In this document: positions 1-64,000 of the stretch, in pieces | Position numbering within the stretch: the stretch's first letter is position 1 | Layout of the letters: every line of letters starts with the position of its first letter | Source: Candidatus Magasanikbacteria bacterium RIFCSPHIGHO2_01_FULL_33_34 | GTDB taxonomy: Bacteria > Patescibacteriota > Patescibacteriia > Magasanikbacterales > UBA922 | Length of the DNA stretch: 64,000 nt | Assembly (NCBI GenBank): GCA_001782825.1 | Contig: MFPS01000007.1 | Span: 148,487-212,486 of the forward strand | Direction of reading: 5' to 3' | The notes under the pieces: generated by a model | Seen by the model: only the letters and a program-made list of their open reading frames with translations | What the model was told of the DNA's origin: nothing | The model's database searches: none | Made by a program: the position numbers and the translations under genes

Positions 1-2874
1 AAATTCTGTTTCTATTGCAGTGCCATCAACATTTTCAATAGTAACTGGATCAGTTGTTACAGTAACATCCAGTTTACTATAAATTCTTTTGGTAATATCA
101 CTATCATCCATCGTACCCATCACATATCTATTGGATTTATTATCAAAAACTACTGCCACATTATCATTTGGTCCTTTTATAAGTACTTCTTGACCAAATC
201 CATTGGTTTTGTCATTTTCAATGAGCCATGCTGCGCGATTTAATTCCTTGGTAGTTATTTTGGTATAGTCCCCATCATGAGCTTGCACAATTTTGTCTAC
301 ACCTTTTATATGTTGATAAGCCTGCAAATGTTCTGGATTGGCATGCAAATCACGCTGTAAAACATGGGTAACACCCTCACCTTTATGAACCAAAGAATCA
401 TAATGTTCCTCTTTGAATTTCTCCGGTGTCATTTTTTCTACCACGGACTCAACACTTGTGGTAGCTGGAGTTGTATCATTAACTATCGGGGCTGTATCTG
501 GTGTAGTATCTGGAATCTTTATATTATCTTCTGGTATAGCCAATCTTCCAACACCAGCAACACTTTCATCTGGTGCATTGCCAAAATAATGTTCATATAA
601 ACTCATTACCCCAGAGCCACCTTTTCTGATCAATTTTCCTACCAAACCTGAAACAGCCACGACTCCGATTGCGCCAGCTACAACTTTTCTTTTCGTTCGC
701 CCAGATCGTAAATCTTTTAATTCTTTTTCCAATTCATCATCTGCCTTTTTCATACTACTATCCAAAAAAGCATTGCTATCTTTTTTTTCTATTGTTTCAT
801 CTACAACATACTCTTGAGCATGTCTTTTTTTATACTCAGTTTGAAGTAATTTATAATTTTCAAAATATTTACTTGTCTGTAATTTTACCCCATCCATAAC
901 TACTACACCTTCAATAGTCCTCATTCTCTTTGATATATCTTCATCAGACAATTTTTCTATTTCTTCTTTACTCATTGGTTTTAGTAATCCTTTTGATTCT
1001 TTTCTGGCTTTTGACAAATTATCCATAAAATCATAACTCAAACCACTGGACCCGACAAACCTAAAAGCGCCAGCTAAAGCAATACCAGCAAAACCAGCTA
1101 ATGTAGAGGCAGCAAATGCACCTGTTCTCACTGACAACATTCTAGTTACGGTCTTGCCAAACCAACTCATTTTTTCAATTTCTCTCTTGCCAAATTTTGT
1201 TTTACTAACAAGATTAGCCAAATTCAATTCACCAAGTTTCTTATAAAACGCCATGGCTTTTGCCCAACCTTTTTCTAATTTTGTGTCTTTTGTAATGTCT
1301 TCCACTTCTGCTTCTACAACGCTTATTTGTTCATCCAAAGCTTTTTCAATACTAGCTCCAACATACTCTGCCCTCGCCTCTCTATATTCTACTTCTGCTC
1401 TAGCAAAATTAGTTTCAATATCAGCTATTTTTTTTCTTGAAAAAATCCGACCAACTCTTGTAAAGGCATCATCCTTTGTTTCATATAATTTTTTTGCTTG
1501 TATATATGCTTTTCTTTTTTCTTCCAAATTTTCTTTGAGTTGATTTAATCTTTTGTATTCATCTATAACATCAGCAGAAATAATTCTATGAGATTGTGGC
1601 TCAACAAAAGTTTTTTCTGTATCTATATTGTCTTCTAATACAACCGGTTTGCCATCAGATATTTCATTTTCAGATGTTTTATTTTTAGATGTTTCCACTC
1701 CCAAAGATGGAGTTGGTTGAGTTTGTTCAAAAGGATTGATTGGATACTTATTTGTATCTACTTGTTCTTCAACTACTGCCATTGGTACTTCATCGCTATC
1801 TTTATCATCTACTCTTGAAGTAGGATAAACTCTTCTAGGAGGTTCTTCTGGTTCTACAAATTCTGGTACAGCGTCCACTTCTGGTGCAATTTCTTCCACA
1901 GACAATACATCCACATTAGGTATTGCAGTTCTTTGTGTATCTTCATTTATTTCACCATTTACTACCACAGATTCTGCATCTACTGGTAATTCAGTTCTAT
2001 CAGTTGCCTCATCTAATACTGATTGAGCAACTACTGGTTCAGCTTTATTAAATATTTCTTCATTTAAAATTTCTTTAACCTGTTTTTTTAATTCTTCTAA
2101 ACTTAATCTACTGGCACCCATAGCTAAACCAAGTAACTTCCTCTCTACAGTTTTGATTTTTTCAAATCCATATTTAACAATAAAATCAGCAGAAGTATTA
2201 TTTACAAACTCATTCAATATAATATCTGTAGCTTCCCTAGCATTTCCTGTTTCATTCCACACATTATCTATATATTTTTCAAACTGATCTGGTTGTTCTG
2301 GAAATGCTCTTGTAGAAGTTTTTATTTCTAAAGCTGATTCTGGTTCAACTGGGATTTCTACTTTATCAGTTTTATCAACAACATTTTGCTCTGAACCTTT
2401 TACTAAAATATTTTGATCAGGTAATTTACCTCTTAAACTTTCTAAAATAGCCTTATTTTTACTATTATCTCCTAATGTTACTGATAATTTTTTATCTTCA
2501 TTTGTATCACTCACCGCTTTTGGTTCTTCATCATCCAATAATAAATCACCATACTCATCTATTACAGTATTATATTTATCTTCAATAACTTTTAGTCTAT
2601 TTTGTAAATCCCCTAATCTTTTTTTAGCATTATCAATATCCGGATCTTCAAAACCTTTTATTTCTTCTAATAAATCAGACACTTCTTTCAATAAATTATC
2701 TAAATCTATTTTTTTCTCTCTGATATCCTTTCCATGTTCAGCGATAACACTCTCCATCTCTGCCTTTAGACCTAATAATTTTCCTTCTATAGGACGAACT
2801 TCAACATCAATAGGACTATTACCAACCTCTGTTGGCAAATCAATATTTGGTTTTTTTATATTGTCATCACTCAT
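1..2874 (-). CDS. Large (>957 aa, C-terminus beyond window) coiled-coil-rich hypothetical protein with two hydrophobic segments in its C-proximal half; third gene of a 3-gene minus-strand operon
   Basis: Manual translation of minus strand from ATG (rc of 2872-2874) gives an uninterrupted E/K-rich frame to position 1. Spot-checked codons at 2700-2760 are in frame (…AEMESVIAEHGKDIREKKIDL…). Absent from the ORF track because no stop falls inside the window. Confidence 0.55.
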   Translation of the reverse strand, partial: MSDDNIKKPNIDLPTEVGNSPIDVEVRPIEGKLLGLKAEMESVIAEHGKDIREKKIDLDNLLKEVSDLLEEIKGFEDPDIDNAKKRLGDLQNRLKVIEDKYNTVIDEYGDLLLDDEEPKAVSDTNEDKKLSVTLGDNSKNKAILESLRGKLPDQNILVKGSEQNVVDKTDKVEIPVEPESALEIKTSTRAFPEQPDQFEKYIDNVWNETGNAREATDIILNEFVNNTSADFIVKYGFEKIKTVERKLLGLAMGASRLSLEELKKQVKEILNEEIFNKAEPVVAQSVLDEATDRTELPVDAESVVVNGEINEDTQRTAIPNVDVLSVEEIAPEVDAVPEFVEPEEPPRRVYPTSRVDDKDSDEVPMAVVEEQVDTNKYPINPFEQTQPTPSLGVETSKNKTSENEISDGKPVVLEDNIDTEKTFVEPQSHRIISADVIDEYKRLNQLKENLEEKRKAYIQAKKLYETKDDAFTRVGRIFSRKKIADIETNFARAEVEYREARAEYVGASIEKALDEQISVVEAEVEDITKDTKLEKGWAKAMAFYKKLGELNLANLVSKTKFGKREIEKMSWFGKTVTRMLSVRTGAFAASTLAGFAGIALAGAFRFVGSSGLSYDFMDNLSKARKESKGLLKPMSKEEIEKLSDEDISKRMRTIEGVVVMDGVKLQTSKYFENYKLLQTEYKKRHAQEYVVDETIEKKDSNAFLDSSMKKADDELEKELKDLRSGRTKRKVVAGAIGVVAVSGLVGKLIRKGGSGVMSLYEHYFGNAPDESVAGVGRLAIPEDNIKIPDTTPDTAPIVNDTTPATTSVESVVEKMTPEKFKEEHYDSLVHKGEGVTHVLQRDLHANPEHLQAYQHIKGVDKIVQAHDGDYTKITTKELNRAAWLIENDKTNGFGQEVLIKGPNDNVAVVFDNKSNRYVMGTMDDSDITKRIYSKLDVTVTTDPVTIENVDGTAIETEF

Positions 2875-2875
2875 A

Positions 2876-3079
2876 TTATTGATGCTTATTAATTATGTCT
2901 TCTAAAATATTTTTTGTTTTTACTTTATCTACAATTTCTCTTACTTTATTTTTCAATTCTTTTCCTTCAATTTCCAAAAGCTCCAGCTCTTTATAAATTC
3001 TCTTATAAATGTCAGCAATTTCTTGCTGTTTGAATATCTCATCCTTGGTTAATGGTTTTGTTTTTTTGGCTGGTGACAT
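2876..3079 (-). CDS. Hypothetical 67-aa K/E-rich helical protein
   Basis: ORF track; 2-nt gap to downstream large ORF, same strand. Confidence 0.4.
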   Translation of the reverse strand: MSPAKKTKPLTKDEIFKQQEIADIYKRIYKELELLEIEGKELKNKVREIVDKVKTKNILEDIINKHQ

Positions 3080-3092
3080 AAAAATTTACCCC

Positions 3093-3404
3093 TTAAACAC
3101 CCAAACTAGCTGTATTAGCTTTCAATTCTTGTTTTAAATTATTGGTCTCTTCTTCAATCAGCCCAGCCATATCAATATTGTGTTTATCCAATATTGTTTG
3201 CACTACTCCATCATCATTATTATCAGTTGCTTCAACAAATTTTTCTTTTTCTTCTAATCCAAGCTTTTTTAAAATATTTAAAGCAATACGTTTTTGCACT
3301 AATTCTCCCATCTTTTTGAGCATGGCAATTTTTCTCTCGTCTGGCAATGATCCAATCCCAAGTACTTCAATTAAATTTTCATTTATTAAATCTTGATTTG
3401 TCAT
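3093..3404 (-). CDS. Hypothetical 103-aa acidic protein
   Basis: ORF track; first gene of the 3-gene operon; repeat element R1 sits 50 nt upstream. Confidence 0.45.
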   Translation of the reverse strand: MTNQDLINENLIEVLGIGSLPDERKIAMLKKMGELVQKRIALNILKKLGLEEKEKFVEATDNNDDGVVQTILDKHNIDMAGLIEEETNNLKQELKANTASLGV

Positions 3405-3455
3405 ATTGATTATAATTTTATTTGTAAAAATTAAAAGTGTTATTTACAATTAAGT

Positions 3456-3555
3456 ATTAATTCCAATTATTTATTTTTACTCATTCTCGCCTCGGCTCTG
3501 AGGGTGATGCCTGTTGAGGCATCAAATCCGTAAAAATAAATAATTGGAATTAATA
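3456..3555 (-). repeat. Nested palindromic intergenic element, copy R1 (subfamily A); core 3481-3529 in minus orientation
   Basis: Arms ttaattccaattatttatttttac / gtaaaaataaataattggaattaa enclose the core. Core reverse-complement: GGATTTGATGCCTCAACAGGCATCACCCTCAGAGCCGAGGCGAGAATGA. Outer flanks homologous to R3/R7. Confidence 0.8.
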
Positions 3556-3590
3556 TAATCATAATTTAAAATACATATATAACTTACATT

Positions 3591-4706
3591 TTATTTAATT
3601 AAAACTTTATTTTTGCCAATCTCTATATCAAATTCTTGTCCATCACGATAAACGGCTACATTAAACTTATCAGGCGACAACAAAACTTGTCTGGCCAAAT
3701 CTTCTGTTTTTAATGGTTGATTTTGAATCCTAGTTATTACATCTCCAACACCAATAGTACTAGAAGTAACTTTTGTATTTGATTTATCAACATAAAATCC
3801 AGATACTCGCTTGGTTAGCCCACCATAATTCACATAACCATTAACCATATATCCTGTCCACTCCACCGCTCGATAATCTGGCGCGCCAGATTGTAAAATT
3901 GATGCATATTGACTATCCACTAACCATCCATAAATCACCCTACCATCATTATCCACCATTCCCATCATCTCCCCTTTTTCATTTACCAATATATTACCAA
4001 CTTCAAAATCATCTTTGATTAAATAAAATAATTGTGGTTGCCATATTTTGTATTCCAAATTATTCAAAGCTAAATCTTTTTCAAAATTATATTGTTGATA
4101 TTCTGTCAAAGACACCCCCCATACTATTTCATTGTTACCAATATCATTCCAATTTGCAAAAGAAATAAATGGGAAACCATCACCATCAAACTTTATATAA
4201 GTTAAATTACTTACAGTGTCCACAAATACTTTTTCAATATTGTAAATTGTTCCTTGATAATCAACCCCTTCCCAAAACTTTTCATCCCCTTTGCGATAAT
4301 CTGGCACATAAGCCACTGCCCAACCATCTGAACTAAACATAACTGACTGATATTTGTTGGCAGAATCAGCATAAAATTGTTTGTTTATTTTATCCCGAGT
4401 ATCATATACATACCAAAGCCTCTTTTTAACACTATTTAATACTGATAAATCGACCTCAACTACTTCAGTATTATTTGTTTTTTGTGAACTAACTAAAGTG
4501 GGATCAGGGACAAATGAAGGCGCAAACCAAACCAAAGTAGATAAAGTCAAAGAAACACTAGACAAGCCAGCTACAAAAACCAAAAACAAAAGCCACCAAA
4601 CTGATTTGAAAGTTCTATGTGCCTGTAAATCACAGGCTTTAGCTGGCAAATGTGGTGGACTATTTTCCATAATATATAATATATTTAACAGATTACTATA
4701 CACCAA
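3591..4706 (-). CDS. Membrane-anchored protein with C-terminal PDZ domain (no recognisable Ser-protease catalytic motif)
   Basis: N-terminal TM segment; C-terminal TIGVGDVITRIQNQPLKTEDLARQVLL…VAVYRDGQEFDIEI is PDZ-like; GDSGG motif absent. Confidence 0.5.
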   Translation of the reverse strand: MVYSNLLNILYIMENSPPHLPAKACDLQAHRTFKSVWWLLFLVFVAGLSSVSLTLSTLVWFAPSFVPDPTLVSSQKTNNTEVVEVDLSVLNSVKKRLWYVYDTRDKINKQFYADSANKYQSVMFSSDGWAVAYVPDYRKGDEKFWEGVDYQGTIYNIEKVFVDTVSNLTYIKFDGDGFPFISFANWNDIGNNEIVWGVSLTEYQQYNFEKDLALNNLEYKIWQPQLFYLIKDDFEVGNILVNEKGEMMGMVDNDGRVIYGWLVDSQYASILQSGAPDYRAVEWTGYMVNGYVNYGGLTKRVSGFYVDKSNTKVTSSTIGVGDVITRIQNQPLKTEDLARQVLLSPDKFNVAVYRDGQEFDIEIGKNKVLIK

Positions 4707-4736
4707 ATATCAAATTTAATCAAGTCCAGAATAAAA

Positions 4737-5519
4737 TCATACCCATCTTACAAAAAATAATATCAGTATAATAAACATAATTGTATTAATCCCCAAAAAC
4801 CAAATTTGTTTTTTCCATATAACACCATTGGGACTAAAATGAAATCTAGTAAGCAATTGAAGAATATACCATAACCAAGTCAAGAAAAAACCTGAGACCA
4901 AATAACCAAACGGAAGAAAATGCATTACCCATATTAATTCTATCATTAAAAACCCAATTAAAAAAGCCCAAATTAACCATTGTTTGCGAACAAGTTGAAA
5001 ATACATCTTCCAAATCATTATTGAAATTGCTGAAAAAACTACACCACCAAAAATAGCCAATAACCAAAATGGAATATCTGGGAAAAATAAACTCAATGCA
5101 AAAATTGTAGAGATTATGGCAAATGCATCAAATGACCAGATAACCACCATTATTCTACGATAAGGCTTTTGTTCTATTTGCAAAAAACTATCCTCACTAA
5201 AAAGTGCTTGAAACAACAGCAATACAACAAAACCAATCAAAAAAGTAAAAAATGGTTTAAGAAATGGCCACTCAACAATACTCACCAGACTCAAAAAAGA
5301 AAAAATTGTAATCAAAATTATAGGCAAAAGAGTTTGTTTCTTTTTATTTATTTTTCTTATTCTCCATTCAAAAAATACAATCAAAAAAATCCATAATGGT
5401 ACCAAAATAAAAAAAACTAATCTACTTTGATATTTGGTAATAAAAAAAAGAAAAAAACTACTAAAAATGGCTGGAGTAATTGAAATTATATTTTTTAATT
5501 GCTTTGACATAATTATCAA
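4737..5519 (-). CDS. Polytopic integral membrane protein, unknown function
   Basis: ORF track; at least 6 hydrophobic helices; 4-nt overlap with upstream gene. Confidence 0.5.
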   Translation of the reverse strand: MIIMSKQLKNIISITPAIFSSFFLFFITKYQSRLVFFILVPLWIFLIVFFEWRIRKINKKKQTLLPIILITIFSFLSLVSIVEWPFLKPFFTFLIGFVVLLLFQALFSEDSFLQIEQKPYRRIMVVIWSFDAFAIISTIFALSLFFPDIPFWLLAIFGGVVFSAISIMIWKMYFQLVRKQWLIWAFLIGFLMIELIWVMHFLPFGYLVSGFFLTWLWYILQLLTRFHFSPNGVIWKKQIWFLGINTIMFIILILFFVRWV

Positions 5520-5968
5520 GTCTTCGCAAGATTTTCAATAATCTTTTGATTTTCATCTTTTAATTCTATAATTGCTGAAATAACTTTTGCTTTTAATTCT
5601 TGTTCACTCAAATCTGATTGCTCTAACAATCTATTAACTTCCAACATTTTCTGCAAATGCAAATCCATCAGATCATTTGGTACAAAAAAATCAAAAAAAC
5701 TATTTTCTGATATTAATACTATATCTTCTCTGCTTTCAACTTCCTCCAATCTAGCAATAATTCTTTCCATAGTTTTCTTGTATGAAGTAGTTATTTCCTC
5801 TTGGCTTCGCAATACTTTCACTTCTACATCTGTCTCTGAAGCCTTTTGGCCAGCATTTTTTGTGTCATTTAATTTGTTAAAGACAATCAACCCCAATACC
5901 AAAATTATAACCAAAATAACTGCAACTAAACCAATTTTTTGTTTTGAATTATACCTTGCCAAAAACAT
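5516..5968 (-). CDS. Single-pass membrane-anchored hypothetical protein
   Basis: ORF track; N-terminal TM (LVAVILVIILVLGLIVF). Confidence 0.45.
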   Translation of the reverse strand: MFLARYNSKQKIGLVAVILVIILVLGLIVFNKLNDTKNAGQKASETDVEVKVLRSQEEITTSYKKTMERIIARLEEVESREDIVLISENSFFDFFVPNDLMDLHLQKMLEVNRLLEQSDLSEQELKAKVISAIIELKDENQKIIENLAKT

Positions 5969-6053
5969 AAAAAAATGATAAAAATATACTAATTAATCTA
6001 CAAATAGTGTACACTATTAATGACATTTAATCAATTTGATATAATGCGCAGAT

Positions 6054-6500
6054 ATGCCAGTCTATTCAGTAAACAAAAAAGCCAAATTTGACTTCGAGCT
6101 CTTGGAGACTTTTGAGGCTGGCTTGATATTGAATGGGATTGAAGTAAAATCAATTAGAAGTGGCCAAGCCAGCTTAAAAGGCGCTTTTGTAACTTTTCAT
6201 AACGAGGCTGCTTTTATTACAAATTTTCACATTCCAAAGTACAAATTTTCTGGTAAAGTAGAAAATTATGAACCAGAACGTAGCCGAAAACTCTTATTAA
6301 ATCGCAAAGAAATCAGTTATTTAAGAGGAAAATCACAAGAAAAGGGCTTGACAATTGTCCCTATTTCACTGTATACTAAAGGTCGTCATATAAAAGTAGA
6401 ATTAGCCGTAGCTAGAGGTAAGAAAAAATATGACAAAAGAGAAGCTATCAAGAAAAAAGACTTAAAGCGAGAGCTAAGTCACAAGATAAAAGAAGGATAG
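6054..6500 (+). CDS. smpB: SsrA-binding protein SmpB
   Basis: Full-length SmpB-like sequence (…LILNGIEVKSIRSGQASLKGAFV…); tmRNA gene immediately downstream. Confidence 0.9.
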   Translation: MPVYSVNKKAKFDFELLETFEAGLILNGIEVKSIRSGQASLKGAFVTFHNEAAFITNFHIPKYKFSGKVENYEPERSRKLLLNRKEISYLRGKSQEKGLTIVPISLYTKGRHIKVELAVARGKKKYDKREAIKKKDLKRELSHKIKEG

Positions 6501-6518
6501 TTGCACCTTACAATAAAT

Positions 6519-6926
6519 GGGGATGACAGGCTTCGATAGTCGGAGTCGTTATCTAAATGGGCATATCGAGCTTGCATATCTCGTAAAACTAGGCAAACTT
6601 TTACGTGCAAACGTATTAAGCCGTGCAAAGAACGCACTTGCTCGCGCATTTGCTGTTCCTTCATTGGCTCCTGTTGTTGCTTAAATTCAACAACCATCAC
6701 TCCCCTCATACTCGATAAGGGAATCGTGGTGTAAATCATCGAGCGTAAAAATATGTTCCTTCCGCGTGCATATTTTGACAATATAGCGGATATACCTTTA
6801 GGATAATTTTTGCTGTTTTTAATCTAAAGATTAAATCTCGTTTCGGCGAGACAAAAATCAGCTAATTATGTAGAACATTTATTTAACCCGATATAGACCC
6901 GAGTTCAATTCTCGGCATCTCCACCA
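6519..6926 (+). ncRNA. ssrA: tmRNA (ssrA)
   Basis: 5' GGGGATG pairs with 3' CATCTCC-A-CCA, including the G3·U70 wobble. T-arm cccgag/TTCAATT/ctcgg. Internal tag ORF ends …SLAPVVA-TAA. Canonical position after smpB. Confidence 0.85.
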
Positions 6927-7018
6927 AAAATGCAAACCAGTAAACTATGTTAAGCTAAATAGTCAGACCCGAGTTTCAGCCAAAGGCTAACATCTCCACT
7001 TAGTAATCAAATTCATTT

Positions 7019-7570
7019 ATGCGAATTTCACGCAAAAAAAGACCAGACAAACCACTCATACCTCATTACAACCTAAATGAGCGTATTAAGGTTGAAAAAC
7101 TTCGTCTTTTGGATGCTGAAGGAAAAAATATTGGTGTATTCTCCACTCCTGAAGCAATTGCGCTTGCCCAAGAACAAGAACTTGATTTGGTAGAAATTAA
7201 TCCAAAAGCTGATCCACCAGTTGCCAAATTAATTGATTTTGCCAAATTCAAATATCAAAAAGAAAAAGAAATACGAAAACAAAAAAGTAGTTCTCATGTA
7301 AGCGATATCAAAGGTGTACGATTGTCTATCAGAATTAGCGAACATGATATGAATATACGCTTAACCCAAGCCGTAAAATTTATTGAACGTGGAGATAAAG
7401 TCAAACCTGAAATACTCCTAAAAGGCAGAGAAAATGCTAGACCAGAGTTTGCCTTTGATGTCATCAAAAAATTCTTTACATTATTAAATGAAAAAATAAA
7501 AGTTAAATACGAACAAGATCCTACAAAACAAGGCAATAAAATTACTTCCATCATCATAAAACTGACTTAA
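7019..7570 (+). CDS. infC: Translation initiation factor IF-3
   Basis: IF3 N- and C-domain motifs (…INERIKVEKLRLLDAEGKNIGV…, …RLSIRISEHDMNIRLTQAVKFIERGDKVK…); true start may be a non-AUG codon nearby. Confidence 0.9.
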   Translation: MRISRKKRPDKPLIPHYNLNERIKVEKLRLLDAEGKNIGVFSTPEAIALAQEQELDLVEINPKADPPVAKLIDFAKFKYQKEKEIRKQKSSSHVSDIKGVRLSIRISEHDMNIRLTQAVKFIERGDKVKPEILLKGRENARPEFAFDVIKKFFTLLNEKIKVKYEQDPTKQGNKITSIIIKLT

Positions 7571-7667
7571 ACTAAATAAAAAATTTATTATCATTAAATC
7601 TTTTTTATTAACTTGACAAAAATCACATTATAGTATAGACTATCACCCATTGAATAATAATACATAT

Positions 7668-7874
7668 ATGCCAAAATTAAAAACACATAAAGCAACGGCT
7701 AAAAGATTTCAAATAAAAAAAAGTAAAAAAGGAATCACAATCCTAAAACGCAATGATGGACAAGACCATTTCAACTCTAGAGAAAGTGGTAAAACAAAAA
7801 GAAATAAAAAAACAGACAATACCATGTCTAGAACAATGAAAAAAACTATTCTAAGAGCAATGCCACATAATTAA
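7668..7874 (+). CDS. rpmI: Ribosomal protein L35
   Basis: MPKLKTHKATAKRFQIKKSKKG… matches bL35 N-terminus; start moved to the internal MPKLK codon of the track ORF. Confidence 0.8.
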   Translation: MPKLKTHKATAKRFQIKKSKKGITILKRNDGQDHFNSRESGKTKRNKKTDNTMSRTMKKTILRAMPHN

Positions 7875-7987
7875 CCAGTTCATAGCCAATAGTTCATAGC
7901 CAATAAATTCAATATAACGATTTTGGGTTAATGAACACAAAAATAACTTCTATTGGCTCCGAACTATAAACTAAGAACTATAATAAT

Positions 7988-8332
7988 ATGCCAAGAGTAA
8001 AAAGAGGCGTTGGACACGTCAAAAAAAGACGTAATCTGATGAAAAGAGTAAAAGGTTTTGAAGCTGGTAGAAAAAATCTTATCAAACTTGCAAAAACTGC
8101 TGACACAAAAGCTGGGGCTCACGCATTTAGAGACAGACGTCGTAAAAAAGGAGAATTTCGTCGTGTATGGCAAATACGAATAAACGCTGCTGTCCGTGAG
8201 TTTGGATTAAACTACAGTAAATTTATCGGTGGATTGAAAACCAAAAACATAAAATTAGACAGAAAAGTTCTAGCAGAAATCGCCGCAACAGAACCAAAAG
8301 TCTTCAAAAAAATCGTAGAACTTGTAAAATAA
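7988..8332 (+). CDS. rplT: Ribosomal protein L20
   Basis: MPRVKRGVGHVKKRRNLMKRVKGF…FRDRRRKK… is canonical bL20; infC-rpmI-rplT order conserved. Confidence 0.95.
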   Translation: MPRVKRGVGHVKKRRNLMKRVKGFEAGRKNLIKLAKTADTKAGAHAFRDRRRKKGEFRRVWQIRINAAVREFGLNYSKFIGGLKTKNIKLDRKVLAEIAATEPKVFKKIVELVK

Positions 8333-8340
8333 CTTAAATC

Positions 8341-8420
8341 AAGACCCTCAGAATGTTTGGCGGAAGCCGGAGCCCCCCCTCCTTGGCTCCAGTCGCTACT
8401 GCCGAACATTTTGAGGGTCT
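8341..8420 (+). terminator. Long imperfect hairpin (~22-bp outer stem) with nested GC-rich hairpin, immediately after rplT; candidate terminator or attenuator
   Basis: aagaccctcagaatgtttggcgg … ccgaacattttgagggtctt followed by a T-run; inner ggagccccccctccttggctcc. Confidence 0.5.
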
Positions 8421-8447
8421 TTTTTATTTTTACAAATTTACAATAAA

Positions 8448-8547
8448 ATTAAAATATGATTCATTCTGAACGGATTTGTTTGGCACAACAGCCAAACACC
8501 TCGGAGCCCAAGGCGATAATGAGTGAAGAATGAATCATATTTTAATT
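8448..8547 (+). repeat. Nested palindromic intergenic element, copy R2 (divergent subfamily C); core 8472-8522
   Basis: Arms aattaaaatatgattcattc / gaatgaatcatattttaatt. Core GGATTTGTTTGGCACAACAGCCAAACACCTCGGAGCCCAAGGCGATAATGA. Apical hairpin GTTTGGC/GCCAAAC carries compensatory changes relative to GGTTGCC/GGCAACC of subfamily B. Confidence 0.8.
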
Positions 8548-8580
8548 TGTTGTAACATACATGATATAATTGTAATCACT

Positions 8581-9057
8581 ATGTTAAGAAAATTTGTCCA
8601 AAAATTAAACTATAATAGAAGCAACAGCATAACCAAAATAAAATTCAAAATATCGCCTGAAGCTAAAAGACTAGCTAAAAAATTATTTGAAAATAAATCT
8701 GAAAAATATAGACAAAATATTGGTGATGAGTTATTGGATGAACTAGCTGATATGGCAAAAATCGATATTGTTAACCTCAAGATATCCGACAAAAATCAAT
8801 ATCACAAAAAAAGAAATGGACGAGTATCATCCAAACAATATGGTTATTACAAACCCGGTAGCAAATACATCTACATACACAATAGAACTGCTGTCAGAGG
8901 TCAAATATTAGCTAATAAGACCTTCCTAGACACACTTCTACACGAATGGATGCATCATTATGATTTCTGTAAATTACATTTAAACTCAATCCATACAGCT
9001 GGATTTTATGCCAGACTCAAAGATCTCAAAACAAAACTGGGCTGGCTAGAATTATAG
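8581..9057 (+). CDS. Hypothetical protein with SprT-like HExxH zinc-metallopeptidase-like motif (HEWMHH…H)
   Basis: Track ORF 8530-9057; its first 17 codons lie inside repeat R2, so start moved to MLRKF (8581); motif TLLHEWMHHYDFCKLHLNSIHTAGFY. Confidence 0.4.
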   Translation: MLRKFVQKLNYNRSNSITKIKFKISPEAKRLAKKLFENKSEKYRQNIGDELLDELADMAKIDIVNLKISDKNQYHKKRNGRVSSKQYGYYKPGSKYIYIHNRTAVRGQILANKTFLDTLLHEWMHHYDFCKLHLNSIHTAGFYARLKDLKTKLGWLEL

Positions 9058-9083
9058 CCAAAGTCTCTTTATTACAAACGGGG

Positions 9084-9112
9084 TTGACAACTATCCTAAA
9101 ATCTTGTATTAT
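9084..9112 (+). promoter_or_regulatory. Near-consensus sigma70-type promoter TTGACA-N17-TATTAT upstream of a 43-aa basic ORF and tRNA-Asp
   Basis: TTGACA at 9084-9089, 17-nt spacer, TATTAT at 9107-9112. Confidence 0.5.
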
Positions 9113-9276
9113 ATTGCTATTACTAATCAAATTATATGGGTGTAAGAAAAAAAAATAGAAACCTTTGGAAAGCTGAGCGCAAGGTACAAATCAAAAAAAT
9201 TAGTGCCAAACGTTTAAAAAAATCTCTAAAACTAAAGGCTAAAGAAAAAGCTACTGCTTAATGTAGTAGTTATTAC

Positions 9277-9351
9277 GGACCGGTAGTTCAACTGGTTAGA
9301 GCACTGCCCTGTCACGGCAGAAGTTGCGAGTTCGAGTCTCGTCCGGTCCGC
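9277..9351 (+). tRNA. tRNA-Asp (anticodon GTC)
   Basis: GGACCGG acceptor, D-arm TAGTTCAACTGGTTAGAGC, anticodon loop CTGTCAC, T-arm GCGAG/TTCGAGT/CTCGT; no encoded CCA. Confidence 0.9.
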
Positions 9352-9478
9352 AAAAATTAATTGATCTTCTGTTAAAAGTTAATTTTAAATTATTTATTTA
9401 TCAATACAAATAATCACTTTGCTCTTGTTTTTTATATATATTTATGATTTAATTGTTTTCAAGAAAGGATACTATCTG

Positions 9479-9970
9479 ATGAAAACTCGTAAAGAATCAA
9501 GTCTTGATAAATTCAGTCGTACTATGGACATGCACCATTGGGTTGGTGAAGAAGAGTGTCCAGTGTGCAAATACGACAAAAAAGGTACAACTCACCCAAT
9601 GACATGTAACGACTGTGGCATTCGTCGTACTGCCTGTGCTGAACAAAGTTGTTACCACTATTGGATCTATGACTGGCCAGATGGCACTCAAGAACTAATT
9701 CCACCATGCGGAAATAAACAACCAGACCCAAAAGTAGCAATGTTTGGCATTGTTCGAATCTGTGCCCATTGTAATCACTGTCTTGAAACTGACTACGAGG
9801 GAGGTACAGGTACCTGTCACTATCTAGCAATGGAACTAGCAAGAAAGCCACCCTCTAAACAACCTAGTAATCCTAACTACAGACGTGCCTTGGAGTTAAT
9901 AGCCGAAAGAACTATTCTTCACAAAAACGCTGGTACAAAAGAATATAAAGTTGTAATTCGAAAACTATAA
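9479..9970 (+). CDS. Cys-rich hypothetical protein (12 Cys; CPVC, CNDCG, CAHCNHC clusters), GC-elevated
   Basis: Track ORF 9419-9970; start at MKTRK (9479) has an AGGA ribosome-binding site 9 nt upstream; GC ~42% against a ~30% background. Confidence 0.5.
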   Translation: MKTRKESSLDKFSRTMDMHHWVGEEECPVCKYDKKGTTHPMTCNDCGIRRTACAEQSCYHYWIYDWPDGTQELIPPCGNKQPDPKVAMFGIVRICAHCNHCLETDYEGGTGTCHYLAMELARKPPSKQPSNPNYRRALELIAERTILHKNAGTKEYKVVIRKL

Positions 9971-10119
9971 TACAACCAAGGCACCTGCGAAGAATCTGTT
10001 CGCCTGCCTATTTTATTTCTGAACTATATTTGGAAATAAAATAAGGAGTATAATGCGAACAGTTTTTTTGTTTTTAAAATAAAACTATTAAAAACAAAAA
10101 ATCACCAAATATTTGATGA

Positions 10120-10162
10120 TTTTTTGTTTTTGCCTGTAGCTATTCAAAGCTACAGGCTTATT
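10120..10162. terminator. Bidirectional rho-independent terminator between convergent genes
   Basis: gcctgtagc-tattcaaa-gctacaggc with a U-run on both sides. Confidence 0.55.
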
Positions 10163-10184
10163 GGAATGAATATATTCCTCCTCA

Positions 10185-10586
10185 TTATTTATTGAAGTCT
10201 ACTACATGTTGATGTATGTCTTCTTCAGACTTTTTTTGAGAATTATCCTTATTATGTTTTCTTCGCTTCCCCTTGCCTTTTTCTAAACTAGGAAACATAC
10301 TATTTATCTTGGATTTAATCTCCTGTGCTTTATTACTCTCAACAAACACGTAAAAAATCTGAATATACTTATTACCCCTGACCTTTACCTCCAAACCAGA
10401 TCTAGTTTCATTGCAAATTACACTCCCCTGCGAAACTGATTTGATTGATGATATTATACCAATAGAAATTCCTTTGACACCATCAAGTGTCTTCAGAAAA
10501 TCTACCACTGGACCAGATGCATCAATGATGGTAGTATGTCTACCCCTGAACTTATCACCACTACGATGATTCTTCTTACTCATCAA
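10185..10586 (-). CDS. Hypothetical 133-aa protein, GC-elevated islet
   Basis: ORF track; 9 nt downstream of the 10596-11126 gene (2-gene operon); no motif recognised. Confidence 0.45.
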   Translation of the reverse strand: MMSKKNHRSGDKFRGRHTTIIDASGPVVDFLKTLDGVKGISIGIISSIKSVSQGSVICNETRSGLEVKVRGNKYIQIFYVFVESNKAQEIKSKINSMFPSLEKGKGKRRKHNKDNSQKKSEEDIHQHVVDFNK

Positions 10587-10595
10587 ACTACCCCT

Positions 10596-11126
10596 CTAGC
10601 GACGACTCAGTACTTCGTCCCAAGTAGACTCGTAGTAAGGACCCATGACATTTGATTCCCAAACAAGACCATACTTAGTCCAAAACTGAATTGATTCACT
10701 AAACTCATCCCTGTTATACCCAGGACGACTAAATGCAAAATTGGTAGGCTCTTTAGGAGTATTAGCTCCTACGTATCCAGTAATCAAAAACCACTGAATT
10801 CCACGTTTTACAGCAACTAGAGTAAACAATGAACTATTAAGCTTCACACCACCAACAACCACGTGTGTTGGCTTATCACGACCAATACGAACAGCAAAGG
10901 TATGTGGTCGATCTGGAAACCTTTCTACAAGTGAACTTTGGCCAATAATCTGACCAAAATTAATCTCACCTGCGTGAAATATTTTACCGTAAGGTAGCCT
11001 TGTTCTTTTAGCTGCCTCTTCGAGCAACCCTCCTGCTTCTGGATGAGCACGAAGATGTTCTACAGTATCATCATTAAGATGAATAATATTACCACACAAT
11101 GTTCTGAGTTCACGTGGAACAAGCAT
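10596..11126 (-). CDS. Hypothetical 176-aa protein, GC-elevated islet
   Basis: ORF track; strong GGAGG ribosome-binding site 7 nt before ATG; GC ~42%; no motif recognised. Confidence 0.5.
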   Translation of the reverse strand: MLVPRELRTLCGNIIHLNDDTVEHLRAHPEAGGLLEEAAKRTRLPYGKIFHAGEINFGQIIGQSSLVERFPDRPHTFAVRIGRDKPTHVVVGGVKLNSSLFTLVAVKRGIQWFLITGYVGANTPKEPTNFAFSRPGYNRDEFSESIQFWTKYGLVWESNVMGPYYESTWDEVLSRR

Positions 11127-11309
11127 GATATGCCTCCATTGAGCTTTTGAATGTCTATGGTTTTCGCCTTACTTATACTGACAAGGCTCATCAGTCCGTA
11201 ACTCTTACGGAGAACCATAAACTTTTAATTTTCTCAATATAAAAATATACTACAAAACTATACTTTTGTCAATAATGCCCAAAAACAAAAAGAGCGACCA
11301 ATTGCTCTT

Positions 11310-11666
11310 TTACTCCTTTCTATTTTTTGGAAAATCTTTTTCTGCTTGTTCAATAATAACTACAAATATTTCAAATTGTGCTTTAGTAAGTCCCTTTGCT
11401 TGAAGTATTTCCATATATGCTTCCATAAATTCAATAATTTTTTGCCTCAAAATTCTAAAATCTTTTTTTTCAACAATCTCACGAACTGAGATAAACCGTT
11501 TCTGAATACTTTCAATATCCTCCAATGATACTTTTTCACCATGCACCGAATCAACTATTGCTAATTCCAAAAGACTCTTAAACTCTACCAAACTTCCAAA
11601 CTTATTTAAAAGATCAACTATCTCACCTCTCAAAATATTCAAATTATGCGCAGAATTTTTTTCCAT
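11310..11666 (-). CDS. Hypothetical ~118-aa helical protein
   Basis: ORF track (start alternatives at 11687 or 11666); followed by hairpin terminator aagagcgaccaattgctctt. Confidence 0.4.
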   Translation of the reverse strand: MEKNSAHNLNILRGEIVDLLNKFGSLVEFKSLLELAIVDSVHGEKVSLEDIESIQKRFISVREIVEKKDFRILRQKIIEFMEAYMEILQAKGLTKAQFEIFVVIIEQAEKDFPKNRKE

Positions 11667-11723
11667 AAACACCCCTCCTTTACCCAAAGATATACTACAA
11701 TATCACCGCTGTCAACCAAAACA

Positions 11724-11748
11724 AAAGAGCGACTTCAAGTCGCTCATC
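11724..11748 (-). terminator. Rho-independent terminator of the 11752-12360 gene
   Basis: gagcgacttgaagtcgctc + TTTTGTTTT on minus strand. Confidence 0.5.
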
Positions 11749-11751
11749 CCA

Positions 11752-12360
11752 TTATTTGTCCCCATTTCTTTTGAATGGTATTATTTCTGCCAATTTTTTA
11801 TCTGAATCTATTTCTTTTTTTATTTCTACATCTCTTGAAAAAATTATTTTCAATTCAGTAGTATCAATTTCTGCAGAATCAACCGGATATTTGTGTTGCC
11901 TACTACCACATCCATAACCAGGTGTAGTCACCCAAACATCACTATGCTGATGAAAAGATCTTATAAAAATATGCTCCAAAACTAATAAATTTCGCATTCC
12001 TGAACGAATATCAATAGCTGGGTCACTATGATGTTCTTTGAAAAAATCGACCATATTAGAAACATCATCTCTATGAACAATATACAAATATTGAACCTTT
12101 TTAGTACCTTCTGAAAAATCAACTACCATCAAAACACAATACTTCAAATGATCCAGGCTAGAAACATTATATGTAGTCTCACAATGCCACTGAGGTATTT
12201 CTTTTTTTATTGGTTTTATTGATTTAGTAGGATATTTGTCATTTCCCTTTATTATTGGTTTAATGAAATCTTCAATAAACCACCCAAATACTACAATCCC
12301 CAACACCATCAAAGGTATCAAAAAATAATCAGCATAATTCATAATACCCTCCTTATACAC
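11752..12360 (-). CDS. N-terminally membrane-anchored hypothetical protein (several His/Asp clusters)
   Basis: ORF track; TM FLIPLMVLGIVVFGWFI; no confident family. Confidence 0.45.
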   Translation of the reverse strand: MYKEGIMNYADYFLIPLMVLGIVVFGWFIEDFIKPIIKGNDKYPTKSIKPIKKEIPQWHCETTYNVSSLDHLKYCVLMVVDFSEGTKKVQYLYIVHRDDVSNMVDFFKEHHSDPAIDIRSGMRNLLVLEHIFIRSFHQHSDVWVTTPGYGCGSRQHKYPVDSAEIDTTELKIIFSRDVEIKKEIDSDKKLAEIIPFKRNGDK

Positions 12361-12389
12361 ACTAAATCACTAAAATATTATCTTGTCAA

Positions 12390-12420
12390 CCAAAAAAGCA
12401 GTTCATCAAACTGCTTTTAA
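12390..12420 (-). terminator. Rho-independent terminator of ppsA
   Basis: aaaagcagtttgatgaactgctttttt on minus strand directly after the stop. Confidence 0.55.
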
Positions 12421-12421
12421 T

Positions 12422-15400
12422 TTATTCTAAATCATCTGAATCACATACTTCCCAATACTGCGGTACATCACATGGCGTCGCAAAGGCTTCACATTCACTA
12501 TCTTTATTTTTTCTGGCATAAGCAATCATTTGTATGCAAACTTTTTTATCACGCACATCCCAATGATTTAATTCTCTATCTGGCAAAGCATTCTCATCAT
12601 CGGACTCAAAACTGAAACTTTCTAACATTCTTACAAATTTTTCAGAATTACTATTTATTTCCAAAATTGATCCGTCATCCATTTCAACTTCAACCACACT
12701 TATTTTGGCATCATTATCAGAAAATAAAACTTCATATGAAAATGCTGGCATATTATCAAGTTTTATACTTTGTTTGTCTAATTGTCTGACTGGATGATCA
12801 ACCAATTGCATAAATACACTTACATACTCACCAGTTTCTGAATTTTTGGCAGATACGCCATTTTTCCAATGTTCTACTGACCAAGTTGATGGATAATCCA
12901 TTGAAAATTTTGCAAATGAACTTTCACTCAATTTGCTCATTTTGTTTTCAAATTCTTCTTCTTTGGCTTCAAGCGCTCTTAGATTGTCTTCTCTGGCTTG
13001 TGCAGTGAATTTTTCTCTCAATTCAACTGGACTGATCTCACTCATTTTACTATCAAGTACTTTATTGTAGCCAGTTACATCAGTACAGCCAGCACCCAGA
13101 CTAATCAAACCAGCGCCCATAATACCTACCAAAACTACAATCCCAAGATGTTTTTTGCTAGTTTTACTACCAGTTTTACCAAGAGTTTTTTCTGTATAAG
13201 CTATCTTTTCTCGAGCAGACACAACTGTATCAGGATTCAAGGATATACTATCAATTCCCTCGCGTACCAAAAATTCTGCAAATTCTGGATAATCACTCGG
13301 TGCTTGTCCACAAATACCAATTTTTTTCTTGTATTTGTGAGCAACATGAATAACATTTCTAATCAAAGATTTTACAGCCTCATCATTTTCATTATATACA
13401 TGACTTACCAAAGCTGAATCTCTGTCAACTCCAAGTGTCAACTGAGTTAAATCATTGGATCCAATACTAAAACCATCAAAAATTTTGGCAAATTCTTCTG
13501 CCAAAATTACATTGGCAGGAATCTCGCACATCACATATACTTGCAAACCATTTTCGCCTTGCTTTAAACCAAATTCTGCCATAGTATTCAAAACTTTTTT
13601 ACCTTCTTCTGGAGTGCGACAAAACGGAACCATAGTAATTACATTGTCTAATCCCCATTCATCTCTTACTTTTTTGATTGCTTCACATTCCAACTTGAAA
13701 GCTGGTTTATATTCTTTTGAATAATAACGACTTGCTCCTCGCCAACCAATCATTGGATTTTGTTCTTTTGGTTCAAATTCTGTACCCCCAACCAAAGTAG
13801 CATATTCATTGGTTTTAAAATCACTAAATCTAATAATTACATCATTTGGATAAGCTGATGCCGCAATTCTACCTATTCCTTCAGCCAACTTGTCTACACA
13901 ATAATCAGTCTTTTTTTTGTATGCACGGGTAATACTAGCTATTTTCTTTTTAGCGACTTTGTCTTTTAATTTATTAAAATGAACTAAAGCAAGTGGATGA
14001 ATACGAATAAAATTTGTAAAAATAAATTCCTCTCGAGCAAGCCCAACACCATCATTTGGCAAAAATGACATAGCAAAAGCATTGTCCGGATCACCTACAT
14101 TCATCATTATTTTAGTTTTTGTCTTTTTTATATTTTTTATTTCAATTTTTTTAACCTCAAAAGGTAAAATTGTATTATATATATGACCTTCATCACCCTC
14201 AGCACAGCTGACAGTCACTGATTGATTATTTTTTAATAATTTTCTTACATTTGAGGCGCCTACAATTGCTGGTACACCTAACTCACGCGATACAATAGCC
14301 GCATGAGAAGTTTTACCACCTTGTTCAGTTACAATTGCAGAAGCAATACGCATAATCGGCTCCCAATCTGGATCAGTTATTCTAGTGACCAAAATTTCAC
14401 CTTTCTTAAATTTATTCATGTCTTTTGGATCTTCAATAATCCTCACTTTACCAGTACCAATTTTCTGACCAACACCAATACCAGTTGCAAGTAATTTACC
14501 TTTTTTCTTTAAAATATATTCCTCTACTACTGCATGATTTGATCTAGCTTTGACAGTTTCGGGTCGTGCCTGCACAATAAATAATTTTCCTGTCTGACCA
14601 TCCTTGGCCCACTCCAAATCTTGTGGCTTGCCATAATGTTCAGCAATTTGTACTGCCCATTTAGACAATTGAATAATTTCTTTGTCTGATATACAAAATT
14701 TATTTCTATCAGCTAACTTTACATTTTCTTGTATAGTACCTCCACCACTTTTTTTGTATACCAATTTTACATCCTTTGTACCCACTATCCGACTAATAAT
14801 AGACGCTTTACCTTTTTTTAAACCTTCTTTAAAAATATAAAATTGATCTGGTGTTACTCTACCTTTTACAACATATTCACCCAAACCATACGAAGCAGTT
14901 AATAATACCACCCCATCAAATCCAGACTCCGTATCTAATGAAAACATTACACCACTAGTAGCCAAATCCGATCGTACCATTTCTTGGACAGCTACAGACA
15001 ATGCCACATTCAAATGATCATAACCATGACCTTCACGATAAGAAATAGCTCTATTTGTAAACAAAGAGGCCACACAATCTTTAACTGCTTTCAATAACTG
15101 TTTGTTACCCACTACATTCAAATAAGTCTCTTGTTGACCAGCAAAACTAGCATCTGGCAAATCCTCTGCAGTAGCACTAGATCGTACAGCCACAGCTACT
15201 CCTGTTTTAGTATTTCCAGATAATTTTTTGTAAGCTTCCAATATTTCCTTCTCAATTTCTTTGGGGAATGTCGCTTCCAAAATCATTTCACGCACTTTTT
15301 TACCTACTCTTTCCAATTCTACTACATTTGTAACATCCAACCCTTTGATAGCAGTTTTTATATTCTTATCCAGACCTGTGCTTTTCAAAAAACTCCAATA

Positions 15401-15580
15401 GGCTGAACTAGTCAAGGCATATCCATTGGGAATACTCACACCCTTTGACGTCAGTTTTGAATACATTTCTCCCAAAGATGCATTTTTGCCACCAACAAGA
15501 GGCACATCTTTTATAGATATTTCATCAAACCAAAGAATATTTTTCTCTGTTCTTTTTTGAGTATTATTTTTAACTACCAT
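12422..15580 (-). CDS. ppsA: Phosphoenolpyruvate synthase (PEP-utilising enzyme family) fused to a C-terminal transmembrane helix plus ~240-aa extra domain
   Basis: N-terminal PPDK/PpsA ATP-grasp region, central phospho-His motif (GGKTSHAAIVSRELGVPAIVG), C-terminal PEP-binding TIM barrel (…GSNDLTQLTLGVDRDS…). Then HLGIVVLVGIMGAGLISLGAG (TM) and an acidic 240-aa tail. Confidence 0.85.
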   Translation of the reverse strand: MVVKNNTQKRTEKNILWFDEISIKDVPLVGGKNASLGEMYSKLTSKGVSIPNGYALTSSAYWSFLKSTGLDKNIKTAIKGLDVTNVVELERVGKKVREMILEATFPKEIEKEILEAYKKLSGNTKTGVAVAVRSSATAEDLPDASFAGQQETYLNVVGNKQLLKAVKDCVASLFTNRAISYREGHGYDHLNVALSVAVQEMVRSDLATSGVMFSLDTESGFDGVVLLTASYGLGEYVVKGRVTPDQFYIFKEGLKKGKASIISRIVGTKDVKLVYKKSGGGTIQENVKLADRNKFCISDKEIIQLSKWAVQIAEHYGKPQDLEWAKDGQTGKLFIVQARPETVKARSNHAVVEEYILKKKGKLLATGIGVGQKIGTGKVRIIEDPKDMNKFKKGEILVTRITDPDWEPIMRIASAIVTEQGGKTSHAAIVSRELGVPAIVGASNVRKLLKNNQSVTVSCAEGDEGHIYNTILPFEVKKIEIKNIKKTKTKIMMNVGDPDNAFAMSFLPNDGVGLAREEFIFTNFIRIHPLALVHFNKLKDKVAKKKIASITRAYKKKTDYCVDKLAEGIGRIAASAYPNDVIIRFSDFKTNEYATLVGGTEFEPKEQNPMIGWRGASRYYSKEYKPAFKLECEAIKKVRDEWGLDNVITMVPFCRTPEEGKKVLNTMAEFGLKQGENGLQVYVMCEIPANVILAEEFAKIFDGFSIGSNDLTQLTLGVDRDSALVSHVYNENDEAVKSLIRNVIHVAHKYKKKIGICGQAPSDYPEFAEFLVREGIDSISLNPDTVVSAREKIAYTEKTLGKTGSKTSKKHLGIVVLVGIMGAGLISLGAGCTDVTGYNKVLDSKMSEISPVELREKFTAQAREDNLRALEAKEEEFENKMSKLSESSFAKFSMDYPSTWSVEHWKNGVSAKNSETGEYVSVFMQLVDHPVRQLDKQSIKLDNMPAFSYEVLFSDNDAKISVVEVEMDDGSILEINSNSEKFVRMLESFSFESDDENALPDRELNHWDVRDKKVCIQMIAYARKNKDSECEAFATPCDVPQYWEVCDSDDLE

Positions 15581-15630
15581 GTACTTAAAAAATATTTTAA
15601 AATAACTTTTTACTATATATAGTATACCAC

Positions 15631-15660
15631 ATTTTTCAATCTATTGAAAAAGTTAGACAA
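15631..15660 (-). promoter_or_regulatory. Candidate extended -10 promoter (TGgTATACT) for ppsA
   Basis: rc of 15631-15641 = TGTGGTATACT, ~45 nt upstream of the ppsA start. Confidence 0.3.
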
Positions 15661-15675
15661 AACATAGTCAATAAT

Positions 15676-17109
15676 CTAGACTTCTCTTACCTCCAACAAA
15701 TTAATATGTCCAGCCTCACCAATCGGTTCACCAGCTACAATAATAATTTTGTCTTTTTTCTTTAAGATTTTTTTCTTATGTAATAATTCTATAGATTTTT
15801 TTGACATCTCTTCTATAGAACTAAATTCACCATACTTATATGGTCTAACCCCCCATGACAAATTCAATTGACGATTCACAATTTCAGTACGAGTCAAAAT
15901 CACAATTTTTGTATCTGGCCTATAACTACTCAACAGTCTACCCGTATCTCCTGATACTGAAGCTGATAAAATCAATTTTGCCTCTATACCCTCTGCAAGC
16001 ATTCTAGACAATCCACTGATAATATCATCAACGTCTTTACTCAAATTACTATATTTTTTTGTAGGCAAATTATCATATTCAGATCTTTCAGCTTCTTCAA
16101 TAATATTACTCATAACAGCAACGGCCAAATCTGGATAATGTCCAATAGCTGTTTCAGCCGAAAGCATTACCGCATCAGCGCTATCAATCACAGCATTAGC
16201 CACATCAGAAACTTCTGCTCGTGTTGGATCAGGACTATATTTCATTGATTCAAGCATTTGTGTTGCGACTATCACCGGTTTTTCTTTCTTTATACACTGA
16301 GCAATTATTTTCTTTTGAATCATCGGTACCTTTTGAATTGGAATTTCAATACCCAAGTCTCCACGAGCAATCATGATTGCATCTGACACATCTATAATAC
16401 TTTCAATATTCTCAACCGCCTCATGTCTTTCAATTTTTGAAATTATTCTAATTTTATTTTTTTTGCTTATTTTTAATTTTTTTTGATGTTTATTTATTAA
16501 TCTAGATAAAGCTTTAACATCTTTACTACTATTTACAAAAGACAAGGCAATAAAATCTACTTTTTGTTCAATCCCAAAACACACATCCTCTCTGTCCTTT
16601 TTTGTCAAAGAAGTTAAATTCAACTTTGTATCGGGAATATTCATCCCCTTATGCGATGTCAAAAGTCCGCCTGTTTTAACTTTACAAATAATTTTTGACC
16701 CTTGTATAGAAATAACTTTTGTTTCAATATGTCCATCATTCAAAAAAATCCTCTCATTTTTTTTGACAAAATTATGCAATGGATAATCAATCGTTATCTG
16801 ATTACCGACACATTCTTTTATTAAATAATTAAAAATAATTTTCTGTCCACTACTCAACTCAATACCCTCTGTTGGTAATTCACCCACCCTAATCTTTGGT
16901 CCTTGTAAATCTTGTATAATTGCAATCGGTTCACCACTAGCTTTCTCAAGTCTTCTTACTCTTTTGATTACATTCAAATATTCATCATGATTGCCATGTG
17001 AAAAATTTAAACGAACAACATTCATCCCATTTTTTTGCATTTTTTCCAAAACTTCATACTTGTCTGATGCTGGTCCTATTGTACACACAATTTTAGTACT
17101 TTTTTCCAT
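15676..17109 (-). CDS. pyk: Pyruvate kinase
   Basis: MEKSTKIVCTIGPASDKYEVLEKMQKNGMNVVRLNFSHGNHDEY… canonical PK N-terminus, full length. Confidence 0.9.
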   Translation of the reverse strand: MEKSTKIVCTIGPASDKYEVLEKMQKNGMNVVRLNFSHGNHDEYLNVIKRVRRLEKASGEPIAIIQDLQGPKIRVGELPTEGIELSSGQKIIFNYLIKECVGNQITIDYPLHNFVKKNERIFLNDGHIETKVISIQGSKIICKVKTGGLLTSHKGMNIPDTKLNLTSLTKKDREDVCFGIEQKVDFIALSFVNSSKDVKALSRLINKHQKKLKISKKNKIRIISKIERHEAVENIESIIDVSDAIMIARGDLGIEIPIQKVPMIQKKIIAQCIKKEKPVIVATQMLESMKYSPDPTRAEVSDVANAVIDSADAVMLSAETAIGHYPDLAVAVMSNIIEEAERSEYDNLPTKKYSNLSKDVDDIISGLSRMLAEGIEAKLILSASVSGDTGRLLSSYRPDTKIVILTRTEIVNRQLNLSWGVRPYKYGEFSSIEEMSKKSIELLHKKKILKKKDKIIIVAGEPIGEAGHINLLEVREV

Positions 17110-17145
17110 AATTACAAATCAATATTTATTTAAAATAACTATATC

Positions 17146-17601
17146 CTATTTGTTTATCATTCCCTTAACTTGTTCCAATTGTTCTGCTGTAAGATTTGAT
17201 ACGCTATCTAAACCAAAACCTTCTCGAAGTATATTGCCTAGATTCATATTTCCAGGTGCAGTACCAAAAATATTCTGTATTTGAGCTGTATATTGTTCTA
17301 TAATTGCTGGTAAATATATAATAGCCAAAACTATTGGGGCTACAATGAGTAATAATTTAACATAATTCACAAACACCATCATATTCAACCTACTTTTTAT
17401 TTTTTTATTCTGCGCATAAATAGCTTTTGACCATTTGATATTTTTTTCAATCAGCTCTTCAAGCGAATCCTTTTTTGCGATCACAACTGGCTCATTTTTT
17501 TTATCAGTCTTTTTTTTCTTTTTATTTTCTTCTGGTGGAATATTTATCTCAATATCCATTGGTTCAGGCAAACCCTCATCAGATATTTTTTCATCTATCA
17601 T
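17146..17601 (-). CDS. Hypothetical protein with one TM helix
   Basis: ORF track; K-rich N-terminus, TM LLLIVAPIVLAIIYLPAII. Confidence 0.4.
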   Translation of the reverse strand: MIDEKISDEGLPEPMDIEINIPPEENKKKKKTDKKNEPVVIAKKDSLEELIEKNIKWSKAIYAQNKKIKSRLNMMVFVNYVKLLLIVAPIVLAIIYLPAIIEQYTAQIQNIFGTAPGNMNLGNILREGFGLDSVSNLTAEQLEQVKGMINK

Positions 17602-17616
17602 ATATTTATTATTAAT

Positions 17617-18078
17617 TTACTTATTTTTTCCACTTCCTAATGATTTTATTTCTGTACTAAATTTATCAACATCCTGAAATGACCTGTAAATAGAAGCAAA
17701 CCTAATATAAGCAATTTTATCAAACTTCTTCAAATGCTTCATAACAATCTCTCCAATTTCTTCACTAGTTATCTCGCGTTTTTTCTTCTTTTGTAAATCT
17801 CTTTCAATAGTTGATATTAACTTATCAAACTTTTCTTCAGTATATGGCCTTTTGGCAAGAGACTGTAAAATACCTTTACTAATTTTCTTTCTATCATATG
17901 ACTCTCTATTTCCATTTCGTTTTACTATCACTATATCCAAAAGCTCCATTTCCTCAACAGTTGAAAATCTATAATTACATTTCTCACACTCTCGCCTCCG
18001 TCTAATCGCCACCCCATCTTGAGCAAGTCTAGAATCAATCACTTTTGTATTTTTTGAATTACAAGTAGGACAATACAT
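17617..18078 (-). CDS. nrdR: Transcriptional repressor NrdR (zinc ribbon + ATP-cone)
   Basis: MYCPTCNSKNTKVIDSR…CEKCNYRFSTVE… then ATP-cone. Confidence 0.85.
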   Translation of the reverse strand: MYCPTCNSKNTKVIDSRLAQDGVAIRRRRECEKCNYRFSTVEEMELLDIVIVKRNGNRESYDRKKISKGILQSLAKRPYTEEKFDKLISTIERDLQKKKKREITSEEIGEIVMKHLKKFDKIAYIRFASIYRSFQDVDKFSTEIKSLGSGKNK

Positions 18079-18100
18079 ATTTATATAATTTCATGTTAAG

Positions 18101-18262
18101 TTGTAAGAATTGAAAACGTTATTTATAATTAAGCATTATTTCCAATTATTTGTTTTTACGGATTTGAGGCCCCAACAGGCATCACCCTCGGAGCCGAAGC
18201 GAGAATGAGTAAAAATAAATAATTGGAAAAAATGCGGTCATGATTGAAAGTATAAACAATAC
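18101..18262 (+). repeat. Nested palindromic intergenic element, copy R3 (subfamily A) with outer flanks; inner insert 18133-18232, core 18160-18208 in plus orientation
   Basis: Core GGATTTGAGGCCCCAACAGGCATCACCCTCGGAGCCGAAGCGAGAATGA. The outer 35+33-nt flanks recur contiguously, without the 100-nt insert, at 23945-24010. Confidence 0.8.
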
Positions 18263-18362
18263 TACTATATATTACAGTTAAGCTATTTTAACATTTTATA
18301 AATAAAAATAAAAGACCATAAAAGTCTCTTATTTAATTTGTTTTAAATTATATAAACAATAA

Positions 18363-19595
18363 TTATAATCCCATTTTCTTTCTGATAAATGCTGGTATTT
18401 CCAAATCATCTTGATCAATATCCTCATCTTGTTTTTTTTCTTGCTGTCTACTTTCAATAATATCATCATGAATTATTTCCAATGGTTTTTTTTCAAAAGC
18501 ATCAATAAAATCATCTTCATCTTCTTTTTCTACAACCTTTACATTATTTTTCTTGGTAAAAATACTTGATGGATAAAAAGATTTCTTATTATTATATGGA
18601 GTATTAATATCAATATTGTCCGGCATAGTAGCTTTTCTTTCTCTGTCTTCAAAACCAGTCGCTATCACTGTTACCCGAACATCATCACCCAAACTCTCAT
18701 CTATAACTGTTCCAAAAATTACCCTTACATTTTTATCAGTATTCTCAGTGATAATTTCAGCCGCATCAGACACTTCCTGCATACCCAAATTTGAACCACC
18801 AGATATAGTAAATAATATCCCCTTGGCGCCTTCAATTGATAATTCCAAAAGTGGACTTGATATAGCAGACTTCGCTGCGTCAATTGCTCTATTCTCTCCA
18901 GTACCATGACCAATACCCATCAAAGCTGAACCAGTATCAGACATAATAGATTTAACATCCGCAAAATCAACATTGATCAAACCTGGTACAGTTATCAATT
19001 CAGAAATTCCTTGAACACCTTGCCTCAATACATCATCAACAATCTTGAAAGCTTCAAGCAAAGAAGTTTTCTTGTCAATTATTTGTAACACTCTATCATT
19101 TGGAATAGTAATAATTGTATCAACTTTTCTGGCCAACTCTTCATAAGCTCGATCAGAAATCGCTTTTCTTTGTGGACCTTCAAATCCAAATGGTTTTGTA
19201 ACTACAGCTACAGTCAATGCTCCGACTTCTCGTGCAATTTCAGCAATTACCGGACTAGCCCCAGAACCAGTACCACCACCCAAACCACAAGTAATAAAAA
19301 CCATATTTGAATCTTTTAATGATTCACGAATTTCATTTCTAGATTCTTCAGCACTTCTCTTGCCCATCTCTGGATCCATACCGGCACCAAGACCACGAGT
19401 AACTGTTTTACCAATATGAAGCTTACTTTCAGCACTATTGTGATGCAAAGCTTGTACATCTGTATTCATAGCAACAAAATCTACTCCACGTATATTGGTT
19501 TTTACCATTCTATCAACCGCAGAACCACCTGATCCCCCAACCCCAACAACTTTAATTTTTGCAAATGTCTCAATATCTGGTTTTATTTGTGGCAT
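18363..19595 (-). CDS. ftsZ: Cell division GTPase FtsZ
   Basis: Tubulin signature GGGTGSG (…CGLGGGTGSGASPVIAEI…), full length, acidic C-tail. Confidence 0.95.
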   Translation of the reverse strand: MPQIKPDIETFAKIKVVGVGGSGGSAVDRMVKTNIRGVDFVAMNTDVQALHHNSAESKLHIGKTVTRGLGAGMDPEMGKRSAEESRNEIRESLKDSNMVFITCGLGGGTGSGASPVIAEIAREVGALTVAVVTKPFGFEGPQRKAISDRAYEELARKVDTIITIPNDRVLQIIDKKTSLLEAFKIVDDVLRQGVQGISELITVPGLINVDFADVKSIMSDTGSALMGIGHGTGENRAIDAAKSAISSPLLELSIEGAKGILFTISGGSNLGMQEVSDAAEIITENTDKNVRVIFGTVIDESLGDDVRVTVIATGFEDRERKATMPDNIDINTPYNNKKSFYPSSIFTKKNNVKVVEKEDEDDFIDAFEKKPLEIIHDDIIESRQQEKKQDEDIDQDDLEIPAFIRKKMGL

Positions 19596-19797
19596 ATATT
19601 ATTGATCTAAAATTTGAGTCAATGAAGTATGTATTGAACAAATTTAGTGTTCAAATTTATCTAATTTAAGGTAAAAAACTTCATATCCTTAGTTTATAAC
19701 TAACAAACATTACTGTCAAGAAGAAATATATAGTAACTATGTTAATAAATAAAAAAAGTCCACTTAGACTTTAATAAAAAAATAATTAATAAACAAA

Positions 19798-21057
19798 TTA
19801 AGGGATCAGCCACTTCCCTACTTTTCTAAAAATTAACCAAATTTTGTTGGTCACACCTGATACAATTGACTTTCTTGAATATGACTTATAATTAACATTG
19901 CTACCCCATTTTACAAGACCAACCGCTCCAGCAAAAGTAAGTTCATTTGATTTGGGGGTTATGCTTACCACATCAATCGGATAACCAATAGAAACCGGCA
20001 ATCTAAGCGTACCCCTACCAATATCAACCAAACCTTTTATATTAGCTCCACCACCTGTCAAAATTGCACCGGCTGGCAAAAGACCACTCCGCCCTATGGA
20101 GTGTAATTCACTATCTATCTTTTCTAAAATTTCTACAACTCTAGCATTGATTATTTGAGAAACAAGATACAAAGATACATCTTCACTTTCTCCACTACTA
20201 TTTGTAATTGTTATTTTATCACGTTTATTTATTAATTTTGGATTACAATTTCCATACTTAACTTTTATTTTTTCTGCCATATCAATAGATATGCGCAAAC
20301 CCAAGGACAAATCATGAGTAATATGCTCTGATCCAATTGGTAAAATAGAAGTATGCATTATATCCCCCTCCTCATATACAATAATACTAGTTGTCGAACC
20401 ACCAATACTTGCAACCACGACTCCTAAATCTCTCTGTCTCTTGGTTGTAACAACCTCTCCAACAGCAACTATTGTCAAAACTACATCGTCTATATTTATG
20501 CCAGCGCGATATATAGTCCTATTAACATTTTTTAATTGTGATGAAAGACCATGAATAATTTGAGTATTTACCTCAAGTCGCATACCAGTCATACCAACCG
20601 GATCCTTAATCCCAGACTGACCATCTACAACAAAATTTCGCGGAATGACATGCATTACTTCATAATTTAATGGCGGAGCTACAATTTGGGCAGATTCAAT
20701 TACCCTTAGCATATCATCAGAAGAAATTTCCCCATCAGTTTTTGATACAGAAATCACTCCTCTACTTTCTTGAGATTTCATATCTACACCACCAATACCA
20801 ACCCACGAATGTTCAATATGTAGGCCAATCAATTTTTGAATTTGTTCTAATGCATGAGAAACTGATGAAATAGCCTCTTCTATGCTACTTATAGCCCCTC
20901 TATATATTCCAGTCGCAGGCACCTCTACAGCTCCTATGATTTGTAATTCTTGATTACCTTTTGTATCACTTGAACACTCACCAACTACAACTCTAATAGA
21001 AGTTGATCCAATATCAATACCTGTAATTAATTCACTTTTTCTTTTCCTATTAATCAT
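19798..21057 (-). CDS. ftsA: Cell division protein FtsA (actin-like ATPase)
   Basis: GIDIGSTSIRVVVGE… and C-terminal actin-fold motifs; immediately upstream of ftsZ. Confidence 0.9.
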   Translation of the reverse strand: MINRKRKSELITGIDIGSTSIRVVVGECSSDTKGNQELQIIGAVEVPATGIYRGAISSIEEAISSVSHALEQIQKLIGLHIEHSWVGIGGVDMKSQESRGVISVSKTDGEISSDDMLRVIESAQIVAPPLNYEVMHVIPRNFVVDGQSGIKDPVGMTGMRLEVNTQIIHGLSSQLKNVNRTIYRAGINIDDVVLTIVAVGEVVTTKRQRDLGVVVASIGGSTTSIIVYEEGDIMHTSILPIGSEHITHDLSLGLRISIDMAEKIKVKYGNCNPKLINKRDKITITNSSGESEDVSLYLVSQIINARVVEILEKIDSELHSIGRSGLLPAGAILTGGGANIKGLVDIGRGTLRLPVSIGYPIDVVSITPKSNELTFAGAVGLVKWGSNVNYKSYSRKSIVSGVTNKIWLIFRKVGKWLIP

Positions 21058-21422
21058 AAAATAAACAGATCAACTATATAAGGTAGAAAAATTATTATTC
21101 CAATAAATAATGCAAAAATTGAAGCTAAAAGCACCATTGATGCCATTATATCTTTTACCACAGCAACATGCAAATGCATTCTTGGCTTGACAATATCCAA
21201 AAATTTTTCAATCGCCGTATTCAATAGCTCTAACACCAAAACTAACAAAATTAATAATAAAACTACCACCATTTCCCCTCTTGTCAAATGTAATAATAAC
21301 ATTATTATAACAATAATAAATGATACAAAAATCTGAATTCTAAAATTCTGCTCATGAATATAAACATGTTTTATACCACTATATGCATCTTTTACACTTC
21401 TTAACATTCTTTTATAATCCAT
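21054..21422 (-). CDS. dgkA: Diacylglycerol / undecaprenol kinase (DgkA family)
   Basis: Three TM helices and the ELLNTAIE motif. Confidence 0.8.
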   Translation of the reverse strand: MDYKRMLRSVKDAYSGIKHVYIHEQNFRIQIFVSFIIVIIMLLLHLTRGEMVVVLLLILLVLVLELLNTAIEKFLDIVKPRMHLHVAVVKDIMASMVLLASIFALFIGIIIFLPYIVDLFIL

Positions 21423-21437
21423 AACAAAATAATTAAT

Positions 21438-21869
21438 CTACTTCATCAATAATTTTTTTATTAATTTTTCCTGTAAGCCAAACATATTTTCTTCTTGTTT
21501 TTTTGTTACATGGTCATATCCATTTAAATGCAAAATACCATGTACTAACACTCTAGTAAATTCTTCTTTATATGGAATAGATTGTTTTTTTGCTTGCCTT
21601 TCTACTTGATCAATACTTATAAATATATCCCCAAAATCCTTACTATCAAATACTTTGCCCTCTTGCATTGCAAAAGCTATAACATCAGTAGTCTTATTAA
21701 TACCTCTATAATCTCTATTAATCATTTTCATTCTACGATCTCCAACAAAATTTACACTAATTTCACTATTTATTTTATTTAATTGCCTAAACGTTGTTTC
21801 AATTACAAGTTCAACATACTTTTTAGACAATTTAATAGACCTAACTGACTGGTAGATATTATAAACCAT
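21438..21869 (-). CDS. ybeY: rRNA maturation endoribonuclease YbeY
   Basis: TDVIAFA… and HGILHLNGYDH zinc-binding motif. Confidence 0.85.
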   Translation of the reverse strand: MVYNIYQSVRSIKLSKKYVELVIETTFRQLNKINSEISVNFVGDRRMKMINRDYRGINKTTDVIAFAMQEGKVFDSKDFGDIFISIDQVERQAKKQSIPYKEEFTRVLVHGILHLNGYDHVTKKQEENMFGLQEKLIKKLLMK

Positions 21870-21880
21870 AAATTTATTAA

Positions 21881-22975
21881 TTAAGGTAAAGTTCCAGTAG
21901 TAGAAACTTGGGGCAATTCTTTTTGTCCAGGCAAATCAACAAATACTGCGCTCGGGCGGAAACTCTGATACATCAATTGCATTACATGTCTATATGGCAC
22001 ATCTACTGCATTTCCAGAAGCTTGATATATCATCACAAATACTGAATTTTCATTAGTAAAATAAGCAGTCAAACTATCATTTCTCTTATAACCACTAACT
22101 ACAAATCTATTATTAAATGATGACAAATCAGAAAAACTCTGCCCTTCTATATTCTTGGCAAACCAACTAATAAAATTCTCTTCTGGCATTTTTTTAAATG
22201 ATCTAATCTCAATAAAATCCCCTGTGATTGAACTAAAAATTACATGGTTATTTTCCGTATCAACCCCTGCTACATCCCACACAGTTGGATAATATACCCG
22301 ATACTGCCAGTTTGGATTGATATATTCCCTGACTAAACCAGAATCAATAATTTTAACTGGTGCAAATCCTTTTGGATTATACAAATTAAAAACCTCTTGT
22401 CCATCATAATATCCATCTTTGTCACTATCCCAAATTCCACTATCAGTCCCAAATATTTCTTCTTCTTGATCTGTCAGTGAATCAATATCAATATCAGCGC
22501 TATCTCTCAATAAAATATTTGGAAATACAATCGTATTTTGAAAATCTTTAATTTCTGGTATTGTAACTTCTTCAACAGGTTCTGGAATTTCAACAATTTC
22601 TGGCTCTTTTACAACTGGTTTAGGTACTTCAACCTTTTTTTCTGGTGCTGGTGGCACTACTTTCACAACCTTATTCTCACTATTATCAGACACTTGCCTA
22701 AAATAATAAAAAGAAACACCACCAATAAATAAACATAATATAATTACAGAAATAATTATAATTTTCTTTTTTGAAATAATTGGCAAAGATGTATTTTTAT
22801 TTTTTATTTTCAAATTATTTTGTTTTGTATTTGTAGATATTTTTTTATTTTGTTCATGATAAATAAGTGGATCTTTGCCACCATAAAAAATATCTGGTAT
22901 TACATTAACCTTAATATTTAATTTGTCTTCATCTTTTTTTTTGTCTTTTTTTTTATTATTTTTATTCCAAAACAT
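21881..22975 (-). CDS. Type II (N-in) single-pass membrane protein with Pro-rich linker and TSP3-like Ca-binding motif in the ectodomain
   Basis: K-rich N-terminus, TM IIISVIILCLFIGGVSFYYF, PPAPEKKVEVPKPVVKEPE linker, DSDKDGYYDGQEVFNLYNP motif. Confidence 0.5.
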   Translation of the reverse strand: MFWNKNNKKKDKKKDEDKLNIKVNVIPDIFYGGKDPLIYHEQNKKISTNTKQNNLKIKNKNTSLPIISKKKIIIISVIILCLFIGGVSFYYFRQVSDNSENKVVKVVPPAPEKKVEVPKPVVKEPEIVEIPEPVEEVTIPEIKDFQNTIVFPNILLRDSADIDIDSLTDQEEEIFGTDSGIWDSDKDGYYDGQEVFNLYNPKGFAPVKIIDSGLVREYINPNWQYRVYYPTVWDVAGVDTENNHVIFSSITGDFIEIRSFKKMPEENFISWFAKNIEGQSFSDLSSFNNRFVVSGYKRNDSLTAYFTNENSVFVMIYQASGNAVDVPYRHVMQLMYQSFRPSAVFVDLPGQKELPQVSTTGTLP

Positions 22976-23053
22976 ACATAAATGACTATAGACAATATTA
23001 AATATAATTTACACTACTCATAAATTCTTAAAATAGATTTTACCTTAGGTATA

Positions 23054-23920
23054 TTACTGACCCAAATCAAATATTCTTCCTGGACCTATTGGACTATACC
23101 CATTTTTTACTTCCGCGCCATCTGGAAAACCATCGCCATCGGTATCTGATTTGAGAGGATTACTTTTCCAAACCAAAACTTCGTCACCATCTCCCAAGCC
23201 ATCGTGATCACTATCCCAATTATCAGGATTCAAACCTATTTCCAATTCAATATCATCACTCAAATTATCAGAATCAGTATCAACTGGTTCACCAAATAAT
23301 ACTTCATCTTCCATTATCCTATCCTCTATTCCATCTTGTCCACTGTCTATCATTGAGTCATTAGGATCAACTATATCATCCATAAATATAGCCTCATCAT
23401 TTATATCAGTTACTTCCATTTTTTCATCTTTTGTATCGACTGAATCAAAATCACTTACTTCATCAACTAACGGCGCTGGTGTATCACCTTTGACAAACAA
23501 AGAATAAACCAACCAACTTCCTCCACCTAATATTGCAAACCCAACCAAAATAATAAAAAAAATCATCAGATTTTTTGCAAGCCCCGGACCTTTTATTTTA
23601 TTTAAATCTTCTTTACTTCCTGGCATTATATGTAATTTTGGCTCTTTCGCAAAAATATCCTCACCAAGTGGTGGATTAGTAATTATAGCCCCACTAGTAG
23701 ATTGAGGAATATTTTGTTTAGTTTGTAATTTTCCAACACCTACAGCTGTTTGTATAGGCATAGACGTTGATTTTGGTGATGGAATAGAACTTAATAAATC
23801 AGAAGAATTATCTTTAGCCACTGGAATATCCTCATCAGTACCAGCAAAAATATCTTCAGCTTTACCAACTGGTAAATTAGAAGGTATTTGATTATTGTTT
23901 ATTGGTTGATCATCAAACAT
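23054..23920 (-). CDS. Single-pass membrane protein with acidic ectodomain and C-terminal TSP3-like repeats ending NGYSPIGPG
   Basis: TM LMIFFIILVGFAILGGGSWLVY; DSDHDGLGDGDE…SDTDGDGFPDGAEVKNGYSPIGPGRIFDLGQ. Confidence 0.5.
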   Translation of the reverse strand: MFDDQPINNNQIPSNLPVGKAEDIFAGTDEDIPVAKDNSSDLLSSIPSPKSTSMPIQTAVGVGKLQTKQNIPQSTSGAIITNPPLGEDIFAKEPKLHIMPGSKEDLNKIKGPGLAKNLMIFFIILVGFAILGGGSWLVYSLFVKGDTPAPLVDEVSDFDSVDTKDEKMEVTDINDEAIFMDDIVDPNDSMIDSGQDGIEDRIMEDEVLFGEPVDTDSDNLSDDIELEIGLNPDNWDSDHDGLGDGDEVLVWKSNPLKSDTDGDGFPDGAEVKNGYSPIGPGRIFDLGQ

Positions 23921-23944
23921 ATTTCAAAATTTTAATTTACAATC

Positions 23945-24010
23945 TTAATTGTAAGAATTTAAAACATCATTTATAATTAATGCGATCGTGATTGAAAGTA
24001 TAAACAATGC
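23945..24010. repeat. Apparent empty-site paralogue of the R3 flanks (outer repeat without the inner insert and core)
   Basis: TTGTAAGAATTtAAAACaTcATTTATAATTAA|TGCGaTCgTGATTGAAAGTATAAACAATgCTA, ~90% identical to 18101-18132 plus 18233-18262. Confidence 0.6.
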
Positions 24011-24074
24011 TATTTTATCTTACAAATTAATTAACACTATTCATACACTATTATATAAAATTATTAACAATATT

Positions 24075-24638
24075 TCAAATCTTTCCTGAACCTAAAGGGT
24101 TATATCCATTAGTAATTTCATAACCATCCGAAAAGCCATCCCCATCTGTATCAGATTTAGTCGGGTCAGTTTTATATTCTTCCACTTCTAATTTATCCGA
24201 TATACCATCCCAATCAGTATCAAATTCTGTATTACTTATACCTAATCTTTCTTCTTCAATATCCAAAACACCATCATTATCCAAATCATCATCTTCCAAT
24301 CTCAAAGAGGTAACTCCTATATTTTGTTTTTGTACTTTTTCAATTGGCTTTTTAACTTCCACTTCTACGCTCGTATCCTCTGTCTCACTTATTTTTTTAA
24401 TATCTTTTTTTACAAAAATATTAGTAAAAAAAATTAAATATACTAATATACTTATCAAAATAATGATACCACTAATAATCAAAATCATTTTAAATTTTGA
24501 TTTTCTTTGTGGATAGTCAAGTTCATTGCTATATACATTTTGATCCACTATTTTATTGTCATCTTGATATTCATTCATCTTATATTTAATTAAATTATTA
24601 TAAATATTATGGTTCAATATATGGCGGATCAACCACAT
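24075..24638 (-). CDS. Single-pass membrane protein with TSP3-like Ca-binding repeats ending NGYNPLGSG
   Basis: TM MILIISGIIILISILVYLIFF; DDDLDNDGVLDIEEE…TDWDGISD…SDTDGDGFSDGYEITNGYNPLGSGKI; start overlaps the giant gene's 3' end by 32 nt. Confidence 0.5.
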   Translation of the reverse strand: MWLIRHILNHNIYNNLIKYKMNEYQDDNKIVDQNVYSNELDYPQRKSKFKMILIISGIIILISILVYLIFFTNIFVKKDIKKISETEDTSVEVEVKKPIEKVQKQNIGVTSLRLEDDDLDNDGVLDIEEERLGISNTEFDTDWDGISDKLEVEEYKTDPTKSDTDGDGFSDGYEITNGYNPLGSGKI

Positions 24639-27600
24639 CTATTACACAACGACAGTCTACATTACAAGTTTCAAGCGCATAACAACCAGCATTTGATCCA
24701 TCACATTCTTCACCTGGTGGTTGTATAATTCCATCACCACAATAAGCTGGTGGAAGTATAATCAAAGGCCCACATTCACAATTTGAATAACACTCTTCAA
24801 AGAAACCACAATTTAATGAACTACCATCACATTCCTCATTTGCTTCTCTACTACCATTACCACACACTGCATAGCCATCACAAGTATTAAGACAATTATT
24901 TTGACCTGGAATTGCTGGATCACATATCTCACTTCCATCAATCCTACCATCACCACAAATAGACAATTCACCAATAACTCCACCCGTCTGAATCTGTTCA
25001 GCACTAGTAGCAATTCTATTTAACGGCAATATCTCATAATCACCAGAAGTTGCATCTCTATCTATATTAAACAAATGCCAATATCTCGCTGCAGGATTTG
25101 AACTCTTTAGAGCATCTTCTATAACATAAGTAATATCTGGTCTAAATACAGTCCGGAAAGATTCTGCTCCGGCTGGAGTTTCTCTATATTCATAAACATA
25201 AACTTCCAAATCACTATCATCAAAATATGCCATCGGTACCCCACCGGCCACACTTTGTGCTTCTACAAATACTGCATACGGCCCATAATTCAATAAAGAA
25301 TTTGGCGCAGTATTGAGTGGTATATTTATGGTCATTGATTGTATAAAAGTATCTTCACCCTCATTGATATCATGCATATAAAAACCTTCATTACCAAGCC
25401 CCAATGGCCAAACTGTACAACTTCTGGTTGTATTTGCAAAATTATAGTCAGGAATCCAATAACCACCAACCAGTTCTGTACCGATACAGATCTGTTTTGG
25501 TGTTGCCATATTTCTTTGCATAAACCTATCAGTTCCACCCAAAGTATCATCAGCTGACAAAATACCTAAACCAAAATCTGTACCACCAAATTCTTGTGAT
25601 TCTTCTCTTGTCCATTTAAGCACAACCCTAATTTGTCCTTCTGGTAAAGCAGGAGAAACAATAAAATCATTCACAACAGTATTTAATTCATTATTAACAT
25701 CATAACTATATACAAATTCTGATTCTGGTGATGTTTCTAGACAATTTTCAGTTCCAGCTTGAGGTGTCAAACACATATAATAACTACCATTACAAGCATT
25801 GTCAGCGATAATGCCATTCAATATATCTGTTTCACCCCATGGATAAAATATATTACTAGGTACATACATAACATCAACCAAATCAGGTCCTGCATAAAAT
25901 TGCACTCTATTATTTACAAGAAGTGAACTACCACTATTAGTCAAAAAATATGGTCCATTAGGCTCTGTATAATCTCTAAAATAAAACTTTGCAAACAATC
26001 CATTAGGGTCTGTACCCCATTGCCCACCAGAATAATGCAAACTAATCATCGGATTTAATATTCTCAAACTAGGATCAATGCCACCGCTTGTTAGTCTCTT
26101 ACTTCCACACTGTATACAATTATTATATAAAAATCCACAACTATTTCTACACTCATAATTACCAGTCAAAGTAGTATAAGTCCCATTCTCTAAAGAATAA
26201 TTACCACTTCGTCTGCTACATTGATCTAATTCAAATGTGCCAGAATTTGTCACAATATAAGGATTTGGACAATTTGCACCAACACAATTAGGTCTAACAT
26301 ACTCACAAACCTCAGTTCTAGAACAAAAATTATCAACACAATACCCAGAATTACAATCTGTGTTAGCAGTACAATAACCAAGTGGTTGACAAAAACCTGC
26401 TGGGCTACAATAATTAGAATCACAATCAGCCACTTGAGTAGCAACAGTACACGGATCATTAATATTTCCACTACCACCATAATCTACCAATGAAATAACA
26501 TCAATATTCTCATTACCACAATAAGCATTTGGTTCAATATAAAGTACCTCTCTACAATCCCATGAACAAAAGTTACAGCCTTGGTTGTAACCAGGGACAC
26601 ACTGGACACCATTTATACCATCACCTCTATCACATACTTCACCAGCATCAATATTACTATTACCACAATTACCTAAATCAGGCGTAACATTATCTACAGG
26701 CGCAGAAGCTTCATTTCTACAATTATTTGCACAACCATCTCCGCTAATATTGTTACCATCATCACATTCTTCGGCTGAAGTACATACTCCTGCACTACAA
26801 TTATTTGAAAAACATTGACTATTATTTAAGCAGATTGCACCACTATTACCAGTATGCAAAATTCCATCACCACAACGAGGACCTAATTGTTTACAATTTG
26901 CTGAACAACTATTAGAAGGTAGAGCAAATGTTGGTGGTGTTAAATATGCACCATTGTTAGCTCCTATATCACAATATTCAACTGGTGAACAAACATTCAT
27001 AGCCAAACAATTTCTATTTGTTCCACAACTTGTAACACAAGCATTAGGATTACCGGTACAATTTACATTATTAAATGCGCAATAACTATTTACAACATTA
27101 TCACCACAAAAACTGGCACTAAAAGTACACATAGCCGAACAATTTCCAGGTGTACCATTTAATGCCCCATCATCACATTGTTCTAATCCATCTACCCTAC
27201 CATTACCACACAAAATATCAACATCACAGCCACTATCCTGCCAATTACACGAACTATTACAAACTCTAGCTAAAGTACCCGAAATAGGTACACCATTCAC
27301 ATCTACTGCACAAGCATTTAATGTGTCAACCAATTGGCCAGGAGGATCACACTGTTCAGTACCATTTACAATCCCATTACCACAAGAACCAGACAAAGGT
27401 GATTCTGTACTTCCAGACACACCACACATAGAACCAATCTGAAAATGACTAACATCTATAAATGAACCCAAATCAGACAATCCAAAATATTCTGGACGCC
27501 CATAAATCATATAATCATTTGCTACATCAGGTCTATACTCTAATACTGATGAAACTGCTGGACAAATAAATCTACTATTCACTTCATCCCAACAGGTCTG

Positions 27601-30600
27601 ACTATCTACAGTCACACATACCTCCCCAGCACCAGCACAATCAACATCTGTTGAACAGAGTTGTTCAACTCCATCAACCAGACTACCTGGAACATGACAA
27701 TAATTACAAGTTGTCCAACGATTTATCGGATCAATTCCTACCCCACCACCAATTTCTTGACCCAAATTACCCCAAGATGGCCACAATGAACGAGTTCTAC
27801 CTGGTATATATGTACCAGCACGCAACTGTGGCGCTTCTGAACCAAAATCAACATATCCATTCATGGCTACTTGCGCATTGCGAATAGTAATGAATCTTGA
27901 CCAATCTCTTCTCATCTTTGTCTGATCTGCAGAACACATACCAGTTCCACCACCCAAAGGATTACCCAATAAATCCCTACAATCAAAATCAGTACTACAA
28001 GAAATATCTACCGCATTTTCACAAAACAAATCATTTGAAATATTAGAATTAAATTCCAATGAATTAATCAATTGTTCAAAAACATCATAAGTATTTTGTT
28101 GTGCATTTTCATTTATACTAAATACAAATATATTATTGTATAGCTCACCTAATCCAGGTCTATTAGCTGCCGATATATAATAATTACTACCATTAGTCAT
28201 AGCTTCATAACCATCAACTGAAATTTGATTGAATCCAGTTGGTTCACCAATTTTTCTCCTAAACCATTGAGTTAATGTTTCCTTTTCTAAAATAGTTGGT
28301 GCACTGTCTGTTAGAAAAACTTGCAAACCAATCACATCATCATTTACAGAATTGAAGAATAAAAAGCGTTTCAAATTTTCAGCATCTGGTAAACCAGAAG
28401 CTATATTAAATACAAATGGTCTTAAGTATGGCAAATCGTCTACTACATTACCAACCAAACCACTGTCGGCACAATAACTCATTTCAAAATTAAAGAAATC
28501 TCCATTTACATTACTCGTTCCAAGCATAGTTGAACCATCAAATATTCCAGCAGTCGTACCATCATTATTTCCAACTTCATCTTCAAATGGGAAATAATCT
28601 CTTGGTGGCCAAGGGTTTTCACAAAAAAATGAAACTAATTCGGCTGTGCCTGTAAAGGTTTGTCCAACTTGACTATCTACCAAATCTGTATCCACCAAAA
28701 CAGTTGCATGCGCACCAGCAGTTCTAGAACCCTCAAGTTCTGTAGAAGCTATAATTCTATTTGGGATATTTCCTGTAGTTATTATATCTGGATCAATTGT
28801 AAATAAAGTATCAGCTGATGGAGTCCAAAACCATTCCCAATCATATACACCCGGAATAGGACTAATCAATTGTCCACTGGTTGATTCAACAACAGCTGTA
28901 AAATTATAATCAGTATTTGGTGTATCATAAAAATAACCAGCAGGAATAACATTAATACTATTAATCTTACAAACATCATCTCCAGTTCTGAACATAAAAC
29001 TATCGTCTATTTCTCCAGTTCTAGCCACAACATTATTTAATGGACTTCTAATACCTACACCACGAACATCTTTTATACCATTATTACCCCCTTTTAATAG
29101 CACTGTATAATAAGCATTTTGTTCAAGTAAATTATTGAGATAAAAATCAACTCTACTCTCTATTACATTGCCATCAACATCAGTGGTTTTATTTACCAAT
29201 GGTAAACCACTAAATAAATTCTGTCTGCACCAAGAACCAACAGTAGCGACATTTGTAATAGAAGCTTTAGCCTGACCACCAGTAGCCCAAGTAAAAAAGC
29301 GTTTTATTGTGTTCCAAATATTTATAAAAATAGAATCACTTTTTTTATTATTATTTTCATATGCCAAAGTCCCATCAATATCAGAAGTAATATCTACACA
29401 ATCAACTGGTGGGGCTACCTCATAACCTCTTGCTATCCAAACATTATTCAACAAAGTTGTTTCATTGATATTACCATCAAAAGTCACTGATACTAATGAA
29501 TTCAAACAAACCACATTTGGATCCAATATACCAGCACCATCATAAGGATATTCATCTACTCGTTCTGGTCTATCATAACAACAAGAATTTGATCCTACAC
29601 CCAAAGTATTATTAACATTACCGCGACAATCATTATGATTATTAGCCAAATCTGGTTGTTCATACTCAGTAAAACCACAAGCCAAAGCATAATCTGCCTC
29701 ATCAGATAATTGAGTTTGTTGCGCAGGAATTAAATCTGCTAATTCACCACGAACTCGCACAATATTTGACTCTATCAATGTACTCATCAATTGTGTTCCA
29801 GGATCCAGCAATAACCTAGTGCCAACTGATCTTACAGATTGAACAGGATTTTGACCTGGTATGGCAAAACCAGCCATTTCTGCAACGGTATATTCACACC
29901 AACCATACTCTCCATCACCAACAACACCATCTCCACAAAGTGATGGAATAGTATATCTATCAATTGAAGACCCGTGTAAAGTACAATCTGGTTTACAACC
30001 TTCTTGTGTATTAGGATCACAATAAAATGGAGCTGGAATAACTGAATCACAAATATTTTGTAATAAACAATTTGAAGAACAAAGATTATCAAAATCAGCT
30101 ACAAATATTCCTGGAATTACAGTCCCATTATCACTAGCTGGGACTCCAAAATCTCCATCAAATAAATGAAATTGTCCACCAATTATTTCACACTCTTCTC
30201 CAAATTCTAATTCTCCATTTCCACATTGGCTAACCGCTTGTCTACATTCATCAGTATCCTGCCAAGCTGATCTATCATCACACCATTCTTGTACCAAACC
30301 AGTTCCAATATGTAAACAATTACTAGTACAAGTCCTACCAAGCACCTCTCCATTCAATCCTGGTTCACAATCCTCACCAACTGTAACTTCTGAACCATCA
30401 CAAATAGGTTGACCAGTTGAAGCTTCCTCAATATCTCTAGTTGAACCAATATGTAAACAAGTATTAGAACATCCAACTCGTGTTGATGATGTTAATCCTG
30501 GATCACATTCTTCACCCAAATTTGTTTCTAAAATACTATTTCCACAAGTTGCATTAGTGTTTCCCGGTCGCAAACAATTGATAGAACAAGAGTCACCAGC

Positions 30601-39439: not shown

Positions 39440-40084
39440 TTATTTTAAATTATATACTGGAGCTTCAAATAATGTGATTTTATTAATCGGCCAACCTCTA
39501 AACCATGTTTTACCTACTATCACATCTTTTTTTATTGGGCCAAACCTTCTTGAATCATAACTAGCATTACGATTATCCCCCATTACAAAATATTCATCTG
39601 GTCCTAATGTAATTGTTCTTTGACCTGGGGTAGATTTATTATCCAAATATACTTCATCCAATAATAAACCTTGAGAATTTTCATTATTGTAAATAATCAC
39701 TTTGTTATCTTCTACTTTTACTCGTTCACCAGGTAAACCAATTATTCTTTTTAGATAATAATCTTTTTCTATAGTTGGCGCACGAAATACAATTACTTCA
39801 CCTCTTTTTGGCTCAGTAAATCTATAACTTATTTCATCAATTATAAGATAATCTTTCTCGTGATAAGTGGGATCCATTGACTGACCCTCTACATTGAAAG
39901 GTTTAAAAATAAAATACCTAACAACACCAATTGTAATACCAGCCAACACGGCAATCTTGACTAATTCTAAAAAAACCAAGACAGCATTTGATAGCCAACT
40001 TTTTTCTGTAGCACTCACATTTTCTGCTTCATCTTTTGTAAGCTTTTCTGTTAAATCGCTATTTTTTTTATCTTCATCTTGCAT
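39440..40084 (-). CDS. lepB: Signal peptidase I
   Basis: TM anchor; boxes GQSMDPTY, GEVIVFRAP, YLKRIIGLPGERV, YFVMGDNRNASYDSR. Confidence 0.85.
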   Translation of the reverse strand: MQDEDKKNSDLTEKLTKDEAENVSATEKSWLSNAVLVFLELVKIAVLAGITIGVVRYFIFKPFNVEGQSMDPTYHEKDYLIIDEISYRFTEPKRGEVIVFRAPTIEKDYYLKRIIGLPGERVKVEDNKVIIYNNENSQGLLLDEVYLDNKSTPGQRTITLGPDEYFVMGDNRNASYDSRRFGPIKKDVIVGKTWFRGWPINKITLFEAPVYNLK

Positions 40085-40240
40085 AATTTTTTATGACTAT
40101 AATCTCCATTATATTACAAAAAATGATAAAAAGCAAACCTATTATTTAATCTAATTTTAAGTATTTTATTACTAGATTTGTTCAATATAATTCCGAACTA
40201 CCGGAAAATAGGTTTACCTCTAATCACCACCCAGACAAAG

Positions 40241-40315
40241 TGGACCCAAGAGGATTCGAACCTCTGACCTCTACAATGTCAATGTAGCACTCTAACCAAC
40301 TGAGCTATGAGTCCA
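40241..40315 (-). tRNA. tRNA-Val (anticodon GAC)
   Basis: rc folds as a cloverleaf; anticodon arm ctaca-TTGACAT-tgtag. Confidence 0.85.
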
Positions 40316-40334
40316 TTTATATAAAGAATTCCTG

Positions 40335-40409
40335 TGGGCGACCCGGGAATCGAACCTGGGACCTCAACATTATCAGTGTTGCGCTCTAACCATCTGAGCT
40401 AGTCGCCCA
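40335..40409 (-). tRNA. tRNA-Ile (anticodon GAT)
   Basis: rc: tgggcgactagctcagatggttagagcgcaacaCTGATAAtgttg…ggttcgattcccgggtcgccca. Confidence 0.85.
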
Positions 40410-40595
40410 TTATTATGTCAATGTAGCCATCATTATATACAAAATAAAATATTTTGTCAACTCAATCACCCTCCTATTTTAAGACAAACAAAAATTTAAT
40501 AATTATACTTTTTACGAATTTAATTGTTACAATAAATAATCAACTTATAACCAAAACAAAATTTATATTTACCAACAGAAACAAAGTAAAAAGTA

Positions 40596-40630
40596 TACAA
40601 AAAAATTCACCCCAGATTTCTCTGGAGTGA
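40596..40630 (-). terminator. Rho-independent terminator after the KH-protein gene
   Basis: tcactccagagaaatctggggtga + U-run on minus strand. Confidence 0.5.
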
Positions 40631-40642
40631 ATTATTTAACTT

Positions 40643-40963
40643 TTATATTGTTAAGTTATCAACTGCACTGGTATCAATTTCATCTCTTGACTCCTGTCGT
40701 CTAGGAGCTGGACGACCGCCTTCTGGTTCGTTAATTTTTAGGTTAACGCGTGCATTGTTTTTGGCTCCAACAATCTTCAAAAGAGTGCGGATAGCACGAG
40801 CGGTTTGACCTTGACGACCGATAACGTATCCCATATCACTTGGATTCAAATCCAATGTAATAAGAACACCTCGTTCGTCAACAGTGCGAGAAACCTTAAC
40901 GTCATCTGGGTTGTTTACAATTGCTTTGACAACGTATTCAACAAACTGTTGATCAAATTCCAT
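40643..40963 (-). CDS. KH-domain RNA-binding protein (YlqC/UPF0109 family)
   Basis: …VIGRQGQTARAIRTLLK… GxxG KH core; classical rpsP neighbourhood. Confidence 0.8.
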   Translation of the reverse strand: MEFDQQFVEYVVKAIVNNPDDVKVSRTVDERGVLITLDLNPSDMGYVIGRQGQTARAIRTLLKIVGAKNNARVNLKINEPEGGRPAPRRQESRDEIDTSAVDNLTI

Positions 40964-41104
40964 AGTTTCTTGCTTTACTTTGAATTACTGAACTGTCGAC
41001 TTGCTGAACCCCGAACCGGGAAGCCAGTTCTTGTAAAAACATTATATCACAATTATAAAAAAGGTCAATATTAAACAGAAAAGCCCACAAATGCAGGCTA
41101 TGAT

Positions 41105-41632
41105 TCAAGCAGGTTCATGAGCATGAACTAGCTTAGTTACTTTTTTTTCTTGAGGTGGCGGAGTGTTTGGAGTTTTTGCAATATAAACTAATAACAAGAA
41201 TGAAAAAAATGTTATGTTGTGAGAATAAATATAAAAATTACTCTGTACATCAATACCAAAAAAAATCACTTCACTTATATGAAAAATACAAAAAATTTTT
41301 ATAATGCTATCAAATTTTATAAGATTCAAATCACTTCTAAAATAGACTGTATTACTATTTTCATCCTTAACATCATCATAATAATTTATATGTTGGACAA
41401 TTAAAGAACAAAATAACCACAGTACACCTAGACAAACCTGTACTACATGACCTTGTTGGAAATCATAAATTATCATACCAATAAGTCCAATAATAAAAAG
41501 GCTTGTAATTATATATTTTATAATGGATTTCCTCAATCCAAACATTCGCATTAAAAAGAACATTACTGAATCTACACCTTTTTGAATTAATTGATCAATC
41601 CATACAAATGGAGAAGCAATCAAATCTCGCAT
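41105..41632 (-). CDS. Integral membrane protein, unknown function
   Basis: ORF track; 4-5 hydrophobic helices. Confidence 0.45.
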   Translation of the reverse strand: MRDLIASPFVWIDQLIQKGVDSVMFFLMRMFGLRKSIIKYIITSLFIIGLIGMIIYDFQQGHVVQVCLGVLWLFCSLIVQHINYYDDVKDENSNTVYFRSDLNLIKFDSIIKIFCIFHISEVIFFGIDVQSNFYIYSHNITFFSFLLLVYIAKTPNTPPPQEKKVTKLVHAHEPA

Positions 41633-41769
41633 TTTAAACCCCCTAGAATTTGTCTACAAAACTGTAGATACAGCAAAATATATACTATTTTTGTTAATTT
41701 GTCAATAAATAATAAAGAGAATTAGGTATTTAATTACCCAATTAAAATAAACCTATCAAAGTATAAAAA

Positions 41770-41802
41770 CAAAAAAACTTATTTTAAAATAAGTTTTTTT
41801 GG
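41770..41802. terminator. Palindromic terminator downstream of rpsP
   Basis: aaaaaaacttattttaaaataagttttttt. Confidence 0.5.
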
Positions 41803-41817
41803 TATTTTTTGATGTTT

Positions 41818-42309
41818 TTATTCTTTCACTTCCTTTGTTTCCTCAACTGGAGTTTCCACTACCTCTGGTTTTTCTGCTTCAGCTTGTTTAGCAGCTTCTG
41901 CCTCTTCCTTTGCTTTAGCTACAGCTTCTGCTTTAGCAACTTTTTCAGCTTCTGCTTTTTCTTTAGCTGCTGCTTCTCTCTTTTCTTTTTCTTCTGCGTC
42001 AGCAACTTTCTTTGTTTCTAGTTTTCCTTTGCGTTTTTGACTCAAAAATACTGACTTCTCTTTATCACCCTTAATAATACCTTCATTGATCAATAAATTA
42101 TTAACACTAGCTGAAGGTTGCGCTCCGACTGATATCCAATATTTGATTCTCTCAACATTCAAATTAACTACTTTGGGTGTAACCACTGGATTGTATGTAC
42201 CCAAATGCTCCAAAGTACCAGCTTGTGTATCTTTGGTTTTTTCAGATACCATCAGGCGGTAACTTGGATTTTTTTTCTTTCCAAGACGCTGTAAACGTAA
42301 AACTAACAT
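41818..42309 (-). CDS. rpsP: Ribosomal protein S16 with Ala/Lys/Glu-rich C-terminal tail
   Basis: MLVLRLQRLGKKKNPSYRLMV… = bS16 N-terminus (start moved inward from the track's 42393); ~90-aa AEKAK repeats at C-terminus. Confidence 0.85.
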   Translation of the reverse strand: MLVLRLQRLGKKKNPSYRLMVSEKTKDTQAGTLEHLGTYNPVVTPKVVNLNVERIKYWISVGAQPSASVNNLLINEGIIKGDKEKSVFLSQKRKGKLETKKVADAEEKEKREAAAKEKAEAEKVAKAEAVAKAKEEAEAAKQAEAEKPEVVETPVEETKEVKE

Positions 42310-42459
42310 AACTAAATATTTTAATATATAAATTCTTGAATGACGATGCCACCCTAGATACTGAGTAGCGAGAGCGTCAATACTATAACCCAAACAAGAT
42401 AATTTGTCAAGTAACTATATATTTGTTAAACTTGGATTTAATAATATAACTTTAAATAT

Positions 42460-42951
42460 ATGAATGATTCTGTCTACAAACGCCCAACTTGGGATGAATA
42501 TTTTATGGAAGTAACACGAGCCGTGGCCAAAAGAGCTACTTGCGACCGAGGACGATCTGGATGCGTCATCTCCCGCGACAAACAAATTATGGTAACTGGA
42601 TATGTCGGTTCACCAAAAGGCTTGCCTCATTGTGATGAAATTGGGCATCAGATGAAATCAACTACCCACGAAGATGGTCATATTTCCCAACATTGTGTCC
42701 GTACCGCCCATGCAGAACAAAATGCTATAGTCCAAGCCGCCAAACTCGGTATCAGCATAAATGATGGCACACTGTATTGCAAAATGACCCCATGCGCTAT
42801 CTGCGCCAAAATGATCATAAACGCCGGAATTAAACGAATTGTTTGTGAAAAAAGATATCATGCCGGCAGTGAAAGTGAAGAAATGTTCAAACAAGTCGGA
42901 ATTTTTTTAGAATTTTTTGATGAAAATATAGAACAATATGACAAACAATAA
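42460..42951 (+). CDS. dCMP deaminase (cytidine/deoxycytidylate deaminase family)
   Basis: HAEQNAI and PCAICAKMI zinc-binding motifs. Confidence 0.85.
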   Translation: MNDSVYKRPTWDEYFMEVTRAVAKRATCDRGRSGCVISRDKQIMVTGYVGSPKGLPHCDEIGHQMKSTTHEDGHISQHCVRTAHAEQNAIVQAAKLGISINDGTLYCKMTPCAICAKMIINAGIKRIVCEKRYHAGSESEEMFKQVGIFLEFFDENIEQYDKQ

Positions 42952-43507
42952 ACCTGAAAAAAACATTCTTGGTTTTGTAGGCCTGCTTGCTAGTGGCAAA
43001 GGTACTGCTGCCAAATATTTGGAAGAAAAATATTATGCTGATACTTTTAGGTTTTCTACTATGTTACGAGACTTGTGCAATAGAATATATATTGAACAAT
43101 CACGCGACAACTTGATAAAAATGTCTGAAATTATTCGGGGTACATTTGGTGAAGATACTATGGCAAAAGTAATGGCAGAAGACGCAAAAAATGCAAAATC
43201 TAACATTACTATAGTTGAAGGAATCCGTCGCATGGCTGATATTGAACACTTATCAAAATTACCAAATTTTATATTAATTGAAATTTTTGCAAACCCTAAA
43301 ACTCGTTATGAGCGCTTAATCAAACGCGGAGAAAACTCAGATGATAATAATAAAACTTATGAAGAATTTCTAGAAGATCACAAACGATCAACTGAAATGA
43401 GTATCCCAGAAGTCGCTAAGAACGCCACTGAAAAAATTGACAACAATGGCAGTATAGAAGATTTACACCAACAACTAGATAATCTAGTAAAAAAATATGC
43501 AAGTTAA
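42938..43507 (+). CDS. P-loop nucleoside/(d)NMP kinase family protein
   Basis: Walker A GLLASGKGT; small kinase fold size; embedded between the dCMP deaminase and dut genes. Confidence 0.55.
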   Translation: MTNNKPEKNILGFVGLLASGKGTAAKYLEEKYYADTFRFSTMLRDLCNRIYIEQSRDNLIKMSEIIRGTFGEDTMAKVMAEDAKNAKSNITIVEGIRRMADIEHLSKLPNFILIEIFANPKTRYERLIKRGENSDDNNKTYEEFLEDHKRSTEMSIPEVAKNATEKIDNNGSIEDLHQQLDNLVKKYAS

Positions 43508-43925
43508 AATCAAGCGCATAGACAAATCACTCCCCTTGCCCACATACCAAACTAATGGAGCCGTTGCTTTTGATTTATATACTCGTATTGACGAAATAAT
43601 TCTCGCGGGTGAAACCAAAATGTTGCCAACAAACTTGATAATACAAACTCCAAATGGATATATGCTAATGATAGCCTCTCGCTCTAGCCTAGCCCAAAAA
43701 AAAGGTTTGAAAATGGCCAATGGTGTTGGTATAATAGACCAAGACTATTGTGGAGAAGATGATGAAATAAAATTATTAGTGCACAACTACACTAACAATG
43801 ATGTAGCTGTTAAAAAAGGCGAAAGACTTGGCCAAGGTGTATTTGTAAAAATAGAAAAAAGCGAATGGGAAGAAATTGAAAAAATAAATAATGAAAATCG
43901 CGGTGGATTTGGATCAACAGATTAA
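43497..43925 (+). CDS. dut: dUTP diphosphatase
   Basis: dUTPase motifs incl. C-terminal RGGFGSTD. Confidence 0.9.
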   Translation: MQVKIKRIDKSLPLPTYQTNGAVAFDLYTRIDEIILAGETKMLPTNLIIQTPNGYMLMIASRSSLAQKKGLKMANGVGIIDQDYCGEDDEIKLLVHNYTNNDVAVKKGERLGQGVFVKIEKSEWEEIEKINNENRGGFGSTD

Positions 43926-43936
43926 ATATTAATATT

Positions 43937-44746
43937 ATGGAAAAAGAAAAATTTCAACCAAACCCAATTCAAAATCTACTAATGAAAGTTATGAGTGAAA
44001 TGAGAAATAATCCTGGTTTATTTCAAGAAATGAAACAAGCAAAAAGAAGTGAAAAATTTTATTCAGAACCACTAGAGCAAAAAGATGAAACAAAAAGAAG
44101 TAAAGATACAGTAGGATTAACCCATGCAATAAATACACACAACATAACAAAAGAACTGACTGATATAGACTTAAAAAATAATAAGTTAGACGAAACACAA
44201 AGTTTTAGATTACGAATTACTGCTCTTATACATGACATGGGTGAACTTAGTCCAAAAGGTGATATTGATTACAATGAAAAATCAAGTACAGATACAAAAG
44301 AAGAAATAGAATACTTTGAAAAAAATATACAAAATCTATTTCCAAACCTATTAAAAACAGAAATTGAAAATATTTTGGAAATATATAAAGAAAATATTCA
44401 TTACAAAGATAAAGGAGAAAATACACAAGAAGCTAAATACTTTAATATGGTTGAATTTGTAGGAGCTCTAATGCACGCTCTGGAAGAATTTGATGAAAAA
44501 AGAGACAATATGAAATGGAGACGATTCTGTGATGATTATCTATATAATATAGCAGAAAAAATAGAAAATATAATAAATAATTATCCTGCAGCAAAACAAT
44601 ATCTATCCAATCACAAAAATAAATTACAAAAAATGATAAATTGGGCAGAAAAAGAAATAAAAGAAAATCCAAAACACAAAGAAATGGAAAAATTGACAGA
44701 TGAAAAAATAATTACTTGGAAAAATATTTTAAAAAAAATATCTTAA
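43937..44746 (+). CDS. HD-domain phosphohydrolase (possible 5'-deoxynucleotidase)
   Basis: H…HD motif (LTHAINTHNI … ALIHDMGE). Confidence 0.5.
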   Translation: MEKEKFQPNPIQNLLMKVMSEMRNNPGLFQEMKQAKRSEKFYSEPLEQKDETKRSKDTVGLTHAINTHNITKELTDIDLKNNKLDETQSFRLRITALIHDMGELSPKGDIDYNEKSSTDTKEEIEYFEKNIQNLFPNLLKTEIENILEIYKENIHYKDKGENTQEAKYFNMVEFVGALMHALEEFDEKRDNMKWRRFCDDYLYNIAEKIENIINNYPAAKQYLSNHKNKLQKMINWAEKEIKENPKHKEMEKLTDEKIITWKNILKKIS

Positions 44747-44857
44747 TTTATACAAAAAAATGTATATTTATAAAAAATTAAAAATAAGTTAATAATATAA
44801 ATAATTAAAATTAATAAATTAACAAAAATTTTATTTAATTAATCTAAGCAAAAAAAT

Positions 44858-45103
44858 ATGAAACGGCCACATATAGAAGGAAAACTTCCTGGTGTAAATG
44901 AAGGTGGAAACCCACCACCAATTAAACCAGGCGAAACTATAGAAGACGCAGCCAAAAGACTTGGAATCAAAACAAAGACTGACTTAGAACAAGAAGAATG
45001 GGAAAAAGTAGAGCATGAAGCACGTAGACAATTAGCTAATGGTACAGATACAGAAATCCATTTAATAGATATAGAGGATATAGAAGATACACCTAGAGAA
45101 TAA
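44858..45103 (+). CDS. Hypothetical 81-aa acidic protein
   Basis: ORF track only. Confidence 0.3.
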   Translation: MKRPHIEGKLPGVNEGGNPPPIKPGETIEDAAKRLGIKTKTDLEQEEWEKVEHEARRQLANGTDTEIHLIDIEDIEDTPRE

Positions 45104-45132
45104 CAAGTATAAATAACTAAGTCTAATACAAT

Positions 45133-46005
45133 ATGCAAGCATATCTAGATATTGTAAAAAAAGTATTAAATGAAGGCATAAAAAAAGATGATAGAACTGG
45201 AACAGGTACGCTCGCAATTGCAGGGGCGATGTTTGAGCATGATATGTCCAAAGGTTTCCCATTGATTACTACCAAAAAAATGCCTTACAAAGTAATCGCT
45301 TCTGAACTTGAATTTTTTATAAAAGGATTGACTGACAAAAAATGGCTACAAGAAAACAAAAATCATATTTGGGATGAATGGGCCAACCCCAAAAAAGCTC
45401 CTTATGGCCATGATATAGAATCAAAAAATAAAATGGCAGAAGAACGAGATTTAGGACCAATCTATGGTTTCCAATGGCGCCACTTCAATGCACCATATTA
45501 CAATTATGATACTGACTATCGCAACCAAGGAGTGGATCAATTACAAAAAGTAATAAATACTCTCAAAGAAAATCCTACTGACAGAAGAATGATAGTTTGT
45601 GCATGGAATCCTACTATGATGGACCAAATGGCTTTGCCACCATGTCATTATTCTTTTCAAGTTACCGTCCTTGACGGAAAAATTAATTTACTTTGGAATC
45701 AAAGATCAGTTGATGTAATGTTAGGACTCCCCTTCAATATTGCTAGCTATGCAACCATGCTTCATCTACTTGCCAAAGAAACCAAGCTTGGTGAAGGAAA
45801 ATTGGTTGGATTTTTGGCAGATGTCCATATATATTCCAATCATATTGAAGGCGCACATGAACAAATTACTCGTGACCCAAACAAATTTCCACTTCCTAAA
45901 CTTGTAACCGAAAATTTTACTAATATTTTTGATTGGCAATGTCAGAATAGTAAAATAGTTGGATATGAAAGCTACCCAAAAATATCATTTGATATAGCAA
46001 TTTAA
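45133..46005 (+). CDS. thyA: Thymidylate synthase (ThyA)
   Basis: Canonical ThyA sequence incl. active-site PPCH (…ALPPCHYSFQ…). Confidence 0.95.
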   Translation: MQAYLDIVKKVLNEGIKKDDRTGTGTLAIAGAMFEHDMSKGFPLITTKKMPYKVIASELEFFIKGLTDKKWLQENKNHIWDEWANPKKAPYGHDIESKNKMAEERDLGPIYGFQWRHFNAPYYNYDTDYRNQGVDQLQKVINTLKENPTDRRMIVCAWNPTMMDQMALPPCHYSFQVTVLDGKINLLWNQRSVDVMLGLPFNIASYATMLHLLAKETKLGEGKLVGFLADVHIYSNHIEGAHEQITRDPNKFPLPKLVTENFTNIFDWQCQNSKIVGYESYPKISFDIAI

Positions 46006-46031
46006 GCATTTCAAATTAAAAACTAACCAAT

Positions 46032-46538
46032 ATGCCCTTCTCTCTTATAAGTGCGATTGCAAAAAATAACTGCATTGGCAAAAACAATAAACTTCCTTGG
46101 AATATCCCCGAAGATTTAGAGCATTTCAAACAATTAACTCTCGGCAAAAATTGTATTATGGGCCAAGCAACCTTTGAATCAATCTTGGGTTATCTTGGCA
46201 AACCACTACCAGGCAGGCAAACAGTCGTATTAACTTTAAACAAAGACTATACTGTACCTAAGGGCGTAAAGATATTTCATTCAATTGAAGATGCTTGGGA
46301 AACTCTCAAAGATGAAGATAATTTTGTCTGTGGTGGAGCAACAATTTACAAATTAACCATAGACAAAGTTGATACTCTATATATTACTCATGTTCATATG
46401 GAAGTTGATGGTGATGCATTTTTTCCAGAAATTGATAAAAATATTTGGCAAGAAGTAGAAAGAGAAGATCATGAAAAATTTTCATTTGTAACCTATAAAA
46501 AAGTTCATAGTTCAGAGCCAATAGCCAATAATTCATAA
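46032..46538 (+). CDS. folA: Dihydrofolate reductase
   Basis: ISAIAKNNCIGKNNKLPWNIPEDLEHFKQLT… DHFR signature. Confidence 0.9.
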   Translation: MPFSLISAIAKNNCIGKNNKLPWNIPEDLEHFKQLTLGKNCIMGQATFESILGYLGKPLPGRQTVVLTLNKDYTVPKGVKIFHSIEDAWETLKDEDNFVCGGATIYKLTIDKVDTLYITHVHMEVDGDAFFPEIDKNIWQEVEREDHEKFSFVTYKKVHSSEPIANNS

Positions 46539-46903
46539 TCAATCAGATTATTAATACATACAGAGAACTCATCGTATGGCAAAAATCAATAGAATTAGTA
46601 ATAGAAATTTATAAATTAACAAACTTATTCCCTACAGAAGAAAAATTTGGTTTAATTTCACAAATGAAAAGATGTTCAATTTCAATACCATCAAATATAG
46701 CAGAGGGATATGCAAGAAAAAATAAAAAAGAAAATGCTCATTTTATAAATATATCATTTGGTTCTGCAACAGAACTTGAAACACAAATTATTATTTCTAA
46801 AAAATTAAATTTTATTAACAACAATCAATGGGAAAAAGTAGATCAACTTTTGCTTGAAGTTTTACGGATGTTATATAAATACCGACAAGCACTTTATACT
46901 TAA
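46535..46903 (+). CDS. Four-helix-bundle protein (23S rRNA intervening-sequence protein family); no canonical ATG at the conserved N-terminus
   Basis: In-frame …YRELIVWQKSIELVIEIYKLTNLFPTEEKFGLISQMKRCSISIPSNIAEGYARK… matches the family; only ATA/ATC/ATT codons between the upstream TAA (46529) and the conserved VWQK. Confidence 0.55.
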   Translation: MINQIINTYRELIVWQKSIELVIEIYKLTNLFPTEEKFGLISQMKRCSISIPSNIAEGYARKNKKENAHFINISFGSATELETQIIISKKLNFINNNQWEKVDQLLLEVLRMLYKYRQALYT

Positions 46904-46928
46904 TTCTATTGGCTATGAACTACCAACT

Positions 46929-47615
46929 ATGAACTACAAAAAAGGATTATTCATAATGCTTGAAGGAACAGATGGTTCTGGAAAAACCACTCAAACCCAA
47001 TTATTACTTGATCATATAAAAAAAGAAGGTAAAAAAGTAAAAGAAATAAGCTTCCCCCAATATGGCACACCTAGTGCCTCAATGGTAGAAAAATATTTGA
47101 ATGGCGAATTTGGTACAGCTGAAGAAGTCGGGCCATACCGTGCTTCTATTTTTTATGCAATTGATAGATATGCCCATAGTCAACAAATAAAAAAATGGTT
47201 GGAAGAAGGTTATATTGTAATCGCCAATAGATATGTCGGATCAAATATGGGACATCAAGGTGGCAAAATAAAAAATGAAATAGAAAGAAAAAAATACTTT
47301 GAATGGAATTATAATCTTGAATACAATATATTTGGGATATCCAAGCCTGATATAAATATTATACTGCATGTTACACCAGAAATCTCACAACAACTTGTCG
47401 ACAAAAAAGAGACAAGAGACTATATAAAAACTGACAAAAAAAGAGATATACACGAAGATGACCTCAACCATCTTAGAGATGCTGAACTGGCATATTTACA
47501 AATAGCCAAATCCTTTCCAGAATTTCACCTAGTAGAATGCGTTGAAAAAAATGAAATATTACCATCTGAAACTATTCACAAAAAAATATGGGGATACATA
47601 CAAAAATTTATATAA
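46929..47615 (+). CDS. tmk: Thymidylate kinase
   Basis: MLEGTDGSGKTTQ P-loop, DRY motif; start placed at MNYKK. Confidence 0.85.
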   Translation: MNYKKGLFIMLEGTDGSGKTTQTQLLLDHIKKEGKKVKEISFPQYGTPSASMVEKYLNGEFGTAEEVGPYRASIFYAIDRYAHSQQIKKWLEEGYIVIANRYVGSNMGHQGGKIKNEIERKKYFEWNYNLEYNIFGISKPDINIILHVTPEISQQLVDKKETRDYIKTDKKRDIHEDDLNHLRDAELAYLQIAKSFPEFHLVECVEKNEILPSETIHKKIWGYIQKFI

Positions 47616-47653
47616 ACATGCTATAATGAAAATATATTTATTAATTTACTCAT

Positions 47654-48436
47654 ATGCTTATCTCAGCCCAGGATTTGGTCAAAAAAAGCGCCAATCTATA
47701 TAAAGACAATTTTAACTTATTTTTCAAACTTGCTTTCTTGGTTACAATACCTTCAATCATCACAACATCATTGGTAGGAGCCTTAACAGCAATATTTGGT
47801 CGACAATCCCAAGAATTTTTTGTAACTGTCATTTATGGATTATTTTTTATAATACTTTTTATAATTTCATATGTTATTGGCATTTGGTTCTCAATCGTCA
47901 AAGTAAGAATTATTGCCGCAAGATATGAAAATAAAGACATTGCATCAATCAGCAGTTATATTCATTCCGACAAAAAATTAATTTTACCAGTCATCGCAGC
48001 CTCCATACTAGCTGGAATTGCCATAATTGGTGGTTTTATATTATTTATTGTTCCTGGTATAATTTTTTCTGTATGGTTTGCTTTTGTAATGTACGCTGTA
48101 GCCATAGACAATAAAGAATCAGTAGACTCTCTCAGTTACAGTAAAAGTCTATCCAAAGGAAGATGGCTTGCTGTTTTATGGAGAATATTAGTCCCTATAT
48201 CATTTTTCTTAGTTGGAACCTATTTAATGCAAACTCCTCTTTCAATAGTTTTAAATACATTTGATTCTGTAATTATAATAACACTTGTTGCTATTGCATC
48301 ATTCCTAATAAATATATTATTTACCCCATTTCTAGTAGCTTCACAAGTAATTTTATATTCCAATCTTAAAAATACCATGGCTACAGAAAATTCTATTTCC
48401 GTACCAAACACCACAACTGACGAGCCTCCTTTTTAA
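47654..48436 (+). CDS. Polytopic membrane protein, unknown function
   Basis: ORF track; ~6 TM helices. Confidence 0.5.
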   Translation: MLISAQDLVKKSANLYKDNFNLFFKLAFLVTIPSIITTSLVGALTAIFGRQSQEFFVTVIYGLFFIILFIISYVIGIWFSIVKVRIIAARYENKDIASISSYIHSDKKLILPVIAASILAGIAIIGGFILFIVPGIIFSVWFAFVMYAVAIDNKESVDSLSYSKSLSKGRWLAVLWRILVPISFFLVGTYLMQTPLSIVLNTFDSVIIITLVAIASFLINILFTPFLVASQVILYSNLKNTMATENSISVPNTTTDEPPF

Positions 48437-48560
48437 TTGAATAGGCCCTATAATTTCTTTGAAAACCCTTTAATACAGGGCTTTTCATTTTTTAGCTTAA
48501 ATGATAACATATAGATAAATGCATAAAATAAATTAATTATAAAATATTTAACAAACAGAA

Positions 48561-48680
48561 TAATTAATAATTAGAGATTATTATGAGCGGATTTGGTTGC
48601 CACAACAGGCAACCACCTCGGAGCCATAGCGAGAATCCTGCCGGCAGGCAGGGAGCGAATGATAATCTCTAATTATTAAT
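48561..48680 (+). repeat. Nested palindromic intergenic element, copy R4 (subfamily B) carrying an extra CCTGCCGGCAGGCAGG palindrome
   Basis: aattaataattagagattattat-GAGCGGATTTGGTTGCCACAACAGGCAACCACCTCGGAGCCATAGCGAGAAT[CCTGCCGGCAGGCAGG]GAGCGAATGA-taatctctaattattaatt. Confidence 0.85.
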
Positions 48681-48733
48681 TTCTATTTCAGATTATAAAT
48701 TAATTAATACTCCTCATAAATGAATAATAATCT

Positions 48734-50290
48734 ATGCCAAAATATCAAGCAATAATTGGAATGGAAGTACATGTTGAATTCAAAACCAAAAGTAAAATGT
48801 TTTGTGCTTGCAAAAATGATCCTGAATTAAAAGAACCAAATATTAATATCTGTGAAATTTGTCTTGGTCACCCTGGAACTTTGCCCACAGCCAATAAACA
48901 GGCCATAGAATGGACTGTGCTAGTTGGCAAAGCCCTCAATTGCAACATAAGAGAACTTTCCAAATTTGACCGCAAGCATTATTTTTATCCAGATTTACCA
49001 AAAGCCTATCAAATTTCTCAATATGATGAGCCAATTGCAGAAAACGGTTATATCAATATAGATTTAAAACTCGAAGACAATCCACGCTCAGAAGTTAAAA
49101 TTGGAATTACCAGAGCTCATCTTGAAGAAGACACCGCCAAACTAACCCACAGCACCGATGGCAGTACTTTGGTTGATTTTAATCGTGCTGGTACTCCCCT
49201 ATTAGAAATAGTAACTGATCCTGATTTCCAAACAGGGCTAGAAGCAAAAACATATTGTCAAGAATTGCGCACTCTAATGCGATTTTTAGGAGTAAGTAAT
49301 GCTGATATGGAAAAGGGACAAATGAGATGTGAAGCCAATATTTCTGTTCAAGAAGCTGGCTGTTTTGAAATAAAAGACGGAATTGTCAAAACTATTGGTA
49401 ATTACAAACTTAATAATAAAGTAGAAGTAAAAAATATCAATTCATTCAAAGCAGTAGAAAAAGCCATCAATTATGAAATCCAAAGACAAACTGAAATGAT
49501 TGAAAAAGGCGAAGAATGGCCACAACAAACTCGCGGTTGGGATGAAAACAATAACCAAACCGTACTTCAAAGAATAAAAGAAAATGCTGCTGATTACAGA
49601 TACTTTCCAGAACCAGACATTCCACCATTTCACCCAAATAGACTTACAAAAAATTACACAATGCCAGAACTTCCCCAAGCAAGACGAGCCAGATTTCACA
49701 ATGAATACGGTCTTTCATATTCTGATGCAAAAATTCTAACTACTGACAAAGATTGGGCTGATTTCACTGATGCCACTATGTCTGAGCTTTATGAATGGCT
49801 CCACTCTTTACCAGAAAACACAAAAATAGAAGAACAACAAATTATTGAAGGTAATAAAAACAGACTCGCCAAATTATGTGGTAGCTGGATCACCAGTAAG
49901 CTAATGGGTATTATGTCTGAAAAATCAGTTCATATAAAAGTACTCAAAATCAGTCCAGAAAATTTTGCAGAATTGATTATTTTGATTTATTCAAAAAAAT
50001 TAAGCCCAACCAATGCTCTCCAAGTATTGTCAGAAATGATTGATAGTAATGTCAATATGGATCCAACTCACATAATGGAAGACAAAGGTTATGGCCAAGT
50101 TTCTGACATTAATCAACTTGAAAAAATAATAGATGAAGTAATAACTAGCAATCCAAATCAAGTAACTCAATTTATTAATGGAAAAGATACTATAATAAAA
50201 TTTCTTATTGGTATGGTTATGAAAGCAACAGAAGGCTCAGCTGATCCAAACATTACCGAAGAATTATTACGAAAAAAACTATCAAATTGA
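48734..50290 (+). CDS. gatB: Asp-tRNA(Asn)/Glu-tRNA(Gln) amidotransferase subunit B
   Basis: Full-length GatB (MPKYQAIIGMEVHVEFKTKSKMFC…), C-terminal YqeY-like domain. Confidence 0.95.
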   Translation: MPKYQAIIGMEVHVEFKTKSKMFCACKNDPELKEPNINICEICLGHPGTLPTANKQAIEWTVLVGKALNCNIRELSKFDRKHYFYPDLPKAYQISQYDEPIAENGYINIDLKLEDNPRSEVKIGITRAHLEEDTAKLTHSTDGSTLVDFNRAGTPLLEIVTDPDFQTGLEAKTYCQELRTLMRFLGVSNADMEKGQMRCEANISVQEAGCFEIKDGIVKTIGNYKLNNKVEVKNINSFKAVEKAINYEIQRQTEMIEKGEEWPQQTRGWDENNNQTVLQRIKENAADYRYFPEPDIPPFHPNRLTKNYTMPELPQARRARFHNEYGLSYSDAKILTTDKDWADFTDATMSELYEWLHSLPENTKIEEQQIIEGNKNRLAKLCGSWITSKLMGIMSEKSVHIKVLKISPENFAELIILIYSKKLSPTNALQVLSEMIDSNVNMDPTHIMEDKGYGQVSDINQLEKIIDEVITSNPNQVTQFINGKDTIIKFLIGMVMKATEGSADPNITEELLRKKLSN

Positions 50291-50306
50291 AAACATTTTT
50301 AATTAA

Positions 50307-50411
50307 ATAATTAATGATTAAAGATTATTATGAGCGGATTTGGTTGCCACAACAGGCAACCACCTCGGAGTCAAAGCGAGAATGAGAGAATAATAATCTT
50401 TAATCATTAAT
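50307..50411 (+). repeat. Nested palindromic intergenic element, copy R5 (subfamily B)
   Basis: aattaatgattaaagattattat-GAGCGGATTTGGTTGCCACAACAGGCAACCACCTCGGAGTCAAAGCGAGAATGA-gagaataataatctttaatcattaatt; shares 25 nt of right-hand extension with R4. Confidence 0.85.
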
Positions 50412-50573
50412 TTCTATTTCAGATTATAAATTAATCCACAGCTATACAGTTGCATCAATTACAATATACTGATAAACTGAATCAAACTATGAAAAAATTA
50501 AAATTACAGACAATTGATTATAAACAATATTAGAGACTTACCATCCCGAAAGGGGTGGTATTTTTTTGAAAAT

Positions 50574-51650
50574 ATGGAATTTATAGAATCACAACTTATA
50601 CTCAAAAAAGGTATAACTTTCAAAGGCCTGTCTCCTTCTAATCAAAAAGAAATATATTATGGTGAAGTAGTATTTACCACTGGAATGACTGGCTATATAG
50701 AGACACTCACCGACCCATCATATGCTGGCGAAATTATTACTTTCACCTACCCCCTCATTGGTAACTACGGCGTTCCCGAAAAAAAATATTGGGAATCAGA
50801 AAAAATACACGTCAGTGGCATAATTGTCAGTGAAGCCTGTACTAATTGGGATCATATAAACGGCAAATCTTCTCTCCTCAATTGGCTAGAATCCCAAAAA
50901 GTACCAATAATGACCAATGTTGATACCAGAGAACTTACCAAACAATTGCGTGAATATGGAGTAATGCCTGGGGCAATATTACCTACAAATTATTCTTCTA
51001 ATTCTCAAAATAAAAAATTAAATTATACAAATTTAAGTGATCAAAATCTTATACCAGAAGTTTCTACAAAAATAAAAAATATATATAATCAAAAAAAATC
51101 CAACAACAAAACTATAATCGTAGTAGATTGTGGAATAAAAAATAATATTTTGCGTTCACTTAAAGAACTTCCATTGACAATTCACCATGTGCCATACAAT
51201 TATGATTATACCCAAGAAAAATTTGATGCTGTTTTTCTATCAAATGGTCCAGGCGATCCAAAAGTTTGTATAGAAACAATCGCCATATTAAAAAAAGCTA
51301 TGAAATTAGAAAAACCAATTTTTGGTATTTGTCTTGGCTCGCAAATATTAGCTCTAGCTGCTGGCGCTGACACTTACAAATTAAAATATGGTCATCGTGG
51401 ACAAAACCAACCTTGTCGTGAAGAAAAAACTGGCAAGTGTTTTATTACCAGCCAAAATCATGGTTATGCAGTTGATGAAAAAACCATACCAAAAGATTGG
51501 TATATAAATTTTAGAAATTTAAATGATAATTCTGTTGAAGGAATTAGTCACAAAACTTTACCATTTTTTTCTGTCCAATTTCACCCTGAAGCTTCCCCTG
51601 GTCCAACTGATACAAAATGGTTATTTGAAAAATTTTACGATTTGATATGA
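50574..51650 (+). CDS. carA: Carbamoyl-phosphate synthase small (glutaminase) subunit
   Basis: …GEVVFTTGMTGYIETLTDPSYAGEI… and the class-I glutamine amidotransferase catalytic Cys motif (…GICLGSQIL…); start ambiguous (50514 or 50574). Confidence 0.85.
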   Translation: MEFIESQLILKKGITFKGLSPSNQKEIYYGEVVFTTGMTGYIETLTDPSYAGEIITFTYPLIGNYGVPEKKYWESEKIHVSGIIVSEACTNWDHINGKSSLLNWLESQKVPIMTNVDTRELTKQLREYGVMPGAILPTNYSSNSQNKKLNYTNLSDQNLIPEVSTKIKNIYNQKKSNNKTIIVVDCGIKNNILRSLKELPLTIHHVPYNYDYTQEKFDAVFLSNGPGDPKVCIETIAILKKAMKLEKPIFGICLGSQILALAAGADTYKLKYGHRGQNQPCREEKTGKCFITSQNHGYAVDEKTIPKDWYINFRNLNDNSVEGISHKTLPFFSVQFHPEASPGPTDTKWLFEKFYDLI

Positions 51651-54600
51651 ATAAACTAAATATAAAAAAAGTTCTACTTCTTGGTTCAGGCGGACTACGC
51701 ATTGGACAAGCTGGCGAATTTGATTATTCTGGTTCACAAGCAATCAAAGCTTTAAAAGAAGAAGGTATACATACTGTTCTTATCAATCCAAATATCGCCA
51801 CCATTCAAACTGATGGACAAGGTTTTAGTAAATCAAAAAAAGCCGCCGATACTGTATACTTACAACCATTAAATGTTCAAACTGTTACTAAAATTATTGA
51901 AAAAGAAAAACCTGATGCAATTTTTTTGAGTTTTGGTGGCCAAACTGCTTTAAATCTTGGCTTAGAACTAGATGAAATTGGTATATTTAAAAAATATAAT
52001 GTCAAAGTGCTGGGTACACCTATAAAAACCATCCGTCTCACAGAAGATCGTGAATTATTCAAACAAGCTCTCAAAGAAATTGATGTAAAAACAGCTAGAA
52101 GTATTGCTACTGATAATATTACTGAAGCAATATCTGCAGCAAAAAAAATTGGCTACCCTATAATGATGCGCTCTGGCTATTCTCTTGGCGGACTAGGTTC
52201 TGGCCTCATCAAAACAGAAGAAGAACTTAAAATACGCGCTAATGAAGCTTTGCACCAAGCACCACAAATTTTGATTGAAGAATACCTTGGGGGTTGGAAA
52301 GAAGTAGAATATGAAATAGTGCGCGATTCAGCTGACAATGTAGTAACTGTGTGCAATATGGAAAACATGGATCCAATGGGAATCCACACAGGCGAAAGTA
52401 TAGTAGTGGCACCATCACAAACTCTCAACAATCACGAATATCATCTCTTGAGAGAAATTGCTATTAAAACTGCTAGTCATATTGGAATCATCGGTGAATG
52501 TAATATCCAATATGCCCTCAATCCAGAAAATGGCGATTATCGGGTAATTGAAATCAATGCCAGACTATCACGATCTAGCGCCCTTGCCTCCAAAGCAACC
52601 GGCTATCCATTGGCCTTTATAGCTGCCAAACTTGGAATTAATATTCGCTTGGATGAAATCAAAAATTCAGTCACCCAAAAAACCTCAGCTTTCTTTGAAC
52701 CAGCCCTTGATTATTTGGTTATCAAAATACCAAAATGGGATATAAACAAATTCAAAAATGCTGAACAACATATTGGTTCAGAAATGAAAAGCGTCGGTGA
52801 GGTCATGGCAATTGGACGATCTTTTCCAGAAACACTGCAAAAAGCTGTGCGTATGTTGAATATAGGCACACAAGGCCTAAATGATTATCCTTATAAAATA
52901 GAAAATTTAAAAGATGAAATAGAAAATCCAACTTTCCGCAGATTATTTGCTATTTATCAATATTTTAAAAAAGGAGCTACTGTAAATGAAATATTTAAAC
53001 TATCCAAAATTAATCCTTGGTTTTTGCATCATATTTACTCAATTGCACAGATGGAAAAAAATATAACAAAAAATAATTTAGATAAAACAACTCTACAACA
53101 AGCTAAACAATTTGGATTCTCTGATAAAACTATAGCTAAACTTAAAAATACCACTGAAAAAGAAATTCGTGCCAAAAGAATTAATCTCAATATTAAACCA
53201 ATAATAAAACAAATTGACACTTTGGCGGGAGAATTTCCAGCCAAAACTAATTATTTATATACGACTTATAATGGGCAATACCATGATATTTTGCGATCAA
53301 AAAAGAAACCAATTATTGTAATTGGTTCTGGCCCATATTGTATTGGATCTTCAGTAGAATTTGATTGGTGCGCAGTAAATACTGCTAGGACTTTAAAAAA
53401 ACTAAAAGAATCAACTATTATTATAAACTCAAATCCAGAAACAGTTTCAACTGATTATGATGAGTCAGATAGATTATACTTTGAAGAACTAACGGCTGAA
53501 AGAATTGCAGACATTGCTGATTTTGAAAATACCAAAGGTATTATTGTATCGGTTGGTGGACAAATACCAAATAATATAGCCCTACCTCTCAGTAAAGCCG
53601 GCTACCCAATCTTGGGTACAAATGCTACTTCCATTGACCAAGCAGAAGATAGACAAAAATTTTCTTCACTTTTAAATAAATTAAATATTGATCAACCAAC
53701 TTGGGAAGAAGTCAGTACATTATCCAAAGCACGCTCATTTGCTGAACGTATTGGTTATCCTGTTTTAGTCCGTCCATCATATGTTCTATCTGGCGCAGCT
53801 ATGAATGTCATATATGATGAATCTGAACTAAAAAATTATCTGGCAAATTCAGCCACAGTATCACCCGACCACCCAGCTGTACTATCCAAATTTATCCAAA
53901 ATGCCAAAGAACTTGAAGTTGATGGCGTAGCTAAACAAGGGCAAATTATCATAGAAGCAATTACAGAACATGTAGAAAATGCTGGTGTACATTCTGGTGA
54001 CGCTACCATAATCCTTCCACCCCAAAGACTATATTTGGAAACCATCCGCCGTGCCAAAAAACTTACCGCCAAAATAGTAAAAGCCTTAAATATTACTGGC
54101 CCATTCAATATTCAATTCATTGCCAAAGATAATTGGTTAAAAATAATTGAATGCAATGTCCGCGCTTCACGCTCCTTCCCTTTTGTATCCAAAGTAACAA
54201 ACAACAATTTTATTGAAATAATGACAGAAGTTATTTTAAACAAACACAAATCAAAAACCTATCAAACTCTTGAACTTGATTATGTCGGCGTAAAAACCCC
54301 ACAATTTTCCTATAGTCGCCTCAAAGGTTCTGACCCTGTTGCCCATGTAGAAATGGCTTCTACCGGTGAAGTAGCCTGTATCGGTGACAATTACTTAGAA
54401 GCCTTTTTTACCTCATGGTTATCAACTGAACAATCAATTTCTGGCAAACGTATTCTTTTGAGTATTGGGGACGAGAAAAAAAATAAATTAATTAATCTGA
54501 TACAAGCACTTGATGAACAAAATTGGGAAATATTTGCAACTGAAGGTACACATAAATATTTAGCAGAATATGGCATTGCTTCAACTTTTTTACACAAAGC

Positions 54601-54850
54601 AAGCGTTGATGCTTCACCAAATATTACTGACACAATTGAAAACAAAAAAATTGATCTTATCTTAAATATTCCTCGTAGCAACGGCACAAGCAATAAAACC
54701 GATGGTTTCAAAATTCGACGACTGGCTATTGATCATCAAATCCCTCTAATTACCAATCTACAAATTGCCCAACTTTTTCTACGCTCTATCACAGAATTAA
54801 AATTAGAAAATGTTCCAGTAAAATCTTGGCAAGAATTTATAAAAAATTAA
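51647..54850 (+). CDS. carB: Carbamoyl-phosphate synthase large subunit
   Basis: 1067 aa, duplicated ATP-grasp halves, MGS-like C-domain. Confidence 0.95.
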   Translation: MNKLNIKKVLLLGSGGLRIGQAGEFDYSGSQAIKALKEEGIHTVLINPNIATIQTDGQGFSKSKKAADTVYLQPLNVQTVTKIIEKEKPDAIFLSFGGQTALNLGLELDEIGIFKKYNVKVLGTPIKTIRLTEDRELFKQALKEIDVKTARSIATDNITEAISAAKKIGYPIMMRSGYSLGGLGSGLIKTEEELKIRANEALHQAPQILIEEYLGGWKEVEYEIVRDSADNVVTVCNMENMDPMGIHTGESIVVAPSQTLNNHEYHLLREIAIKTASHIGIIGECNIQYALNPENGDYRVIEINARLSRSSALASKATGYPLAFIAAKLGINIRLDEIKNSVTQKTSAFFEPALDYLVIKIPKWDINKFKNAEQHIGSEMKSVGEVMAIGRSFPETLQKAVRMLNIGTQGLNDYPYKIENLKDEIENPTFRRLFAIYQYFKKGATVNEIFKLSKINPWFLHHIYSIAQMEKNITKNNLDKTTLQQAKQFGFSDKTIAKLKNTTEKEIRAKRINLNIKPIIKQIDTLAGEFPAKTNYLYTTYNGQYHDILRSKKKPIIVIGSGPYCIGSSVEFDWCAVNTARTLKKLKESTIIINSNPETVSTDYDESDRLYFEELTAERIADIADFENTKGIIVSVGGQIPNNIALPLSKAGYPILGTNATSIDQAEDRQKFSSLLNKLNIDQPTWEEVSTLSKARSFAERIGYPVLVRPSYVLSGAAMNVIYDESELKNYLANSATVSPDHPAVLSKFIQNAKELEVDGVAKQGQIIIEAITEHVENAGVHSGDATIILPPQRLYLETIRRAKKLTAKIVKALNITGPFNIQFIAKDNWLKIIECNVRASRSFPFVSKVTNNNFIEIMTEVILNKHKSKTYQTLELDYVGVKTPQFSYSRLKGSDPVAHVEMASTGEVACIGDNYLEAFFTSWLSTEQSISGKRILLSIGDEKKNKLINLIQALDEQNWEIFATEGTHKYLAEYGIASTFLHKASVDASPNITDTIENKKIDLILNIPRSNGTSNKTDGFKIRRLAIDHQIPLITNLQIAQLFLRSITELKLENVPVKSWQEFIKN

Positions 54851-54861
54851 ATCATCATACT

Positions 54862-55785
54862 ATGCCCACTGAATTTAAAAATAGAGATATAATCTCAATC
54901 ACAGATTTATCAAAATCAGATATTCTCCATATATTAAAAGTAGCAGAAGATCTAAAAAAGAAACCCAGACCAGATTTATTAAAAGGAAATATTATGGCAA
55001 GTTGTTTTTTTGAAAATTCAACTCGCACTCGCCTATCATTTGAAACTGCTATGCTCCGACTAGGTGGTAATGTAACTGGATTTTCCAATGCAGATGTAAC
55101 TTCAATAAAAAAGGGGGAAACCTTATATGACACCATAAAAATAATTGGACAATATGTAGATGTAATCGCGCTACGACACCCGCTTGAAGGCGCAGCCAAA
55201 TTAGCCTCTGAAGCAACTGATAAACCTATTATAAACGGTGGAGATGGTGCCAATCAACATCCAACTCAAACTCTATTAGATTTATTTACAATAAGAGAAT
55301 GCCAAAAAAAATTAACTGATCTCAAAATAGCTCTTGTCGGCGATTTAAAATATGGTCGTACCGTCCACTCACTTGCTCAAGCACTTGTCCACTTTGGTGT
55401 ACGACTTTATTTGATTGCGCCAAATGTATTACAAATGCCAAACCATATTCTAGACACATTAAAACTCTCCGGTATAAAATTCTCTATGCATGAAAATATG
55501 GAATCAATCATAAATAAAGTAGACATTATATATATGACTAGAATCCAAGAAGAAAGATTTACTGATAAGATTGAATATGAACGTTTAAAAGACTCATTTA
55601 TTCTAAAAACTGAACACTTAAAAAAGGTCCAGAATTCTATGCGAATCATGCATCCTTTGCCTAGGGTAAATGAAATTAGCCCTGATGTAGACAAAACTAA
55701 ACATGCCTATTATTTTGAACAAGCTAAAAATGGACTTTTTGTTAGACAAGCTATACTTGGTTTACTTCTTGGAAAATTAAATTAA
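54862..55785 (+). CDS. pyrB: Aspartate carbamoyltransferase catalytic subunit
   Basis: STRTRLSFE carbamoyl-phosphate motif, HPLP motif; start moved to the MPTEF codon after the carB stop. Confidence 0.9.
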   Translation: MPTEFKNRDIISITDLSKSDILHILKVAEDLKKKPRPDLLKGNIMASCFFENSTRTRLSFETAMLRLGGNVTGFSNADVTSIKKGETLYDTIKIIGQYVDVIALRHPLEGAAKLASEATDKPIINGGDGANQHPTQTLLDLFTIRECQKKLTDLKIALVGDLKYGRTVHSLAQALVHFGVRLYLIAPNVLQMPNHILDTLKLSGIKFSMHENMESIINKVDIIYMTRIQEERFTDKIEYERLKDSFILKTEHLKKVQNSMRIMHPLPRVNEISPDVDKTKHAYYFEQAKNGLFVRQAILGLLLGKLN

Positions 55786-55791
55786 AAAAAT

Positions 55792-56265
55792 ATGACCATA
55801 CAAAATAAAAAATTATTAGTATCAGCCATCAAAGATGGCACTGTAATTGATCGGATTGAATCAGGAAATGCTCTTAAAGTTATACATTTTCTTAATATAA
55901 TAGATAGTGAAAAAATTATTACCGTTGGACTAAATCTTCCAAGCAAAGTTATGGGAAAAAAAGATTTAGTAAAAATAGAAAATCTAGAATTAACAACAAA
56001 ACAAATAAATGATCTTGCAATTTTGGCTCCTAATGCTACTATTAATATAATAAAAAAATATAAAGTAATAAAAAAATTTAAAGCTGAAATTCCAGATTAT
56101 ATTCACAATATAGTTACCTGTCCTAACCCAAAGTGTATAACAAACAATGAAAATATTATTACCAAATTTGATATCATAAACAAAAAAAATCCCATAAAAA
56201 TAAAATGTAATTATTGTGAAAAAATTTTTGAACAAAATGATATACTAAATTATAAACACACTTAA
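55792..56265 (+). CDS. pyrI: Aspartate carbamoyltransferase regulatory subunit
   Basis: N-terminal allosteric domain + C-terminal 4-Cys zinc domain (CPNPKC…CNYCEK). Confidence 0.85.
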   Translation: MTIQNKKLLVSAIKDGTVIDRIESGNALKVIHFLNIIDSEKIITVGLNLPSKVMGKKDLVKIENLELTTKQINDLAILAPNATINIIKKYKVIKKFKAEIPDYIHNIVTCPNPKCITNNENIITKFDIINKKNPIKIKCNYCEKIFEQNDILNYKHT

Positions 56266-56266
56266 T

Positions 56267-57460
56267 GTGAAAATAAAAACTTTTGATAACCAAACTATTG
56301 ACTTACCAATAGAAGAAAACATATCTCAAAAAAATATTATTGCTTTACCAGGACTCATTGATCCTCATGTACATTTTCGTATACCTGGGGGAGAACACAA
56401 AGAAACTTGGGAAACTGGCGCCCAAGCTGCCATCGCTGGTGGTGTCTGTACAGTCCTTGATATGCCAAATAACAACCCTTCAATAACCGATGAAAAAACT
56501 TTTTTAGAAAAAAAAGAAATAATAAAAAAACAATTAAAAAATACAGACATAAATCTAAACTATTTTTTATACTTAGGAGCAACTGAAAATAATATAAATG
56601 AAATAAAAAAACTAAAAAATGAAATAGTGGCAGTAAAAATGTTTATGGGATCAAGCACTGGCAATCTTTTGGTGGCAGATCTTGAAAAACAAAAAGAGAT
56701 TTTTAAAATATGCGGTGAATTAAATATACCCCTAGCAGTCCATGCTGAAAATGAAGCCATGATTATTGAAAATACACAGAAGCTATCAGACTCAATCAAT
56801 AATATTACTACTCATTCCAAGATTCGCTCACGAGAAGTAGCCGAGTCTGCTGTAAAACAAGCAATTAAACTCGCAGAAATTTATAAAACTAAATTATATA
56901 TACTCCACTGTAGCACAAAAGAAGAAATGGACTTAATAAGACTTGCCAAACAAAAAAATATTGATGTCTCAGCTGAAGCTTGCCCACACCACCTATTTTT
57001 AAATGATACAGCGTATGAAAAATTTGGCAGTAAAGTACAAATGAATCCACCTATACGTACTAGCACAGACAATGAAGCATTGTGGACCGCCCTTATTGAT
57101 GGCACTATTGATACCATTGGAAGTGACCACGCTCCTCATTTATTATCTGAAAAAGCAAATCCTTATCCTAATTCCCCTTCTGGAATACCCGGTATAGAAA
57201 CCACTCTGCCACTTTTATTAAATGCTTATAATCAAGACAAAATAAAACTGGAAAAAATTGTTGAACTGACAAACACAAATGCCAAAAAAATATTTAACCT
57301 AAAAATAACTGACAGTTGGGTAATAGTTGATTTGGATTTAGAAAAAGAAATAAAAAATGAAAATTTAAAAACTAAATGTGGCTGGTCCCCTTTTGCTGGA
57401 CAACTCATCAAAGGCTGGCCAATCTATACAGTATTAAACAATAAAATATATAAATTATAG
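56267..57460 (+). CDS. pyrC: Dihydroorotase
   Basis: LPGLIDPHVHFR metal-binding motif, amidohydrolase fold. Confidence 0.85.
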   Translation: MKIKTFDNQTIDLPIEENISQKNIIALPGLIDPHVHFRIPGGEHKETWETGAQAAIAGGVCTVLDMPNNNPSITDEKTFLEKKEIIKKQLKNTDINLNYFLYLGATENNINEIKKLKNEIVAVKMFMGSSTGNLLVADLEKQKEIFKICGELNIPLAVHAENEAMIIENTQKLSDSINNITTHSKIRSREVAESAVKQAIKLAEIYKTKLYILHCSTKEEMDLIRLAKQKNIDVSAEACPHHLFLNDTAYEKFGSKVQMNPPIRTSTDNEALWTALIDGTIDTIGSDHAPHLLSEKANPYPNSPSGIPGIETTLPLLLNAYNQDKIKLEKIVELTNTNAKKIFNLKITDSWVIVDLDLEKEIKNENLKTKCGWSPFAGQLIKGWPIYTVLNNKIYKL

Positions 57461-57507
57461 TAAAAATATAATAGTATTGTTTACACTTTTACAACGACCG
57501 CATTATT

Positions 57508-57625
57508 TTCAATTATTTATTTTTACTCCCTGCCTGCCGGCAGGCAGGATTCTCGCTTTGGCTCCGAGGGTGATGCCTGTTGAGGCCTCAAATCCGTAAA
57601 AATAAATAAACAAATTAATGCTTAA
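57508..57625 (-). repeat. Nested palindromic intergenic element, copy R7 (subfamily A, core in minus orientation) with the extra CCTGCC(TGCC)GGCAGGCAGG palindrome
   Basis: rc core GGATTTGAGGCCTCAACAGGCATCACCCTCGGAGCCAAAGCGAGAAT[CCTGCCTGCCGGCAGGCAGG]GA; arms aattatttatttttac / gtaaaaataaataa; outer flanks homologous to R3. Confidence 0.8.
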
Positions 57626-57673
57626 TTATAAATAACACTTTTAATTGTTATACCTTGCATAAAATAATATATT

Positions 57674-58735
57674 ATGATTAACACCCCATTTTACGACCCA
57701 ACAAAATCCTATGAAGAAAATTACTCAGATGGACCTTTTGGTGCATTTGCTGACAATGAAATATATCAAAACCAAGGTGAGCCAAACTATGATTATCACA
57801 ATCACAAAGTCTATTCACCTTTCGGTATTCCAGCTGGTCCAATTATAAATAGTAATTTTGCCAAAAGCGCCTTTGAAAAAGGATTTGATTTAGTTGTTTA
57901 TAAAACTGTCCGCACTGGTATTTTTCCCTGCCACCCTCACCCAAATATAATGGCCATACATATTGATAAAATAACTCCTGAAATAATGGCTGGCAAAATA
58001 ACCGCTGACACCAACTACACTGAACCGCTAACCATAACAAATTCTTTTGGCGTACCATCCAAAGATCCAGATGAATGGCAAATAGATATAAAAAAAGCTA
58101 TTAGTTATGCAAAGACTGGACAAATGTTAATAGCTGGCTTTATGGGCACAGTAAAAGAAAATCAAACCCAAGAAGAATTTATAAAAGATTATGCTTTGGC
58201 AGCGCGACTAACCAAAGAAACTGGCGCAAAAGTATTGGAGGCAAATCTATCTTGTCCAAATATTGGAAATGAAGGTCTTGTCTGCTACAACATTGATATT
58301 ACTCACAAAGTCTGCAAAGCTATACGAGATGAAATCGGCAATACACCACTTGCTATAAAACTTGGTTATTTTAATAATGATAATGAATTAAAAAAAATAG
58401 CTGAAATTGCCCATAATTATGTTGATGAAGTAATAGCCATAAATACTCTACCCTCAACTATTGTCGACAAATATGGTAATCAAGCTTTGAAAGGTCAGAA
58501 CCGAGTAAAAAGTGGTATATGTGGAGCCGGCATCAAATGGGCTGGACTTGATATGGTCAAAAGACTCAAAAAAATACGAGACGAAAATAATTATAAATTC
58601 TCCATCACTGGAGTAGGTGGAGTAATGAATAAAGAAGATTTCAAAGAATACCAAAATATTGGAGCAGAAATAGTCATGTCTGCAACTGGCGCTATGTGGG
58701 ATCCATACTTAGCTCAAAAAATTAAATCAATTTAA
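57674..58735 (+). CDS. pyrD: Dihydroorotate dehydrogenase (class 1-like, Cys active-site base) with ~50-aa N-terminal extension
   Basis: NLSCPN active site, GxGGV FMN-binding motifs. Confidence 0.8.
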   Translation: MINTPFYDPTKSYEENYSDGPFGAFADNEIYQNQGEPNYDYHNHKVYSPFGIPAGPIINSNFAKSAFEKGFDLVVYKTVRTGIFPCHPHPNIMAIHIDKITPEIMAGKITADTNYTEPLTITNSFGVPSKDPDEWQIDIKKAISYAKTGQMLIAGFMGTVKENQTQEEFIKDYALAARLTKETGAKVLEANLSCPNIGNEGLVCYNIDITHKVCKAIRDEIGNTPLAIKLGYFNNDNELKKIAEIAHNYVDEVIAINTLPSTIVDKYGNQALKGQNRVKSGICGAGIKWAGLDMVKRLKKIRDENNYKFSITGVGGVMNKEDFKEYQNIGAEIVMSATGAMWDPYLAQKIKSI

Positions 58736-58788
58736 TAAATAATTTAAATCAATTATAAAATACTTAAATTATTTATTTTTAACAATAC

Positions 58789-58891
58789 AATTAATAATTA
58801 GAGATTATTATGAGCGGATTTGGTTGTCACAACAGGCAACCACCTCGGAGCCACAGCGAGAATGAGCGAATGATAATCTCTAATTATTAAT
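58789..58891 (+). repeat. Nested palindromic intergenic element, copy R6 (subfamily B)
   Basis: Identical arms to R4; core GAGCGGATTTGGTTGTCACAACAGGCAACCACCTCGGAGCCACAGCGAGAATGA (apical stem C-to-T gives a G·U wobble). Confidence 0.85.
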
Positions 58892-58905
58892 TTAACAAAT
58901 TTATT

Positions 58906-59511
58906 ATGAATTCAGACTTAGATCAATTAATCTTAGACCTCTATGATATTGAGGCTATCAAATTTGGCGAATTTGAATTAAAAAGTGGCTTAATATCACC
59001 AATATACATGGACATCCGTCTAATAGTTTCATATCCAAAAATACTAAAATCAATTGCAAAAATAATGTGGAGTAAAGTATGTAAAATTGAATTTGATATA
59101 ATCTGTGGAGTGCCATACACTGCCCTACCAATCGCAACTGTTATGTCTACCCAAAATAACAAACCAATGATAATGCGAAGAAAAGAAGTAAAAAAATATG
59201 GAACAAAAAAAATAATAGAAGGTAAATTTGAAAGTAAACAAACATGTCTTGTAGTTGAAGATCTCGTCACTAGTGGCTCCAGTATTTTTGAAACCATTGA
59301 ACCAATTGAAGACGTCGGATTGATTGTAAAAGATATTATTATTCTAATTGATCGTGAACAAGGTGGAAAAAATCATATTGAAAACAAAGGCTACAAACTA
59401 CACAGCATAGCAAAAATATCTGAAATCTTGAAAGTATTAAAAAAATATGAAAAAATAGATACAAATACTTTCAACAAAGTAAATAAATTTATTAAAGAAA
59501 ACCAAGTATAA
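58906..59511 (+). CDS. pyrE: Orotate phosphoribosyltransferase
   Basis: PRPP-binding VVEDLVTSGSS motif. Confidence 0.85.
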   Translation: MNSDLDQLILDLYDIEAIKFGEFELKSGLISPIYMDIRLIVSYPKILKSIAKIMWSKVCKIEFDIICGVPYTALPIATVMSTQNNKPMIMRRKEVKKYGTKKIIEGKFESKQTCLVVEDLVTSGSSIFETIEPIEDVGLIVKDIIILIDREQGGKNHIENKGYKLHSIAKISEILKVLKKYEKIDTNTFNKVNKFIKENQV

Positions 59512-59512
59512 T

Positions 59513-60283
59513 ATGTTAACCTACTCAAAAAGAATAGCTTATACCACAAACCCAACTGCACAAAAACTTTTTGAAATAATAGAAGAAAAAAAAACCAATC
59601 TCTGTCTATCAATTGATGTTACTACCAAAAGCGAACTATTATTATTTGCTGATTTAATTGGCCCACAAATCTGCCTTTTAAAAACTCATATAGATATAAT
59701 CGAAGATTTTGATTTTGAAACTATAAGCCAACTACAAAGGCTTTCAGAAAAGCATAATTTTTTATTATTTGAAGATAGAAAATTTGCTGATATTGGTAAT
59801 ACTGTGGCTTATCAATACCAAGACGGGATATACCATATTGCCGACTGGGCACACATAACAAATGCCCATTGTATCGCTGGCCCAGGCACAATAGAAGGAC
59901 TCAAAATAAATGGTATGCACAAAGGCAGAGGATTATTATTGATAGCGCAAATGTCATCAAAAGATAATCTGACCACCAAAGAATATACCCAAAACACAAT
60001 AGAGCTAGCCAAAAATAATCAAGATTTTGTAATAGGATTCATATCAATGAAAAAGCTTGACGATAACCCTGGTTTTATTCATATGACACCCGGTGTCAAA
60101 CTAGACACAGGCTCGGATAATTTAGGACAACAATACAATACTCCTGAATCAGTAATTTATGAAAACGAATCAGACATAATTATTGTCGGCAGAGGAATAA
60201 TAGAATCTACAAACCCAAAACAAGAAGCAGAAAATTACAAAATTGCTGGATGGAATGCTTATACCAGAAGATTAGAAAAATAA
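59513..60283 (+). CDS. pyrF: Orotidine-5'-phosphate decarboxylase (long, URA3-like type)
   Basis: DxK…KFADIGNTV motif. Confidence 0.85.
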   Translation: MLTYSKRIAYTTNPTAQKLFEIIEEKKTNLCLSIDVTTKSELLLFADLIGPQICLLKTHIDIIEDFDFETISQLQRLSEKHNFLLFEDRKFADIGNTVAYQYQDGIYHIADWAHITNAHCIAGPGTIEGLKINGMHKGRGLLLIAQMSSKDNLTTKEYTQNTIELAKNNQDFVIGFISMKKLDDNPGFIHMTPGVKLDTGSDNLGQQYNTPESVIYENESDIIIVGRGIIESTNPKQEAENYKIAGWNAYTRRLEK

Positions 60284-60300
60284 AATAGACTCAAGACATT

Positions 60301-61233
60301 TTATTTTAAAAATTTTTGAACCAAACTCTCAGCTTCTTCATAATTTTTACACCAATTTATATCACGATCTTTCCTAAACCATGTAAGCTGGCGCTTGGCG
60401 TATTGTTTAGTTTCTTTTTTTAATTTTTCCACAACTTGCTCAATAGTAATAATACCCTCAAAATATTCTTTGAACTGCTTATAACCAATTCCACTCATAC
60501 TTGGCAAATTCCAATTATATTTTTTGTCCAACAAACATTTTACTTCTGCTTCCAAACCACCCTCTATCATTTTATCAACTCTATTATCTATTTTTTCATA
60601 TAACTCTTGTTTATCAATATCAATGCCAATTTTAAGACAATCAAACAATTGCTCACCTTTAATTTTTTGTTTTGAAAAAGGCTCTCCACTCAATATTGAA
60701 ACTTCAAGTGCCCGAATAACCCTTCTTTTATTATTCTTATCAATCTTGTCTGCACTGACTTTATCAATTGATAACAATAATTCATGCAATTGATCTACAC
60801 TTTTTTCCATCAAACTATTTCTCAATTTATTATTAGCCAAAACCATTGGTACTCTAAAATTCTCAATCAAAGTTGATATATATAACCCAGTACCACCAAC
60901 CACTATAGGATATCTTTTATTTTTGTAAGATAATTTAATATACTTAAAAGCTTTGTCTCTAAAATTTGGTGCCGTAAATTGTTTCCCCGGATCCAAAAAA
61001 TCAATAAGATGATGTGGAATGTCTTCTACAAAAAAAGTCTTGCGAAGCCCCACTCTTCGCCATTCACCATTACCTTTGGCCGTACCAATATTCATTTTTT
61101 TGTAAACCTGTCTAGAATCTGCTGAAATAATTTCTCCATTAATTTTTTTGGCCAACCTCAAACTCCAACCTGTTTTACCTGAAGCTGTCGGCCCAACTAT
61201 TACAATCAATTTTTGTTTATTTTTGCTTACCAT
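60301..61233 (-). CDS. miaA: tRNA dimethylallyltransferase
   Basis: GPTASGKT P-loop, SADSRQVYK motif. Confidence 0.9.
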   Translation of the reverse strand: MVSKNKQKLIVIVGPTASGKTGWSLRLAKKINGEIISADSRQVYKKMNIGTAKGNGEWRRVGLRKTFFVEDIPHHLIDFLDPGKQFTAPNFRDKAFKYIKLSYKNKRYPIVVGGTGLYISTLIENFRVPMVLANNKLRNSLMEKSVDQLHELLLSIDKVSADKIDKNNKRRVIRALEVSILSGEPFSKQKIKGEQLFDCLKIGIDIDKQELYEKIDNRVDKMIEGGLEAEVKCLLDKKYNWNLPSMSGIGYKQFKEYFEGIITIEQVVEKLKKETKQYAKRQLTWFRKDRDINWCKNYEEAESLVQKFLK

Positions 61234-61380
61234 ATATAATTATTGATTCTATATTATATATGCAAATAAATATAAAATCAAGACCTTGACATATACCACA
61301 AAATAATGTATAAATATAGCTATTAATAACGGTGGGACCATAATCACAAATATGGGCTAGCACCACTAAACTATTCATTT

Positions 61381-62058
61381 ATGTCAAAAAGAATGGACCA
61401 GCTAAATACAAAGGTAAGCAAAACAAAAGTCTACACTTTGGAAGAAGCTATAAAACTTGTCAAAGAAACAAGTACAGTAAAATTCGATGCATCAGTCGAA
61501 GCACATATAAAACTTGGAATTAATACAAAAAAGAGTGACCAACAGCTAAGGTCAACCGTAGCCTTACCTCACGGAACTGGTAAAACTAAAACTGTGGCAG
61601 CATTCGTTGGCGCTAATGACGAAAAAACTGCCAAAGAAGCTGGAGCAGATTTCGTATACAATGAAGAAGACATTAAAAAAATAAAAGATACCGGTAAAAT
61701 AGAATTTGAAATTGCAGTAGCCACACCAGATATGATGCCAAAATTGGCTGTAGCCGCTAAAGTCCTCGGACCAAAAGGCCTAATGCCAAATCCAAAAACA
61801 GAAACAGTTGGACCAGATATAACCAAACTAATCACTGCCTTAAAAAAAGGCAAAGCAGCTTTTAAAAATGACGATGCTGGTATTGTCCACATAGCCATTG
61901 GTAAAGTAAGTTTTGATGAAGCGAAGCTAATAGATAACTTTAATGCATTGATTGAAGCTCTCAAAAAAGCCAAACCAACTGCAGCCAAAGGTGTATTTAT
62001 ACAATCAATCCATCTGACTAGTAGTATGGGCCCTGGAATCAAAGTTGAAGTCCAATAA
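61381..62058 (+). CDS. rplA: Ribosomal protein L1
   Basis: Full-length uL1 (…KFDASVEAHIKLGIN…VALPHGTGK…). Confidence 0.9.
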   Translation: MSKRMDQLNTKVSKTKVYTLEEAIKLVKETSTVKFDASVEAHIKLGINTKKSDQQLRSTVALPHGTGKTKTVAAFVGANDEKTAKEAGADFVYNEEDIKKIKDTGKIEFEIAVATPDMMPKLAVAAKVLGPKGLMPNPKTETVGPDITKLITALKKGKAAFKNDDAGIVHIAIGKVSFDEAKLIDNFNALIEALKKAKPTAAKGVFIQSIHLTSSMGPGIKVEVQ

Positions 62059-62075
62059 AATACAAAAAATAAATT

Positions 62076-62110
62076 AAAAAACTCCTCACAAAATTATGAG
62101 GAGTTTTTAA
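62076..62110. terminator. Bidirectional rho-independent terminator between rplA and the convergent small gene
   Basis: aaaaactcctcacaaaattatgaggagttttt. Confidence 0.6.
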
Positions 62111-62118
62111 TTATTTTA

Positions 62119-62385
62119 TTATAATTCTACAATGCAAAAACCATCATCTCCAATATAATAATCGTACACTAATGGATGTTTTTTTATCAATTCGATTATT
62201 ACTTTTTTTAATATACCCTCACCTACACCGTAAACAACTTTTACATACTTCTCTTTATTTTTTGCATAATAATATAATTCCTTTTCAAATTGTTCTTCTG
62301 CTTCACTTATACCAGAAGACTTATGCAAATCAATTGTTAAAATATTGTCACCATTAGACATTGTCCAAAATAATGTTTCATTCAT
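62119..62385 (-). CDS. Small Smr-like domain protein (…IDLHKSSGISEAE…)
   Basis: ORF track; weak resemblance to the Smr LDLHG motif. Confidence 0.35.
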   Translation of the reverse strand: MNETLFWTMSNGDNILTIDLHKSSGISEAEEQFEKELYYYAKNKEKYVKVVYGVGEGILKKVIIELIKKHPLVYDYYIGDDGFCIVEL

Positions 62386-62456
62386 ATATACTATATAATA
62401 TACTACAAACTAATCAATGGTTAATGGTCAATTGTAAAATGTTAATAGTCGTAATG

Positions 62457-62540
62457 TGCCGAAGGCGGGACTCGAACCCGCACGCTGTGAAGCACCTGCT
62501 CCTAAGGCAGGCGTGTATACCAATTTCACCACTTCGGCAT
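62457..62540 (-). tRNA. tRNA-Leu (anticodon TAG), long variable arm
   Basis: rc: gccgaag-tg-gtgaaattggtatacac-gcctgcCTTAGGAgcagg-tgcttcacagcgtg-cgggttcgagtcccg-ccttcggc-a. Confidence 0.85.
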
Positions 62541-62623
62541 ATAAAATACTCCCCATATTTAACCATATTATTGCCCACCAGTCAAGGATTAAAAAACCCT
62601 GCTTACGCAGGATTTACTTAATT

Positions 62624-62980
62624 TTATTTTTTATCTTCTACTTTTTCTTCTATATTCTTTCTTTTGACTTCTTTTAATTTTCTTTTATGATTTCTCAAAT
62701 ATAATGGTTTTGATTGCCTTACTGCCATTTCTCTTACCAATTCAATCTTGGCCACAACTGGAGAATGTAATGGAAATATTTTCTCAACGCCATAACCTTT
62801 TGCGTCTTTTCTAACTGTAACTGTAGCTCCCTTTTCTTTGCCATGTTTTACAGCCAATACAATCCCTTCAAAAAGCTGTATACGCTCTTTTTCTTCACCT
62901 TTGGCATTAATTTCTTTGATCAATTGGTGAACTTTTACGATCATTCCCGGCTTTAAAGAAAAACGAATATCTTCTGACAT
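62624..62980 (-). CDS. rplS: Ribosomal protein L19
   Basis: …PGMIVKVHQLIKE…ERIQLFEGIVLAVKHGKEKGATVTVRK… bL19 pattern. Confidence 0.9.
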   Translation of the reverse strand: MSEDIRFSLKPGMIVKVHQLIKEINAKGEEKERIQLFEGIVLAVKHGKEKGATVTVRKDAKGYGVEKIFPLHSPVVAKIELVREMAVRQSKPLYLRNHKRKLKEVKRKNIEEKVEDKK

Positions 62981-63063
62981 ATTTTATATATTTAATTGAG
63001 AGGTTGAGCAAGTTAACTCAACATCATAGTATTACTAATAGTGGCAATATATTACTATATTGC

Positions 63064-63633
63064 TCATTTTTTGTCAACCTTATTTATAATTTTCTCTATT
63101 TCTTTAACAGCCATATCAAGATAACCCTCTTTATTGACCACCTTATAATCATACTTATTGGCCATTTTAATTTCTTTTTTTGCTATCTTAAGCCTTTTTT
63201 TAAGCTCACTTTCTTCAACCCCACCCCGTTCTCTTATTCTATTTTCCAAAACATCAATACTATCTGGCAACAAAAATATAGACAAATGATCAACTCCACT
63301 TTTTTTCAAGTTTGCCCTACCATTAACATCAATATTAGTAAAAACTAATCTATTATTCGCCAATGTTTTTGCTAATATTTCTTTTTCAATCCCATAATAA
63401 TTACCATTAAAATTATTATATTCTACCAATTCATTATTTTTTATTTTTTTTTCAAAACTTTCTTTTGATATAAAATTATAATTTATACCAGACACGTCCC
63501 CAGGCCTCTTGTCACGAGTAGTAGTAGTCAAAAGTTTTACTGAACCTGAAAAAATATTCATTAATTTTGCTATAATTGTATCTTTTCCTCCACCAGAGGG
63601 AGATGAAATAACCACAAAAATACTTTTTGACAT
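63064..63633 (-). CDS. gmk: Guanylate kinase
   Basis: P-loop SSPSGGGKDT, GMP-binding region. Confidence 0.85.
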   Translation of the reverse strand: MSKSIFVVISSPSGGGKDTIIAKLMNIFSGSVKLLTTTTRDKRPGDVSGINYNFISKESFEKKIKNNELVEYNNFNGNYYGIEKEILAKTLANNRLVFTNIDVNGRANLKKSGVDHLSIFLLPDSIDVLENRIRERGGVEESELKKRLKIAKKEIKMANKYDYKVVNKEGYLDMAVKEIEKIINKVDKK

Positions 63634-63634
63634 A

Positions 63635-64000
63635 TTAATTTAATTCTTTAATAAAATCTTTTAATTTTTTGGGTAAATTACTATTATAACAAACTTTCTT
63701 ACCTTGCAAATCTTCAAAACACAATTCGCTAGCGTGCAAAAATATTCTACCTAATTTTTCATCCTTTTTTCTATTCAGTTTTTTATTAAAATGCAAACTA
63801 TCCCCAACAACTGGATGAGCGTATGCCAACATATGAACTCTAATCTGATGAGTTCTACCAGTATGAATTTTAACTTTTAATAAAGAAAACCTAGTATATT
63901 CTTTTTCAACCCAATACTCAGTCAATGCTTCACGACCCTCTTGTTCTTTACCAACATTTTTTACCTTGAAATTATCTATTTTTGGTCGTGCAACCATTTT
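63635..64000 (-). CDS. RluA-family pseudouridine synthase, C-terminal part (N-terminus beyond window)
   Basis: HTGRTHQIRVHMLAYAHPVVGDSLH catalytic-region motif; frame open to the window edge. Confidence 0.7.
   Translation of the reverse strand, partial: KMVARPKIDNFKVKNVGKEQEGREALTEYWVEKEYTRFSLLKVKIHTGRTHQIRVHMLAYAHPVVGDSLHFNKKLNRKKDEKLGRIFLHASELCFEDLQGKKVCYNSNLPKKLKDFIKELN

Follow-up and report, generated by a model that had tools for sequence, protein, structure and literature searches.

A mobile, MITE-like palindromic repeat of Candidatus Magasanikbacteria whose core hairpin is probably selected to fold on one strand

The window, by which we mean the whole 64-kb stretch of Candidatus Magasanikbacteria DNA analysed here, contains seven copies of an intergenic repeat, all of them among housekeeping genes (the genes near the copies being DUF5663, rplT, nrdR/ftsZ, gatB, carA, pyrC and pyrD; Table 1). 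The conserved box CCTCGGAGCC occurs seven times at up to one mismatch in the whole window as compared to 0.38 occurrences expected, and with a covariance model derived from these copies the window yields exactly seven matches, at 71-92 bits, with no other sense-strand match above 21 bits. Relative to shuffled sequence the window copies fold with z scores of -3.7 to -9.6; for the copy that follows rplT (R2), from which this analysis started, the predicted fold has -44.4 kcal/mol and z = -8.6. The canonical element is 167-176 bp in size and contains no ORF. Copies are oriented both ways relative to their flanking genes, no pattern links their orientation to the gene-strand switch near 42 kb, and no conserved gene neighbourhood was found around them. 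The original prediction knew six copies (R1-R6), and all stems it quoted (R1, R2, R4, R5 and R6) are present as described, but the set was incomplete: two copies had been passed over (18160-18206, plus strand, and 57549-57595, minus strand), both of which carry an uncompensated G·A mismatch in the apical stem. Since Patescibacteria/CPR genomes are very small (about 1.2 Mb), seven copies in 64 kb among core genes are a notable load, and a repeat placed among ftsZ, gatB, carAB, the pyr genes and rplT could shape operon expression in these organisms.

Further features of the window may be recorded here. A tmRNA gene (6519-6926, plus strand; 118 bits with Rfam, not reported by ARAGORN) adjoins smpB (6054-6500). 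Another short repeat and its inverse (AGTTCATAGCCAATAG and CTATTGGCTATGAACT) occur at 7870-7975, 46495-46545 and 46900-46935, that is, upstream of rplT and around the genes at 46.5-46.9 kb, and may represent an operator or leader motif. Directly after rplT (8340-8425, plus strand) lies a distinct hairpin, long and GC-rich, with a T-run behind it, in which GACCCTCAGAATGTTTGGCGG pairs with CTGCCGAACATTTTGAGGGTC below the apex GGAGCCCCCCCTCCTTGGCTCC. It resembles an unusually long intrinsic terminator and has a GGAGCC motif in common with the repeat core, and it scores only 9.9 bits with the covariance model. Finally, an ORF of 3499 amino acids with internal CxxC-like repeats (24607-35106, minus strand), whose orthologues in relatives are annotated as T4SS_pilin, Big_5, LVIVD and Laminin_G_3, presumably encodes a giant surface protein of the kind common in CPR genomes.

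Table 1. Copies of the repeat in the window, parts of copy R2 and layout of the canonical element
Feature	Position	Strand	Location	Score (bits)	Description
Copy R1	full element 3422-3588; hairpin 3455-3555; core 3483-3529	-		84.8	complete canonical
Copy R2	hairpin 8446-8548; conserved core 8472-8522	+	gap between rplT (7988-8332) and next gene		
R2, P1 5' arm	8446-8471	+			AAATTAAAATATGATTCATTCTGAAC; pairs with 8523-8548
R2, box GGATT	8472-8476	+			same in all 16 distinct copies
R2, apical hairpin P2	8477-8498	+			TGTTTGGC / loop ACAACA / GCCAAACA
R2, conserved boxes	8499-8520	+			CCTCGGAGCC and (A)AGGCGATAAT; nearly invariant among copies
R2, GA internal-loop residues, then P1 3' arm	8521-8548	+			GTGAAGAATGAATCATATTTTAATTT
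nrdR/ftsZ copy	full element 18101-18276; hairpin 18133-18235; core 18160-18206	+	nrdR/ftsZ	86	complete canonical
Derivative without hairpin	23949-24024	+			76 bp; two terminal units joined; arms and core absent
Copy R4	48562-48681; core 48589-48636	+	upstream of gatB	83.1	
Copy R5	50309-50412; core 50336-50383	+	between gatB and carA	91.4	
Copy 57496	57496-57612; core 57549-57595	-	between pyrC and pyrD, antisense to both	71.4	
Copy R6	58789-58892; core 58816-58863	+	downstream of pyrD	92.3	
Canonical layout, outside					6-bp target duplication on each side; terminal inverted repeat TTGTAAGAAT...; 20-29 bp arm
Canonical layout, core					CGGATT-[P2 hairpin]-(C)CCTCGGAGCC-NNN-GCGAGAAT-(optional GC hairpin)-GA; then complementary arm and second terminal repeat
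Canonical element ends					TTGTAAGAAT...ATTCTTACA

The outer helix of copy R2 (P1) comprises 24 Watson-Crick pairs and a tandem G·A/A·G. It encloses a core built of the apical hairpin P2 and the boxes on its two sides, which were correctly predicted to be nearly invariant. P2 itself reads GTTTGGC (8478-8484) / GCCAAAC (8491-8497) in R2, GGTTGCC/GGCAACC in R4 and R5, GGTTGTC/GGCAACC with one U·G pair in R6, and GATGCC/GGCATC around the loop TCAACA in R1 on the minus strand; copies 18101 and 57496 have GAGGCC/GGCATC with the G·A mismatch. This stem, first taken to be 7 bp long, is really a helix of 8-9 bp, as the final TG of GGATTTG forms pairs with the CA that precedes CCTC. Two copies on contig L074 even exchange these basal pairs, from TG/CA to CA/TG (U-A and G-C become C-G and A-U). 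GGATTTG is thus a conserved box, as had been said, but is not single-stranded over its whole length. The remainder of the junction is less well defined. The ATT of GGATT may pair with the AAT at 8518-8520 (P1b, 3 bp), a helix that never varies in any copy, and a 4-bp helix P3 (CTCG/CGAG) is possible within 8499-8520. P3 shows zero double changes and 4 of 56 broken cells, which fall in two of its four pairs (one at 47-64, three at 50-61); in the L074 copy at 8860-8943 the 3' box reads GTGAG instead of GCGAG, and by this C-to-T change the fourth P3 pair goes from G-C to G·U. Because P1b and P3 never covary, this fold of the junction is a guess.

Some copies contain an additional GC hairpin, inserted after GCGAGAAT: CCTGCCGGCAGGCAGG in the 48562-48681 copy and CCTGCCTGCCGGCAGGCAGG in the 57496-57612 copy. 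The optional hairpin, CCTGCC(TGCC)GGCAGGCAGG, stands directly after GCGAGAAT at 48637-48652, at 57573-57592 (minus strand) and in the L074 copy at 14292-14395, and its three carriers belong to different P2/arm subfamilies in two genomes. A hairpin of different sequence occupies the same site after GCGAGAAT in two Nitrospirota-like contigs (L037 and L043).

The organism falls within Candidatus Magasanikbacteria by the FtsZ encoded beside one of the window copies. Four other Magasanikbacteria lineages or contigs supplied nine more distinct copies from beyond the window, and Nitrospirota-like contigs a related form of the element. Two groups of loci, Set A and Set B, were found by a pattern scan of metagenome contigs, and further contigs were fetched through neighbouring proteins; the pattern scan of genome contigs gave 23 matches, all of them chance matches in coding DNA, and that of viral contigs gave zero. 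Set A stems from a lineage of 45% GC that belongs to Magasanikbacteria by its DnaK. Its core and P2 stem match those of copy R2, whereas its outer arms are unrelated in sequence and yet still complementary to each other. Set B lies on contigs whose acyl-CoA ligase is closest to Nitrospirota. It retains GAGCGGATTT, CCTCGGAGC and GCGAGAATGAGCGAGA as well as the tandem G·A in the arm; its P2 is a domain of about 60 nt closed by TTTTGCC/GGCAAAA, its terminal repeats differ (CCACATTATTCATAAA), and some of its copies have the optional hairpin after GCGAGAAT. One of the Set B contigs (L037) also carries, at 1120-1197 on the minus strand, a c-di-GMP-I-GGC riboswitch (63.4 bits, above the gathering score), which is unrelated to the element. 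Among the fetched loci, a lineage resembling RIFOXYC2_FULL_40_16 (L057) has a copy with the P2 stem GTCCCGCC/GGCGGGAC, L074 has three copies, and L067 (533-615) holds one more copy of the window's own genome from outside the window, with P2 GATGTC/GACATC. The window differs hardly at all from the close strains L061 (99.975% identical over 19,949 nt) and L067-L072, and the loci shared with L067-L072 add no new polymorphism, since their covariance-model bit scores equal those of the window copies. The asymmetric, largely unpaired core of about 50 nt is retained in two phyla and in lineages whose GC content is 33% and 45%. On the sequences compared this is unusual for a MITE, in that the internal core and the fold are conserved rather than the stem sequence or, across phyla, the termini.

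The larger set of copies bears directly on whether the hairpin is kept as a structure. The nine P2 stem types are 98.4% paired as compared to 63.5% with shuffled partners, a value that none of 20000 shuffles attained, and each of the 7 basal positions occurs with two or more kinds of Watson-Crick pair. These figures were counted by script from anchored hairpins, because MAFFT and RNAalifold alignments mis-register P2, whose stems differ in length; from the automatic alignment RNAalifold did not recover P2. For the structure as a whole, 89.9% of the cells are paired in a model-fitted alignment of 14 distinct copies, which mis-registers P2, against 71.1% after shuffling and 39-50% with slid partners. 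Eighteen pairs are altered on both sides (12 of 15 in the outer stem and 6 of 7 in P2), and no shuffle of 500 reached this number. Even copies 48562 and 50309, whose arms are almost the same, differ there by one or two base changes, and these are compensated on both sides. P1 and P2 thus both contain the covariation-supported pairs by which structured RNAs are recognised in general. The compensatory changes first noticed in the apical stem are therefore borne out through many double substitutions and extend past the window copies to the long outer stem, of which the original prediction made no use, and the stem positions do not mutate independently in the larger set, where pairing lies far above that of the shuffles.

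The pairs that are not of the Watson-Crick type are informative about the strand. Counted over 16 distinct Magasanikbacteria copies, with copy 50336 not scorable, the outer stems contain 352 Watson-Crick, 12 G·U, zero A·C and 17 other cells, and about half of these 17 are the recurrent tandem G·A. One arm position runs stepwise from A-U (3500 copy) through G·U (18190 copy and L057) to G-C (L067 and L074), and a second from U-A (L026) through U·G (L028) to C-G (L033). As the copies are related by descent the independent events are few, perhaps about ten G·U sites; we estimate the probability that some ten independent sites are all G·U and never A·C at near 0.001 if transitions strike the arms equally. 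The 12 G·U against zero A·C indicate that the fold matters on the GGATTTG strand specifically. They do not tell which chemistry that strand has. The U·G pair of R6 had been called compatible with RNA but not with DNA, a distinction that does not hold: among DNA mismatches G·T is the most stable, and DNA tolerates it well, so that the wobble pattern speaks for strand specificity and not for strand chemistry. Within the range of the copies aligned, the kept pairing and the G·U-only transitions argue for selection on a single-stranded fold of the GGATTTG strand and against a purely neutral duplex repeat.

But could the pairing not result from the mechanics of mutation, with template switching or gene conversion within the palindrome copying one arm onto the other in a functionless selfish element? 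Long palindromes are unstable, and traces of rearrangement are indeed found in this family. Between the 3422 and 18101 copies both flanks are co-linear while the core between the arms is inverted, so that the whole core of the 3500 copy is turned round relative to its flanks. In the L057 copy (5580-5600, minus strand) the P2 loop reads CGTT, which reverse-complements the AACG of the CCAACG and CAACAG loops in other copies and may be a loop inversion of the template-switch type, and the hairpin is cleanly missing from the 23949 copy. Replication template switching creates and repairs stems and may bring about compensatory changes in one step (PMC8794818), and since the core inversion of the 3500 copy shows rearrangement of the palindrome at the DNA level, a non-selective route to compensatory changes is open here (PMC8794818). 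However, perfect stems hit by random transitions would be expected to show G·U and A·C equally, which the counts given above contradict, and the stepwise series from A-U through G·U to G-C are present. Moreover, copying from arm to arm cannot explain an unpaired, asymmetric core of about 50 nt that is kept across lineages and two phyla. We therefore regard mutation mechanics as a quite improbable source of the pairing. With its one-strand G·U intermediates on the one hand and its whole-core inversion on the other, the family offers a clean natural case for weighing selection against template switching.

The copies move or have moved. Terminal inverted repeats (TIRs) of the form TTGTAAG...CTTACA(A) bound the copies at 3422-3588, 18101-18276 and 23949-24024 and are also found in L067, L074 and Set A, and several copies have mutually inverted flanks in common outside the hairpin, with TTGTAAGAATT..GTTATTTATA at one end and TATAAAC..CTTACA at the opposite end. 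The 3422-3588 copy has the ends TTGTAAA...CTTACA and the target duplication TTTTAT (3416-3421 and 3589-3594), the 18101-18276 copy has TTGTAAG...ATTACA and GTTAAG (18095-18100 and 18277-18282), and the L067 copy and the Set A copy in L028 are flanked by perfect 6-bp duplications as well (AATAAT and ACTTAC, respectively); by our estimate from base composition a perfect 6-bp duplication arises by chance with a probability of about 4e-4 per copy. The 23949-24024 derivative retains a duplication that matches at 4 of 6 positions. TIRs and duplications were seen in the canonical subfamily only; neither is recognisable in the 8446-8548, 48562, 50309 and 58789 copies.

Comparison with relatives reveals filled and empty sites. 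One orthologous site exists in three states, being empty in L056, occupied by the hairpin-less 23949-24024 derivative in the window and by a full copy in L057; the derivative has either lost the palindrome or is a carrier that was never given it. The copy between nrdR and ftsZ is missing at the orthologous gap of both L056 and L057, relatives with 85-86% FtsZ identity. Two closely related strains of Set A likewise differ at the gap between dnaK and the gene after it, which is filled in L042 (2870-3030) and empty in L028 (5010-5035, 18 nt); the insertion in L042 is bounded by an 8-bp direct repeat, AATTATTT, and the inserted copy has no right terminal repeat. Copy load varies too, with none in 21 kb of L056, 14 kb of L062 and 10 kb of L063 and three in 22 kb of L074; at 76-86% FtsZ identity, relatives have zero copies in 10-21 kb. 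An autonomous partner with the same TIRs, or extra TIR pairs, were not found in the window or the fetched loci, and Pfam comparison of about 30 ORFs shows no transposase, reverse transcriptase, HUH enzyme, Y1 enzyme or integrase encoded in the window. A small, non-coding, multi-copy element with TIRs, target duplications and presence/absence polymorphism has the features of a MITE, and the best reading is that of a non-autonomous, MITE-like family in Candidatus Magasanikbacteria (Patescibacteria/CPR).

These observations weigh heavily against what the original prediction had implied, namely that the copies are a host family of small-RNA or ribozyme genes, multi-copy but not mobile and with a promoter of their own. 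Two covarying helices, a promoter-like site directly upstream of several copies and an optional hairpin of variable sequence at a fixed position, as is typical of structured RNA families, would all suit such genes. Against them stand the TIRs and target duplications, the empty orthologous sites in relatives of 85-86% FtsZ identity, the polymorphism between close strains and the lack of a conserved neighbourhood. Moreover, no Rfam 15 family was found on any copy at the gathering threshold, and only chance-level matches appeared at E up to 10 for the window copies and up to 1 for the Set A and Set B loci, so that no family, all self-cleaving classes included, is matched at either kind of threshold. 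We consider host RNA genes very improbable. The prediction of a functional RNA or single-strand structure instead of a neutral repeat was right insofar as a fold on one strand appears to be under selection; the opposition itself was a false one, as the element is a mobile repeat as well.

A fold on one strand might also act in single-stranded DNA, as the recognition structure of a transposase of the HUH/Y1 type or of a recombinase resembling integron integrases, or as a signal for single-strand priming. This would explain why core and structure are conserved while the arm sequences vary; a DDE transposase, which reads sequence, would need the opposite. The strand-specific wobble fits single-stranded DNA as well as RNA, several copies are without recognisable TIR or duplication, and copies lie in both orientations relative to genes. 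Yet the canonical copies do carry TIRs and 6-bp duplications. Such ends are the hallmarks of double-strand cut-or-copy-and-paste transposition by DDE enzymes, and elements of the IS200/IS605 type are without them. With HUH, Y1 and integrase genes absent from the window and copy orientation unrelated to the gene-strand switch near 42 kb, a role in single-stranded DNA seems unlikely to us.

We therefore favour, at a probability of roughly 0.6, the reading that the hairpin at 8472-8522 forms the apex of a copy of a mobile and non-autonomous palindromic repeat whose GGATTTG strand is selected to fold, most likely as RNA, to the benefit of the element. RNA is preferred here because TIRs and duplications imply double-strand transposition, which has no obvious single-stranded DNA stage at which selection could act. 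The transcript would arise either from a sigma-70-like site in the left terminal repeat, TTGTAA-N17-TATAAT, or by read-through from a host operon. A protein would then bind or process its long hairpin with the conserved junction. Candidates would be an RNase that acts on double strands, as happens with the hairpins of other bacterial MITEs, or a factor encoded by the element; the persistence of the element, and no host gene, would gain.

At 18101-18129, 10 of 12 positions agree with the sigma-70-like consensus; 5-7 nt separate the end of this promoter-like site from the hairpin base in the 18101, L067, L057, L074 and Set A copies. Promoter-like hexamers are frequent in the AT-rich DNA here (6-7 per 400 nt where 2.8 are expected), the left terminal repeat has its mirror image on the right (TTGTAA-N17-TATACT), and the antisense copy at L074 8860-8943 has no canonical site; for these three reasons the site is weak as evidence of transcription. 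Intrinsic terminators, that is, a GC stem followed by a T-run, were found at none of the copies.

The conserved unit may be smaller than the element. In a more speculative extension that we hold to be somewhat unlikely, hairpin and core together form a module, a new class of structured RNA (for example self-processing or protein-recruiting), which rides on varied carriers and has crossed phyla because its fold drives propagation. The carriers would be the TTGTAAG-type MITE in Magasanikbacteria, an element of the CCACATTATTCATAAA type in the Nitrospirota-like contigs, or none that is recognisable. If the core is indeed a functional RNA shared by elements of Patescibacteria and Nitrospirota, it would be a new mobile RNA module.

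Literature searches on MITEs in CPR/Patescibacteria and on the motif strings of the element found no relevant report. Several identities were considered and rejected. The lactis-plasmid RNA (RF01742), the only Rfam model with a weak match to copy R2 (25.4 bits, E = 0.024), is likewise a long hairpin with a CUGAA(A)CG / GAGUGAAAG internal motif; however, its core does not resemble that of the element, the score falls far short of the gathering value of 70, and what matches is the arm sequence of this single copy, with no such match in the 48540-48700 copy. Neither by eye nor with Rfam do hammerhead, hairpin, twister or hatchet cores match, and the mini-ORF that starts at the ATG in GAGAATGAG spans 3-5 unconserved codons. 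Palindromes of the REP/RAYT kind or derived from IS200/IS605 were dismissed on account of the TIRs and 6-bp duplications of the canonical copies and the absence of a Y1/HUH gene from the window. Integron attC sites resemble the element in conserving structure over sequence, in strand-specific folding and in conserved unpaired bases. They differ in that their boxes lie at the base of the stem (R''/R') below a variable apex, whereas in the element apex and core are conserved and the stem varies; mixed orientations, housekeeping neighbours, the absent integrase and the apical position of the conserved part led us to reject this identity.

The closest parallels are with intergenic palindromic repeats of other bacteria, among them the Correia elements (CREE/NEMIS) of Neisseria. 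Like the element the latter are non-coding, multi-copy and intergenic, about 100-170 bp long, and have TIRs and short target duplications; they form long hairpins when transcribed, have promoter-like ends and lie in either orientation among housekeeping genes. Correia elements duplicate TA, and their conserved 26-bp TIRs themselves form the stem. The element differs from them in its 6-bp duplication, its subfamily-variable arms, its asymmetric conserved core of about 50 nt and its host phylum. ERIC/IRU sequences of Enterobacteria and Vibrio share with it an imperfect palindrome of about 125 bp, transcription with neighbour genes (predicted for the element), occurrence in distant hosts, stems kept by compensated changes and optional internal insertions at fixed positions; in contrast to the element, ERIC shows no clear signature of TIRs and target duplication, and the sequences are unrelated. 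Effects of ERIC on expression and mRNA stability are documented. By analogy, then, the element behaves like the bacterial intergenic MITEs and palindromic repeats of which Correia and ERIC are examples.

What the first reader, a model, noticed from the sequence alone, without database searches (positions are those of the whole stretch)
9352..11300. GC-elevated ~2-kb islet of three unknown proteins directly downstream of tRNA-Asp
The region immediately 3' of tRNA-Asp has visibly higher GC (~40-45% against a ~30% background). It encodes a 12-Cys protein (9479-9970) and a convergent two-gene operon (10596-11126 then 10185-10586) with no recognisable domains. That operon has a strong GGAGG ribosome-binding site, unusual here. 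A perfect palindrome TCCGTAA-ctc-TTACGGA (11187-11203) lies in its promoter region and is a candidate operator. tRNA 3' ends are classic integration sites, so this looks like a remnant of a horizontally acquired cassette, possibly a toxin/antitoxin or defence pair. No integrase is present.
Basis: partly seen in the sequence, partly recalled or inferred. Interest (0 to 1): 0.55.

Follow-up and report, generated by a model that had tools for sequence, protein, structure and literature searches.

The report
Hammerhead ribozyme in a variable gene islet
The "operator palindrome" is very probably one stem of a self-cleaving hammerhead ribozyme at the start of the mRNA of a widespread, uncharacterised phage-associated gene, which sits in a small variable gene islet next to tRNA-Asp in a Candidate Phyla Radiation bacterium.

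Summary
The window comes from a Candidatus Magasanikbacteria genome.

**Observation: partly right**
- tRNA-Asp, the three ORFs and the GGAGG site exist.
- GC is only modestly raised: 36.4% against 33.0%, with two ORFs at 41%.
- The palindrome lies at 11195-11211, not 11187-11203.
- orfA has 11 Cys, not 12.

**Interpretation: partly right**
- The interval from tRNA-Asp to the PEP-synthase gene really is variable. A related species holds different genes there.
- The islet is larger than reported, 9352-12420. Its five consecutive orphan genes are the only 5 of 52 genes in the window with Shine-Dalgarno motifs.
- There is no integrase and no tRNA repeat.
- The toxin/antitoxin or defence idea has no support here. 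orfC never accompanies orfB homologues, and one strain variant carries a frameshifted orfC.

**Main result**
- The palindrome is stem I of a complete type III hammerhead ribozyme (11222-11153, minus strand), between the promoter and the ribosome-binding site of orfB.
- A second hammerhead precedes a 43%-identical orfB homologue in an unrelated MAG. Eight of 20 pairs show compensatory changes.
- A twister-like element precedes a third homologue.
- orfB belongs to a large unannotated family (phrog_23674, including jumbo phage GAP32 gp368) that is often near tRNA genes.

Self-cleavage has not been tested.

The parts
9277..9351 (+). tRNA-Asp (GTC), left boundary of the variable islet
   Evidence: ARAGORN; Rfam tRNA 65 bits. 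A nearly identical tRNA-Asp lies at the same place in the related locus L040.
9479..9970 (+). orfA: 163-aa orphan protein with 11 Cys (CxxC pairs, probably zinc ribbons) and a weak SD (AAGGA)
   Evidence: The only hit in 5.8 billion proteins is itself. No family hits. GC 41%, GC3 0.30.
10090..10131 (.). 21-nt-arm inverted repeat between the convergent orfA and orfC, probably a bidirectional terminator
10185..10583 (-). orfC: 132-aa orphan protein with a Lys-rich tail, 12 nt downstream of orfB with its own GAGGGG SD
   Evidence: No homologue other than itself. Absent next to all orfB homologues. A 25-bp deletion (10476-10500) occurs in strain contig L008. Poorest codon-usage fit among real ORFs.
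10596..11126 (-). orfB: 176-aa member of a large unannotated family (phrog_23674; GAP32 gp368)
   Evidence: phrog_23674 at E 1.8e-8; 113 of 114 family members match it. 617 cluster representatives at E<=1e-3. AF2 pLDDT 95.7 with a 114-sequence alignment. The only structural neighbour is 4FBD, a T. gondii hypothetical protein.
11133..11137 (-). Shine-Dalgarno GGAGG of orfB, 6 nt before the ATG
   Evidence: TGGAGG-type SD sites recur before most orfB homologues.
11153..11222 (-). Type III hammerhead ribozyme. Stem III is 11222-11213 with 11162-11153. The predicted cleavage is after C11212. CUGAUGA is 11194-11188, the stem II hairpin is 11187-11166, and GAAA is 11165-11162.
   Evidence: Rfam RF00008: 35.5 bits over the full model, E 7.2e-5 in 7 kb and 2.1e-6 in 201 nt. 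The MFE fold is exactly the three-way junction, at -23.2 kcal/mol and z -3.9. A covarying homologue exists in L020.
11244..11272 (-). Sigma-70-like promoter of orfB-orfC (TTGACA-17-TATATT). The predicted start is about 25 nt before the cleavage site.
   Evidence: 11 of 12 matches.
11288..11311 (-). Terminator-like hairpin after the upstream gene up118
11310..11666 (-). up118: 118-aa orphan protein with a strong SD (AGGAGGGG) and its own promoter. Proposed to belong to the same islet.
   Evidence: No family hits. Absent from the related locus L040.
11752..12342 (-). up196: 196-aa orphan protein with a strong SD (AAGGAGGG). Proposed right-hand gene of the islet.
   Evidence: No family hits. Absent from the related locus L040.
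12394..12418 (.). Hairpin after the PEP-synthase/PPDK-like gene (12422-15580), right boundary of the islet
   Evidence: The PPS gene is annotated through Pfam.

Best explanation
The interval between tRNA-Asp and the PEP-synthase-like gene (about 9352-12420) is a small variable islet of five orphan genes in a Candidatus Magasanikbacteria genome. Each gene has a Shine-Dalgarno site, which the rest of the genome lacks. Most have their own sigma-70-like promoter and terminator.

Within the islet, orfB-orfC is transcribed from the promoter at 11272-11244.

Inferred mechanism:
- The RNA cuts itself after C11212. This removes the roughly 25-nt 5'-triphosphate leader and any read-through from the upstream gene.
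- The remaining orfB-orfC mRNA starts with a 5'-OH and a compact folded 5' end, 30 nt before the start codon.
- That would set the stability and translation of the message independently of its neighbours.

orfB itself belongs to a large, patchily distributed, phage-associated family of unknown function (phrog_23674).
- Its members are often found beside tRNA genes.
- They are sometimes preceded by self-cleaving ribozymes.
- They are occasionally fused to a P-loop polynucleotide-kinase-like domain or a HAD-phosphatase-like domain.
- My best guess, with low confidence, is an RNA-directed or tRNA-directed activity used in phage-host conflict.

orfA, orfC, up118 and up196 are species-specific passengers.

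Shown: the sequence and structure of the ribozyme, its position, its covarying counterpart, the variability of the islet, and the distribution of the family. Inferred: cleavage activity, its effect on the mRNA, and any biochemical role of orfB.
For: Hammerhead:
- The Rfam Hammerhead_3 match covers the full model with every core nucleotide present: CUGAUGA, GAAA, A15.1-U16.1 and C17. All pairs next to the core are Watson-Crick.
- These are the acceptance rules used by Perreault et al. 2011 (PMC3088659).
- The MFE fold is exactly the three-way junction, z -3.9.
- It is the only such element in 64 kb when every position is scored.
- A model built from it alone finds one significant hit in 63 kb of homologue loci: L020 3799-3866, at 26.5 bits and E 7.5e-6. 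That hit lies about 125 nt upstream of a 43%-identical orfB homologue. It shares the GAG loop I and GUAUA in loop II.
- Its MFE fold is also the hammerhead.
- Eight of 20 pairs changed on both sides and 97% of cells are paired. Slid controls give 0-1.
- A twister-P1-like element (37 bits, E 2.3e-6 in 801 nt) lies about 390 nt upstream of a third homologue.
- The literature reports that bacterial hammerheads and twisters share unexplained gene associations near phage-like genes (PMC6765202; PMC8782182).

Islet:
- SD motifs occur only in the five consecutive genes.
- The related species L040 has different content in the same interval.
- orfA and orfC have no homologues.
- Composition is modestly atypical.

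Family:
- Its size, alignment and PHROG membership come; its phage members.
- tRNA genes lie within 1.5 kb in 6 of about 17 independent contexts.
Against: - The Rfam score (35.5) is below the gathering threshold (48.5). The whole-window Rfam scan did not list the element.
- The L020 element scores only 16.8 bits with Rfam, has a 4-bp stem III, and folds no better than shuffled sequence.
- Covariation rests on two sequences, in an alignment fitted to the model.
- All strain copies are identical, so there is no within-species test.
- Most orfB homologues (about 14 of 17 contexts), including the syntenic one in L040, have no detectable ribozyme. The association is a minority feature.
- No loop-loop tertiary contact could be identified.
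- up118 and up196 have ordinary GC and codon usage. Their membership of a foreign islet rests on SD use and on their absence from one relative.
- An orfB-family gene is present at the same locus in the relative, which could also mean old vertical residence with fast divergence.
- The function of orfB is not established. The only structural match is an uncharacterised protein. The fusions are single cases, and the HAD match is below Pfam's cut-off.
Confidence: 0.7

Rival explanations
1. The palindrome is a protein-binding operator that represses the orfB-orfC operon. The surrounding hammerhead-like sequence is coincidental.
For: A perfect 7-3-7 palindrome is rare here (0.1 expected by chance). 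It lies between the promoter and the start codon.
Against: - It lies about 26-42 nt downstream of the predicted start, not over the -35/-10 boxes.
- No DNA-binding domain is detectable in any islet protein.
- The palindrome is flanked in exact register by all the other hammerhead elements.
- In L020 the equivalent hairpin has a different sequence but the same position and the same GAG loop. That is expected for an RNA stem and not for a conserved operator.
Confidence: 0.06
2. orfB-orfC is a toxin/antitoxin, toxin/immunity or two-gene defence module acquired horizontally.
For: - The pair consists of two small, tightly linked, co-transcribed genes.
- orfB-family genes are patchy and compositionally foreign.
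- Single family members give weak hits to RNase-toxin families: DUF4258 at 6e-4 and RNAse_A_bac at 1e-3.
- One HAD-orfB fusion sits 4 nt after a CBASS/Pycsar-type TIR effector-like gene.
Against: - Neither protein hits PADLOC, or any Pfam or NCBIfam toxin or antitoxin family.
- orfC has no homologue at all and is never next to an orfB homologue. Most homologues are stand-alone genes.
- A strain contig has orfC frameshifted beside an intact orfB. That should be lethal if orfC neutralised a toxin.
- The weak toxin-family hits are at chance level once the roughly 130 proteins scanned are taken into account.
Confidence: 0.12
3. The hammerhead-like element is a chance or decayed motif with no catalytic activity, and the region is just an ordinary 5' UTR hairpin.
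For: The Rfam score is below threshold. The element is not listed in the whole-window scan. The L020 counterpart is weak by Rfam and thermodynamically unremarkable. Inactive hammerhead-like sequences are known (PMC3088659).
Against: - All 11 or more core positions and all three stems are intact.
- E is 7e-5 even against 4227 families in 7 kb.
- Orientation and placement relative to the promoter, SD and gene are right.
- A second instance with 8 compensatory pairs lies upstream of a homologous gene in a different phylum-level lineage.
Confidence: 0.12
4. The genes are ordinary, vertically inherited, fast-evolving CPR orphan genes. The interval is not horizontally acquired, and the GC and SD features reflect expression or amino-acid composition.
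For: - An orfB-family gene occupies the same interval and orientation in the related species.
- orfB GC3 is normal. up118 and up196 have native-like GC and codon usage.
- There is no integrase or att repeat.
- The islet is fixed and nearly invariant in all population contigs.
Against: - Syntenic orfB homologues are only 32% identical while the flanks are 78% identical. Non-syntenic homologues in other organisms are closer, at 43-48%.
- All the other islet genes differ between the two species.
- SD use is confined to the islet.
- The family includes jumbo-phage genes.
Confidence: 0.15

Closest known systems
Type III hammerhead ribozyme (Rfam RF00008), including the bacterial and prophage hammerheads of Perreault et al. 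2011 (PMC3088659)
   Same: Identical catalytic core. Three helices, with stems I and II capped and stem III open. Intergenic position, in the same orientation as the adjacent gene and next to a phage-associated gene of unknown function. It would process a transcript into a gene-length mRNA.
   Different: - It scores below Rfam's gathering threshold.
- Its host is a CPR bacterium.
- It sits at the very 5' end of a promoter-proximal transcript rather than between genes of a long prophage operon.
- Loop I is a GAG triloop, and no recognisable loop-loop pseudoknot was found.
- Activity is untested.
Shared, unexplained gene associations of bacterial hammerhead and twister ribozymes (Roth 2014 and Weinberg 2015, as summarised in PMC6765202)
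   Same: Members of one protein family (orfB/phrog_23674) are preceded by a hammerhead in two lineages and by a twister-like element in a third.
   Different: I could not read the original lists of associated genes, so I cannot say whether this family is among them. Only 3 of about 17 contexts carry a ribozyme.
tRNA-adjacent genomic islands (integrase-mediated insertion at a tRNA 3' end)
   Same: Located directly 3' of a tRNA gene, with variable content between related species, atypical translation signals and modestly atypical composition.
   Different: It has no integrase and no direct repeat of the tRNA 3' end, and it is very small (about 3 kb). One gene family recurs at the locus in both species.
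glmS ribozyme (self-cleaving RNA in a 5' UTR)
   Same: A self-cleaving RNA between a promoter and the start codon whose cleavage leaves a 5'-OH mRNA.
   Different: It belongs to a different ribozyme class. There is no evidence of a ligand. For glmS, cleavage destabilises the mRNA; here the direction of the effect is unknown.
Cronobacter phage GAP32 gp368 and homologues in Serratia phage BF, Pectobacterium phage CBB and Yersinia phage fHe-Yen9-04 (phrog_23674); PDB 4FBD
   Same: They belong to the same protein family as orfB (25-29% identity; tblastn E down to 3e-8). 4FBD is the only structural neighbour (Foldseek E 1.5e-3, TM 0.45).
   Different: All are annotated as hypothetical. The phage genes follow tRNA-Trp directly and have no ribozyme. 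The window's copy departs from the family consensus at several conserved positions (R88 to H, A153 to G; by eye also D129 to N and H152 to Y).

Membership tests
Hammerhead ribozyme (type III) | Conserved catalytic core: C3 U4 G5 A6 N7 G8 A9, G12 A13 A14, the A15.1-U16.1 pair, and H17 at the cleavage site | tested here: met
   CUGAUGA at 11194-11188, GAAA at 11165-11162, UC at 11213-11212. cmscan alignment; sequence check.
Hammerhead ribozyme (type III) | Three helices around the core with standard pairs next to it; stems I and II capped, stem III open | tested here: met
   Stem III has 7-10 bp, stem I 7 bp and stem II 6 bp. 10.1-11.1 is G-C and 1.1-2.1 is U-A. These meet the criteria quoted from PMC3088659.
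Hammerhead ribozyme (type III) | Score at or above Rfam's gathering threshold for RF00008 | tested here: not met
   35.5 bits against 48.5. E is nevertheless 7.2e-5 for 7 kb against 4227 families.
Hammerhead ribozyme (type III) | Helices supported by compensatory changes in homologues | tested here: inconclusive
   Eight of 20 pairs changed on both sides between the window and L020, with slid controls at 0-1. There are only two sequences, and the alignment was fitted to the model.
Hammerhead ribozyme (type III) | Tertiary contact between loops or bulges of stems I and II | tested here: inconclusive
   Both copies share a GAG loop I and GUAUA in loop II. No complementary pseudoknot is evident by eye.
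Hammerhead ribozyme (type III) | Site-specific self-cleavage giving 2',3'-cyclic phosphate and 5'-OH ends | not testable with these tools
   This needs in vitro transcription or end-mapping.
tRNA-targeted integrative island | Integrase or recombinase gene | tested here: not met
   No such domain in any of the five islet proteins.
tRNA-targeted integrative island | Direct repeat of the tRNA 3' end at the far boundary | tested here: not met
   No 19-mer match at up to 3 mismatches in the window. No exact match of 11 nt or more, and no 16-mer at up to 3 mismatches, in 9400-14000.
tRNA-targeted integrative island | Content differs between related genomes while the flanks are conserved | tested here: met
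   L040/L041 against the window. Only one relative was available.
Type II toxin-antitoxin or toxin-immunity pair | Homology to known toxin or antitoxin families | tested here: not met
   No hits in Pfam, NCBIfam or PADLOC. Only chance-level hits in other family members.
Type II toxin-antitoxin or toxin-immunity pair | The two genes stay together across homologues | tested here: not met
   orfC has no homologue. No orfC-like ORF lies near any orfB homologue.
Known anti-phage defence systems (PADLOC-DB 2.0) | Proteins match the models of a described system | tested here: not met
   No hits for any of the six proteins scanned. A TIR-effector neighbour was found only for a distant HAD-orfB fusion in another organism.
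Promoter operator | Palindrome overlaps the promoter, and a cognate DNA-binding regulator is encoded nearby | tested here: not met
   The palindrome lies downstream of the -10 box, within the transcribed leader. No DNA-binding domain was detected.

The most novel reading that the evidence does not exclude
The orfB/phrog_23674 family may be one of the long-unexplained 'ribozyme-associated' gene classes. It may encode a new kind of RNA-end or tRNA-directed enzyme or sensor, acting for example on 2',3'-cyclic-phosphate and 5'-OH ends. Several observations would fit this reading:
- the genes sit beside tRNA genes in jumbo phages and in cellular islets;
- hammerhead or twister ribozymes precede some of them;
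- rare members are fused to a polynucleotide-kinase-like P-loop domain or a HAD-phosphatase-like domain;
- one member is paired with a TIR effector.

On this reading, the ribozyme and the protein would be two parts of one RNA-based conflict module.
Probability: 0.12. Interest if true: 0.8.

Novelty: new member of a known kind. Interest (0 to 1): 0.55.

Why it matters
- Apart from glmS, the biological role of bacterial self-cleaving ribozymes is still unknown. So is the reason why hammerhead and twister ribozymes share gene neighbours (PMC6765202).
- This locus gives a clean, minimal case: one promoter, one hammerhead at the very 5' end, one SD and one conserved gene.
- It also names a specific, widespread and structurally well-predicted protein family that recurs behind two or three ribozyme classes and beside tRNA genes. 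That makes the association testable.
- Shine-Dalgarno sites mark foreign genes in an otherwise SD-less CPR genome. This may be a cheap indicator of acquired DNA in such lineages.
- For annotation, a feature that would be filed as an operator is an RNA element that Rfam's default thresholds miss.

Tried and rejected
- PDB 8OF7 gave a weak sequence hit and is labelled 'Rhs family protein'. It is an AbyU-like [4+2] cyclase (PMC10946715), so I rejected it as chance.
- AF2 with a 2-sequence alignment gave pLDDT 43 and was unusable. Repeating it with 114 sequences gave pLDDT 95.7.
- A profile search of PDB sequences found nothing significant.
- The plasmid collection holds no orfB homologue.
- The genome contigs and metagenome-contig scans returned only 1 and 4 loci.
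- A subtype-specific hammerhead pattern in IMG/VR gave one hit, inside a coding region with no stem I. I judged it chance.
- The model R1 found no further hammerheads in about 110 kb of homologue loci.
- Strain contigs gave no presence/absence polymorphism of the islet, only small deletions.
- A search for tRNA-Asp att-like repeats was negative.
- Roth 2014 and Weinberg 2015 are not held in the library. I could not check their lists of ribozyme-associated genes.
- The weak Rfam hits psRNA14, MicX and Corona_pk3 in the region were dismissed as chance.
Full report
**Source and observation**

The window matches Candidatus Magasanikbacteria bacterium RIFCSPHIGHO2_01_F (GCA_001782875.1, contig MFPW01000009.1). 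This is a CPR bacterium with about 33% GC.

- tRNA-Asp(GTC) lies at 9277-9351.
- The ORFs are as described: orfA at 9479-9970 (+), orfB at 10596-11126 (-) and orfC at 10185-10583 (-).
- orfB has a GGAGG site 6 nt before its ATG.

Several details need correcting:
- The palindrome TCCGTAA-CTC-TTACGGA lies at 11195-11211, not 11187-11203.
- orfA has 11 Cys, not 12.
- The GC elevation is modest:
  - The stated interval is 36.4% GC against 33.0% for the window, and about 9% of equal-sized windows reach that.
  - orfA and orfB are 41%, orfC is 35%, and local peaks reach 44%.
- Gene by gene:
  - orfB is about 2 sd high in GC but ordinary in GC3.
  - orfA and orfC have raised GC3.
  - orfC has the worst synonymous-codon fit of any real ORF in the window.

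**The Shine-Dalgarno signal**

The remark about the ribosome-binding site turned out to be the best marker of compositional foreignness. Of 52 genes in the window, 47 have AT-rich upstreams with no SD. The five that have one are consecutive:

| Gene | SD motif |
|---|---|
| orfA | AAGGA |
| orfC | GAGGGG |
| orfB | GGAGG |
| up118 (11310-11666) | AGGAGGGG |
| up196 (11752-12342) | AAGGAGGG |

None of the five has a Pfam, NCBIfam or PADLOC match. I therefore place the islet between tRNA-Asp and the terminator of the PEP-synthase-like gene. That is about 9352-12420: five genes, not three.

**Is it a variable islet?**

Every metagenome contig carrying identical orfB or identical L20 belongs to one population and is 99.5-100% identical across 9000-11800. 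So there is no strain-level presence/absence. Two small variants exist:
- a 41-bp deletion after orfA (L005);
- a 25-bp frameshifting deletion inside orfC with orfB intact (L008).

A related species was found through an orfB-family member (P0012; loci L040 and L041).
- Its flanks are close to the window's. The SprT-like protein is 78% identical, the 41-aa sORF 79%, the end of PPS 74%, and tRNA-Asp is nearly identical.
- Its tRNA-Asp/PPS interval holds a 720-aa protein, a deaminase-like fragment, a 349-aa protein and an orfB homologue in the same orientation.
- orfA, orfC, up118 and up196 are absent there.
- The two syntenic orfB proteins are only 32% identical. The window's orfB is 43-48% identical to homologues in other contexts and organisms.

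Other points bear on acquisition:
- Every orfB homologue examined is richer in GC than its flanks.
- Most carry a TGGAGG-type SD.
- There is no integrase.
- There is no repeat of the tRNA 3' end.

So 'variable, probably acquired islet at a tRNA' is supported. 'Integrase-type island remnant' is not demonstrated.

**The palindrome is stem I of a hammerhead ribozyme**

A relaxed Rfam scan of 6000-13000 reported Hammerhead_3 (RF00008) at 11219-11156 on the minus strand. The match covers the full model at 35.5 bits. E is 7.2e-5 there, and 2.1e-6 when only 201 nt are searched.

Read 5' to 3' on the minus strand, the element is UAUGGUU-C / UCCGUAA-GAG-UUACGGA / CUGAUGA / GCCUUG-(10 nt)-UAAGGC / GAA / AACCAUA.
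- Stem III has 7 bp, extendable to 10.
- The cleavage-site C is at 11212.
- The invariant CUGAUGA and GAAA are present.
- The core-adjacent pairs are standard: A15.1-U16.1, U1.1-A2.1 and G10.1-C11.1.
- These are the acceptance criteria used in the reference survey of hammerheads (PMC3088659).

Supporting observations:
- The unconstrained MFE fold of 11225-11150 is exactly this three-way junction, at -23.2 kcal/mol and z = -3.9.
- A sigma-70-like promoter (TTGACA 11272-11267, 17 nt, TATATT 11249-11244; 11 of 12 matches) places the transcription start about 25 nt before the cleavage site.
- The ribozyme ends 18 nt before the SD.

Caveats: the score is below Rfam's gathering threshold (48.5). The whole-window scan, with its stricter filters, did not list the element.

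**Independent support from a homologue**

A simple core-motif scan, and then a covariance model built from the window element alone (R1), were run over homologue loci.
- With every position scored, R1 found one significant hit in 63 kb: L020 3799-3866, at 26.5 bits and E 7.5e-6.
- That hit lies between an upstream gene and a 43%-identical orfB homologue, inside a GC-rich two-gene insert in a lower-GC MAG labelled Gammaproteobacteria.
- It has the full core, an 8-bp stem I with the same GAG triloop, a stem II whose loop shares GUAUA, and a 4-bp stem III. Its MFE fold is again the hammerhead.
- Between the two copies, 8 of 20 pairs changed on both sides and 97% of cells are paired. Slid-partner controls give 0-1.

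Weaknesses:
- There are only two sequences, and the alignment was model-fitted.
- Rfam gives the L020 copy just 16.8 bits.
- Its fold is no more stable than shuffled sequence.

In a third context, the 99-kb viral contig L012, a twister-P1-like element lies about 390 nt upstream of the homologue. It scores 37.1 bits (GA 67.2), with E 2.3e-6 in 801 nt. It carries GGUCCCAAGCCC and GAGGGA, and a tRNA-like fragment lies between it and the gene.

The remaining contexts, about 14 of 17 and including the syntenic L040, show no ribozyme. A subtype-specific pattern search of IMG/VR gave only a chance hit.

The pattern fits the published but unexplained observation that bacterial hammerheads and twisters share gene neighbourhoods near phage-like genes (PMC6765202; PMC8782182). 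It is a minority feature of this family.

**What orfB is**

- A word-indexed search found only orfB itself and one 46% homologue.
- An exhaustive profile search found 617 cluster representatives at E<=1e-3, 199 of them at 1e-10 or better. Most are 165-200 aa.
- 113 of 114 aligned members match phrog_23674, a family of unknown function.
- None has a meaningful Pfam hit.
- Annotated homologues are hypothetical proteins of about 355-380-kb jumbo phages: GAP32, Serratia BF, Pectobacterium CBB, Yersinia fHe-Yen9-04 and the Erwinia pEa_SNUABM phages. Homologues also occur in Pseudomonas Otagovirus phages. None occurs on plasmids.
- With the 114-sequence alignment, AlphaFold gives pLDDT 95.7.
- Foldseek finds only PDB 4FBD, a Toxoplasma 'conserved hypothetical protein' (E 1.5e-3, TM 0.45). 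The sequence profile also touches it weakly. BFVD gives nothing.

Contextual clues:
- A tRNA gene lies within 1.5 kb in 6 of about 17 independent contexts, plus a tRNA-like fragment in L012.
  - The six are the window, L040, the GAP32 lineage (directly after tRNA-Trp), phage Astolliot, L021 (after a six-tRNA array) and L037.
  - With a generous base rate of 10-15%, this is suggestive: P is about 0.001-0.008 for 6 of 13, and somewhat weaker for 6 of 17.
- One member is fused to a C-terminal AAA_33/KTI12-type P-loop kinase (E 2.4e-22).
- One member is fused to an N-terminal HAD-like hydrolase, with a match below Pfam's cut-off.
- Two members are tandem duplications.
- The HAD fusion lies 4 nt after a CBASS/Pycsar-type TIR effector-like gene.

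The window's copy departs from the alignment consensus at two positions that are nearly invariant in the family: R88 to H and A153 to G. By eye it also departs at D129 (to N) and H152 (to Y).

I read these clues as pointing, weakly, to an RNA-directed or tRNA-directed role in phage-host conflict. That is inference, not a result.

**The toxin/antitoxin or defence-pair idea**

- orfC is a real-looking gene. It has its own SD and sits 12 nt after orfB.
- It has no homologue in 5.8 billion proteins.
- No ORF near any orfB homologue resembles orfA, orfC, up118 or up196.
- Most homologues are stand-alone genes.
- The L008 variant carries a frameshifted orfC with an intact orfB.
- PADLOC is silent on all of these proteins.

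I therefore give this reading low weight for this locus.

**Mechanism proposed**

Transcription from the promoter at 11272-11244 yields an RNA whose 5' end folds into the hammerhead.
- Self-cleavage after C11212 releases a roughly 25-nt 5'-triphosphate fragment with a 2',3'-cyclic phosphate.
- The orfB-orfC mRNA is left with a 5'-OH and with stems I and II as a 5' cap-like structure, 30 nt before the ATG.
- The same cut would sever any read-through from up118.

Established knowledge suggests a changed mRNA lifetime. Bacterial 5'-end-dependent decay prefers 5'-monophosphate, and glmS cleavage changes mRNA fate. The direction of the effect here is unknown.

Shown: the sequence, the fold, the placement and the covarying counterpart. 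Inferred: catalysis and its consequence.

**Verdict**

- The 'acquired islet at a tRNA' idea is partly supported and the islet is enlarged.
- The 'operator' is reinterpreted as a hammerhead ribozyme that Rfam's thresholds miss.
- The TA/defence idea is not supported.
- The ribozyme is a new member of a known kind.
- The link to a defined, widespread, unannotated protein family near tRNAs is the part worth following up.

Noticed in passing
window 1-64000 (gene starts): 47 of 52 genes have AT-rich upstream regions with no Shine-Dalgarno motif. The only five with one are the consecutive islet genes. SD presence may mark acquired genes in this CPR lineage.
   Followed up: partly
window 9136-9261 (+), promoter 9084-9112: A 41-aa Lys/Arg-rich small ORF lies directly upstream of tRNA-Asp and is apparently co-transcribed with it. 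It is 79% identical in the related species (L040 4969-5094), so it is probably a real small basic protein of unknown function.
   Followed up: partly
L012 3530-3613 and 3904-3949: A twister-P1-like element (37 bits, below GA 67) and a tRNA-like T-arm/acceptor fragment lie upstream of an orfB homologue. They follow a MoxR-ATPase plus vWA gene pair in a 99-kb viral contig.
   Followed up: partly
L043 4034-6389: A 320-aa protein with a CBASS/Pycsar-type TIR effector domain (PADLOC E 6e-35) is followed, 4 nt later, by a HAD-like/orfB-domain fusion (P0087). seryl-tRNA synthetase lies next. This is a possible two-gene conflict module.
   Followed up: no
L042 231-1376 (P0106): An orfB-family domain is fused to a C-terminal AAA_33/KTI12-type P-loop kinase domain (E 2.4e-22).
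   Followed up: no
L020 3889-3945: A long, nearly perfect hairpin (acatagggttggatattcat...atgaatatccaaccctatgt) lies between the L020 hammerhead and the start codon of the orfB homologue. Its function is unknown.
   Followed up: no
window 10476-10500 and 9973-10013: Two population variants exist: a 25-bp deletion that frameshifts orfC (contig L008) and a 41-bp deletion just after orfA (contig L005). Several metagenome contigs also end inside orfA or the orfA-orfC spacer, which hints at local heterogeneity or assembly trouble.
   Followed up: partly
window 6054-6926: smpB (6054-6500) is followed immediately by the tmRNA gene (6519-6926, 118 bits). ORFs listed on both strands over the tmRNA are spurious.
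   Followed up: no
window 8530-9057 (+): A 158-175-aa protein with an HEWMHH motif gives weak SprT/WLM/M76 zincin hits (E 0.01-0.4). It is conserved at 78% in the related species.
   Followed up: no
window 24607-35106 (-): A single ORF of 3499 aa, a giant protein of the kind often seen in CPR genomes. It was not examined.
   Followed up: no
L037 1-445: An orfB homologue (P0009) is preceded by a tRNA and by a 23S-rRNA-intervening-sequence-type protein gene (PF05635).
   Followed up: no
window 11241-11255 / 11686-11700 and 11283-11298 / 11718-11733: The promoter (-10 region TTGTAGTATAT) and terminator sequences of orfB and of the neighbouring gene up118 are near-duplicates of each other. This suggests that the islet genes share a common regulatory cassette.
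   Followed up: no

What the first reader, a model, noticed from the sequence alone, without database searches (positions are those of the whole stretch)
12422..13210. PEP synthase fused to a transmembrane helix and a 240-aa C-terminal domain; gene adjacent to pyruvate kinase
The first ~790 aa are a complete PpsA/PPDK-type enzyme. Then follow a hydrophobic helix (HLGIVVLVGIMGAGLISLGAG) and an acidic, Cys-containing ~240-aa domain of unknown type. Its coding region is 12422-13150. A membrane-tethered PEP synthase is unusual. The gene also sits next to pyk, which catalyses the opposing reaction. Together these suggest regulated or compartmentalised PEP/pyruvate interconversion, or a moonlighting membrane function.
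Basis: seen in the sequence. Interest (0 to 1): 0.55.

Follow-up and report, generated by a model that had tools for sequence, protein, structure and literature searches.

The report
Membrane-tethered PEP synthase with surface domain
In a whole lineage of ultra-small (CPR) bacteria, the central-metabolism enzyme PEP synthase is made as one chain with a lipoprotein-style export signal in its middle and a surface-exposed binding domain at its end, and that odd architecture is kept even in relatives where the enzyme part has died.

Summary
Window 12422-15580 (-) is one 1052-aa ORF. It holds a complete, catalytically intact PpsA (res 1-800), a Lys-rich stretch, a 21-residue uncharged helix ending in LGAG-C832, and an acidic 221-aa tail. 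It is not a frameshift: over 140 protein clusters and 34 genomic loci, nearly all labelled Magasanikbacteria/Patescibacteria, keep the same single frame, usually right after pyk.

The 'TM helix' has the anatomy of a lipoprotein (SPase II) signal peptide placed internally. G829, G831 and C832 are invariant and are followed by a hypervariable, disordered tether. The tail is a PsbP/Mog1-fold domain plus a new about 35-aa four-Cys module, and both occur elsewhere only in exported proteins. The topology is therefore enzyme inside, tail outside.

At least 24 orthologue clusters have lost the PpsA catalytic motifs yet keep body length, junction and tail. The tail's conservation is unchanged. The conserved function is therefore not simply PEP synthesis.

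Best reading: a membrane-tethered PpsA whose exported C-terminal part is lipid-anchored at Cys832 and probably cut off by LspA. Processing is inferred, not shown; lgt and lspA could not be located. No prior description was found. It is a new variant built from known parts.

The parts
15676..17109 (-). pyk (pyruvate kinase), directly upstream of the fusion gene. The pair is conserved.
   Evidence: Pfam PK and PK_C match. pyk lies upstream of the fusion in 22 related loci and in L001, L003, L043 and L044.
15612..15639 (-). Sigma-70-like promoter match in the 95-nt pyk-ppsA gap (weak evidence).
   Evidence: TTGAAA-16-TATAGT, 10 of 12 positions. The scan found no more sites than shuffled sequence, so this is only a consensus match.
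12422..15580 (-). Whole fusion ORF, 1052 aa plus stop.
   Evidence: An identical protein, P0004, comes from a Candidatus Magasanikbacteria MAG on a 1.17-Mb contig.
14525..15502 (-). PpsA nucleotide-binding (PPDK_N, ATP-grasp) domain, res 27-352.
   Evidence: Pfam PF01326, E=2e-120. The GGKNA, RSSATAED and QARPET motifs are intact.
14195..14410 (-). Swivelling phospho-histidine domain, res 391-462. His426 is at 14303-14305.
   Evidence: Pfam PF00391, E=1.4e-25. The GGKTSHAAIV motif is present.
13196..14137 (-). PEP/pyruvate-binding TIM-barrel domain, res 482-795. The catalytic Cys757 is at 13310-13312.
   Evidence: Pfam PF02896, E=8e-63. The GLAREE, GWRGASR, GSNDLTQ and CGQ motifs are intact.
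13151..13180 (-). Juxtamembrane n-region, res 801-810 (GKTGSKTSKK). It is positively charged and lies inside the conserved motif E797-K-T-[LVI]-G-+-x-G-+-+-T.
   Evidence: Net charge is +4.2 over the 15 residues before the helix in 120 homologues. E797 is invariant, and T799, G801, G804 and T807 are at least 90% conserved. The motif is retained in dead-body orthologues.
13097..13150 (-). Hydrophobic h-region / membrane helix, res 811-828.
   Evidence: Kyte-Doolittle mean 2.3. The uncharged stretch is 21-26 aa in all 120 homologues. AF2 models a helix at 809-828.
13085..13099 (-). Lipobox-like c-region, L828-G-A-G-C832.
   Evidence: [LVI]G[AG]GC is present with Cys in 120 of 120 homologues. G829, G831 and C832 are invariant with zero entropy. 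The region lies outside the helix and is disordered in AF2. The same GAGC box occurs in an ordinary N-terminal lipoprotein of the clade.
13031..13084 (-). Hypervariable, disordered tether, res 833-850.
   Evidence: Entropy is above 3 bits, with indels. pLDDT is below 50.
12944..13030 (-). Long ectodomain helix, res 851-879. It begins with the conserved SPA-[IL]-R855 motif.
   Evidence: AF2 helix with pLDDT above 90. R855 is invariant.
12581..12943 (-). PsbP/Mog1-fold beta domain, res 880-1000, with the signature F889-A-x-F-x-x-x-Y-P897-x-x-W900.
   Evidence: The AF2 model has pLDDT 91. Foldseek hits BT_1490, Tsi3, PsbP and PPL at E=1e-4 to 1e-3, and LpqN, DcrB and MTC28 more weakly. Stand-alone relatives reach Pfam PsbP_2, and one is named 'PsbP C-terminal domain-containing protein' by UniRef.
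12440..12547 (-). Four-Cys module, res 1012-1047 (C1015, C1030, C1037, C1046). Consensus: C-x-Q-V-I-T-Y-A...C-x-x-F-P-T-P-C-D-V-P-x-G-W-x-x-C.
   Evidence: The Cys are conserved in the long-tail class. The module occurs in 1-6 tandem copies in signal-peptide or lipoprotein-bearing proteins such as P0141, P0148 and P0229. It has no Pfam family. It is absent in 13 of 120 short-tail members.
12394..12418 (-). Hairpin immediately after the stop codon. It is a likely intrinsic terminator, and the palindrome can be read on either strand.
   Evidence: AAAAGCAGTT-catca-AACTGCTTTT, followed by a T-run on the gene's strand.

Best explanation
**What is made.** The gene makes a single pre-protein with an N-in/C-out topology. 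The first 800 residues are a working PEP synthase (PpsA) that stays in the cytoplasm.

**The internal signal.** Residues 801-832 act as an internal signal peptide of the lipoprotein (SPase II) type. It has a Lys-rich n-region on the inside, a 21-residue hydrophobic helix across the membrane, and a lipobox, L-G-A-G-C832, at the outer face.

**The exported part.** The last 220 residues are translocated by Sec. They comprise a flexible tether, a helix, a PsbP/Mog1-fold binding domain and a disulfide-bonded four-Cys module. They sit on the cell surface.

**Most likely processing.** Cys832 is diacylglycerylated by Lgt, and the chain is then cut between G831 and C832 by LspA. The result would be (a) PpsA held at the inner face of the membrane by a C-terminal helix and (b) a stoichiometric surface lipoprotein.

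**Function.** The conserved, selected function of the architecture lies in the membrane junction plus the ectodomain, probably ligand or partner binding at the cell surface of an episymbiont. It does not lie in catalysis, because orthologues keep everything else after the enzyme has died.

**Shown:** the single frame, an intact enzyme, the signal-peptide anatomy and its invariance, the fold of the tail, the extracytoplasmic pedigree of both tail modules, and the decoupled evolution of body and tail.

**Inferred:** the topology (strongly), lipidation (moderately), cleavage (moderately), and the biological role of the ectodomain (weakly).
For: **Architecture**
- One ORF with an intact PpsA.
- The fusion is conserved in 120 or more clusters and in 34 of 34 loci.

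**Signal-peptide anatomy**
- The n-region carries a net +4.2 charge. The uncharged stretch is 21-26 aa. [LVI]G[AG]G-C is present with Cys in 120 of 120. The post-Cys segment has a net charge of -1.
- G829, G831 and C832 are invariant alongside catalytic residues.
- Entropy is zero at the box and above 3 bits, with indels, for the next 16 residues.
- In AF2 the helix ends at 828, and residues 829-850 are disordered.

**Lipoprotein pathway in the clade**
- Ordinary N-terminal lipoproteins occur in related loci, two of them with a GAGC box.
- 109 of 120 homologues of that cyclophilin carry a canonical N-terminal lipobox.
- SPII-type signals have been predicted in another CPR group (PMC7427843).

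**The tail is extracytoplasmic**
- It has a PsbP/Mog1 fold.
- Stand-alone relatives are N-terminally anchored or lipoprotein PsbP_2 proteins.
- The four-Cys module recurs only behind signal peptides.
- The tail is acidic while the body is basic.

**Functional independence of the tail**
- Dead-body orthologues occupy the same syntenic slot.
- Body identity falls from 73% to 27%, while tail identity moves only from 34% to 28%.
Against: - lgt and lspA were not found in the window or in about 0.6 Mb of related DNA. This sampling is uninformative, but the genes remain unverified for this genome.
- No N-terminal lipoprotein was detected in the 64-kb window itself.
- Gly at position -3 is atypical. 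GAGC is 1 of 109 among the clade's cyclophilin lipoboxes. Lipobox rules alone therefore do not explain its invariance.
- One subgroup (P0126-P0128) has no Cys at all and a more hydrophobic helix. An uncleaved TM tether, or an SPase I site, is therefore viable.
- Full-length bodies are retained after catalytic death in 1-Mb genomes. This suggests the body still matters, which is easier to understand if body and tail stay linked.
- No precedent for SPase II processing of an internal signal after a large cytoplasmic domain was found in the literature.
Confidence: 0.55

Rival explanations
1. An unprocessed bitopic 'receptor-enzyme'. The chain stays intact. The PsbP-like ectodomain binds an external or host-surface ligand. 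It controls PpsA, or a non-catalytic activity of the PpsA-like body, through the single helix or through dimerisation. This is analogous to kinases with a cytoplasmic catalytic domain, one TM helix and an extracellular sensor domain.
For: - The body, the juxtamembrane motif (E797...T807, at least 90% conserved) and the tail are always kept together.
- Dead bodies are retained at full length in the syntenic slot, as if the cytoplasmic part is still needed.
- The subgroup P0126-P0128 has a plain, more hydrophobic helix without the Cys.
- L812, V815 and G819 of the helix are fairly conserved.
Against: - An invariant G-x-G-C, followed by a hypervariable disordered tether of about 18 residues, is a poor conduit for transmembrane signalling. 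It is unexplained by this model.
- The tail's constraint is the same whether the enzyme is alive or dead.
- The conservation periodicity of the helix is not significant, p=0.16.
Confidence: 0.27
2. Two separate products without proteolysis. The tail is translated on its own from an internal start codon, or the fusion is an assembly or frameshift artefact, as an ordinary lipoprotein gene that merely overlaps the end of ppsA in frame.
For: The Leu of the conserved 'TLGK' is encoded by TTG, a possible start codon, in about half of the loci.
Against: - In the window that codon is CTT. There is no ATG, GTG or TTG in the n-region in the window, L012, L013, L026 or L035.
- No Shine-Dalgarno-like sequence is visible there.
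- 34 of 34 loci from independent assemblies have no stop between body and tail.
- Over 140 clusters share the architecture.
Confidence: 0.03
3. The hydrophobic segment is not membrane-spanning. The tail is a cytoplasmic regulatory or oligomerisation extension of PpsA, comparable to the C-terminal extension of multimeric archaeal PEP synthases.
For: From my own knowledge, PpsA-family enzymes with C-terminal oligomerisation extensions exist in archaea. The tail starts with a long helix.
Against: - The segment has 21-26 uncharged residues, a Kyte-Doolittle mean of 2.0-2.5, and positive-inside flanks.
- The four conserved Cys lie in a module otherwise found only behind signal peptides.
- The PsbP-fold relatives are all exported.
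- The tail's conservation is independent of the enzyme's state.
Confidence: 0.03

Closest known systems
Phosphoenolpyruvate synthase PpsA (pyruvate, water dikinase; TIGR01418 / NF005057)
   Same: Residues 1-800 are a full-length member. All three domains are present, the scores are far above the curated cut-offs, and the phospho-His and catalytic Cys motifs are intact.
   Different: Canonical PpsA is a soluble cytoplasmic protein of about 790 aa that ends where this one's n-region begins. Here another 252 residues follow, carrying a membrane segment and an exported domain. Many orthologues have lost catalysis.
Bacterial lipoprotein signal peptides (Lgt/LspA pathway; PROSITE PS51257 lipobox)
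   Same: It has a positive n-region, an uncharged h-region, small residues at -1 and -3, an invariant +1 Cys, and then a disordered variable tether.
   Different: The signal lies 800 residues from the N-terminus, behind a folded cytoplasmic enzyme. Position -3 is invariably Gly rather than Leu or Ile. Processing is untested.
PsbP/Mog1-fold extracytoplasmic proteins (Pfam PsbP_2 PF18933, PsbP PF01789; DcrB, LpqN, Tsi3, BT_1490)
   Same: The tail shares their fold. Stand-alone CPR relatives of the tail match PsbP_2. From my own knowledge, several of these structural relatives are lipoproteins or periplasmic or lumenal binding proteins without enzymatic activity.
   Different: The window's tail itself does not reach any Pfam or NCBIfam model. 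It carries an extra N-terminal helix and a C-terminal four-Cys module. It is fused to an enzyme.
Single-pass receptor-type enzymes with a cytoplasmic catalytic domain, one TM helix and an extracellular sensor (e.g. PASTA Ser/Thr kinases such as PknB; own knowledge)
   Same: It shares the overall topology: a cytoplasmic enzyme at the N-terminus, one helix, and an extracellular binding domain at the C-terminus.
   Different: The enzyme is a central-carbon enzyme, not a signalling kinase. The helix ends in a lipobox followed by a floppy tether. There is no evidence for signal transmission.
Bacterial polyproteins split at an internal signal peptide (Bradyrhizobium FbcH cytochrome b/c1 precursor; own recollection, not retrievable in the paper library)
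   Same: The logic of one translation product is shared. An internal signal sequence both exports the downstream part and marks the cleavage site.
   Different: That case uses SPase I and joins two subunits of one respiratory complex. Here the signal is SPase II-like, and it joins a cytoplasmic metabolic enzyme to a surface domain.

Membership tests
PpsA (TIGR01418 / NF005057 equivalog) | Whole-protein score above the curated cut-off. | tested here: met
   1190 bits against a cut-off of 598, and 1152.7 against 739.75, over residues 11-800.
PpsA (TIGR01418 / NF005057 equivalog) | Three-domain architecture: PPDK_N, PEP-utilizers (mobile) and PEP-utilizers_C. | tested here: met
   All three Pfam domains are found in order, with E-values of 2e-120, 1.4e-25 and 8e-63.
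PpsA (TIGR01418 / NF005057 equivalog) | Catalytic phospho-His (TSH) and Cys (CGQ), plus the nucleotide-site and PEP-site motifs. | tested here: met
   51 of 51 motif residues are present in the window protein. By contrast, 9-37 of 51 are present in the dead-body group.
PpsA (TIGR01418 / NF005057 equivalog) | Pyruvate, water dikinase activity and its physiological direction. | not testable with these tools
   This needs an enzyme assay.
Lipoprotein (SPase II) signal peptide | A positively charged n-region followed by an uncharged h-region. | tested here: met
   Mean net charge of +4.2 and 21-26 uncharged residues in 120 of 120 homologues.
Lipoprotein (SPase II) signal peptide | A lipobox ending in an invariant Cys (PROSITE PS51257 pattern). 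| tested here: met
   LGAGC and its variants fit the PROSITE residue classes. Cys is present in 120 of 120 and is invariant in the 60-sequence alignment. Caveat: Gly at -3 is atypical, with GAGC 1 of 109 in the clade's cyclophilin lipoproteins.
Lipoprotein (SPase II) signal peptide | Location at the N-terminus of the precursor (Cys within about the first 35 residues). | tested here: not met
   The Cys is residue 832 of 1052. No conserved internal start codon exists.
Lipoprotein (SPase II) signal peptide | Lgt and LspA are encoded by the organism. | tested here: inconclusive
Indirect support comes from conserved N-terminal lipoproteins in the clade.
Lipoprotein (SPase II) signal peptide | Diacylglyceryl modification and cleavage before the Cys. 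| not testable with these tools
   This needs lipid labelling, globomycin treatment and mass spectrometry.
PsbP/Mog1-like domain (Pfam PsbP_2 PF18933 / PsbP PF01789) | Sequence match to the family model. | tested here: not met
   The window protein shows no Pfam family beyond the three PpsA domains, and the tail alone has no NCBIfam hit. There is no PDB sequence-profile hit. Homologous stand-alone proteins do reach PsbP_2: P0206 at 27.9 bits and P0246 at 29.3 bits, against a cut-off of 27.
PsbP/Mog1-like domain (Pfam PsbP_2 PF18933 / PsbP PF01789) | The alpha/beta sandwich fold of PsbP. | tested here: met
   The AF2 model has pLDDT 91. Foldseek reports probability 1.0 and E=1e-4 to 2e-3 against BT_1490, Tsi3, PsbP and PPL. 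TM-scores normalised on the target are 0.33-0.56. The match is moderate, at fold level only.

The most novel reading that the evidence does not exclude
The internal segment is a working SPase II signal. A single translation product is lipidated at Cys832 and cut by LspA. This yields a tail-anchored cytoplasmic PpsA, or in many lineages its catalytically dead scaffold, and a surface lipoprotein. It would be the first case of lipoprotein-pathway polyprotein processing. The 800-residue PpsA-derived body is retained even after enzymatic death because it is needed for the biogenesis, stoichiometry or inner-face partnering of the surface protein in these episymbiotic bacteria.
Probability: 0.35. Interest if true: 0.8.

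Novelty: new variant of a known kind. Interest (0 to 1): 0.68.

Why it matters
- **Protein targeting.** If the internal lipobox is used, the lipoprotein pathway can act on a signal buried 800 residues into a chain. It would turn a 'signal peptide' into a permanent membrane anchor for a cytoplasmic enzyme. That mode of protein targeting and processing has not been described.
- **A lineage marker with a testable function.** The architecture marks a whole CPR lineage (Magasanikbacteria). These organisms are uncultured, have about 1-Mb genomes and are thought to live attached to hosts. A surface PsbP-like binding domain that is obligatorily co-produced with a glycolytic/gluconeogenic enzyme is a concrete, testable candidate for linking the cell surface to central metabolism.
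- **Annotation.** Repeated catalytic death of the PpsA body, with the fold and the fusion retained, gives a natural series of pseudoenzymes. It also warns annotators that 'phosphoenolpyruvate synthase' calls in these genomes do not always imply the reaction, which affects metabolic reconstructions of CPR bacteria.
- **A new domain.** The roughly 35-aa four-Cys module is an undescribed secreted domain.

Tried and rejected
- **Frameshift or separate gene:** rejected. 34 of 34 loci are in one frame, and over 140 clusters share the architecture.
- **Internal start codon before the signal:** rejected as a general mechanism, because it is not conserved and is absent in the window.
- **Conserved helical face in the membrane segment:** tested by Fourier analysis of entropy against shuffles and not significant, p=0.16. 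No claim is made.
- **Direct search for Lgt and LspA:** phmmer with the E. coli proteins against all ORFs of the window and 44 loci found nothing. Pfam scans of 58 window ORFs found nothing either. All loci sample the same syntenic region, so this is uninformative rather than negative.
- **N-terminal lipobox regex on the window alone:** no credible hit.
- **Conserved downstream partner gene:** none. The ORFs at 8.5-12.4 kb have no homologues in related loci.
- **PDB sequence-profile search with the tail:** no meaningful hit.
- **Genome scan with the 42-sequence tail profile:** failed because the profile was too diverse. It was repeated with 10 closer sequences.
- **Tail-only word-indexed search:** found only 3 fragments because of index limits. 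The exhaustive profile search was needed.
- **Literature:** seven searches found no description of this fusion, of internal lipoboxes, or of Lgt/LspA in Patescibacteria. The FbcH precedent could not be retrieved.
- **Independent origins of the dead bodies:** the NJ tree on the tail scatters them into about 7 groups. The region is short and about 30% identical, so the number of independent losses is not established.
Full report

Yes. Window 12422..15580 on the minus strand is a single ORF of 1052 codons. Residues 11-800 match the curated PpsA equivalog models NF005057 and TIGR01418 at 1190 and 1153 bits, against cut-offs of 598 and 740. They contain PPDK_N (27-352), the mobile phospho-His domain (391-462) and PEP-utilizers_C (482-795). 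All nine catalytic or ligand-site motifs that I tracked are intact, including TSH426AA, GSNDLTQ and C757GQ.

After residue 800 come GKTGSKTSKK, then a 21-residue stretch without any charged residue (811-831). Its Kyte-Doolittle mean is 2.3 over 19 residues. Then come Cys832 and 220 further residues. These are acidic (pI 4.47, against 9.07 for the body) and contain four more Cys. A hairpin followed by a T-run sits just after the stop codon. pyk lies 95 nt upstream on the same strand.

**2. It is not an artefact.**

A search with the whole protein returned an identical protein from a Candidatus Magasanikbacteria MAG on a 1.17-Mb contig. It also returned more than 120 distinct clusters, 60-85% identical, about 975-1075 aa long, covering 93-100% of the query. 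Those that carry a source name are called Magasanikbacteria or Patescibacteria.

A scan of one genome per species found 36 loci. In the 34 related loci I hold in which the tail is preceded by PpsA-like sequence, the two lie in one uninterrupted frame.

An in-frame start codon in front of the hydrophobic segment is not conserved. It is absent in the window, where that Leu is CTT, and in L012, L013, L026 and L035. Separate translation of the tail is therefore not supported. The gene order nrdR, small ORF, pyk, fusion gene is conserved in many loci.

**3. What the 'TM helix' is.**

All 120 full-length homologues share the same layout:
- a Lys/Arg-rich stretch, net +4.2 over 15 residues;
- 21-26 uncharged residues;
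- then [L/V/I]-G-[A/G]-G-C. LGAGC occurs in 82 of 120, and the Cys in 120 of 120;
- a following 15 residues with a net charge of -1.

In a 60-sequence alignment, G829, G831 and C832 are invariant, on a par with active-site residues. Column entropy is 0 bits at these three positions. It jumps above 3 bits, with indels, for the next about 16 residues.

In the full-length AF2 model (pLDDT 82), the last PpsA helix ends at 799. A short low-confidence linker follows, and a helix spans 809-828. G829 to about residue 850 is disordered, with pLDDT below 50.

This is the anatomy of a lipoprotein (SPase II) signal peptide: a positive n-region, an h-region, a lipobox with an invariant Cys, and then the flexible tether of the mature lipoprotein. 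The difference is that it sits behind 800 residues of a cytoplasmic enzyme. The residue classes fit the PROSITE lipobox pattern, but the N-terminal position that the pattern requires is not met.

**4. Does the clade use lipoproteins?**

I could not find lgt or lspA in the window. The window does hold a type I signal peptidase at 39440-40084. I also found neither gene in about 0.6 Mb of related DNA. Those loci all sample the same region, so this result is uninformative.

Indirect evidence is good. Related loci encode ordinary N-terminal lipoproteins. Two orthologous cyclophilins have the same unusual box...ITGAGC|D and ...LSGAGC|S. Of 120 homologues of that cyclophilin, 109 carry a canonical N-terminal lipobox, and several are labelled Magasanikbacteria, Patescibacteria or Falkowbacteria. 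SPII-type signal peptides have also been predicted in Saccharibacteria (PMC7427843).

One caveat applies. In those cyclophilins, position -3 is normally L or I, and GAGC is 1 of 109. The invariant Gly at -3 in the fusion is therefore tolerated by lipobox rules rather than explained by them.

**5. What the tail is.**

An AF2 model of the mature tail, built from 42 diverse sequences, is confident (pLDDT 91.4). It shows a disordered 1-19, a long helix, a beta-rich domain and a small C-terminal sub-domain.

Foldseek against the PDB gives BT_1490, the immunity protein Tsi3, PsbP from plants and cyanobacteria, and PsbP-like subunits of NDH, at E=1e-4 to 2e-3. LpqN, DcrB and MTC28 match more weakly. 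This is the PsbP/Mog1 fold, and all of these proteins work outside the cytoplasm.

The window's tail hits no Pfam or NCBIfam model and no PDB sequence. An exhaustive profile search of 1.84 billion representatives found 977 hits, of three kinds:
- The full tail occurs almost only at the C-terminus of 870-1070-aa PpsA-like proteins, or in their fragments.
- Stand-alone relatives of 230-330 aa have an N-terminal membrane anchor or a prepilin signal, followed by the same domain. Several reach Pfam PsbP_2. One, from Candidatus Yanofskybacteria, is named 'PsbP C-terminal domain-containing protein' by UniRef. L013 encodes an N-terminal lipoprotein with the same F-x-Y-P-x-x-W signature.
- The last about 35 residues (C-x-QVITYA...C-x-x-FPTPCDVP-x-GW-x-x-C) form an independent module. 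It is found in 1-6 tandem copies behind classical signal or lipoprotein signals. It has no Pfam family.

Thirteen of the 120 fusions lack this module and then have Cys832 as their only tail Cys.

Three lines agree that the tail is exported and PpsA stays inside: the positive-inside flanks, the pedigree of both tail modules, and the conserved Cys quartet.

**6. The unexpected part: the enzyme is optional.**

L010 is a complete 1.23-Mb chromosome with pyk directly upstream. L010 and L015 both have PpsA bodies only 48% and 41% identical to the window's. The changes include:
- degraded nucleotide-site motifs (L010; the L015 contig lacks this part of the gene): RSSATAED... becomes RPSVIGG..., and QARPET becomes QVLPIK;
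- degraded PEP-site motifs: GWRGASR becomes DFIGVDR or is deleted, and GSNDLTQ becomes GSKDASS or TTKD;
- replacement of the catalytic Cys: CGQ becomes SGE or FGT.

Across all members I hold, 120 have 49-51 of 51 motif residues. Twenty-one have 9-37 of 51. Three more (P0126-P0128) have bodies only 15-20% identical, with no motif left.

Against the curated PpsA models, P0125, P0126, P0130, P0135, P0146 and P0182 score 46-487 bits and fail. L010 and P0214 pass only marginally, at about 760-780 bits.

These are orthologues, not extra copies. P0125 and P0126 sit in the same ybeY-dgkA-ftsA-ftsZ-nrdR-x-pyk slot. P0182 keeps the rplT-infC-smpB side but has no adjacent pyk.

All of them keep a body of about 700-800 residues, the E-K-T-[LVI]-G-+-x-G-+-+-T juxtamembrane motif, the hydrophobic segment and the tail. 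Median pairwise identity of the body falls from 73% among intact members to 27% among dead ones. The tail's identity is 34% and 28% respectively.

P0126-P0128 have also lost the Cys and have a more hydrophobic helix, ending ...V-S-G-F and similar. In that subgroup the tail is either permanently tethered by a TM helix or cut by SPase I. I cannot tell which.

**7. How it most likely works.**

The shown facts are these: a single chain, an intact enzyme in this organism, an internal signal with lipoprotein anatomy under extreme constraint, and a tail built of two exported-protein modules.

My inference runs as follows. PpsA folds in the cytoplasm. The internal signal engages Sec and inserts N-in/C-out. 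The C-terminal 220 residues are translocated, and the Cys module forms disulfides. Cys832 is diacylglycerylated by Lgt. LspA then probably cuts at G831|C832. That would leave PpsA tail-anchored at the inner face of the membrane, and a stoichiometric PsbP-like lipoprotein on the outer face.

I put the topology at about 0.9, lipidation at about 0.6 and cleavage at about 0.5.

The main rival is an unprocessed receptor-like enzyme. It is favoured by the retention of dead bodies and by the Cys-less subgroup. It is disfavoured by the invariant lipobox, the floppy hypervariable tether and the independence of tail conservation from enzyme state.

What the ectodomain binds is unknown. By analogy with PsbP-fold proteins, it is a non-enzymatic binding module. 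In a presumed episymbiont, a cell-surface or host-facing partner is the natural guess (inference).

**8. pyk adjacency.**

The pairing is real and conserved. It does not by itself imply opposition of reactions. PpsA is reversible, and from my own knowledge it is used in the glycolytic direction in Thermococcus kodakarensis. Nothing here tests the direction.

**9. Comparison with what is known, and novelty.**

Each part is known: PpsA, the lipoprotein signal and the PsbP fold. The combination is not. The new features are a central metabolic enzyme joined through an internal lipoprotein-type signal to a surface domain, conservation of this across a CPR lineage, and repeated decay of the enzyme while the architecture persists.

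Seven literature searches found no description. Public annotations call these proteins 'phosphoenolpyruvate synthase' or 'hypothetical protein'. I therefore file it as a new variant of a known kind, with moderately high interest.

**10. Limits.**

- Processing, lipidation, topology and enzyme direction are inferences.
- lgt and lspA remain unverified for this genome.
- Only Foldseek against the PDB was available for fold comparison, and its TM-scores are moderate.
- The number of independent catalytic losses rests on a crude NJ tree.
- Several MAG titles ('uncultured Gammaproteobacteria') conflict with the Patescibacteria-type synteny and are probably placeholder labels.

Noticed in passing
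related loci L010 (7418-10636), L015, L043 (10001-12913), L044 (8001-10757), L045 (8001-10877); proteins P0125-P0149 and others: Orthologues of the window gene have PpsA bodies that have lost the catalytic His and Cys and the ATP-site and PEP-site motifs. They fail the curated PpsA models. They remain full-length and are still annotated 'pyruvate, water dikinase' in at least one source (P0130). This is a pseudoenzyme series and an annotation trap for CPR metabolic reconstructions.
   Followed up: yes
window 12440-12547 (-); P0141, P0145, P0148, P0215, P0227, P0229; L037-L040: A module of about 35 aa with four Cys (C-x-QVITYA...FPTPCDVP-x-GW-x-x-C) has no Pfam family. It occurs in 1-6 tandem copies in secreted proteins and lipoproteins, including in Thermoanaerobaculia MAGs. 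It is apparently an undescribed small extracellular domain.
   Followed up: partly
window 23054-37151 (-): A giant 3499-aa ORF (24607-35106) is flanked by two TSP3_bac-repeat proteins and a 679-aa Big_5 + T4SS-pilin-domain protein. This looks like a surface or adhesin cluster. Similar TSP3-repeat genes sit next to ybeY in L003, L043 and L044, and a very large (2990-residue) gene runs off the start of L043.
   Followed up: no
window 8500-12400: A block of ORFs between rplT and the fusion gene has no significant Pfam match. It includes a Cys/His-rich 183-aa ORF at 9419-9970. The three ORFs I searched (10596-12360) have no homologues in the related loci. Local GC rises to 0.41-0.42 against about 0.32 elsewhere. 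This is a variable, possibly acquired island.
   Followed up: partly
window 42460-60283 (+): There is a near-complete de novo pyrimidine pathway (carA, carB, pyrB, pyrI, pyrC, pyrD, pyrE, pyrF). It is accompanied by dCMP deaminase, dUTPase, thyA, folA and tmk. This is notable for a roughly 1-Mb CPR genome, a group usually described as poor in nucleotide biosynthesis.
   Followed up: no
window 17146-17601 (-): A small ORF of 151 aa between nrdR and pyk has no Pfam match. It is conserved in position and sequence in at least 10 related loci. It is an uncharacterised conserved member of the nrdR-x-pyk-ppsA block.
   Followed up: partly
L006, L008-L011, L014, L015, L019, L026, L028, L033 (record titles): MAG records titled 'uncultured Gammaproteobacteria bacterium' (TPA_asm) carry the Magasanikbacteria-type fusion and, where the contig reaches far enough, the same synteny. 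One is a 1.23-Mb complete chromosome, OZ246405.1. The taxonomic label is probably a placeholder or an error.
   Followed up: no
L013 16353-16853 (+); L020 11089, L021 10287, L022 3805: L013 encodes a stand-alone N-terminal lipoprotein with the PsbP-like F-x-Y-P-x-x-W signature a few kb downstream of its fusion gene. In L020, L021 and L022, a Cys-rich lipoprotein (MFSRAMLF...LLSGC|DTPG) lies immediately downstream of the fusion gene.
   Followed up: no

Follow-up and report, generated by a model that had tools for sequence, protein, structure and literature searches.

The question raised by this locus was whether a 100-nt segment that is present at one intergenic site and missing from a similar site nearby is an independent mobile unit inserted into another repeat, as the sequence-only reading had proposed, or a part of something larger. 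The window analyzed comprises 64,000 nucleotides of DNA from an uncultured groundwater bacterium of the Candidatus Magasanikbacteria. In the window, the flanks of the inner unit of the copy designated R3 (around 18133-18232) recur joined to one another at 23950-24024, with about 90% identity and a 2-nt overlap. From the data presented below it was concluded that the 100-nt unit is probably the central hairpin of a noncoding transposable element of about 175 bp (MITE-like/foldback-like), and that the copy consisting of arms only probably arose by secondary loss of the hairpin. The features of the two sites are as follows.

18095..18101, no strand: left target-site duplication copy of the R3 element, GTTAAGT, matching 18277-18283 at 6/7 positions.
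18102..18132, plus strand: R3 left terminal arm TGTAAGAATTGAAAACGTTATTTATAATTAA, previously described as the outer left sequence; the arm is also found in R1, R6, R8, and the arms-only copy.
18133..18232, plus strand: R3 central hairpin module, an outer stem (P1) around a junction core, scored at 104.5 bits by the covariance model.
18159..18209, plus strand: R3 conserved core, consisting of CGGATTTG, the P2 hairpin (loop CCAACA), and then CACCCTCGGAGCCGAAGCGAGAATGAG; near-invariant across the window copies and L109-L116.
18233..18276, plus strand: R3 right terminal arm TGCGGTCATGATTGAAAGTATAAACAATACTACTATATATTACA, previously described as the outer right sequence; from blastn-short, ungapped extension, and the arm tree.
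18277..18283, no strand: right target-site duplication copy of the R3 element, GTTAAGC, from the comparison of flanking 7-mers.
23950..24024, plus strand: arms-only copy, 75 nt, with left arm 23950-23980 and right arm 23981-24024, in which ATAATTAA is joined directly to TGCG.
23943-23949 and 24025-24031, no strand: degenerate duplication of the arms-only copy, TCTTAAT and AATTAAT, 5/7.

The relationship between the two sites was established with blastn-short within the window, where 23949-23980 matched 18101-18132 at 29/32 positions (90.6%, E 5e-6) and 23979-24008 matched 18231-18260 at 28/30 positions (93.3%, E 3e-7). The overlap of these two matches amounts to only 2 nt (AA), from which it was deduced that exactly the 100 nt at 18133-18232 are absent from the arms-only copy, without trace. 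Ungapped extension carried the similarity to 31/36 positions on the left and 39/48 on the right. The contiguous recurrence of the flanks and the sequence of the join, both noted in the sequence-only reading, were thus confirmed by direct reading as well as by blastn-short, and the description of the unit as a discrete module also held, as its boundaries are sharp, lie at the base of a stem, and coincide with what is precisely missing from one copy of the flanks. The terminal inverted repeats ascribed to the unit required reinterpretation. The palindromic ends GCATTATTTCCAATT and AATTGGAAAAAA are present, but rather than being conserved ends they form the base of a 19-26 bp stem that differs completely between subfamilies, and in R3 the complementarity continues beyond them into the TGC of the right flank. 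Likewise, the reported lack of a target-site duplication was correct for the inner unit, which shows only 2-3 nt of microhomology (AA/TAA), but not for the outer sequence, which is bounded by a 7-bp duplication.

A degenerate pattern for the core found seven copies of the unit in the window, against none expected, and a covariance model built from these seven scored them at 82-109 bits. By their stems, R1, R3, and R6 form subfamily A and R4, R5, and R7 form subfamily B, while R2 stands alone. An eighth copy, of the A type, lies about 9 kb past the end of the window. The copies other than R3 are as follows.

3423..3588, arms on the plus strand (3423-3453 and 3556-3588): R1 element, with its central module at 3454-3555 on the minus strand, so that the core is inverted relative to the arms.
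3416-3422 and 3589-3595: perfect 7-bp duplication of R1, TTTTATT.
8452..8548, plus strand: R2, with the same core, a different stem, and TTAA...TTAA flanks, without A-type arms; downstream of rplT.
48560..48676, plus strand: R4, B subfamily, with the same core, a different stem, an extra mini-hairpin at 48637-48652, and flanks common to R5 and R7.
50307..50407, plus strand: R5, B subfamily, between gatB and carA; the 30 nt beyond its right end are identical to those beyond the right end of R4.
57460..57654, minus strand: R6 element, with its central module at 57503-57621, arms at 57622-57654 and 57460-57502, and degenerate termini.
57529-57548: extra GC-rich mini-hairpin of R6.
58787..58887, plus strand: R7, B subfamily, between pyrD and pyrE.
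526-624 of contig L103: R8, A-type, with the same left and right flanks as the other A-type copies.

The outer sequence had been reported to flank R1 and R7. The first of these assignments stands; the second belongs to the sixth copy, at 57.5 kb, and not to the copy at 58.8 kb, so that the outer sequence surrounds the first and sixth copies (3.4 kb and 57.5 kb) and also R8. In this genome of 33% G+C, the neighbors of the copies are housekeeping genes, and both orientations occur. The sites are between nrdR and ftsZ, downstream of rplT, among gatB, carA, pyrC, pyrD, and pyrE, and upstream of a DUF5663 gene. For PyrD, the nearest nonidentical homologues were only 66% identical and came from other CPR phyla. 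In the sister genome L096, the spacer corresponding to that of R2 holds a terminator hairpin only.

The outer sequences were assigned as the arms of a single element from the following data. The element consists of a 31-nt left arm starting with TGTAAGAAT, a stem of 19-26 bp, a core of about 50 nt, and a 44-nt right arm ending in ATTACA, for a total length of 155-175 nt (75 nt for the arms-only copy). Its termini are TGTAAGAAT.. and ..ATTCTTACA or ..ATATTACA in R1, R3, R8, and the arms-only copy, and the right arm, in its outer part, repeats the left arm imperfectly in inverted orientation. For the comparison of duplications, termini were set identically for each copy (TGTAAG...CTTACA or variants), and the window-wide null for flanking 7-mers was 0.0003 at 7/7 and 0.004 at 6/7 or better. 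Under this rule, perfect duplications (7/7) were found for R1, for R8 (AATAATT), and for two copies of the second lineage described below, L113b (ACTTACT) and L113a (AATTATT); those of R3 and the arms-only copy are the imperfect ones given above. The perfect duplication of L113a accompanies a truncated arm, which is awkward for an enzyme requiring both ends. A TTAA duplication (piggyBac-like) or a TA duplication (IS630/mariner-like) was not seen for the whole element. What was found is a small (below about 300 bp), noncoding sequence with terminal inverted repeats, a target duplication of constant length, and orthologous insertion polymorphism, all of which are criteria for a MITE.

Further support came from other genomes. 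Eight loci in JGI metagenomes (L109-L116) were retrieved with a second search pattern, based on the 3' half of the core, and the covariance model confirmed each of them, with scores of 52-86 bits. Other Magasanikbacteria are the source of seven, which have about 45% G+C, as judged from the best named hits of their DnaK proteins. In this second lineage the core is nearly identical and the stem entirely different (GCCAATGGTTGTCC...), and the termini are TGTAAGAAT.. and ..TTCTAACG. The two flanks, TGTAAGAATTACAAGCGTTGTTTATA and AAAATATAAATAACGCTTAATTCTAAC, are homologous to the outer left and right sequences of the window, and these two arms are again imperfect inverted repeats of one another. 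Because the same arms surround the core in a second lineage of Magasanikbacteria, the architecture of arms, hairpin, and core is conserved between the two, and what had been taken for another, independent repeat is deduced to be the terminal arm pair of one element of 155-175 nt, bounded by TGTAAG...CTTACA and a 7-bp duplication. The first core pattern gave no matches in metagenomes; this collection is incomplete (L107 is the JGI contig of the same genome), so its zeros carry little weight. A looser core pattern run over genome contigs returned at least 80 loci; those listed were all attributable to chance, and the covariance model confirmed none of them. Neither core, arms, nor whole element was found in viral contigs, phage records, or plasmid records.

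The mobility of the whole element was demonstrated by orthologous spacers, as three sites that are filled in one genome are empty in near-identical strains or sister species. In the hsp20-dnaK spacer, L113 and L117 are filled (a 141-nt insert plus the repeat) and L110 and L118 are empty (17 bp), with flanks 99.6% identical and DnaK 98-100% identical between filled and empty loci; the spacer is also empty in the sister genome L119. The ftsZ-nrdR spacer (284 bp) is filled in the window genome only. In five syntenic relatives (L096, L097, L098, L099, and L101; NrdR identity, 74-87%), the spacer measures 100-210 bp and contains neither arms nor hairpin. The pyk-ppdK spacer is filled in the sister L097 and empty in the window and in L096. 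The L097 contig ends within the filled copy (...TAATTGGAAGTAA followed by TGCGATCGTGG...TCTTACAA), with the right arm joined to the end of the inner unit. The arms-only copy is itself an insertion relative to the sisters, whose orthologous spacers measure 50 bp (L096) and 26 bp (L098), and it was found in the same state, with a 154-bp spacer, in 5/5 assemblies of the strain, none of which has the alternative state at 23981. Comparison of orthologous spacers, the check proposed in the sequence-only reading, therefore did reveal presence/absence polymorphism, at three spacers, but always of the whole element; no orthologous site differing by the inner unit alone was found in 255 kb of Magasanikbacteria DNA or in the five strain assemblies.

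The center of the element proved particularly constant. In all copies, the core runs from CGGATTTG through a hairpin of 5-7 bp with the loop NCAACA to (C)ACCTCGGAGCC-NN-AGCGAGAAT, an optional mini-hairpin, and GAG. The optional mini-hairpin, GC-rich with the sequence CCTGCC(TGCC)GGCAGGCAGG, is present in R4 and R6. The junction core of about 50 nt is nearly invariant in all window copies and in the copies from other metagenomes, and the 19-26 bp A/T-rich stem that encloses it is unrelated in sequence between subfamilies and complementary in every copy. Among 14 distinct copies, relatives included, 18/19 pairs of P1 showed changes on both sides, a count that a DNA palindrome kept by arm-to-arm templating would also yield. 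In the same 14 copies, 96.5% of stem cells were paired, compared with 67% in shuffles and about 40% with slid partners; at least one pair of P2 covaries, and P3 (CUCG/CGAG) never varies and so gives no covariation signal. The hairpin of R3 folds at -32.3 kcal/mol (z = -5.3). On the listed strand, G-U pairs outnumbered A-C mismatches by 10 to 3, which is suggestive only, and folding energies did not consistently favor either strand. No conserved open reading frame was found, and in R4 and R6 the extra hairpin disrupts the only AUG in the core. Rfam 15, including its self-cleaving ribozymes, gave no family at gathering thresholds, and searches at E values up to 10 over the window, together with small-region scans with lax filters, returned only generic hairpin noise.

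An invariant center within freely covarying stems is the reverse of what neutral MITE copies display and therefore points to a functional structured motif. It was concluded that the core is under selection for both sequence and structure, with a role in mobilization or as an RNA as the candidates. Three other assignments were considered and set aside. An origin of the core from tmRNA or tRNA was rejected on inspection, the likeness being limited to a GGAUUUG-like word. A kink-turn or k-junction reading of AAUGA and GGA, examined by hand, has a register unlike that of the canonical kink-turn and is interrupted by the optional hairpin. Arms and center do not form a single continuous hairpin, as the arms-only copy folded no better than shuffles (z of about -1); the minimum-energy fold of the 211-nt region likewise leaves the arms unpaired with each other.

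The direction of the difference between the filled and the arms-only site cannot be deduced from such a pair inside one genome; sister genomes and a tree of the flanks are needed. In a neighbor-joining tree of the arms, based on 75 aligned positions only, the arms-only copy grouped as ((R3,EMPTY),R8),R6,..., with R6, R1, and the second lineage outside, and its closest relatives were the arms of R3 (distance, 0.117). As the arms-only copy is nested among filled copies, loss of the hairpin is more parsimonious than nested insertion, and the earlier view of an empty site awaiting insertion was not upheld. The arms-only form was found once in the 255 kb of Magasanikbacteria DNA, compared with about a dozen filled copies. 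The junction lies at the base of a 26-bp stem and shows microhomology (AA/TAA), an arrangement that is the classic setting for slippage across a hairpin.

The hairpin nevertheless has a measure of independence from the arms. In R1 and in L115/L109, its core runs opposite to the arms. The distance between R1 and R3 was 0.106 for the inner unit compared with 0.325 for the arms, which fits re-insertion of the hairpin or gene conversion better than simple co-inheritance, and the groupings by stem, (R1,R3)(R6,R8), conflict with those by core, (R1,R8)(R3,R6), implying exchange between copies. The B-subfamily copies, R2, and L114 have the same core with unrelated stems and flanks; it is therefore the core, and not the arms, that is constant across the wider family. 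Arms and hairpin thus differ in history, and independent movement of the hairpin may be possible. The proposal that the unit is mobile or excisable was accordingly retained in part: the unit is separable, is absent once, is inverted in R1, and has a history of its own, but every demonstrated insertion polymorphism concerns the whole element.

These observations bear on nested insertion, the idea put forward in the sequence-only reading. Spelled out, this account takes the 100-nt hairpin to be independently mobile, entering TTAA or TAA in either orientation, and the arms-only sequence to be an older MITE in its own right that offers its central TTAA as a favored target; the site at 23950-24024 would then be truly empty. 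In favor of it, the empty junction has exactly one TTAA, and in filled copies the left side reads TTAA and the right side NTAA (ATAA in R6, CTAA in R8, and GTAA in L097); R2, R4, R5, and R7 carry TTAA...TTAA directly at the base of the stem. The two orientations of the core relative to the arms (R1 and L115), its occurrence in unrelated flanks, and the apparently younger age of the R1 inner unit compared with the R1 arms also favor this account. However, TTAA is a palindrome and may be no more than a continuation of the stem: TTAA...TTAA is indistinguishable from four further stem pairs and so is not evidence of a duplication. The A-type inner units found, five in all (R1, R3, R6, R8, and L097), each lie within arms at one and the same junction, with no A-type unit found outside arms, while the B copies share 23-30 nt of common flank beyond the hairpin and hence have arms of their own. 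Given also that the composite architecture is common to two lineages, that the arms-only copy is nested among filled copies, and that no orthologous site differs by the inner unit alone, nested insertion was judged rather unlikely.

Two further explanations were considered. If the family were a small structured-RNA gene or cis-regulatory RNA, the left arm would be its promoter (TTGTAA, 17 nt, TATAAT) and the hairpin its RNA, spread by duplication and kept by the host, and the arms-only copy would be a dead gene. An invariant core with covarying stems and an optional extra stem is the usual signature of a functional RNA, and the excess of G-U pairs over A-C mismatches on the listed strand, the retention of the hexamers and their 17-nt spacing in both lineages, and the antisense orientation of the arms to the flanking genes in 10/10 assessable copies all agree with it. 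Promoter-like matches, however, occur at the chance rate in this AT-rich DNA (41 found compared with 42.3 expected), for which reason no weight was placed on the left arm as a promoter, and the spacer between the hexamers is conserved too, not the hexamers alone. Flipped copies would give antisense transcripts, the folding energies show no consistent strand preference, no Rfam family was matched, and target duplications with strain-level presence/absence indicate transposition rather than gene duplication. As a replacement for a transposable element this explanation is improbable; it is compatible with that element as an added layer. That there is no element at all, and that AT-rich promoter or terminator regions have converged or been copied by recombination, with a chance deletion behind the filled/empty difference, might be entertained for a genome of 33% G+C in which short AT-rich matches and promoter-like hexamers are common. 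It is hardly credible in the face of seven core matches where none was expected, covariance model scores of 75-109 bits, perfect 7-bp duplications, clean empty sites in relatives, and the same element in other metagenomes.

The preferred reading, a whole transposable element with a central hairpin, leads to the following proposal for its mechanism. In the step that the data demonstrate, the element enters AT-rich intergenic DNA as a whole and 7 bp of the target are duplicated. The element would be mobilized in trans by a DDE-type transposase encoded elsewhere, as suggested by the constant length of the duplication and the TG..CA termini. No transposase was found among the open reading frames of the window or beside any copy, and no autonomous element with the same termini was found in the window or in the 255 kb of related DNA; scans of the collection were incomplete. 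The arms-only copy would most likely have lost its hairpin precisely, through slippage or excision across AA/TAA at the base of the stem, as the tree of the arms and the microhomology at the junction suggest. The hairpin module behaves as a separable cassette that can be lost, can be flipped relative to the arms, and has a separate history, with flipping presumably due to recombination or template switching between the arms of the stem.

A more specific reading of the core is offered tentatively. The ~50-nt core (CGGAUUUG, the CAAC-loop hairpin, and CCUCGGAGCC..AGCGAGAAUGAG) is possibly a previously undescribed functional nucleic-acid motif, either needed for propagation of the element or recruited by the host, within a cassette that can leave and re-enter the transposon at one fixed junction and change its orientation. 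The motif would be a structure of RNA or single-stranded DNA, for example a putative protein-binding or catalytic junction. Such an excisable and flippable cassette would explain why the core is the sole constant across subfamilies, why it occurs in both orientations, and why one copy lacks exactly the core.

Comparison with known systems was made largely by description. The Correia elements of Neisseria (CREE/NEMIS) are similar in being about 100-160 bp, noncoding, and bounded by terminal inverted repeats and a target duplication, in forming a long hairpin, in having many intergenic copies that are often cotranscribed, and in having a common shorter variant without an internal segment of about 50 bp. 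They differ in duplicating TA rather than 7 bp and in having conserved ends, whereas in the Magasanikbacteria element the central core is most conserved, in a freely changing stem and in either orientation. ERIC/IRU and the Rickettsia palindromic elements (RPE) are likewise imperfect palindromes of 100-150 bp in transcribed intergenic DNA, lack a linked transposase gene, and vary in size through internal segments that some copies have and others lack, always at the same places. As judged from Rfam, through which none of them was matched, they are unrelated in sequence, and the Magasanikbacteria element has, in distinction, a conserved core with covarying stems, clear TG..CA termini, and a 7-bp duplication. 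By analogy only, foldback-type transposable elements and the flip/flop hairpins of parvovirus style resemble the unit in being one long imperfect palindrome with an asymmetric center in two orientations. No sign of hairpin-primed replication was seen, and flipping could equally come from recombination between stem arms or template switching.

An IS200/IS605-like transposase had been suggested as the agent. Palindromes derived from IS200/IS605 and the REP/BIME sequences are indeed hairpin forming, noncoding, and multicopy, with structure conserved above sequence. They insert without target duplication beside a fixed tetranucleotide, for IS200/IS605 on the 3' side of a tetra- or pentanucleotide, and need Y1 (HUH) transposases or RAYTs. 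The element described here has 7-bp duplications of differing sequence, which contradicts an IS200/IS605-type mechanism, and it has one hairpin, at the center, where IS200/IS605-derived elements have subterminal hairpins at both ends. Integron attC sites are short palindromes with R and L boxes behind gene cassettes, and REP sequences are palindromes of 20-40 nt accompanied by a RAYT gene. The window contains neither a cassette array nor an integrase or RAYT, and the conserved center corresponds to the part that is variable in attC. Insertion sequences of the IS66 or IS481 type are candidate parents, with termini GTAAG.. or TGT.. and duplications of 8 bp or 4-15 bp. The TGTAAG...CTTACA termini and the fixed-length duplication of the Magasanikbacteria element are alike, although neither such a transposase nor a full-length element was found.

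The family is thus MITE-like, a bacterial MITE in kind as are Correia, ERIC, and RPE, with an unusual conserved structured center, and it is absent from Rfam. Full-text searches of the literature yielded no description of CPR MITEs, of structured RNAs in Patescibacteria, or of the sequence words of the element. Little has been documented about mobile DNA in the Candidate Phyla Radiation, and 8 copies within about 74 kb represent a heavy load for genomes this tiny. The element family provides clean strain-level evidence of recent transposition in Magasanikbacteria. Since its long hairpins lie between essential genes (ftsZ/nrdR, dnaK/hsp20, and the pyr operon) in a consistent orientation, they may shape transcription there.

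In all 10 copies of the repeat element that could be assessed, the arms, read from left arm to right arm, were antisense to the co-directional neighbor genes. Unlike the arm orientation, the orientation of the core varied among these same copies. The count comprised the window copies at 3423-3588, 18102-18276, 23950-24024 (arms only), and 57460-57654, together with L103:483-656 from the stretch past the window end, L097:3998-4059 from a relative, and the metagenome copies L113:2890-3030, L113:3475-3629, L111:3825-3983, and L112:2291-2452. The orientation bias could be due to selection, either on the hairpin and A/U tail acting as a terminator or on an outward -35-like TTACAA placed beside the downstream gene. 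Alternatively to selection, it could be the product of orientation-specific insertion.

The core itself accommodates a GC-rich mini-hairpin of 16 to 20 nt, CCTGCC(TGCC)GGCAGGCAGG, at one identical insertion point, GAGAAT|GAG. Across the whole window, it was carried by only one A-type and one B-type copy:

48637-48652, mini-hairpin, B-type copy
57529-57548, mini-hairpin, A-type copy

The mini-hairpin is a second level of presence or absence within the element.

Four of the seven element copies lie inside a nucleotide-metabolism island:

42460-60283, genes for dCMP deaminase, dUTPase, thyA, folA, tmk, gatB-like, carAB, pyrBI, pyrC, pyrD, pyrE, and pyrF

The closest nonidentical PyrD homologues were only 66% identical and were from Gottesmanbacteria and Daviesbacteria, not Magasanikbacteria, which hints at acquisition by horizontal transfer. 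At approximately 42.4 kb the genes flip from the minus to the plus strand, with the GC skew changing there from roughly -0.3 to roughly 0. Such a divergence point might mark a replication origin or might merely reflect coding-strand composition.

In the relatives L097 and L101, the same spacers as in the window were found to hold different, unrelated repeats, and a further pair was observed past the window end, between genes for an acetyltransferase and an MJ0043_C-domain protein:

L097:1384-1559, short tandem repeats AAGTCAT.. and GACTTTA.., around the ftsZ-nrdR spacer
L101:3978-4094, distinct 115-nt hairpin, TSP3-TSP3 spacer
L103:6027-6170, ~3.5 kb past the window end, a direct repeat of 66 nt in two copies (98.5% identity, start-to-start spacing of 78 nt)

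Two other features of the window were recorded:

6519-6926, tmRNA gene (Rfam, 118 bits), adjoining smpB; missed by ARAGORN, though found by Rfam
24607-35106, surface protein ORF of 3499 aa, T4SS-pilin-like N terminus, Big_5

The surface protein ORF contains internal 50- to 75-nt repeats and is followed by two TSP3-repeat proteins; its orthologue in the relatives is 4531 to 5257 aa. Another assembly of the window strain (L095; ENA ERZ28563660 scaffold_3211) diverged abruptly within ftsA from the window equivalent of 20220 onward, probably representing a chimeric join or a rearrangement.

A divergent core was found in a metagenome locus:

L114:205-334 (JGI Ga0210377_10012428), divergent core copy, 52 bits

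Its P2 hairpin is much longer, and its outer inverted repeats differ (20 bp; TTAACCCACATTATTCATAA). Since this locus was retrieved with the same 24-mer that it matches, the case for its homology is carried by the stem around the match, together with the GCGGGTTTT and TTTGCC..GGCAAA parts. Because the contig has 51% G+C and carries genes for cytochrome c oxidase subunit I and SCO1, the range of the core motif may extend past CPR bacteria.

What the first reader, a model, noticed from the sequence alone, without database searches (positions are those of the whole stretch)
21881..24638. Three consecutive bitopic proteins with thrombospondin-type-3-like Ca-binding repeats and a conserved C-terminal NGY-P-G-G motif, translationally coupled to the giant gene
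The 187-, 288- and 364-aa proteins each have a cytoplasmic N-terminus, one TM helix and an acidic ectodomain. The ectodomains contain D-x-D-x-D-G-x-x-D-G-x-E motifs (SDTDGDGFSDGYEITNGYNPLGSGKI; SDTDGDGFPDGAEVKNGYSPIGPGRIF; DSDKDGYYDGQEVFNLYNPKGFAP). The first gene's start overlaps the last 32 nt of the giant ORF. These could be calcium-dependent accessory, anchor or chaperone components of the same surface apparatus. The shared (T)DxDGDG…NGYxPxGxG ending looks like a family-specific C-terminal signature.
Basis: seen in the sequence. Interest (0 to 1): 0.55.

Follow-up and report, generated by a model that had tools for sequence, protein, structure and literature searches.

The report
Calcium-repeat membrane trio beside giant gene
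Three neighbouring genes of an uncultured ultra-small (CPR, Magasanikbacteria) bacterium encode single-pass membrane proteins that display calcium-binding repeats outside the cell; in about 140 related genomes they always sit between a giant surface-protein gene and the cell-division genes, so they are a real, lineage-wide module whose function is still unknown.

Summary
The three minus-strand ORFs are real. Each encodes an N-in/C-out single-pass membrane protein with an acidic ectodomain carrying bacterial TSP3 (EF-hand-like) DxDxDGxxDxxE loops: 3, 3 and 2 loops. The window holds 7 loop matches against 0.02 expected. Pfam TSP3_bac passes its cutoff for the 187-aa and 288-aa proteins but not for the 364-aa one, whose repeats show only by alignment.

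The shared ending is a conserved cap, G-Y-N/S-P-x-G-x-G-K-L/I. It is absent from 9,007 other ORFs of related loci. In the third protein it is internal and leads into a PsbP/Mog1-like domain.

The 32-nt overlap with the giant gene is a longest-ORF artefact. Homologs start at the internal Met (ATG 24578), 28 nt after the giant's stop.

The order giant (VirB2-like N-terminus) → (small) → mid → large → ybeY → dagK → ftsA → ftsZ holds in about 140 Magasanikbacteria and related CPR loci.

Best reading (about 0.45): calcium-stabilised membrane tethers working with the giant surface protein. A division or envelope role is not excluded. New variant of a known kind; moderate interest.

The parts
24075..24578 (-). 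'small' protein, 167 aa from the likely start (MNEYQDD...). Short cytoplasmic N-terminus, TM helix (nt 24411-24488), acidic spacer, three TSP3/EF-like loops plus cap NGYNPLGSGKI (nt 24078-24293), which ends the protein.
   Evidence: TSP3_bac 42.6 bits; start; 49% identity to the mid module over 70 aa
24579..24638 (-). Probably spurious 20-codon N-terminal extension of the longest ORF. It creates the apparent 32-nt overlap with the giant gene (giant stop codon at 24607-24609).
   Evidence: the extension is absent from L001 and L008, whose starts align with window M21 and have in-frame stops upstream
23054..23920 (-). 'mid' protein, 288 aa. Conserved cytoplasmic motif MFDDQ...NLPxG(E/K)xEDIF (nt 23843-23920), disordered cytoplasmic region, TM (nt 23492-23569), acidic spacer, three TSP3/EF-like loops (residues 214-225, 236-247, 259-270) plus cap NGYSPIGPGRIF (module nt 23066-23287).
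   Evidence: 28.5 bits; AF2 pLDDT 94-98 for residues 200-285
21881..22975 (-). 'large' protein, 364 aa. Cytoplasmic motif VNVIPDIFYGGKDPLIY (nt 22856-22909; P27, F30, G32, P36 invariant), TM (nt 22700-22762), Pro-rich spacer, two TSP3/EF-like loops (residues 161-172, 183-194) plus internal cap variant NLYNPKGFAPVKIID (nt 22358-22501), then a PsbP/Mog1-like alpha/beta domain (about residues 207-350, nt 21926-22357).
   Evidence: AF2 pLDDT >90 for residues 150-350; Foldseek CyanoP/PsbP; 777 clusters at E<=1e-30; PsbP 6/54 and TSP3_bac 14/54 members, weak
24607..35106 (-). Giant 3,499-aa surface protein directly upstream. Signal peptide plus VirB2-like two-helix hairpin (T4SS_pilin) at the N-terminus, Big_5, and Cys-rich acidic repeats. 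An orthologous core is conserved across the loci.
35112..37151 (-). Second VirB2-like (T4SS_pilin + Big_5) protein, 679 aa, directly upstream of the giant. Together the two form a two-gene pilin-like array.
   Evidence: similar pairs in L088, L091, L124
18363..21869 (-). Conserved downstream partners ybeY (21438-21869), dagK (21054-21422), ftsA (19798-21057) and ftsZ (18363-19595). The gap from 'large' to ybeY is only 11 nt.

Best explanation
The three genes encode a paralogous set of type-II (N-in/C-out) single-pass membrane proteins. Each holds a small calcium-binding module on a flexible acidic or Pro/Thr-rich stalk outside the cell. The module has two or three bacterial TSP3 / EF-hand-like loops, closed by a beta-hairpin cap G-Y-N/S-P-x-G-x-G-K-L. 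The third protein adds a PsbP/Mog1-like protein-binding domain.

The most likely role is as calcium-stabilised, membrane-proximal tethers or organisers for the giant VirB2-like-anchored surface protein encoded just upstream. The mid and large proteins would also contact a cytoplasmic partner through conserved N-terminal short motifs.

Shown: the gene models, topology signals, loop and cap anatomy, confident predicted folds of the modules, the conserved motifs, and the lineage-wide gene order.

Inferred: calcium binding (by homology to TSP3_bac and to the calcium-responsive Bap EF-hands), physical interaction with the giant protein (synteny only), and any cytoplasmic docking.
For: Anatomy. The loops are far above chance. 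AF2 gives high-confidence compact modules.

Closest solved relative of the repeats: EF-hands 2-3 of S. aureus Bap, chains 7c7u/7c7r. Their calcium response was shown by mutagenesis (PMC7785521).

PsbP-like fold of the large C-domain: Foldseek CyanoP 2.9e-4, PsbP 8.2e-4; Pfam PsbP hits in 6/54 family members.

Synteny: in all 129 loci where it can be judged, a mid-like gene lies directly upstream of 'large'. 97/97 loci with enough flank have large same-strand ORFs within about 2.5 kb upstream of the module. The giant is itself a conserved ortholog. In the L110/L157/L160 lineage the mid-large pair remains next to the giant, while clpP-secDF-pilD replace ybeY-dagK before ftsA.

The TSP3x3+cap module is the constant element even where the 'small' slot changes its anchor, from a TM helix to a signal peptide plus helical domain.
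Against: There is no direct evidence of any contact with the giant protein. The whole block, from lepB-hisS-yqeY through nrdR, is syntenic, so linkage may be partly inherited rather than functional. The module is nearly as tightly linked to ybeY-dagK-ftsA-ftsZ (122/128 and 102/106 loci), and the gap from 'large' to ybeY is only 11 nt. The giant already has its own membrane anchor. Calcium binding is inferred only. The 364-aa protein fails the Pfam TSP3_bac threshold. The fold match to PsbP has modest TM-scores (0.43-0.49).
Confidence: 0.45

Rival explanations
1. The trio are division- or envelope-coupling proteins. They would be lineage-specific bitopic partners of FtsA/FtsZ, functionally analogous to FtsN, MapZ or FtsQ-L-B. 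Their cytoplasmic motifs would dock on the divisome and their calcium-binding ectodomains would engage the wall or S-layer. The giant gene would be a neighbour only.
For: ybeY lies directly downstream in 122/128 loci and ftsA within 2.5 kb in 102/106. The gap to ybeY is 11 nt and dagK/ftsA overlap. Three consecutive N-in bitopic proteins upstream of ftsA-ftsZ recall the position of ftsQ (established knowledge). Mid and large carry conserved cytoplasmic N-terminal motifs. The large motif (I)H(V/T)(M/I)PxxF resembles the FtsA SHS2-domain hairpin LHV(I/L)PRxF: the regex occurs in 110/122 FtsA, 27/138 large and 4/8,440 other ORFs.
Against: There are no POTRA, coiled-coil, SPOR or other divisome domain hits. 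The MapZ and FliL NCBIfam hits are E about 0.01, far below cutoff, and fall on low-complexity or TM regions. In L110/L157/L160 the pair is separated from ftsA by about 6 kb and from ybeY entirely, yet stays with the giant. In Saccharibacteria (S. epibionticum ML1) ftsA-ftsZ-nrdR is preceded by map, not by such genes, so ftsAZ does not generally need them. The motif resemblance was noticed post hoc.
Confidence: 0.2
2. The trio are autonomous calcium-binding envelope proteins, for example cation-dependent spacers or anchors between the membrane and the wall or S-layer. They would have no specific partner among the neighbouring genes, and the gene order would reflect vertical inheritance of a frozen chromosomal block.
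For: The entire region lepB-hisS-yqeY...nrdR-pyk is collinear in distant relatives. TSP3 repeats occur in many unrelated bacterial envelope proteins such as OmpA, YkuD and lectin fusions (Pfam columns). The stalk lengths (40-110 disordered residues) suit a spacer.
Against: Order is preserved at 30-45% protein identity in about 140 loci, with tiny intergenic gaps, in lineages that have otherwise rearranged flanks. The module is retained with the giant after a local rearrangement. Conserved cytoplasmic motifs argue for a specific intracellular partner rather than a passive spacer.
Confidence: 0.25
3. The finding is an artefact: chance Asp-rich low-complexity ORFs in AT-rich DNA.
For: The DNA is AT-rich (GC about 0.30-0.33), and the ectodomains are compositionally biased.
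Against: There are hundreds of full-length homologs (297 and 114 hits; 777 clusters at E<=1e-30). Many columns are invariant. The loops are far above shuffles. AF2 modules are confident.
Confidence: 0.01

Closest known systems
Bacterial TSP3-repeat proteins (Pfam PF18884 TSP3_bac), e.g. Myxococcus CglD and MtsC/MtsD, and OmpA-TSP3 fusions
   Same: Tandem units of about 23 residues with a DxDxDGxxDxxE loop followed by xxGT(D/N)Pxxx. The location is extracellular and calcium binding is presumed. NCBIfam CglD and MtsD models align weakly over the repeats.
   Different: Here there are only 2-3 repeats, on a type-II TM anchor with a disordered stalk. They are closed by a specific cap (GYNPxGxGKL) and preceded by conserved cytoplasmic motifs. 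The genes are fixed next to a giant VirB2-like protein and ybeY-ftsAZ in CPR bacteria. There is no lipoprotein, OmpA or MYXO-CTERM context.
Staphylococcus aureus Bap region B, EF-hands 2-3 (PDB 7c7u / 7c7r)
   Same: This is the closest solved structure by sequence and by fold. It matches 42-46% identity over 43-47 columns at rmsd 1.0-1.9 A (phmmer E 7e-4). It has tandem DxDxDG loops whose calcium response was shown by mutagenesis (PMC7785521).
   Different: Bap is a 2,276-aa sortase-anchored biofilm protein in which calcium controls amyloid-like aggregation. Here the loops form the whole ectodomain of small membrane proteins. The match covers two loops only.
PsbP / CyanoP (Mog1/PsbP-like fold; also Tsi3 and DUF1795 Eag chaperones such as SciW)
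   Same: The C-terminal domain of the 364-aa protein is predicted with pLDDT >90. It matches CyanoP 2lnj, PsbP 7pi0_P, BT_1490, Tsi3 and SciW. 6/54 family members weakly hit Pfam PsbP. This fold is generally a protein-binding module.
   Different: Sequence identity is 10-12% and TM-scores are below 0.5. There is no photosystem context. The domain is fused to TSP3 loops and a TM anchor, and the family has no Pfam model.
PilN-PilM and FtsN-FtsA type pairs (a bitopic protein whose short cytoplasmic N-terminal peptide docks on an actin-like ATPase)
   Same: N-in single-pass architecture with a conserved N-terminal linear motif, encoded beside an FtsA/PilM-like gene. This is an analogy from established knowledge; the window FtsA also hits PilM_2 weakly.
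   Different: There is no sequence similarity to PilN (INLLP), PilO or FtsN. The ectodomains are unrelated. No interaction was tested.
VirB2-like pilin arrays of Patescibacteria (PMC12102498; essential pilins in S. epibionticum, PMC10633639)
   Same: The two genes upstream (679 aa and 3,499 aa) carry the PF18895 T4SS_pilin hairpin and lie in tandem, like the arrays described in those papers.
   Different: No virB4 or other T4SS gene was found in the window, though not every ORF was scanned. The pilin-like domain is fused to huge ectodomains. The first paper's text mentions no TSP3 or thrombospondin proteins, and the supplements of the second contain neither term.

Membership tests
Pfam PF18884 TSP3_bac (bacterial TSP3 repeat) | Whole-protein score at or above the gathering cutoff (25 bits) | tested here: met
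   The 187-aa protein scores 42.6 bits and the 288-aa protein 28.5 bits. NOT met for the 364-aa protein: it has no hit, and only 14/54 family members reach E<=0.01, best 0.0037.
Pfam PF18884 TSP3_bac (bacterial TSP3 repeat) | Tandem DxDxDGxxDxxE loops spaced about 22-23 residues apart | tested here: met
   Loops at residues 118/140/163 (187-aa protein), 214/236/259 (288-aa) and 161/183 (364-aa). The modal loop number per protein across the loci is 3, 3 and 2.
Pfam PF18884 TSP3_bac (bacterial TSP3 repeat) | Ca2+ binding by the loops | not testable with these tools
   Inferred from homology to Bap EF-hands 2-3 (PMC7785521).
Eukaryotic thrombospondin type 3 repeat (Pfam PF02412 TSP_3) | Match to the PF02412 model; disulfide-bonded Cys pairs within the repeats | tested here: not met
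   PF02412 is not listed at E<=1 for any of the three proteins. The repeat regions contain no cysteine (sequences). No thrombospondin or COMP structure appears among the Foldseek hits.
Canonical EF-hand (helix-loop-helix pair) | 12-residue loop with ligands at positions 1, 3, 5, 12 and Gly at position 6, flanked by two helices | tested here: inconclusive
   The loop consensus is met. AF2 shows a short helix after each loop but not a classic paired EF-hand. Troponin C scores only E about 0.8.
PsbP / Mog1-like fold (Pfam PF01789) | Alpha-beta-alpha sandwich that superposes on PsbP/CyanoP; sequence match to PF01789 | tested here: inconclusive
FtsQ/DivIB - FtsL - FtsB divisome trio | POTRA plus beta domain (FtsQ); leucine-zipper coiled coils (FtsL, FtsB) | tested here: not met
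   There are no POTRA, FtsQ, DivIC or FtsL hits in Pfam or NCBIfam at E<=1. AF2 shows no extracellular coiled coil.
Dockerin (Ca-dependent duplicated F-hand) | Match to the Pfam Dockerin_1 model; a cohesin partner | tested here: not met
   No dockerin family is listed at E<=1. No cohesin hit was found in the giant protein. The resemblance is only an analogy in mechanism.
Sortase / PEP-CTERM-type C-terminal sorting signal | Motif followed by a hydrophobic helix and a basic tail | tested here: not met
   The small protein ends at ...GSGKI and the mid protein 5 residues after the cap. No TM segment or basic tail follows.

The most novel reading that the evidence does not exclude
The module is a trans-envelope coupler specific to Magasanikbacteria-like CPR. 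The cytoplasmic N-terminal motifs of mid (MFDD...EDIF) and large (IHVMPxxF / VIPDIFYGG) dock on the divisome actin FtsA. The large motif mimics the conserved LHV(I/L)PRxF hairpin of the FtsA SHS2/1C domain. The calcium-loaded ectodomains hold the giant VirB2-like-anchored surface protein. The cell's main adhesin or pilus-like organelle would thereby be positioned or inherited relative to the division site.
Probability: 0.1. Interest if true: 0.75.

Novelty: new variant of a known kind. Interest (0 to 1): 0.45.

Why it matters
CPR/Patescibacteria are thought to live attached to host cells, and their envelope and attachment machinery is almost wholly uncharacterised. This module is conserved across a whole lineage: 777 clusters at 50% identity for the third protein alone. 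It has no Pfam family for its largest member. It sits in a fixed position between a giant pilin-like-anchored surface protein and the division genes.

If the trio proves to anchor or organise the giant protein, it would define the base of a new surface organelle. If it instead couples to FtsA, it would be a new kind of divisome accessory in bacteria where the usual ones were not found in this gene neighbourhood. Either way, the conserved cap and the cytoplasmic motifs give concrete handles for binding assays and structure prediction.

Tried and rejected
- The promoter and terminator scan of 18000-25500 was uninformative in this AT-rich DNA: 40 promoter-like sites against 43 expected. One 11/12 site lies in the small-mid gap, and there is no intergenic terminator.
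- The reverse test, from giant homologs to their neighbours, failed. A homolog search with the giant's conserved core (aa 1981-2640) was swamped by word-sharing candidates and returned only 3 short-contig proteins.
- I prepared 71 FtsA + linker + N-terminal-peptide chimeras to test docking by AF2. The second job went to the mid protein instead.
- Weak NCBIfam hits to MapZ, FliL and EbpS (E 0.01-0.5, far below cutoff) and a DotF/IcmG hit (E 0.025) fall on TM or low-complexity stretches. I rejected them as evidence.
- Literature searches found nothing on these proteins. The text of the Patescibacteria T4SS paper contains no mention of TSP3 or thrombospondin.
- I considered a sorting-signal reading of the C-terminal motif and rejected it, because no TM segment or basic tail follows.
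- I considered a dockerin reading; no model hit supports it.
Full report
**Checking the observation**

The region holds three consecutive minus-strand ORFs of 187, 288 and 364 aa. They lie at 24075-24638, 23054-23920 and 21881-22975, directly downstream of a 3,499-aa ORF at 24607-35106.

Each protein has one strongly hydrophobic segment, at residues 51-76, 118-143 and 72-92. The parts C-terminal to it are acidic: K+R versus D+E is 12/31, 8/44 and 23/42. The 288- and 364-aa proteins have basic residues just before the helix, which fits an N-in/C-out topology.

The quoted Asp-rich motifs are there. The core pattern D.[DN].[DN]G..D occurs 7 times in all six frames of the 64-kb window. Six of these are in the three genes. 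Block shuffles give 0.02 +/- 0.14. The pattern is also above residue shuffles of each ectodomain (P <= 0.003).

Pfam's bacterial TSP3 model (PF18884) passes its 25-bit cutoff for the 187-aa protein (42.6 bits) and the 288-aa protein (28.5 bits). The 364-aa protein gets no Pfam hit.

The two loops of the 364-aa protein are nevertheless homologous to the others. BLASTP against the 288-aa protein gives E 2e-6 over the loop region. D161/163/165/E172 and D183/185/187/D191/E194 are invariant in 54 orthologs. The 187- and 288-aa modules are clear paralogs, with 49% identity over 70 residues and E 5e-19.

**The claimed translational coupling does not hold**

The 32-nt overlap exists only if the first in-frame ATG (24638) is used. 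The closest orthologs start at MNEEQNN (L001) and MDQYQNN (L008). Both align with window M21 (MNEYQDD, ATG at 24578), and both have stop codons in frame just upstream. No ortholog called in five independent contigs overlaps its giant gene; the gaps are 5-114 nt. The likely product is therefore 167 aa, starting 28 nt after the giant's stop.

(i) Alignments of about 80 species-level orthologs show that the "ending" is a conserved cap on the last loop.
- Small: D[TS]DGDG[FY]xDGxE[IV]xxGY[ND]PLGxGKL, then the end of the protein.
- Mid: ...E[VI]KNGY[SN]PxGPGK[IL]FEPP.
- Large...DGQEVxNLYNPKGFAPVK[IL]IDSGLV, which runs on into a further domain.

The strict form G[YF][NSD]PxGxG is found in 48/82 small and 142/175 mid proteins. 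It occurs in 0 of 9,007 other ORFs (1.2 M residues) of the same loci. In the Pfam alignment the GYNPL part corresponds to the ordinary inter-loop "GTDPL" of TSP3_bac, so the cap is a terminal half-repeat. AF2 models it as a small hairpin.

(ii) AF2 with family alignments gives confident compact modules. Mid residues 200-285 have pLDDT 94-98, with a short helix after each loop. Large residues 150-350 have pLDDT above 90.

(iii) The C-terminal domain of the large protein has a PsbP/Mog1-like fold. Foldseek hits are CyanoP 2lnj (E 2.9e-4), BT_1490, PsbP 7pi0_P, Tsi3 and SciW. TM-scores are only 0.43-0.49. Six of 54 relatives weakly hit Pfam PsbP.

(iv) The nearest solved relative of the loops is the tandem EF-hand 2-3 of S. 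aureus Bap. Foldseek gives 42-46% identity at rmsd 1.0-1.9 A, and phmmer gives E 7e-4. Mutagenesis has shown that those Bap loops mediate a calcium response (PMC7785521). This is the basis for inferring calcium binding here; it was not tested.

- Mid: MFDDQ...NLPxGEPEDIF. In wider relatives this is MF[DE][DE]...[EQ]D[IM]F.
- Large: x[VT]IPDIFYGGxDPxIY, with P27, F30, G32 and P36 invariant. In wider relatives this is IH[VT]MP[EK]xF.

**Distribution and gene order**

The large family has 297 word-index hits, all 350-400 aa and all from Candidatus Magasanikbacteria or unnamed Patescibacteria. It comprises 777 clusters at 50% identity with E <= 1e-30 among 1.84 billion representatives. None carries a Pfam domain.

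A GTDB scan returned 80 species loci. Many are titled "uncultured Gammaproteobacteria", yet they carry this same CPR gene block, so those titles look like mislabels.

Full-length mid homologs are likewise Magasanikbacteria. A broader family of 200-310 aa shares the MFDD/EDIF motif, TM helix, three loops and cap.

I mapped genes with HMMs built from the loci. Among 138 non-redundant loci that contain a large homolog:
- a mid-like gene is directly upstream in 129/129 loci where this can be judged;
- two TSP3 genes are upstream in 91 loci and one in 33;
- ybeY is directly downstream in 122/128;
- ftsA lies within 2.5 kb in 102/106;
- an ORF of at least 700 aa on the same strand ends within 1.2 kb upstream in 92/97.

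The five exceptions, and the loci with shorter upstream ORFs, have split giants or an extra gene, with big ORFs within about 2.5 kb.

The giant itself is an orthologous family. Window residues 2000-2600 match the upstream ORFs of 80-91 loci. Its extreme C-terminus is not conserved.

More distant contigs show the same order: lepB-hisS-yqeY-giant-mid-large-ybeY-dagK-ftsA.

The "small" slot is the variable one. It may be absent, occupied by a second mid-like gene, or replaced by a signal-peptide protein with a helical domain that still ends in three loops plus the cap.

**What discriminates the readings**

Synteny supports a link to the giant gene and a link to ybeY-dagK-ftsA-ftsZ about equally well. 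Two facts tip the balance slightly toward the giant.
- In one lineage (L110, L157, L160) the pair giant-mid-large is intact, but it is followed by clpP, secD, secF and a prepilin-peptidase-like gene. ftsA lies 6 kb away or is not on the contig, and there is no ybeY.
- In the cultivated saccharibacterium S. epibionticum, ftsA-ftsZ-nrdR is preceded by map, not by such genes. FtsA/FtsZ therefore do not generally require this module.

Against the giant link: the large-ybeY gap is 11 nt, and the conserved cytoplasmic motifs point to an intracellular partner.

I also noticed, post hoc, that the large motif resembles the conserved hairpin of the FtsA SHS2/1C domain (window NYEVMHVIPRNFVVDGQSGIKDP). 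The regex H[VT][IMLV]P..[FY] matches 110/122 FtsA, 27/138 large and 4/8,440 other ORFs. This could be chance. I estimate the chance of such a match in some neighbouring gene at about 0.01. It could also hint at docking or strand mimicry. I could not test it.

**Mechanism proposed**

Shown:
- three N-in single-pass proteins;
- disordered stalks of about 40-110 residues;
- compact 2-3-loop modules with a conserved cap;
- a PsbP-like domain on the third protein;
- conserved cytoplasmic motifs on two of them;
- a fixed position between a conserved giant VirB2-like-anchored protein and ybeY-dagK-ftsAZ.

Inferred:
- The loops bind Ca2+ and fold or rigidify outside the cell.
- The modules, together with the PsbP-like domain, bind the giant protein's ectodomain or each other. 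They would form a membrane-proximal base that holds or organises it.
- The N-terminal motifs connect this base to a cytoplasmic partner.

I put this at about 0.45. A division or envelope-coupling role gets about 0.20, and autonomous calcium-binding envelope proteins about 0.25.

**Comparison with known systems**

The repeats belong to the bacterial TSP3 family (two of three proteins pass the model). They work like the EF-hand-type loops of Bap. They are not eukaryotic-type TSP3 repeats: there is no PF02412 hit and no cysteines.

The proteins are not FtsQ/L/B, dockerins or sortase substrates. The defining features were tested and are absent.

The upstream genes fit the VirB2-like pilin arrays described for Patescibacteria (PMC12102498; PMC10633639). 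No T4SS ATPase was found among the window ORFs I scanned. The text of PMC12102498 mentions no TSP3 or thrombospondin proteins, and the supplements of PMC10633639 contain neither term. I found no other literature on the trio.

**Verdict**

This is a real, strongly conserved, lineage-specific module. It is built from a known repeat type in a new architecture and a new genomic setting. The functional proposal is plausible but rests on synteny alone.

Noticed in passing
window 22856-22909 (large N-terminal motif) versus window 20560-20640 approx. (FtsA residues about 141-166): The cytoplasmic motif of the large family (VIPDIFYGGKDP; IHVMPEKF in wider relatives) resembles the conserved SHS2/1C hairpin of FtsA (MHVIPRNFVVDGQSGIKDP), which is encoded two genes downstream. 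The regex H[VT][IMLV]P..[FY] occurs in 110/122 FtsA, 27/138 large and 4/8,440 other ORFs. This was noticed post hoc and could be chance or a docking or mimicry motif.
   Followed up: partly
window 35112-37151 (-): A second protein with a VirB2-like T4SS_pilin hairpin plus Big_5 (679 aa) lies directly upstream of the giant. Together they form a two-gene pilin-like array. No T4SS ATPase was found among the window ORFs scanned.
   Followed up: partly
window 27187-31500 approx. (giant residues about 1200-2640): The giant has an orthologous core conserved in up to 91 related loci, including a ...VDGYEA...GTYxPGxTxSxWPSW...DPIN... segment. This core has no Pfam model. Its inserted domains (LVIVD, Laminin_G_3, VWA, TIG, BNR) differ between species.
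   Followed up: partly
L026, L049, L053, L074, L075, L082, L085 ('small' slot): In some lineages the first TSP3 gene is not bitopic. It is a signal-peptide protein with a conserved helical domain (FFRxLxQxxQLxFTFN...RLxFAxxNL) followed by the same three loops plus cap. L082 additionally carries an N-terminal IPT/lectin-like region.
   Followed up: no
window 17146-17601 (-): A 151-aa ORF with no Pfam hit lies between nrdR and pyruvate kinase. It has a hydrophobic segment near its C-terminal third. An unannotated ORF of 103-156 aa occupies the same position in related contigs.
   Followed up: no
window 42460-60283 (+): There are long plus-strand clusters for dNTP metabolism (dCMP deaminase, dUTPase, thyA, folA, tmk) and de novo pyrimidine synthesis (carA, carB, pyrB, a pyrC-like amidohydrolase, pyrD, a PRTase, pyrF). 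To my knowledge this is notable for a CPR genome, a group usually described as lacking nucleotide biosynthesis.
   Followed up: no
window 9277-12360: tRNA-Asp (9277-9351) is followed by several ORFs without Pfam hits: a Cys-rich 183-aa ORF and others on the minus strand. The strand-skew pattern changes around 6-10 kb. This could be a small inserted element.
   Followed up: no
L014, L015, L018, L020, L021 and others: Many GTDB representative MAGs that carry this typical CPR/Magasanikbacteria gene block are titled 'uncultured Gammaproteobacteria bacterium' in their records, which looks like mislabelling. One large-family homolog (P0091) is named 'von Willebrand factor type A' by its source, although its Pfam column is empty.
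   Followed up: no
window 24050-24078 (-): The best promoter-like site of the region (TTGAAA-17-TATAAT, 11/12) lies in the 154-nt gap between small and mid. The scan as a whole is not above chance in this AT-rich DNA.
   Followed up: no
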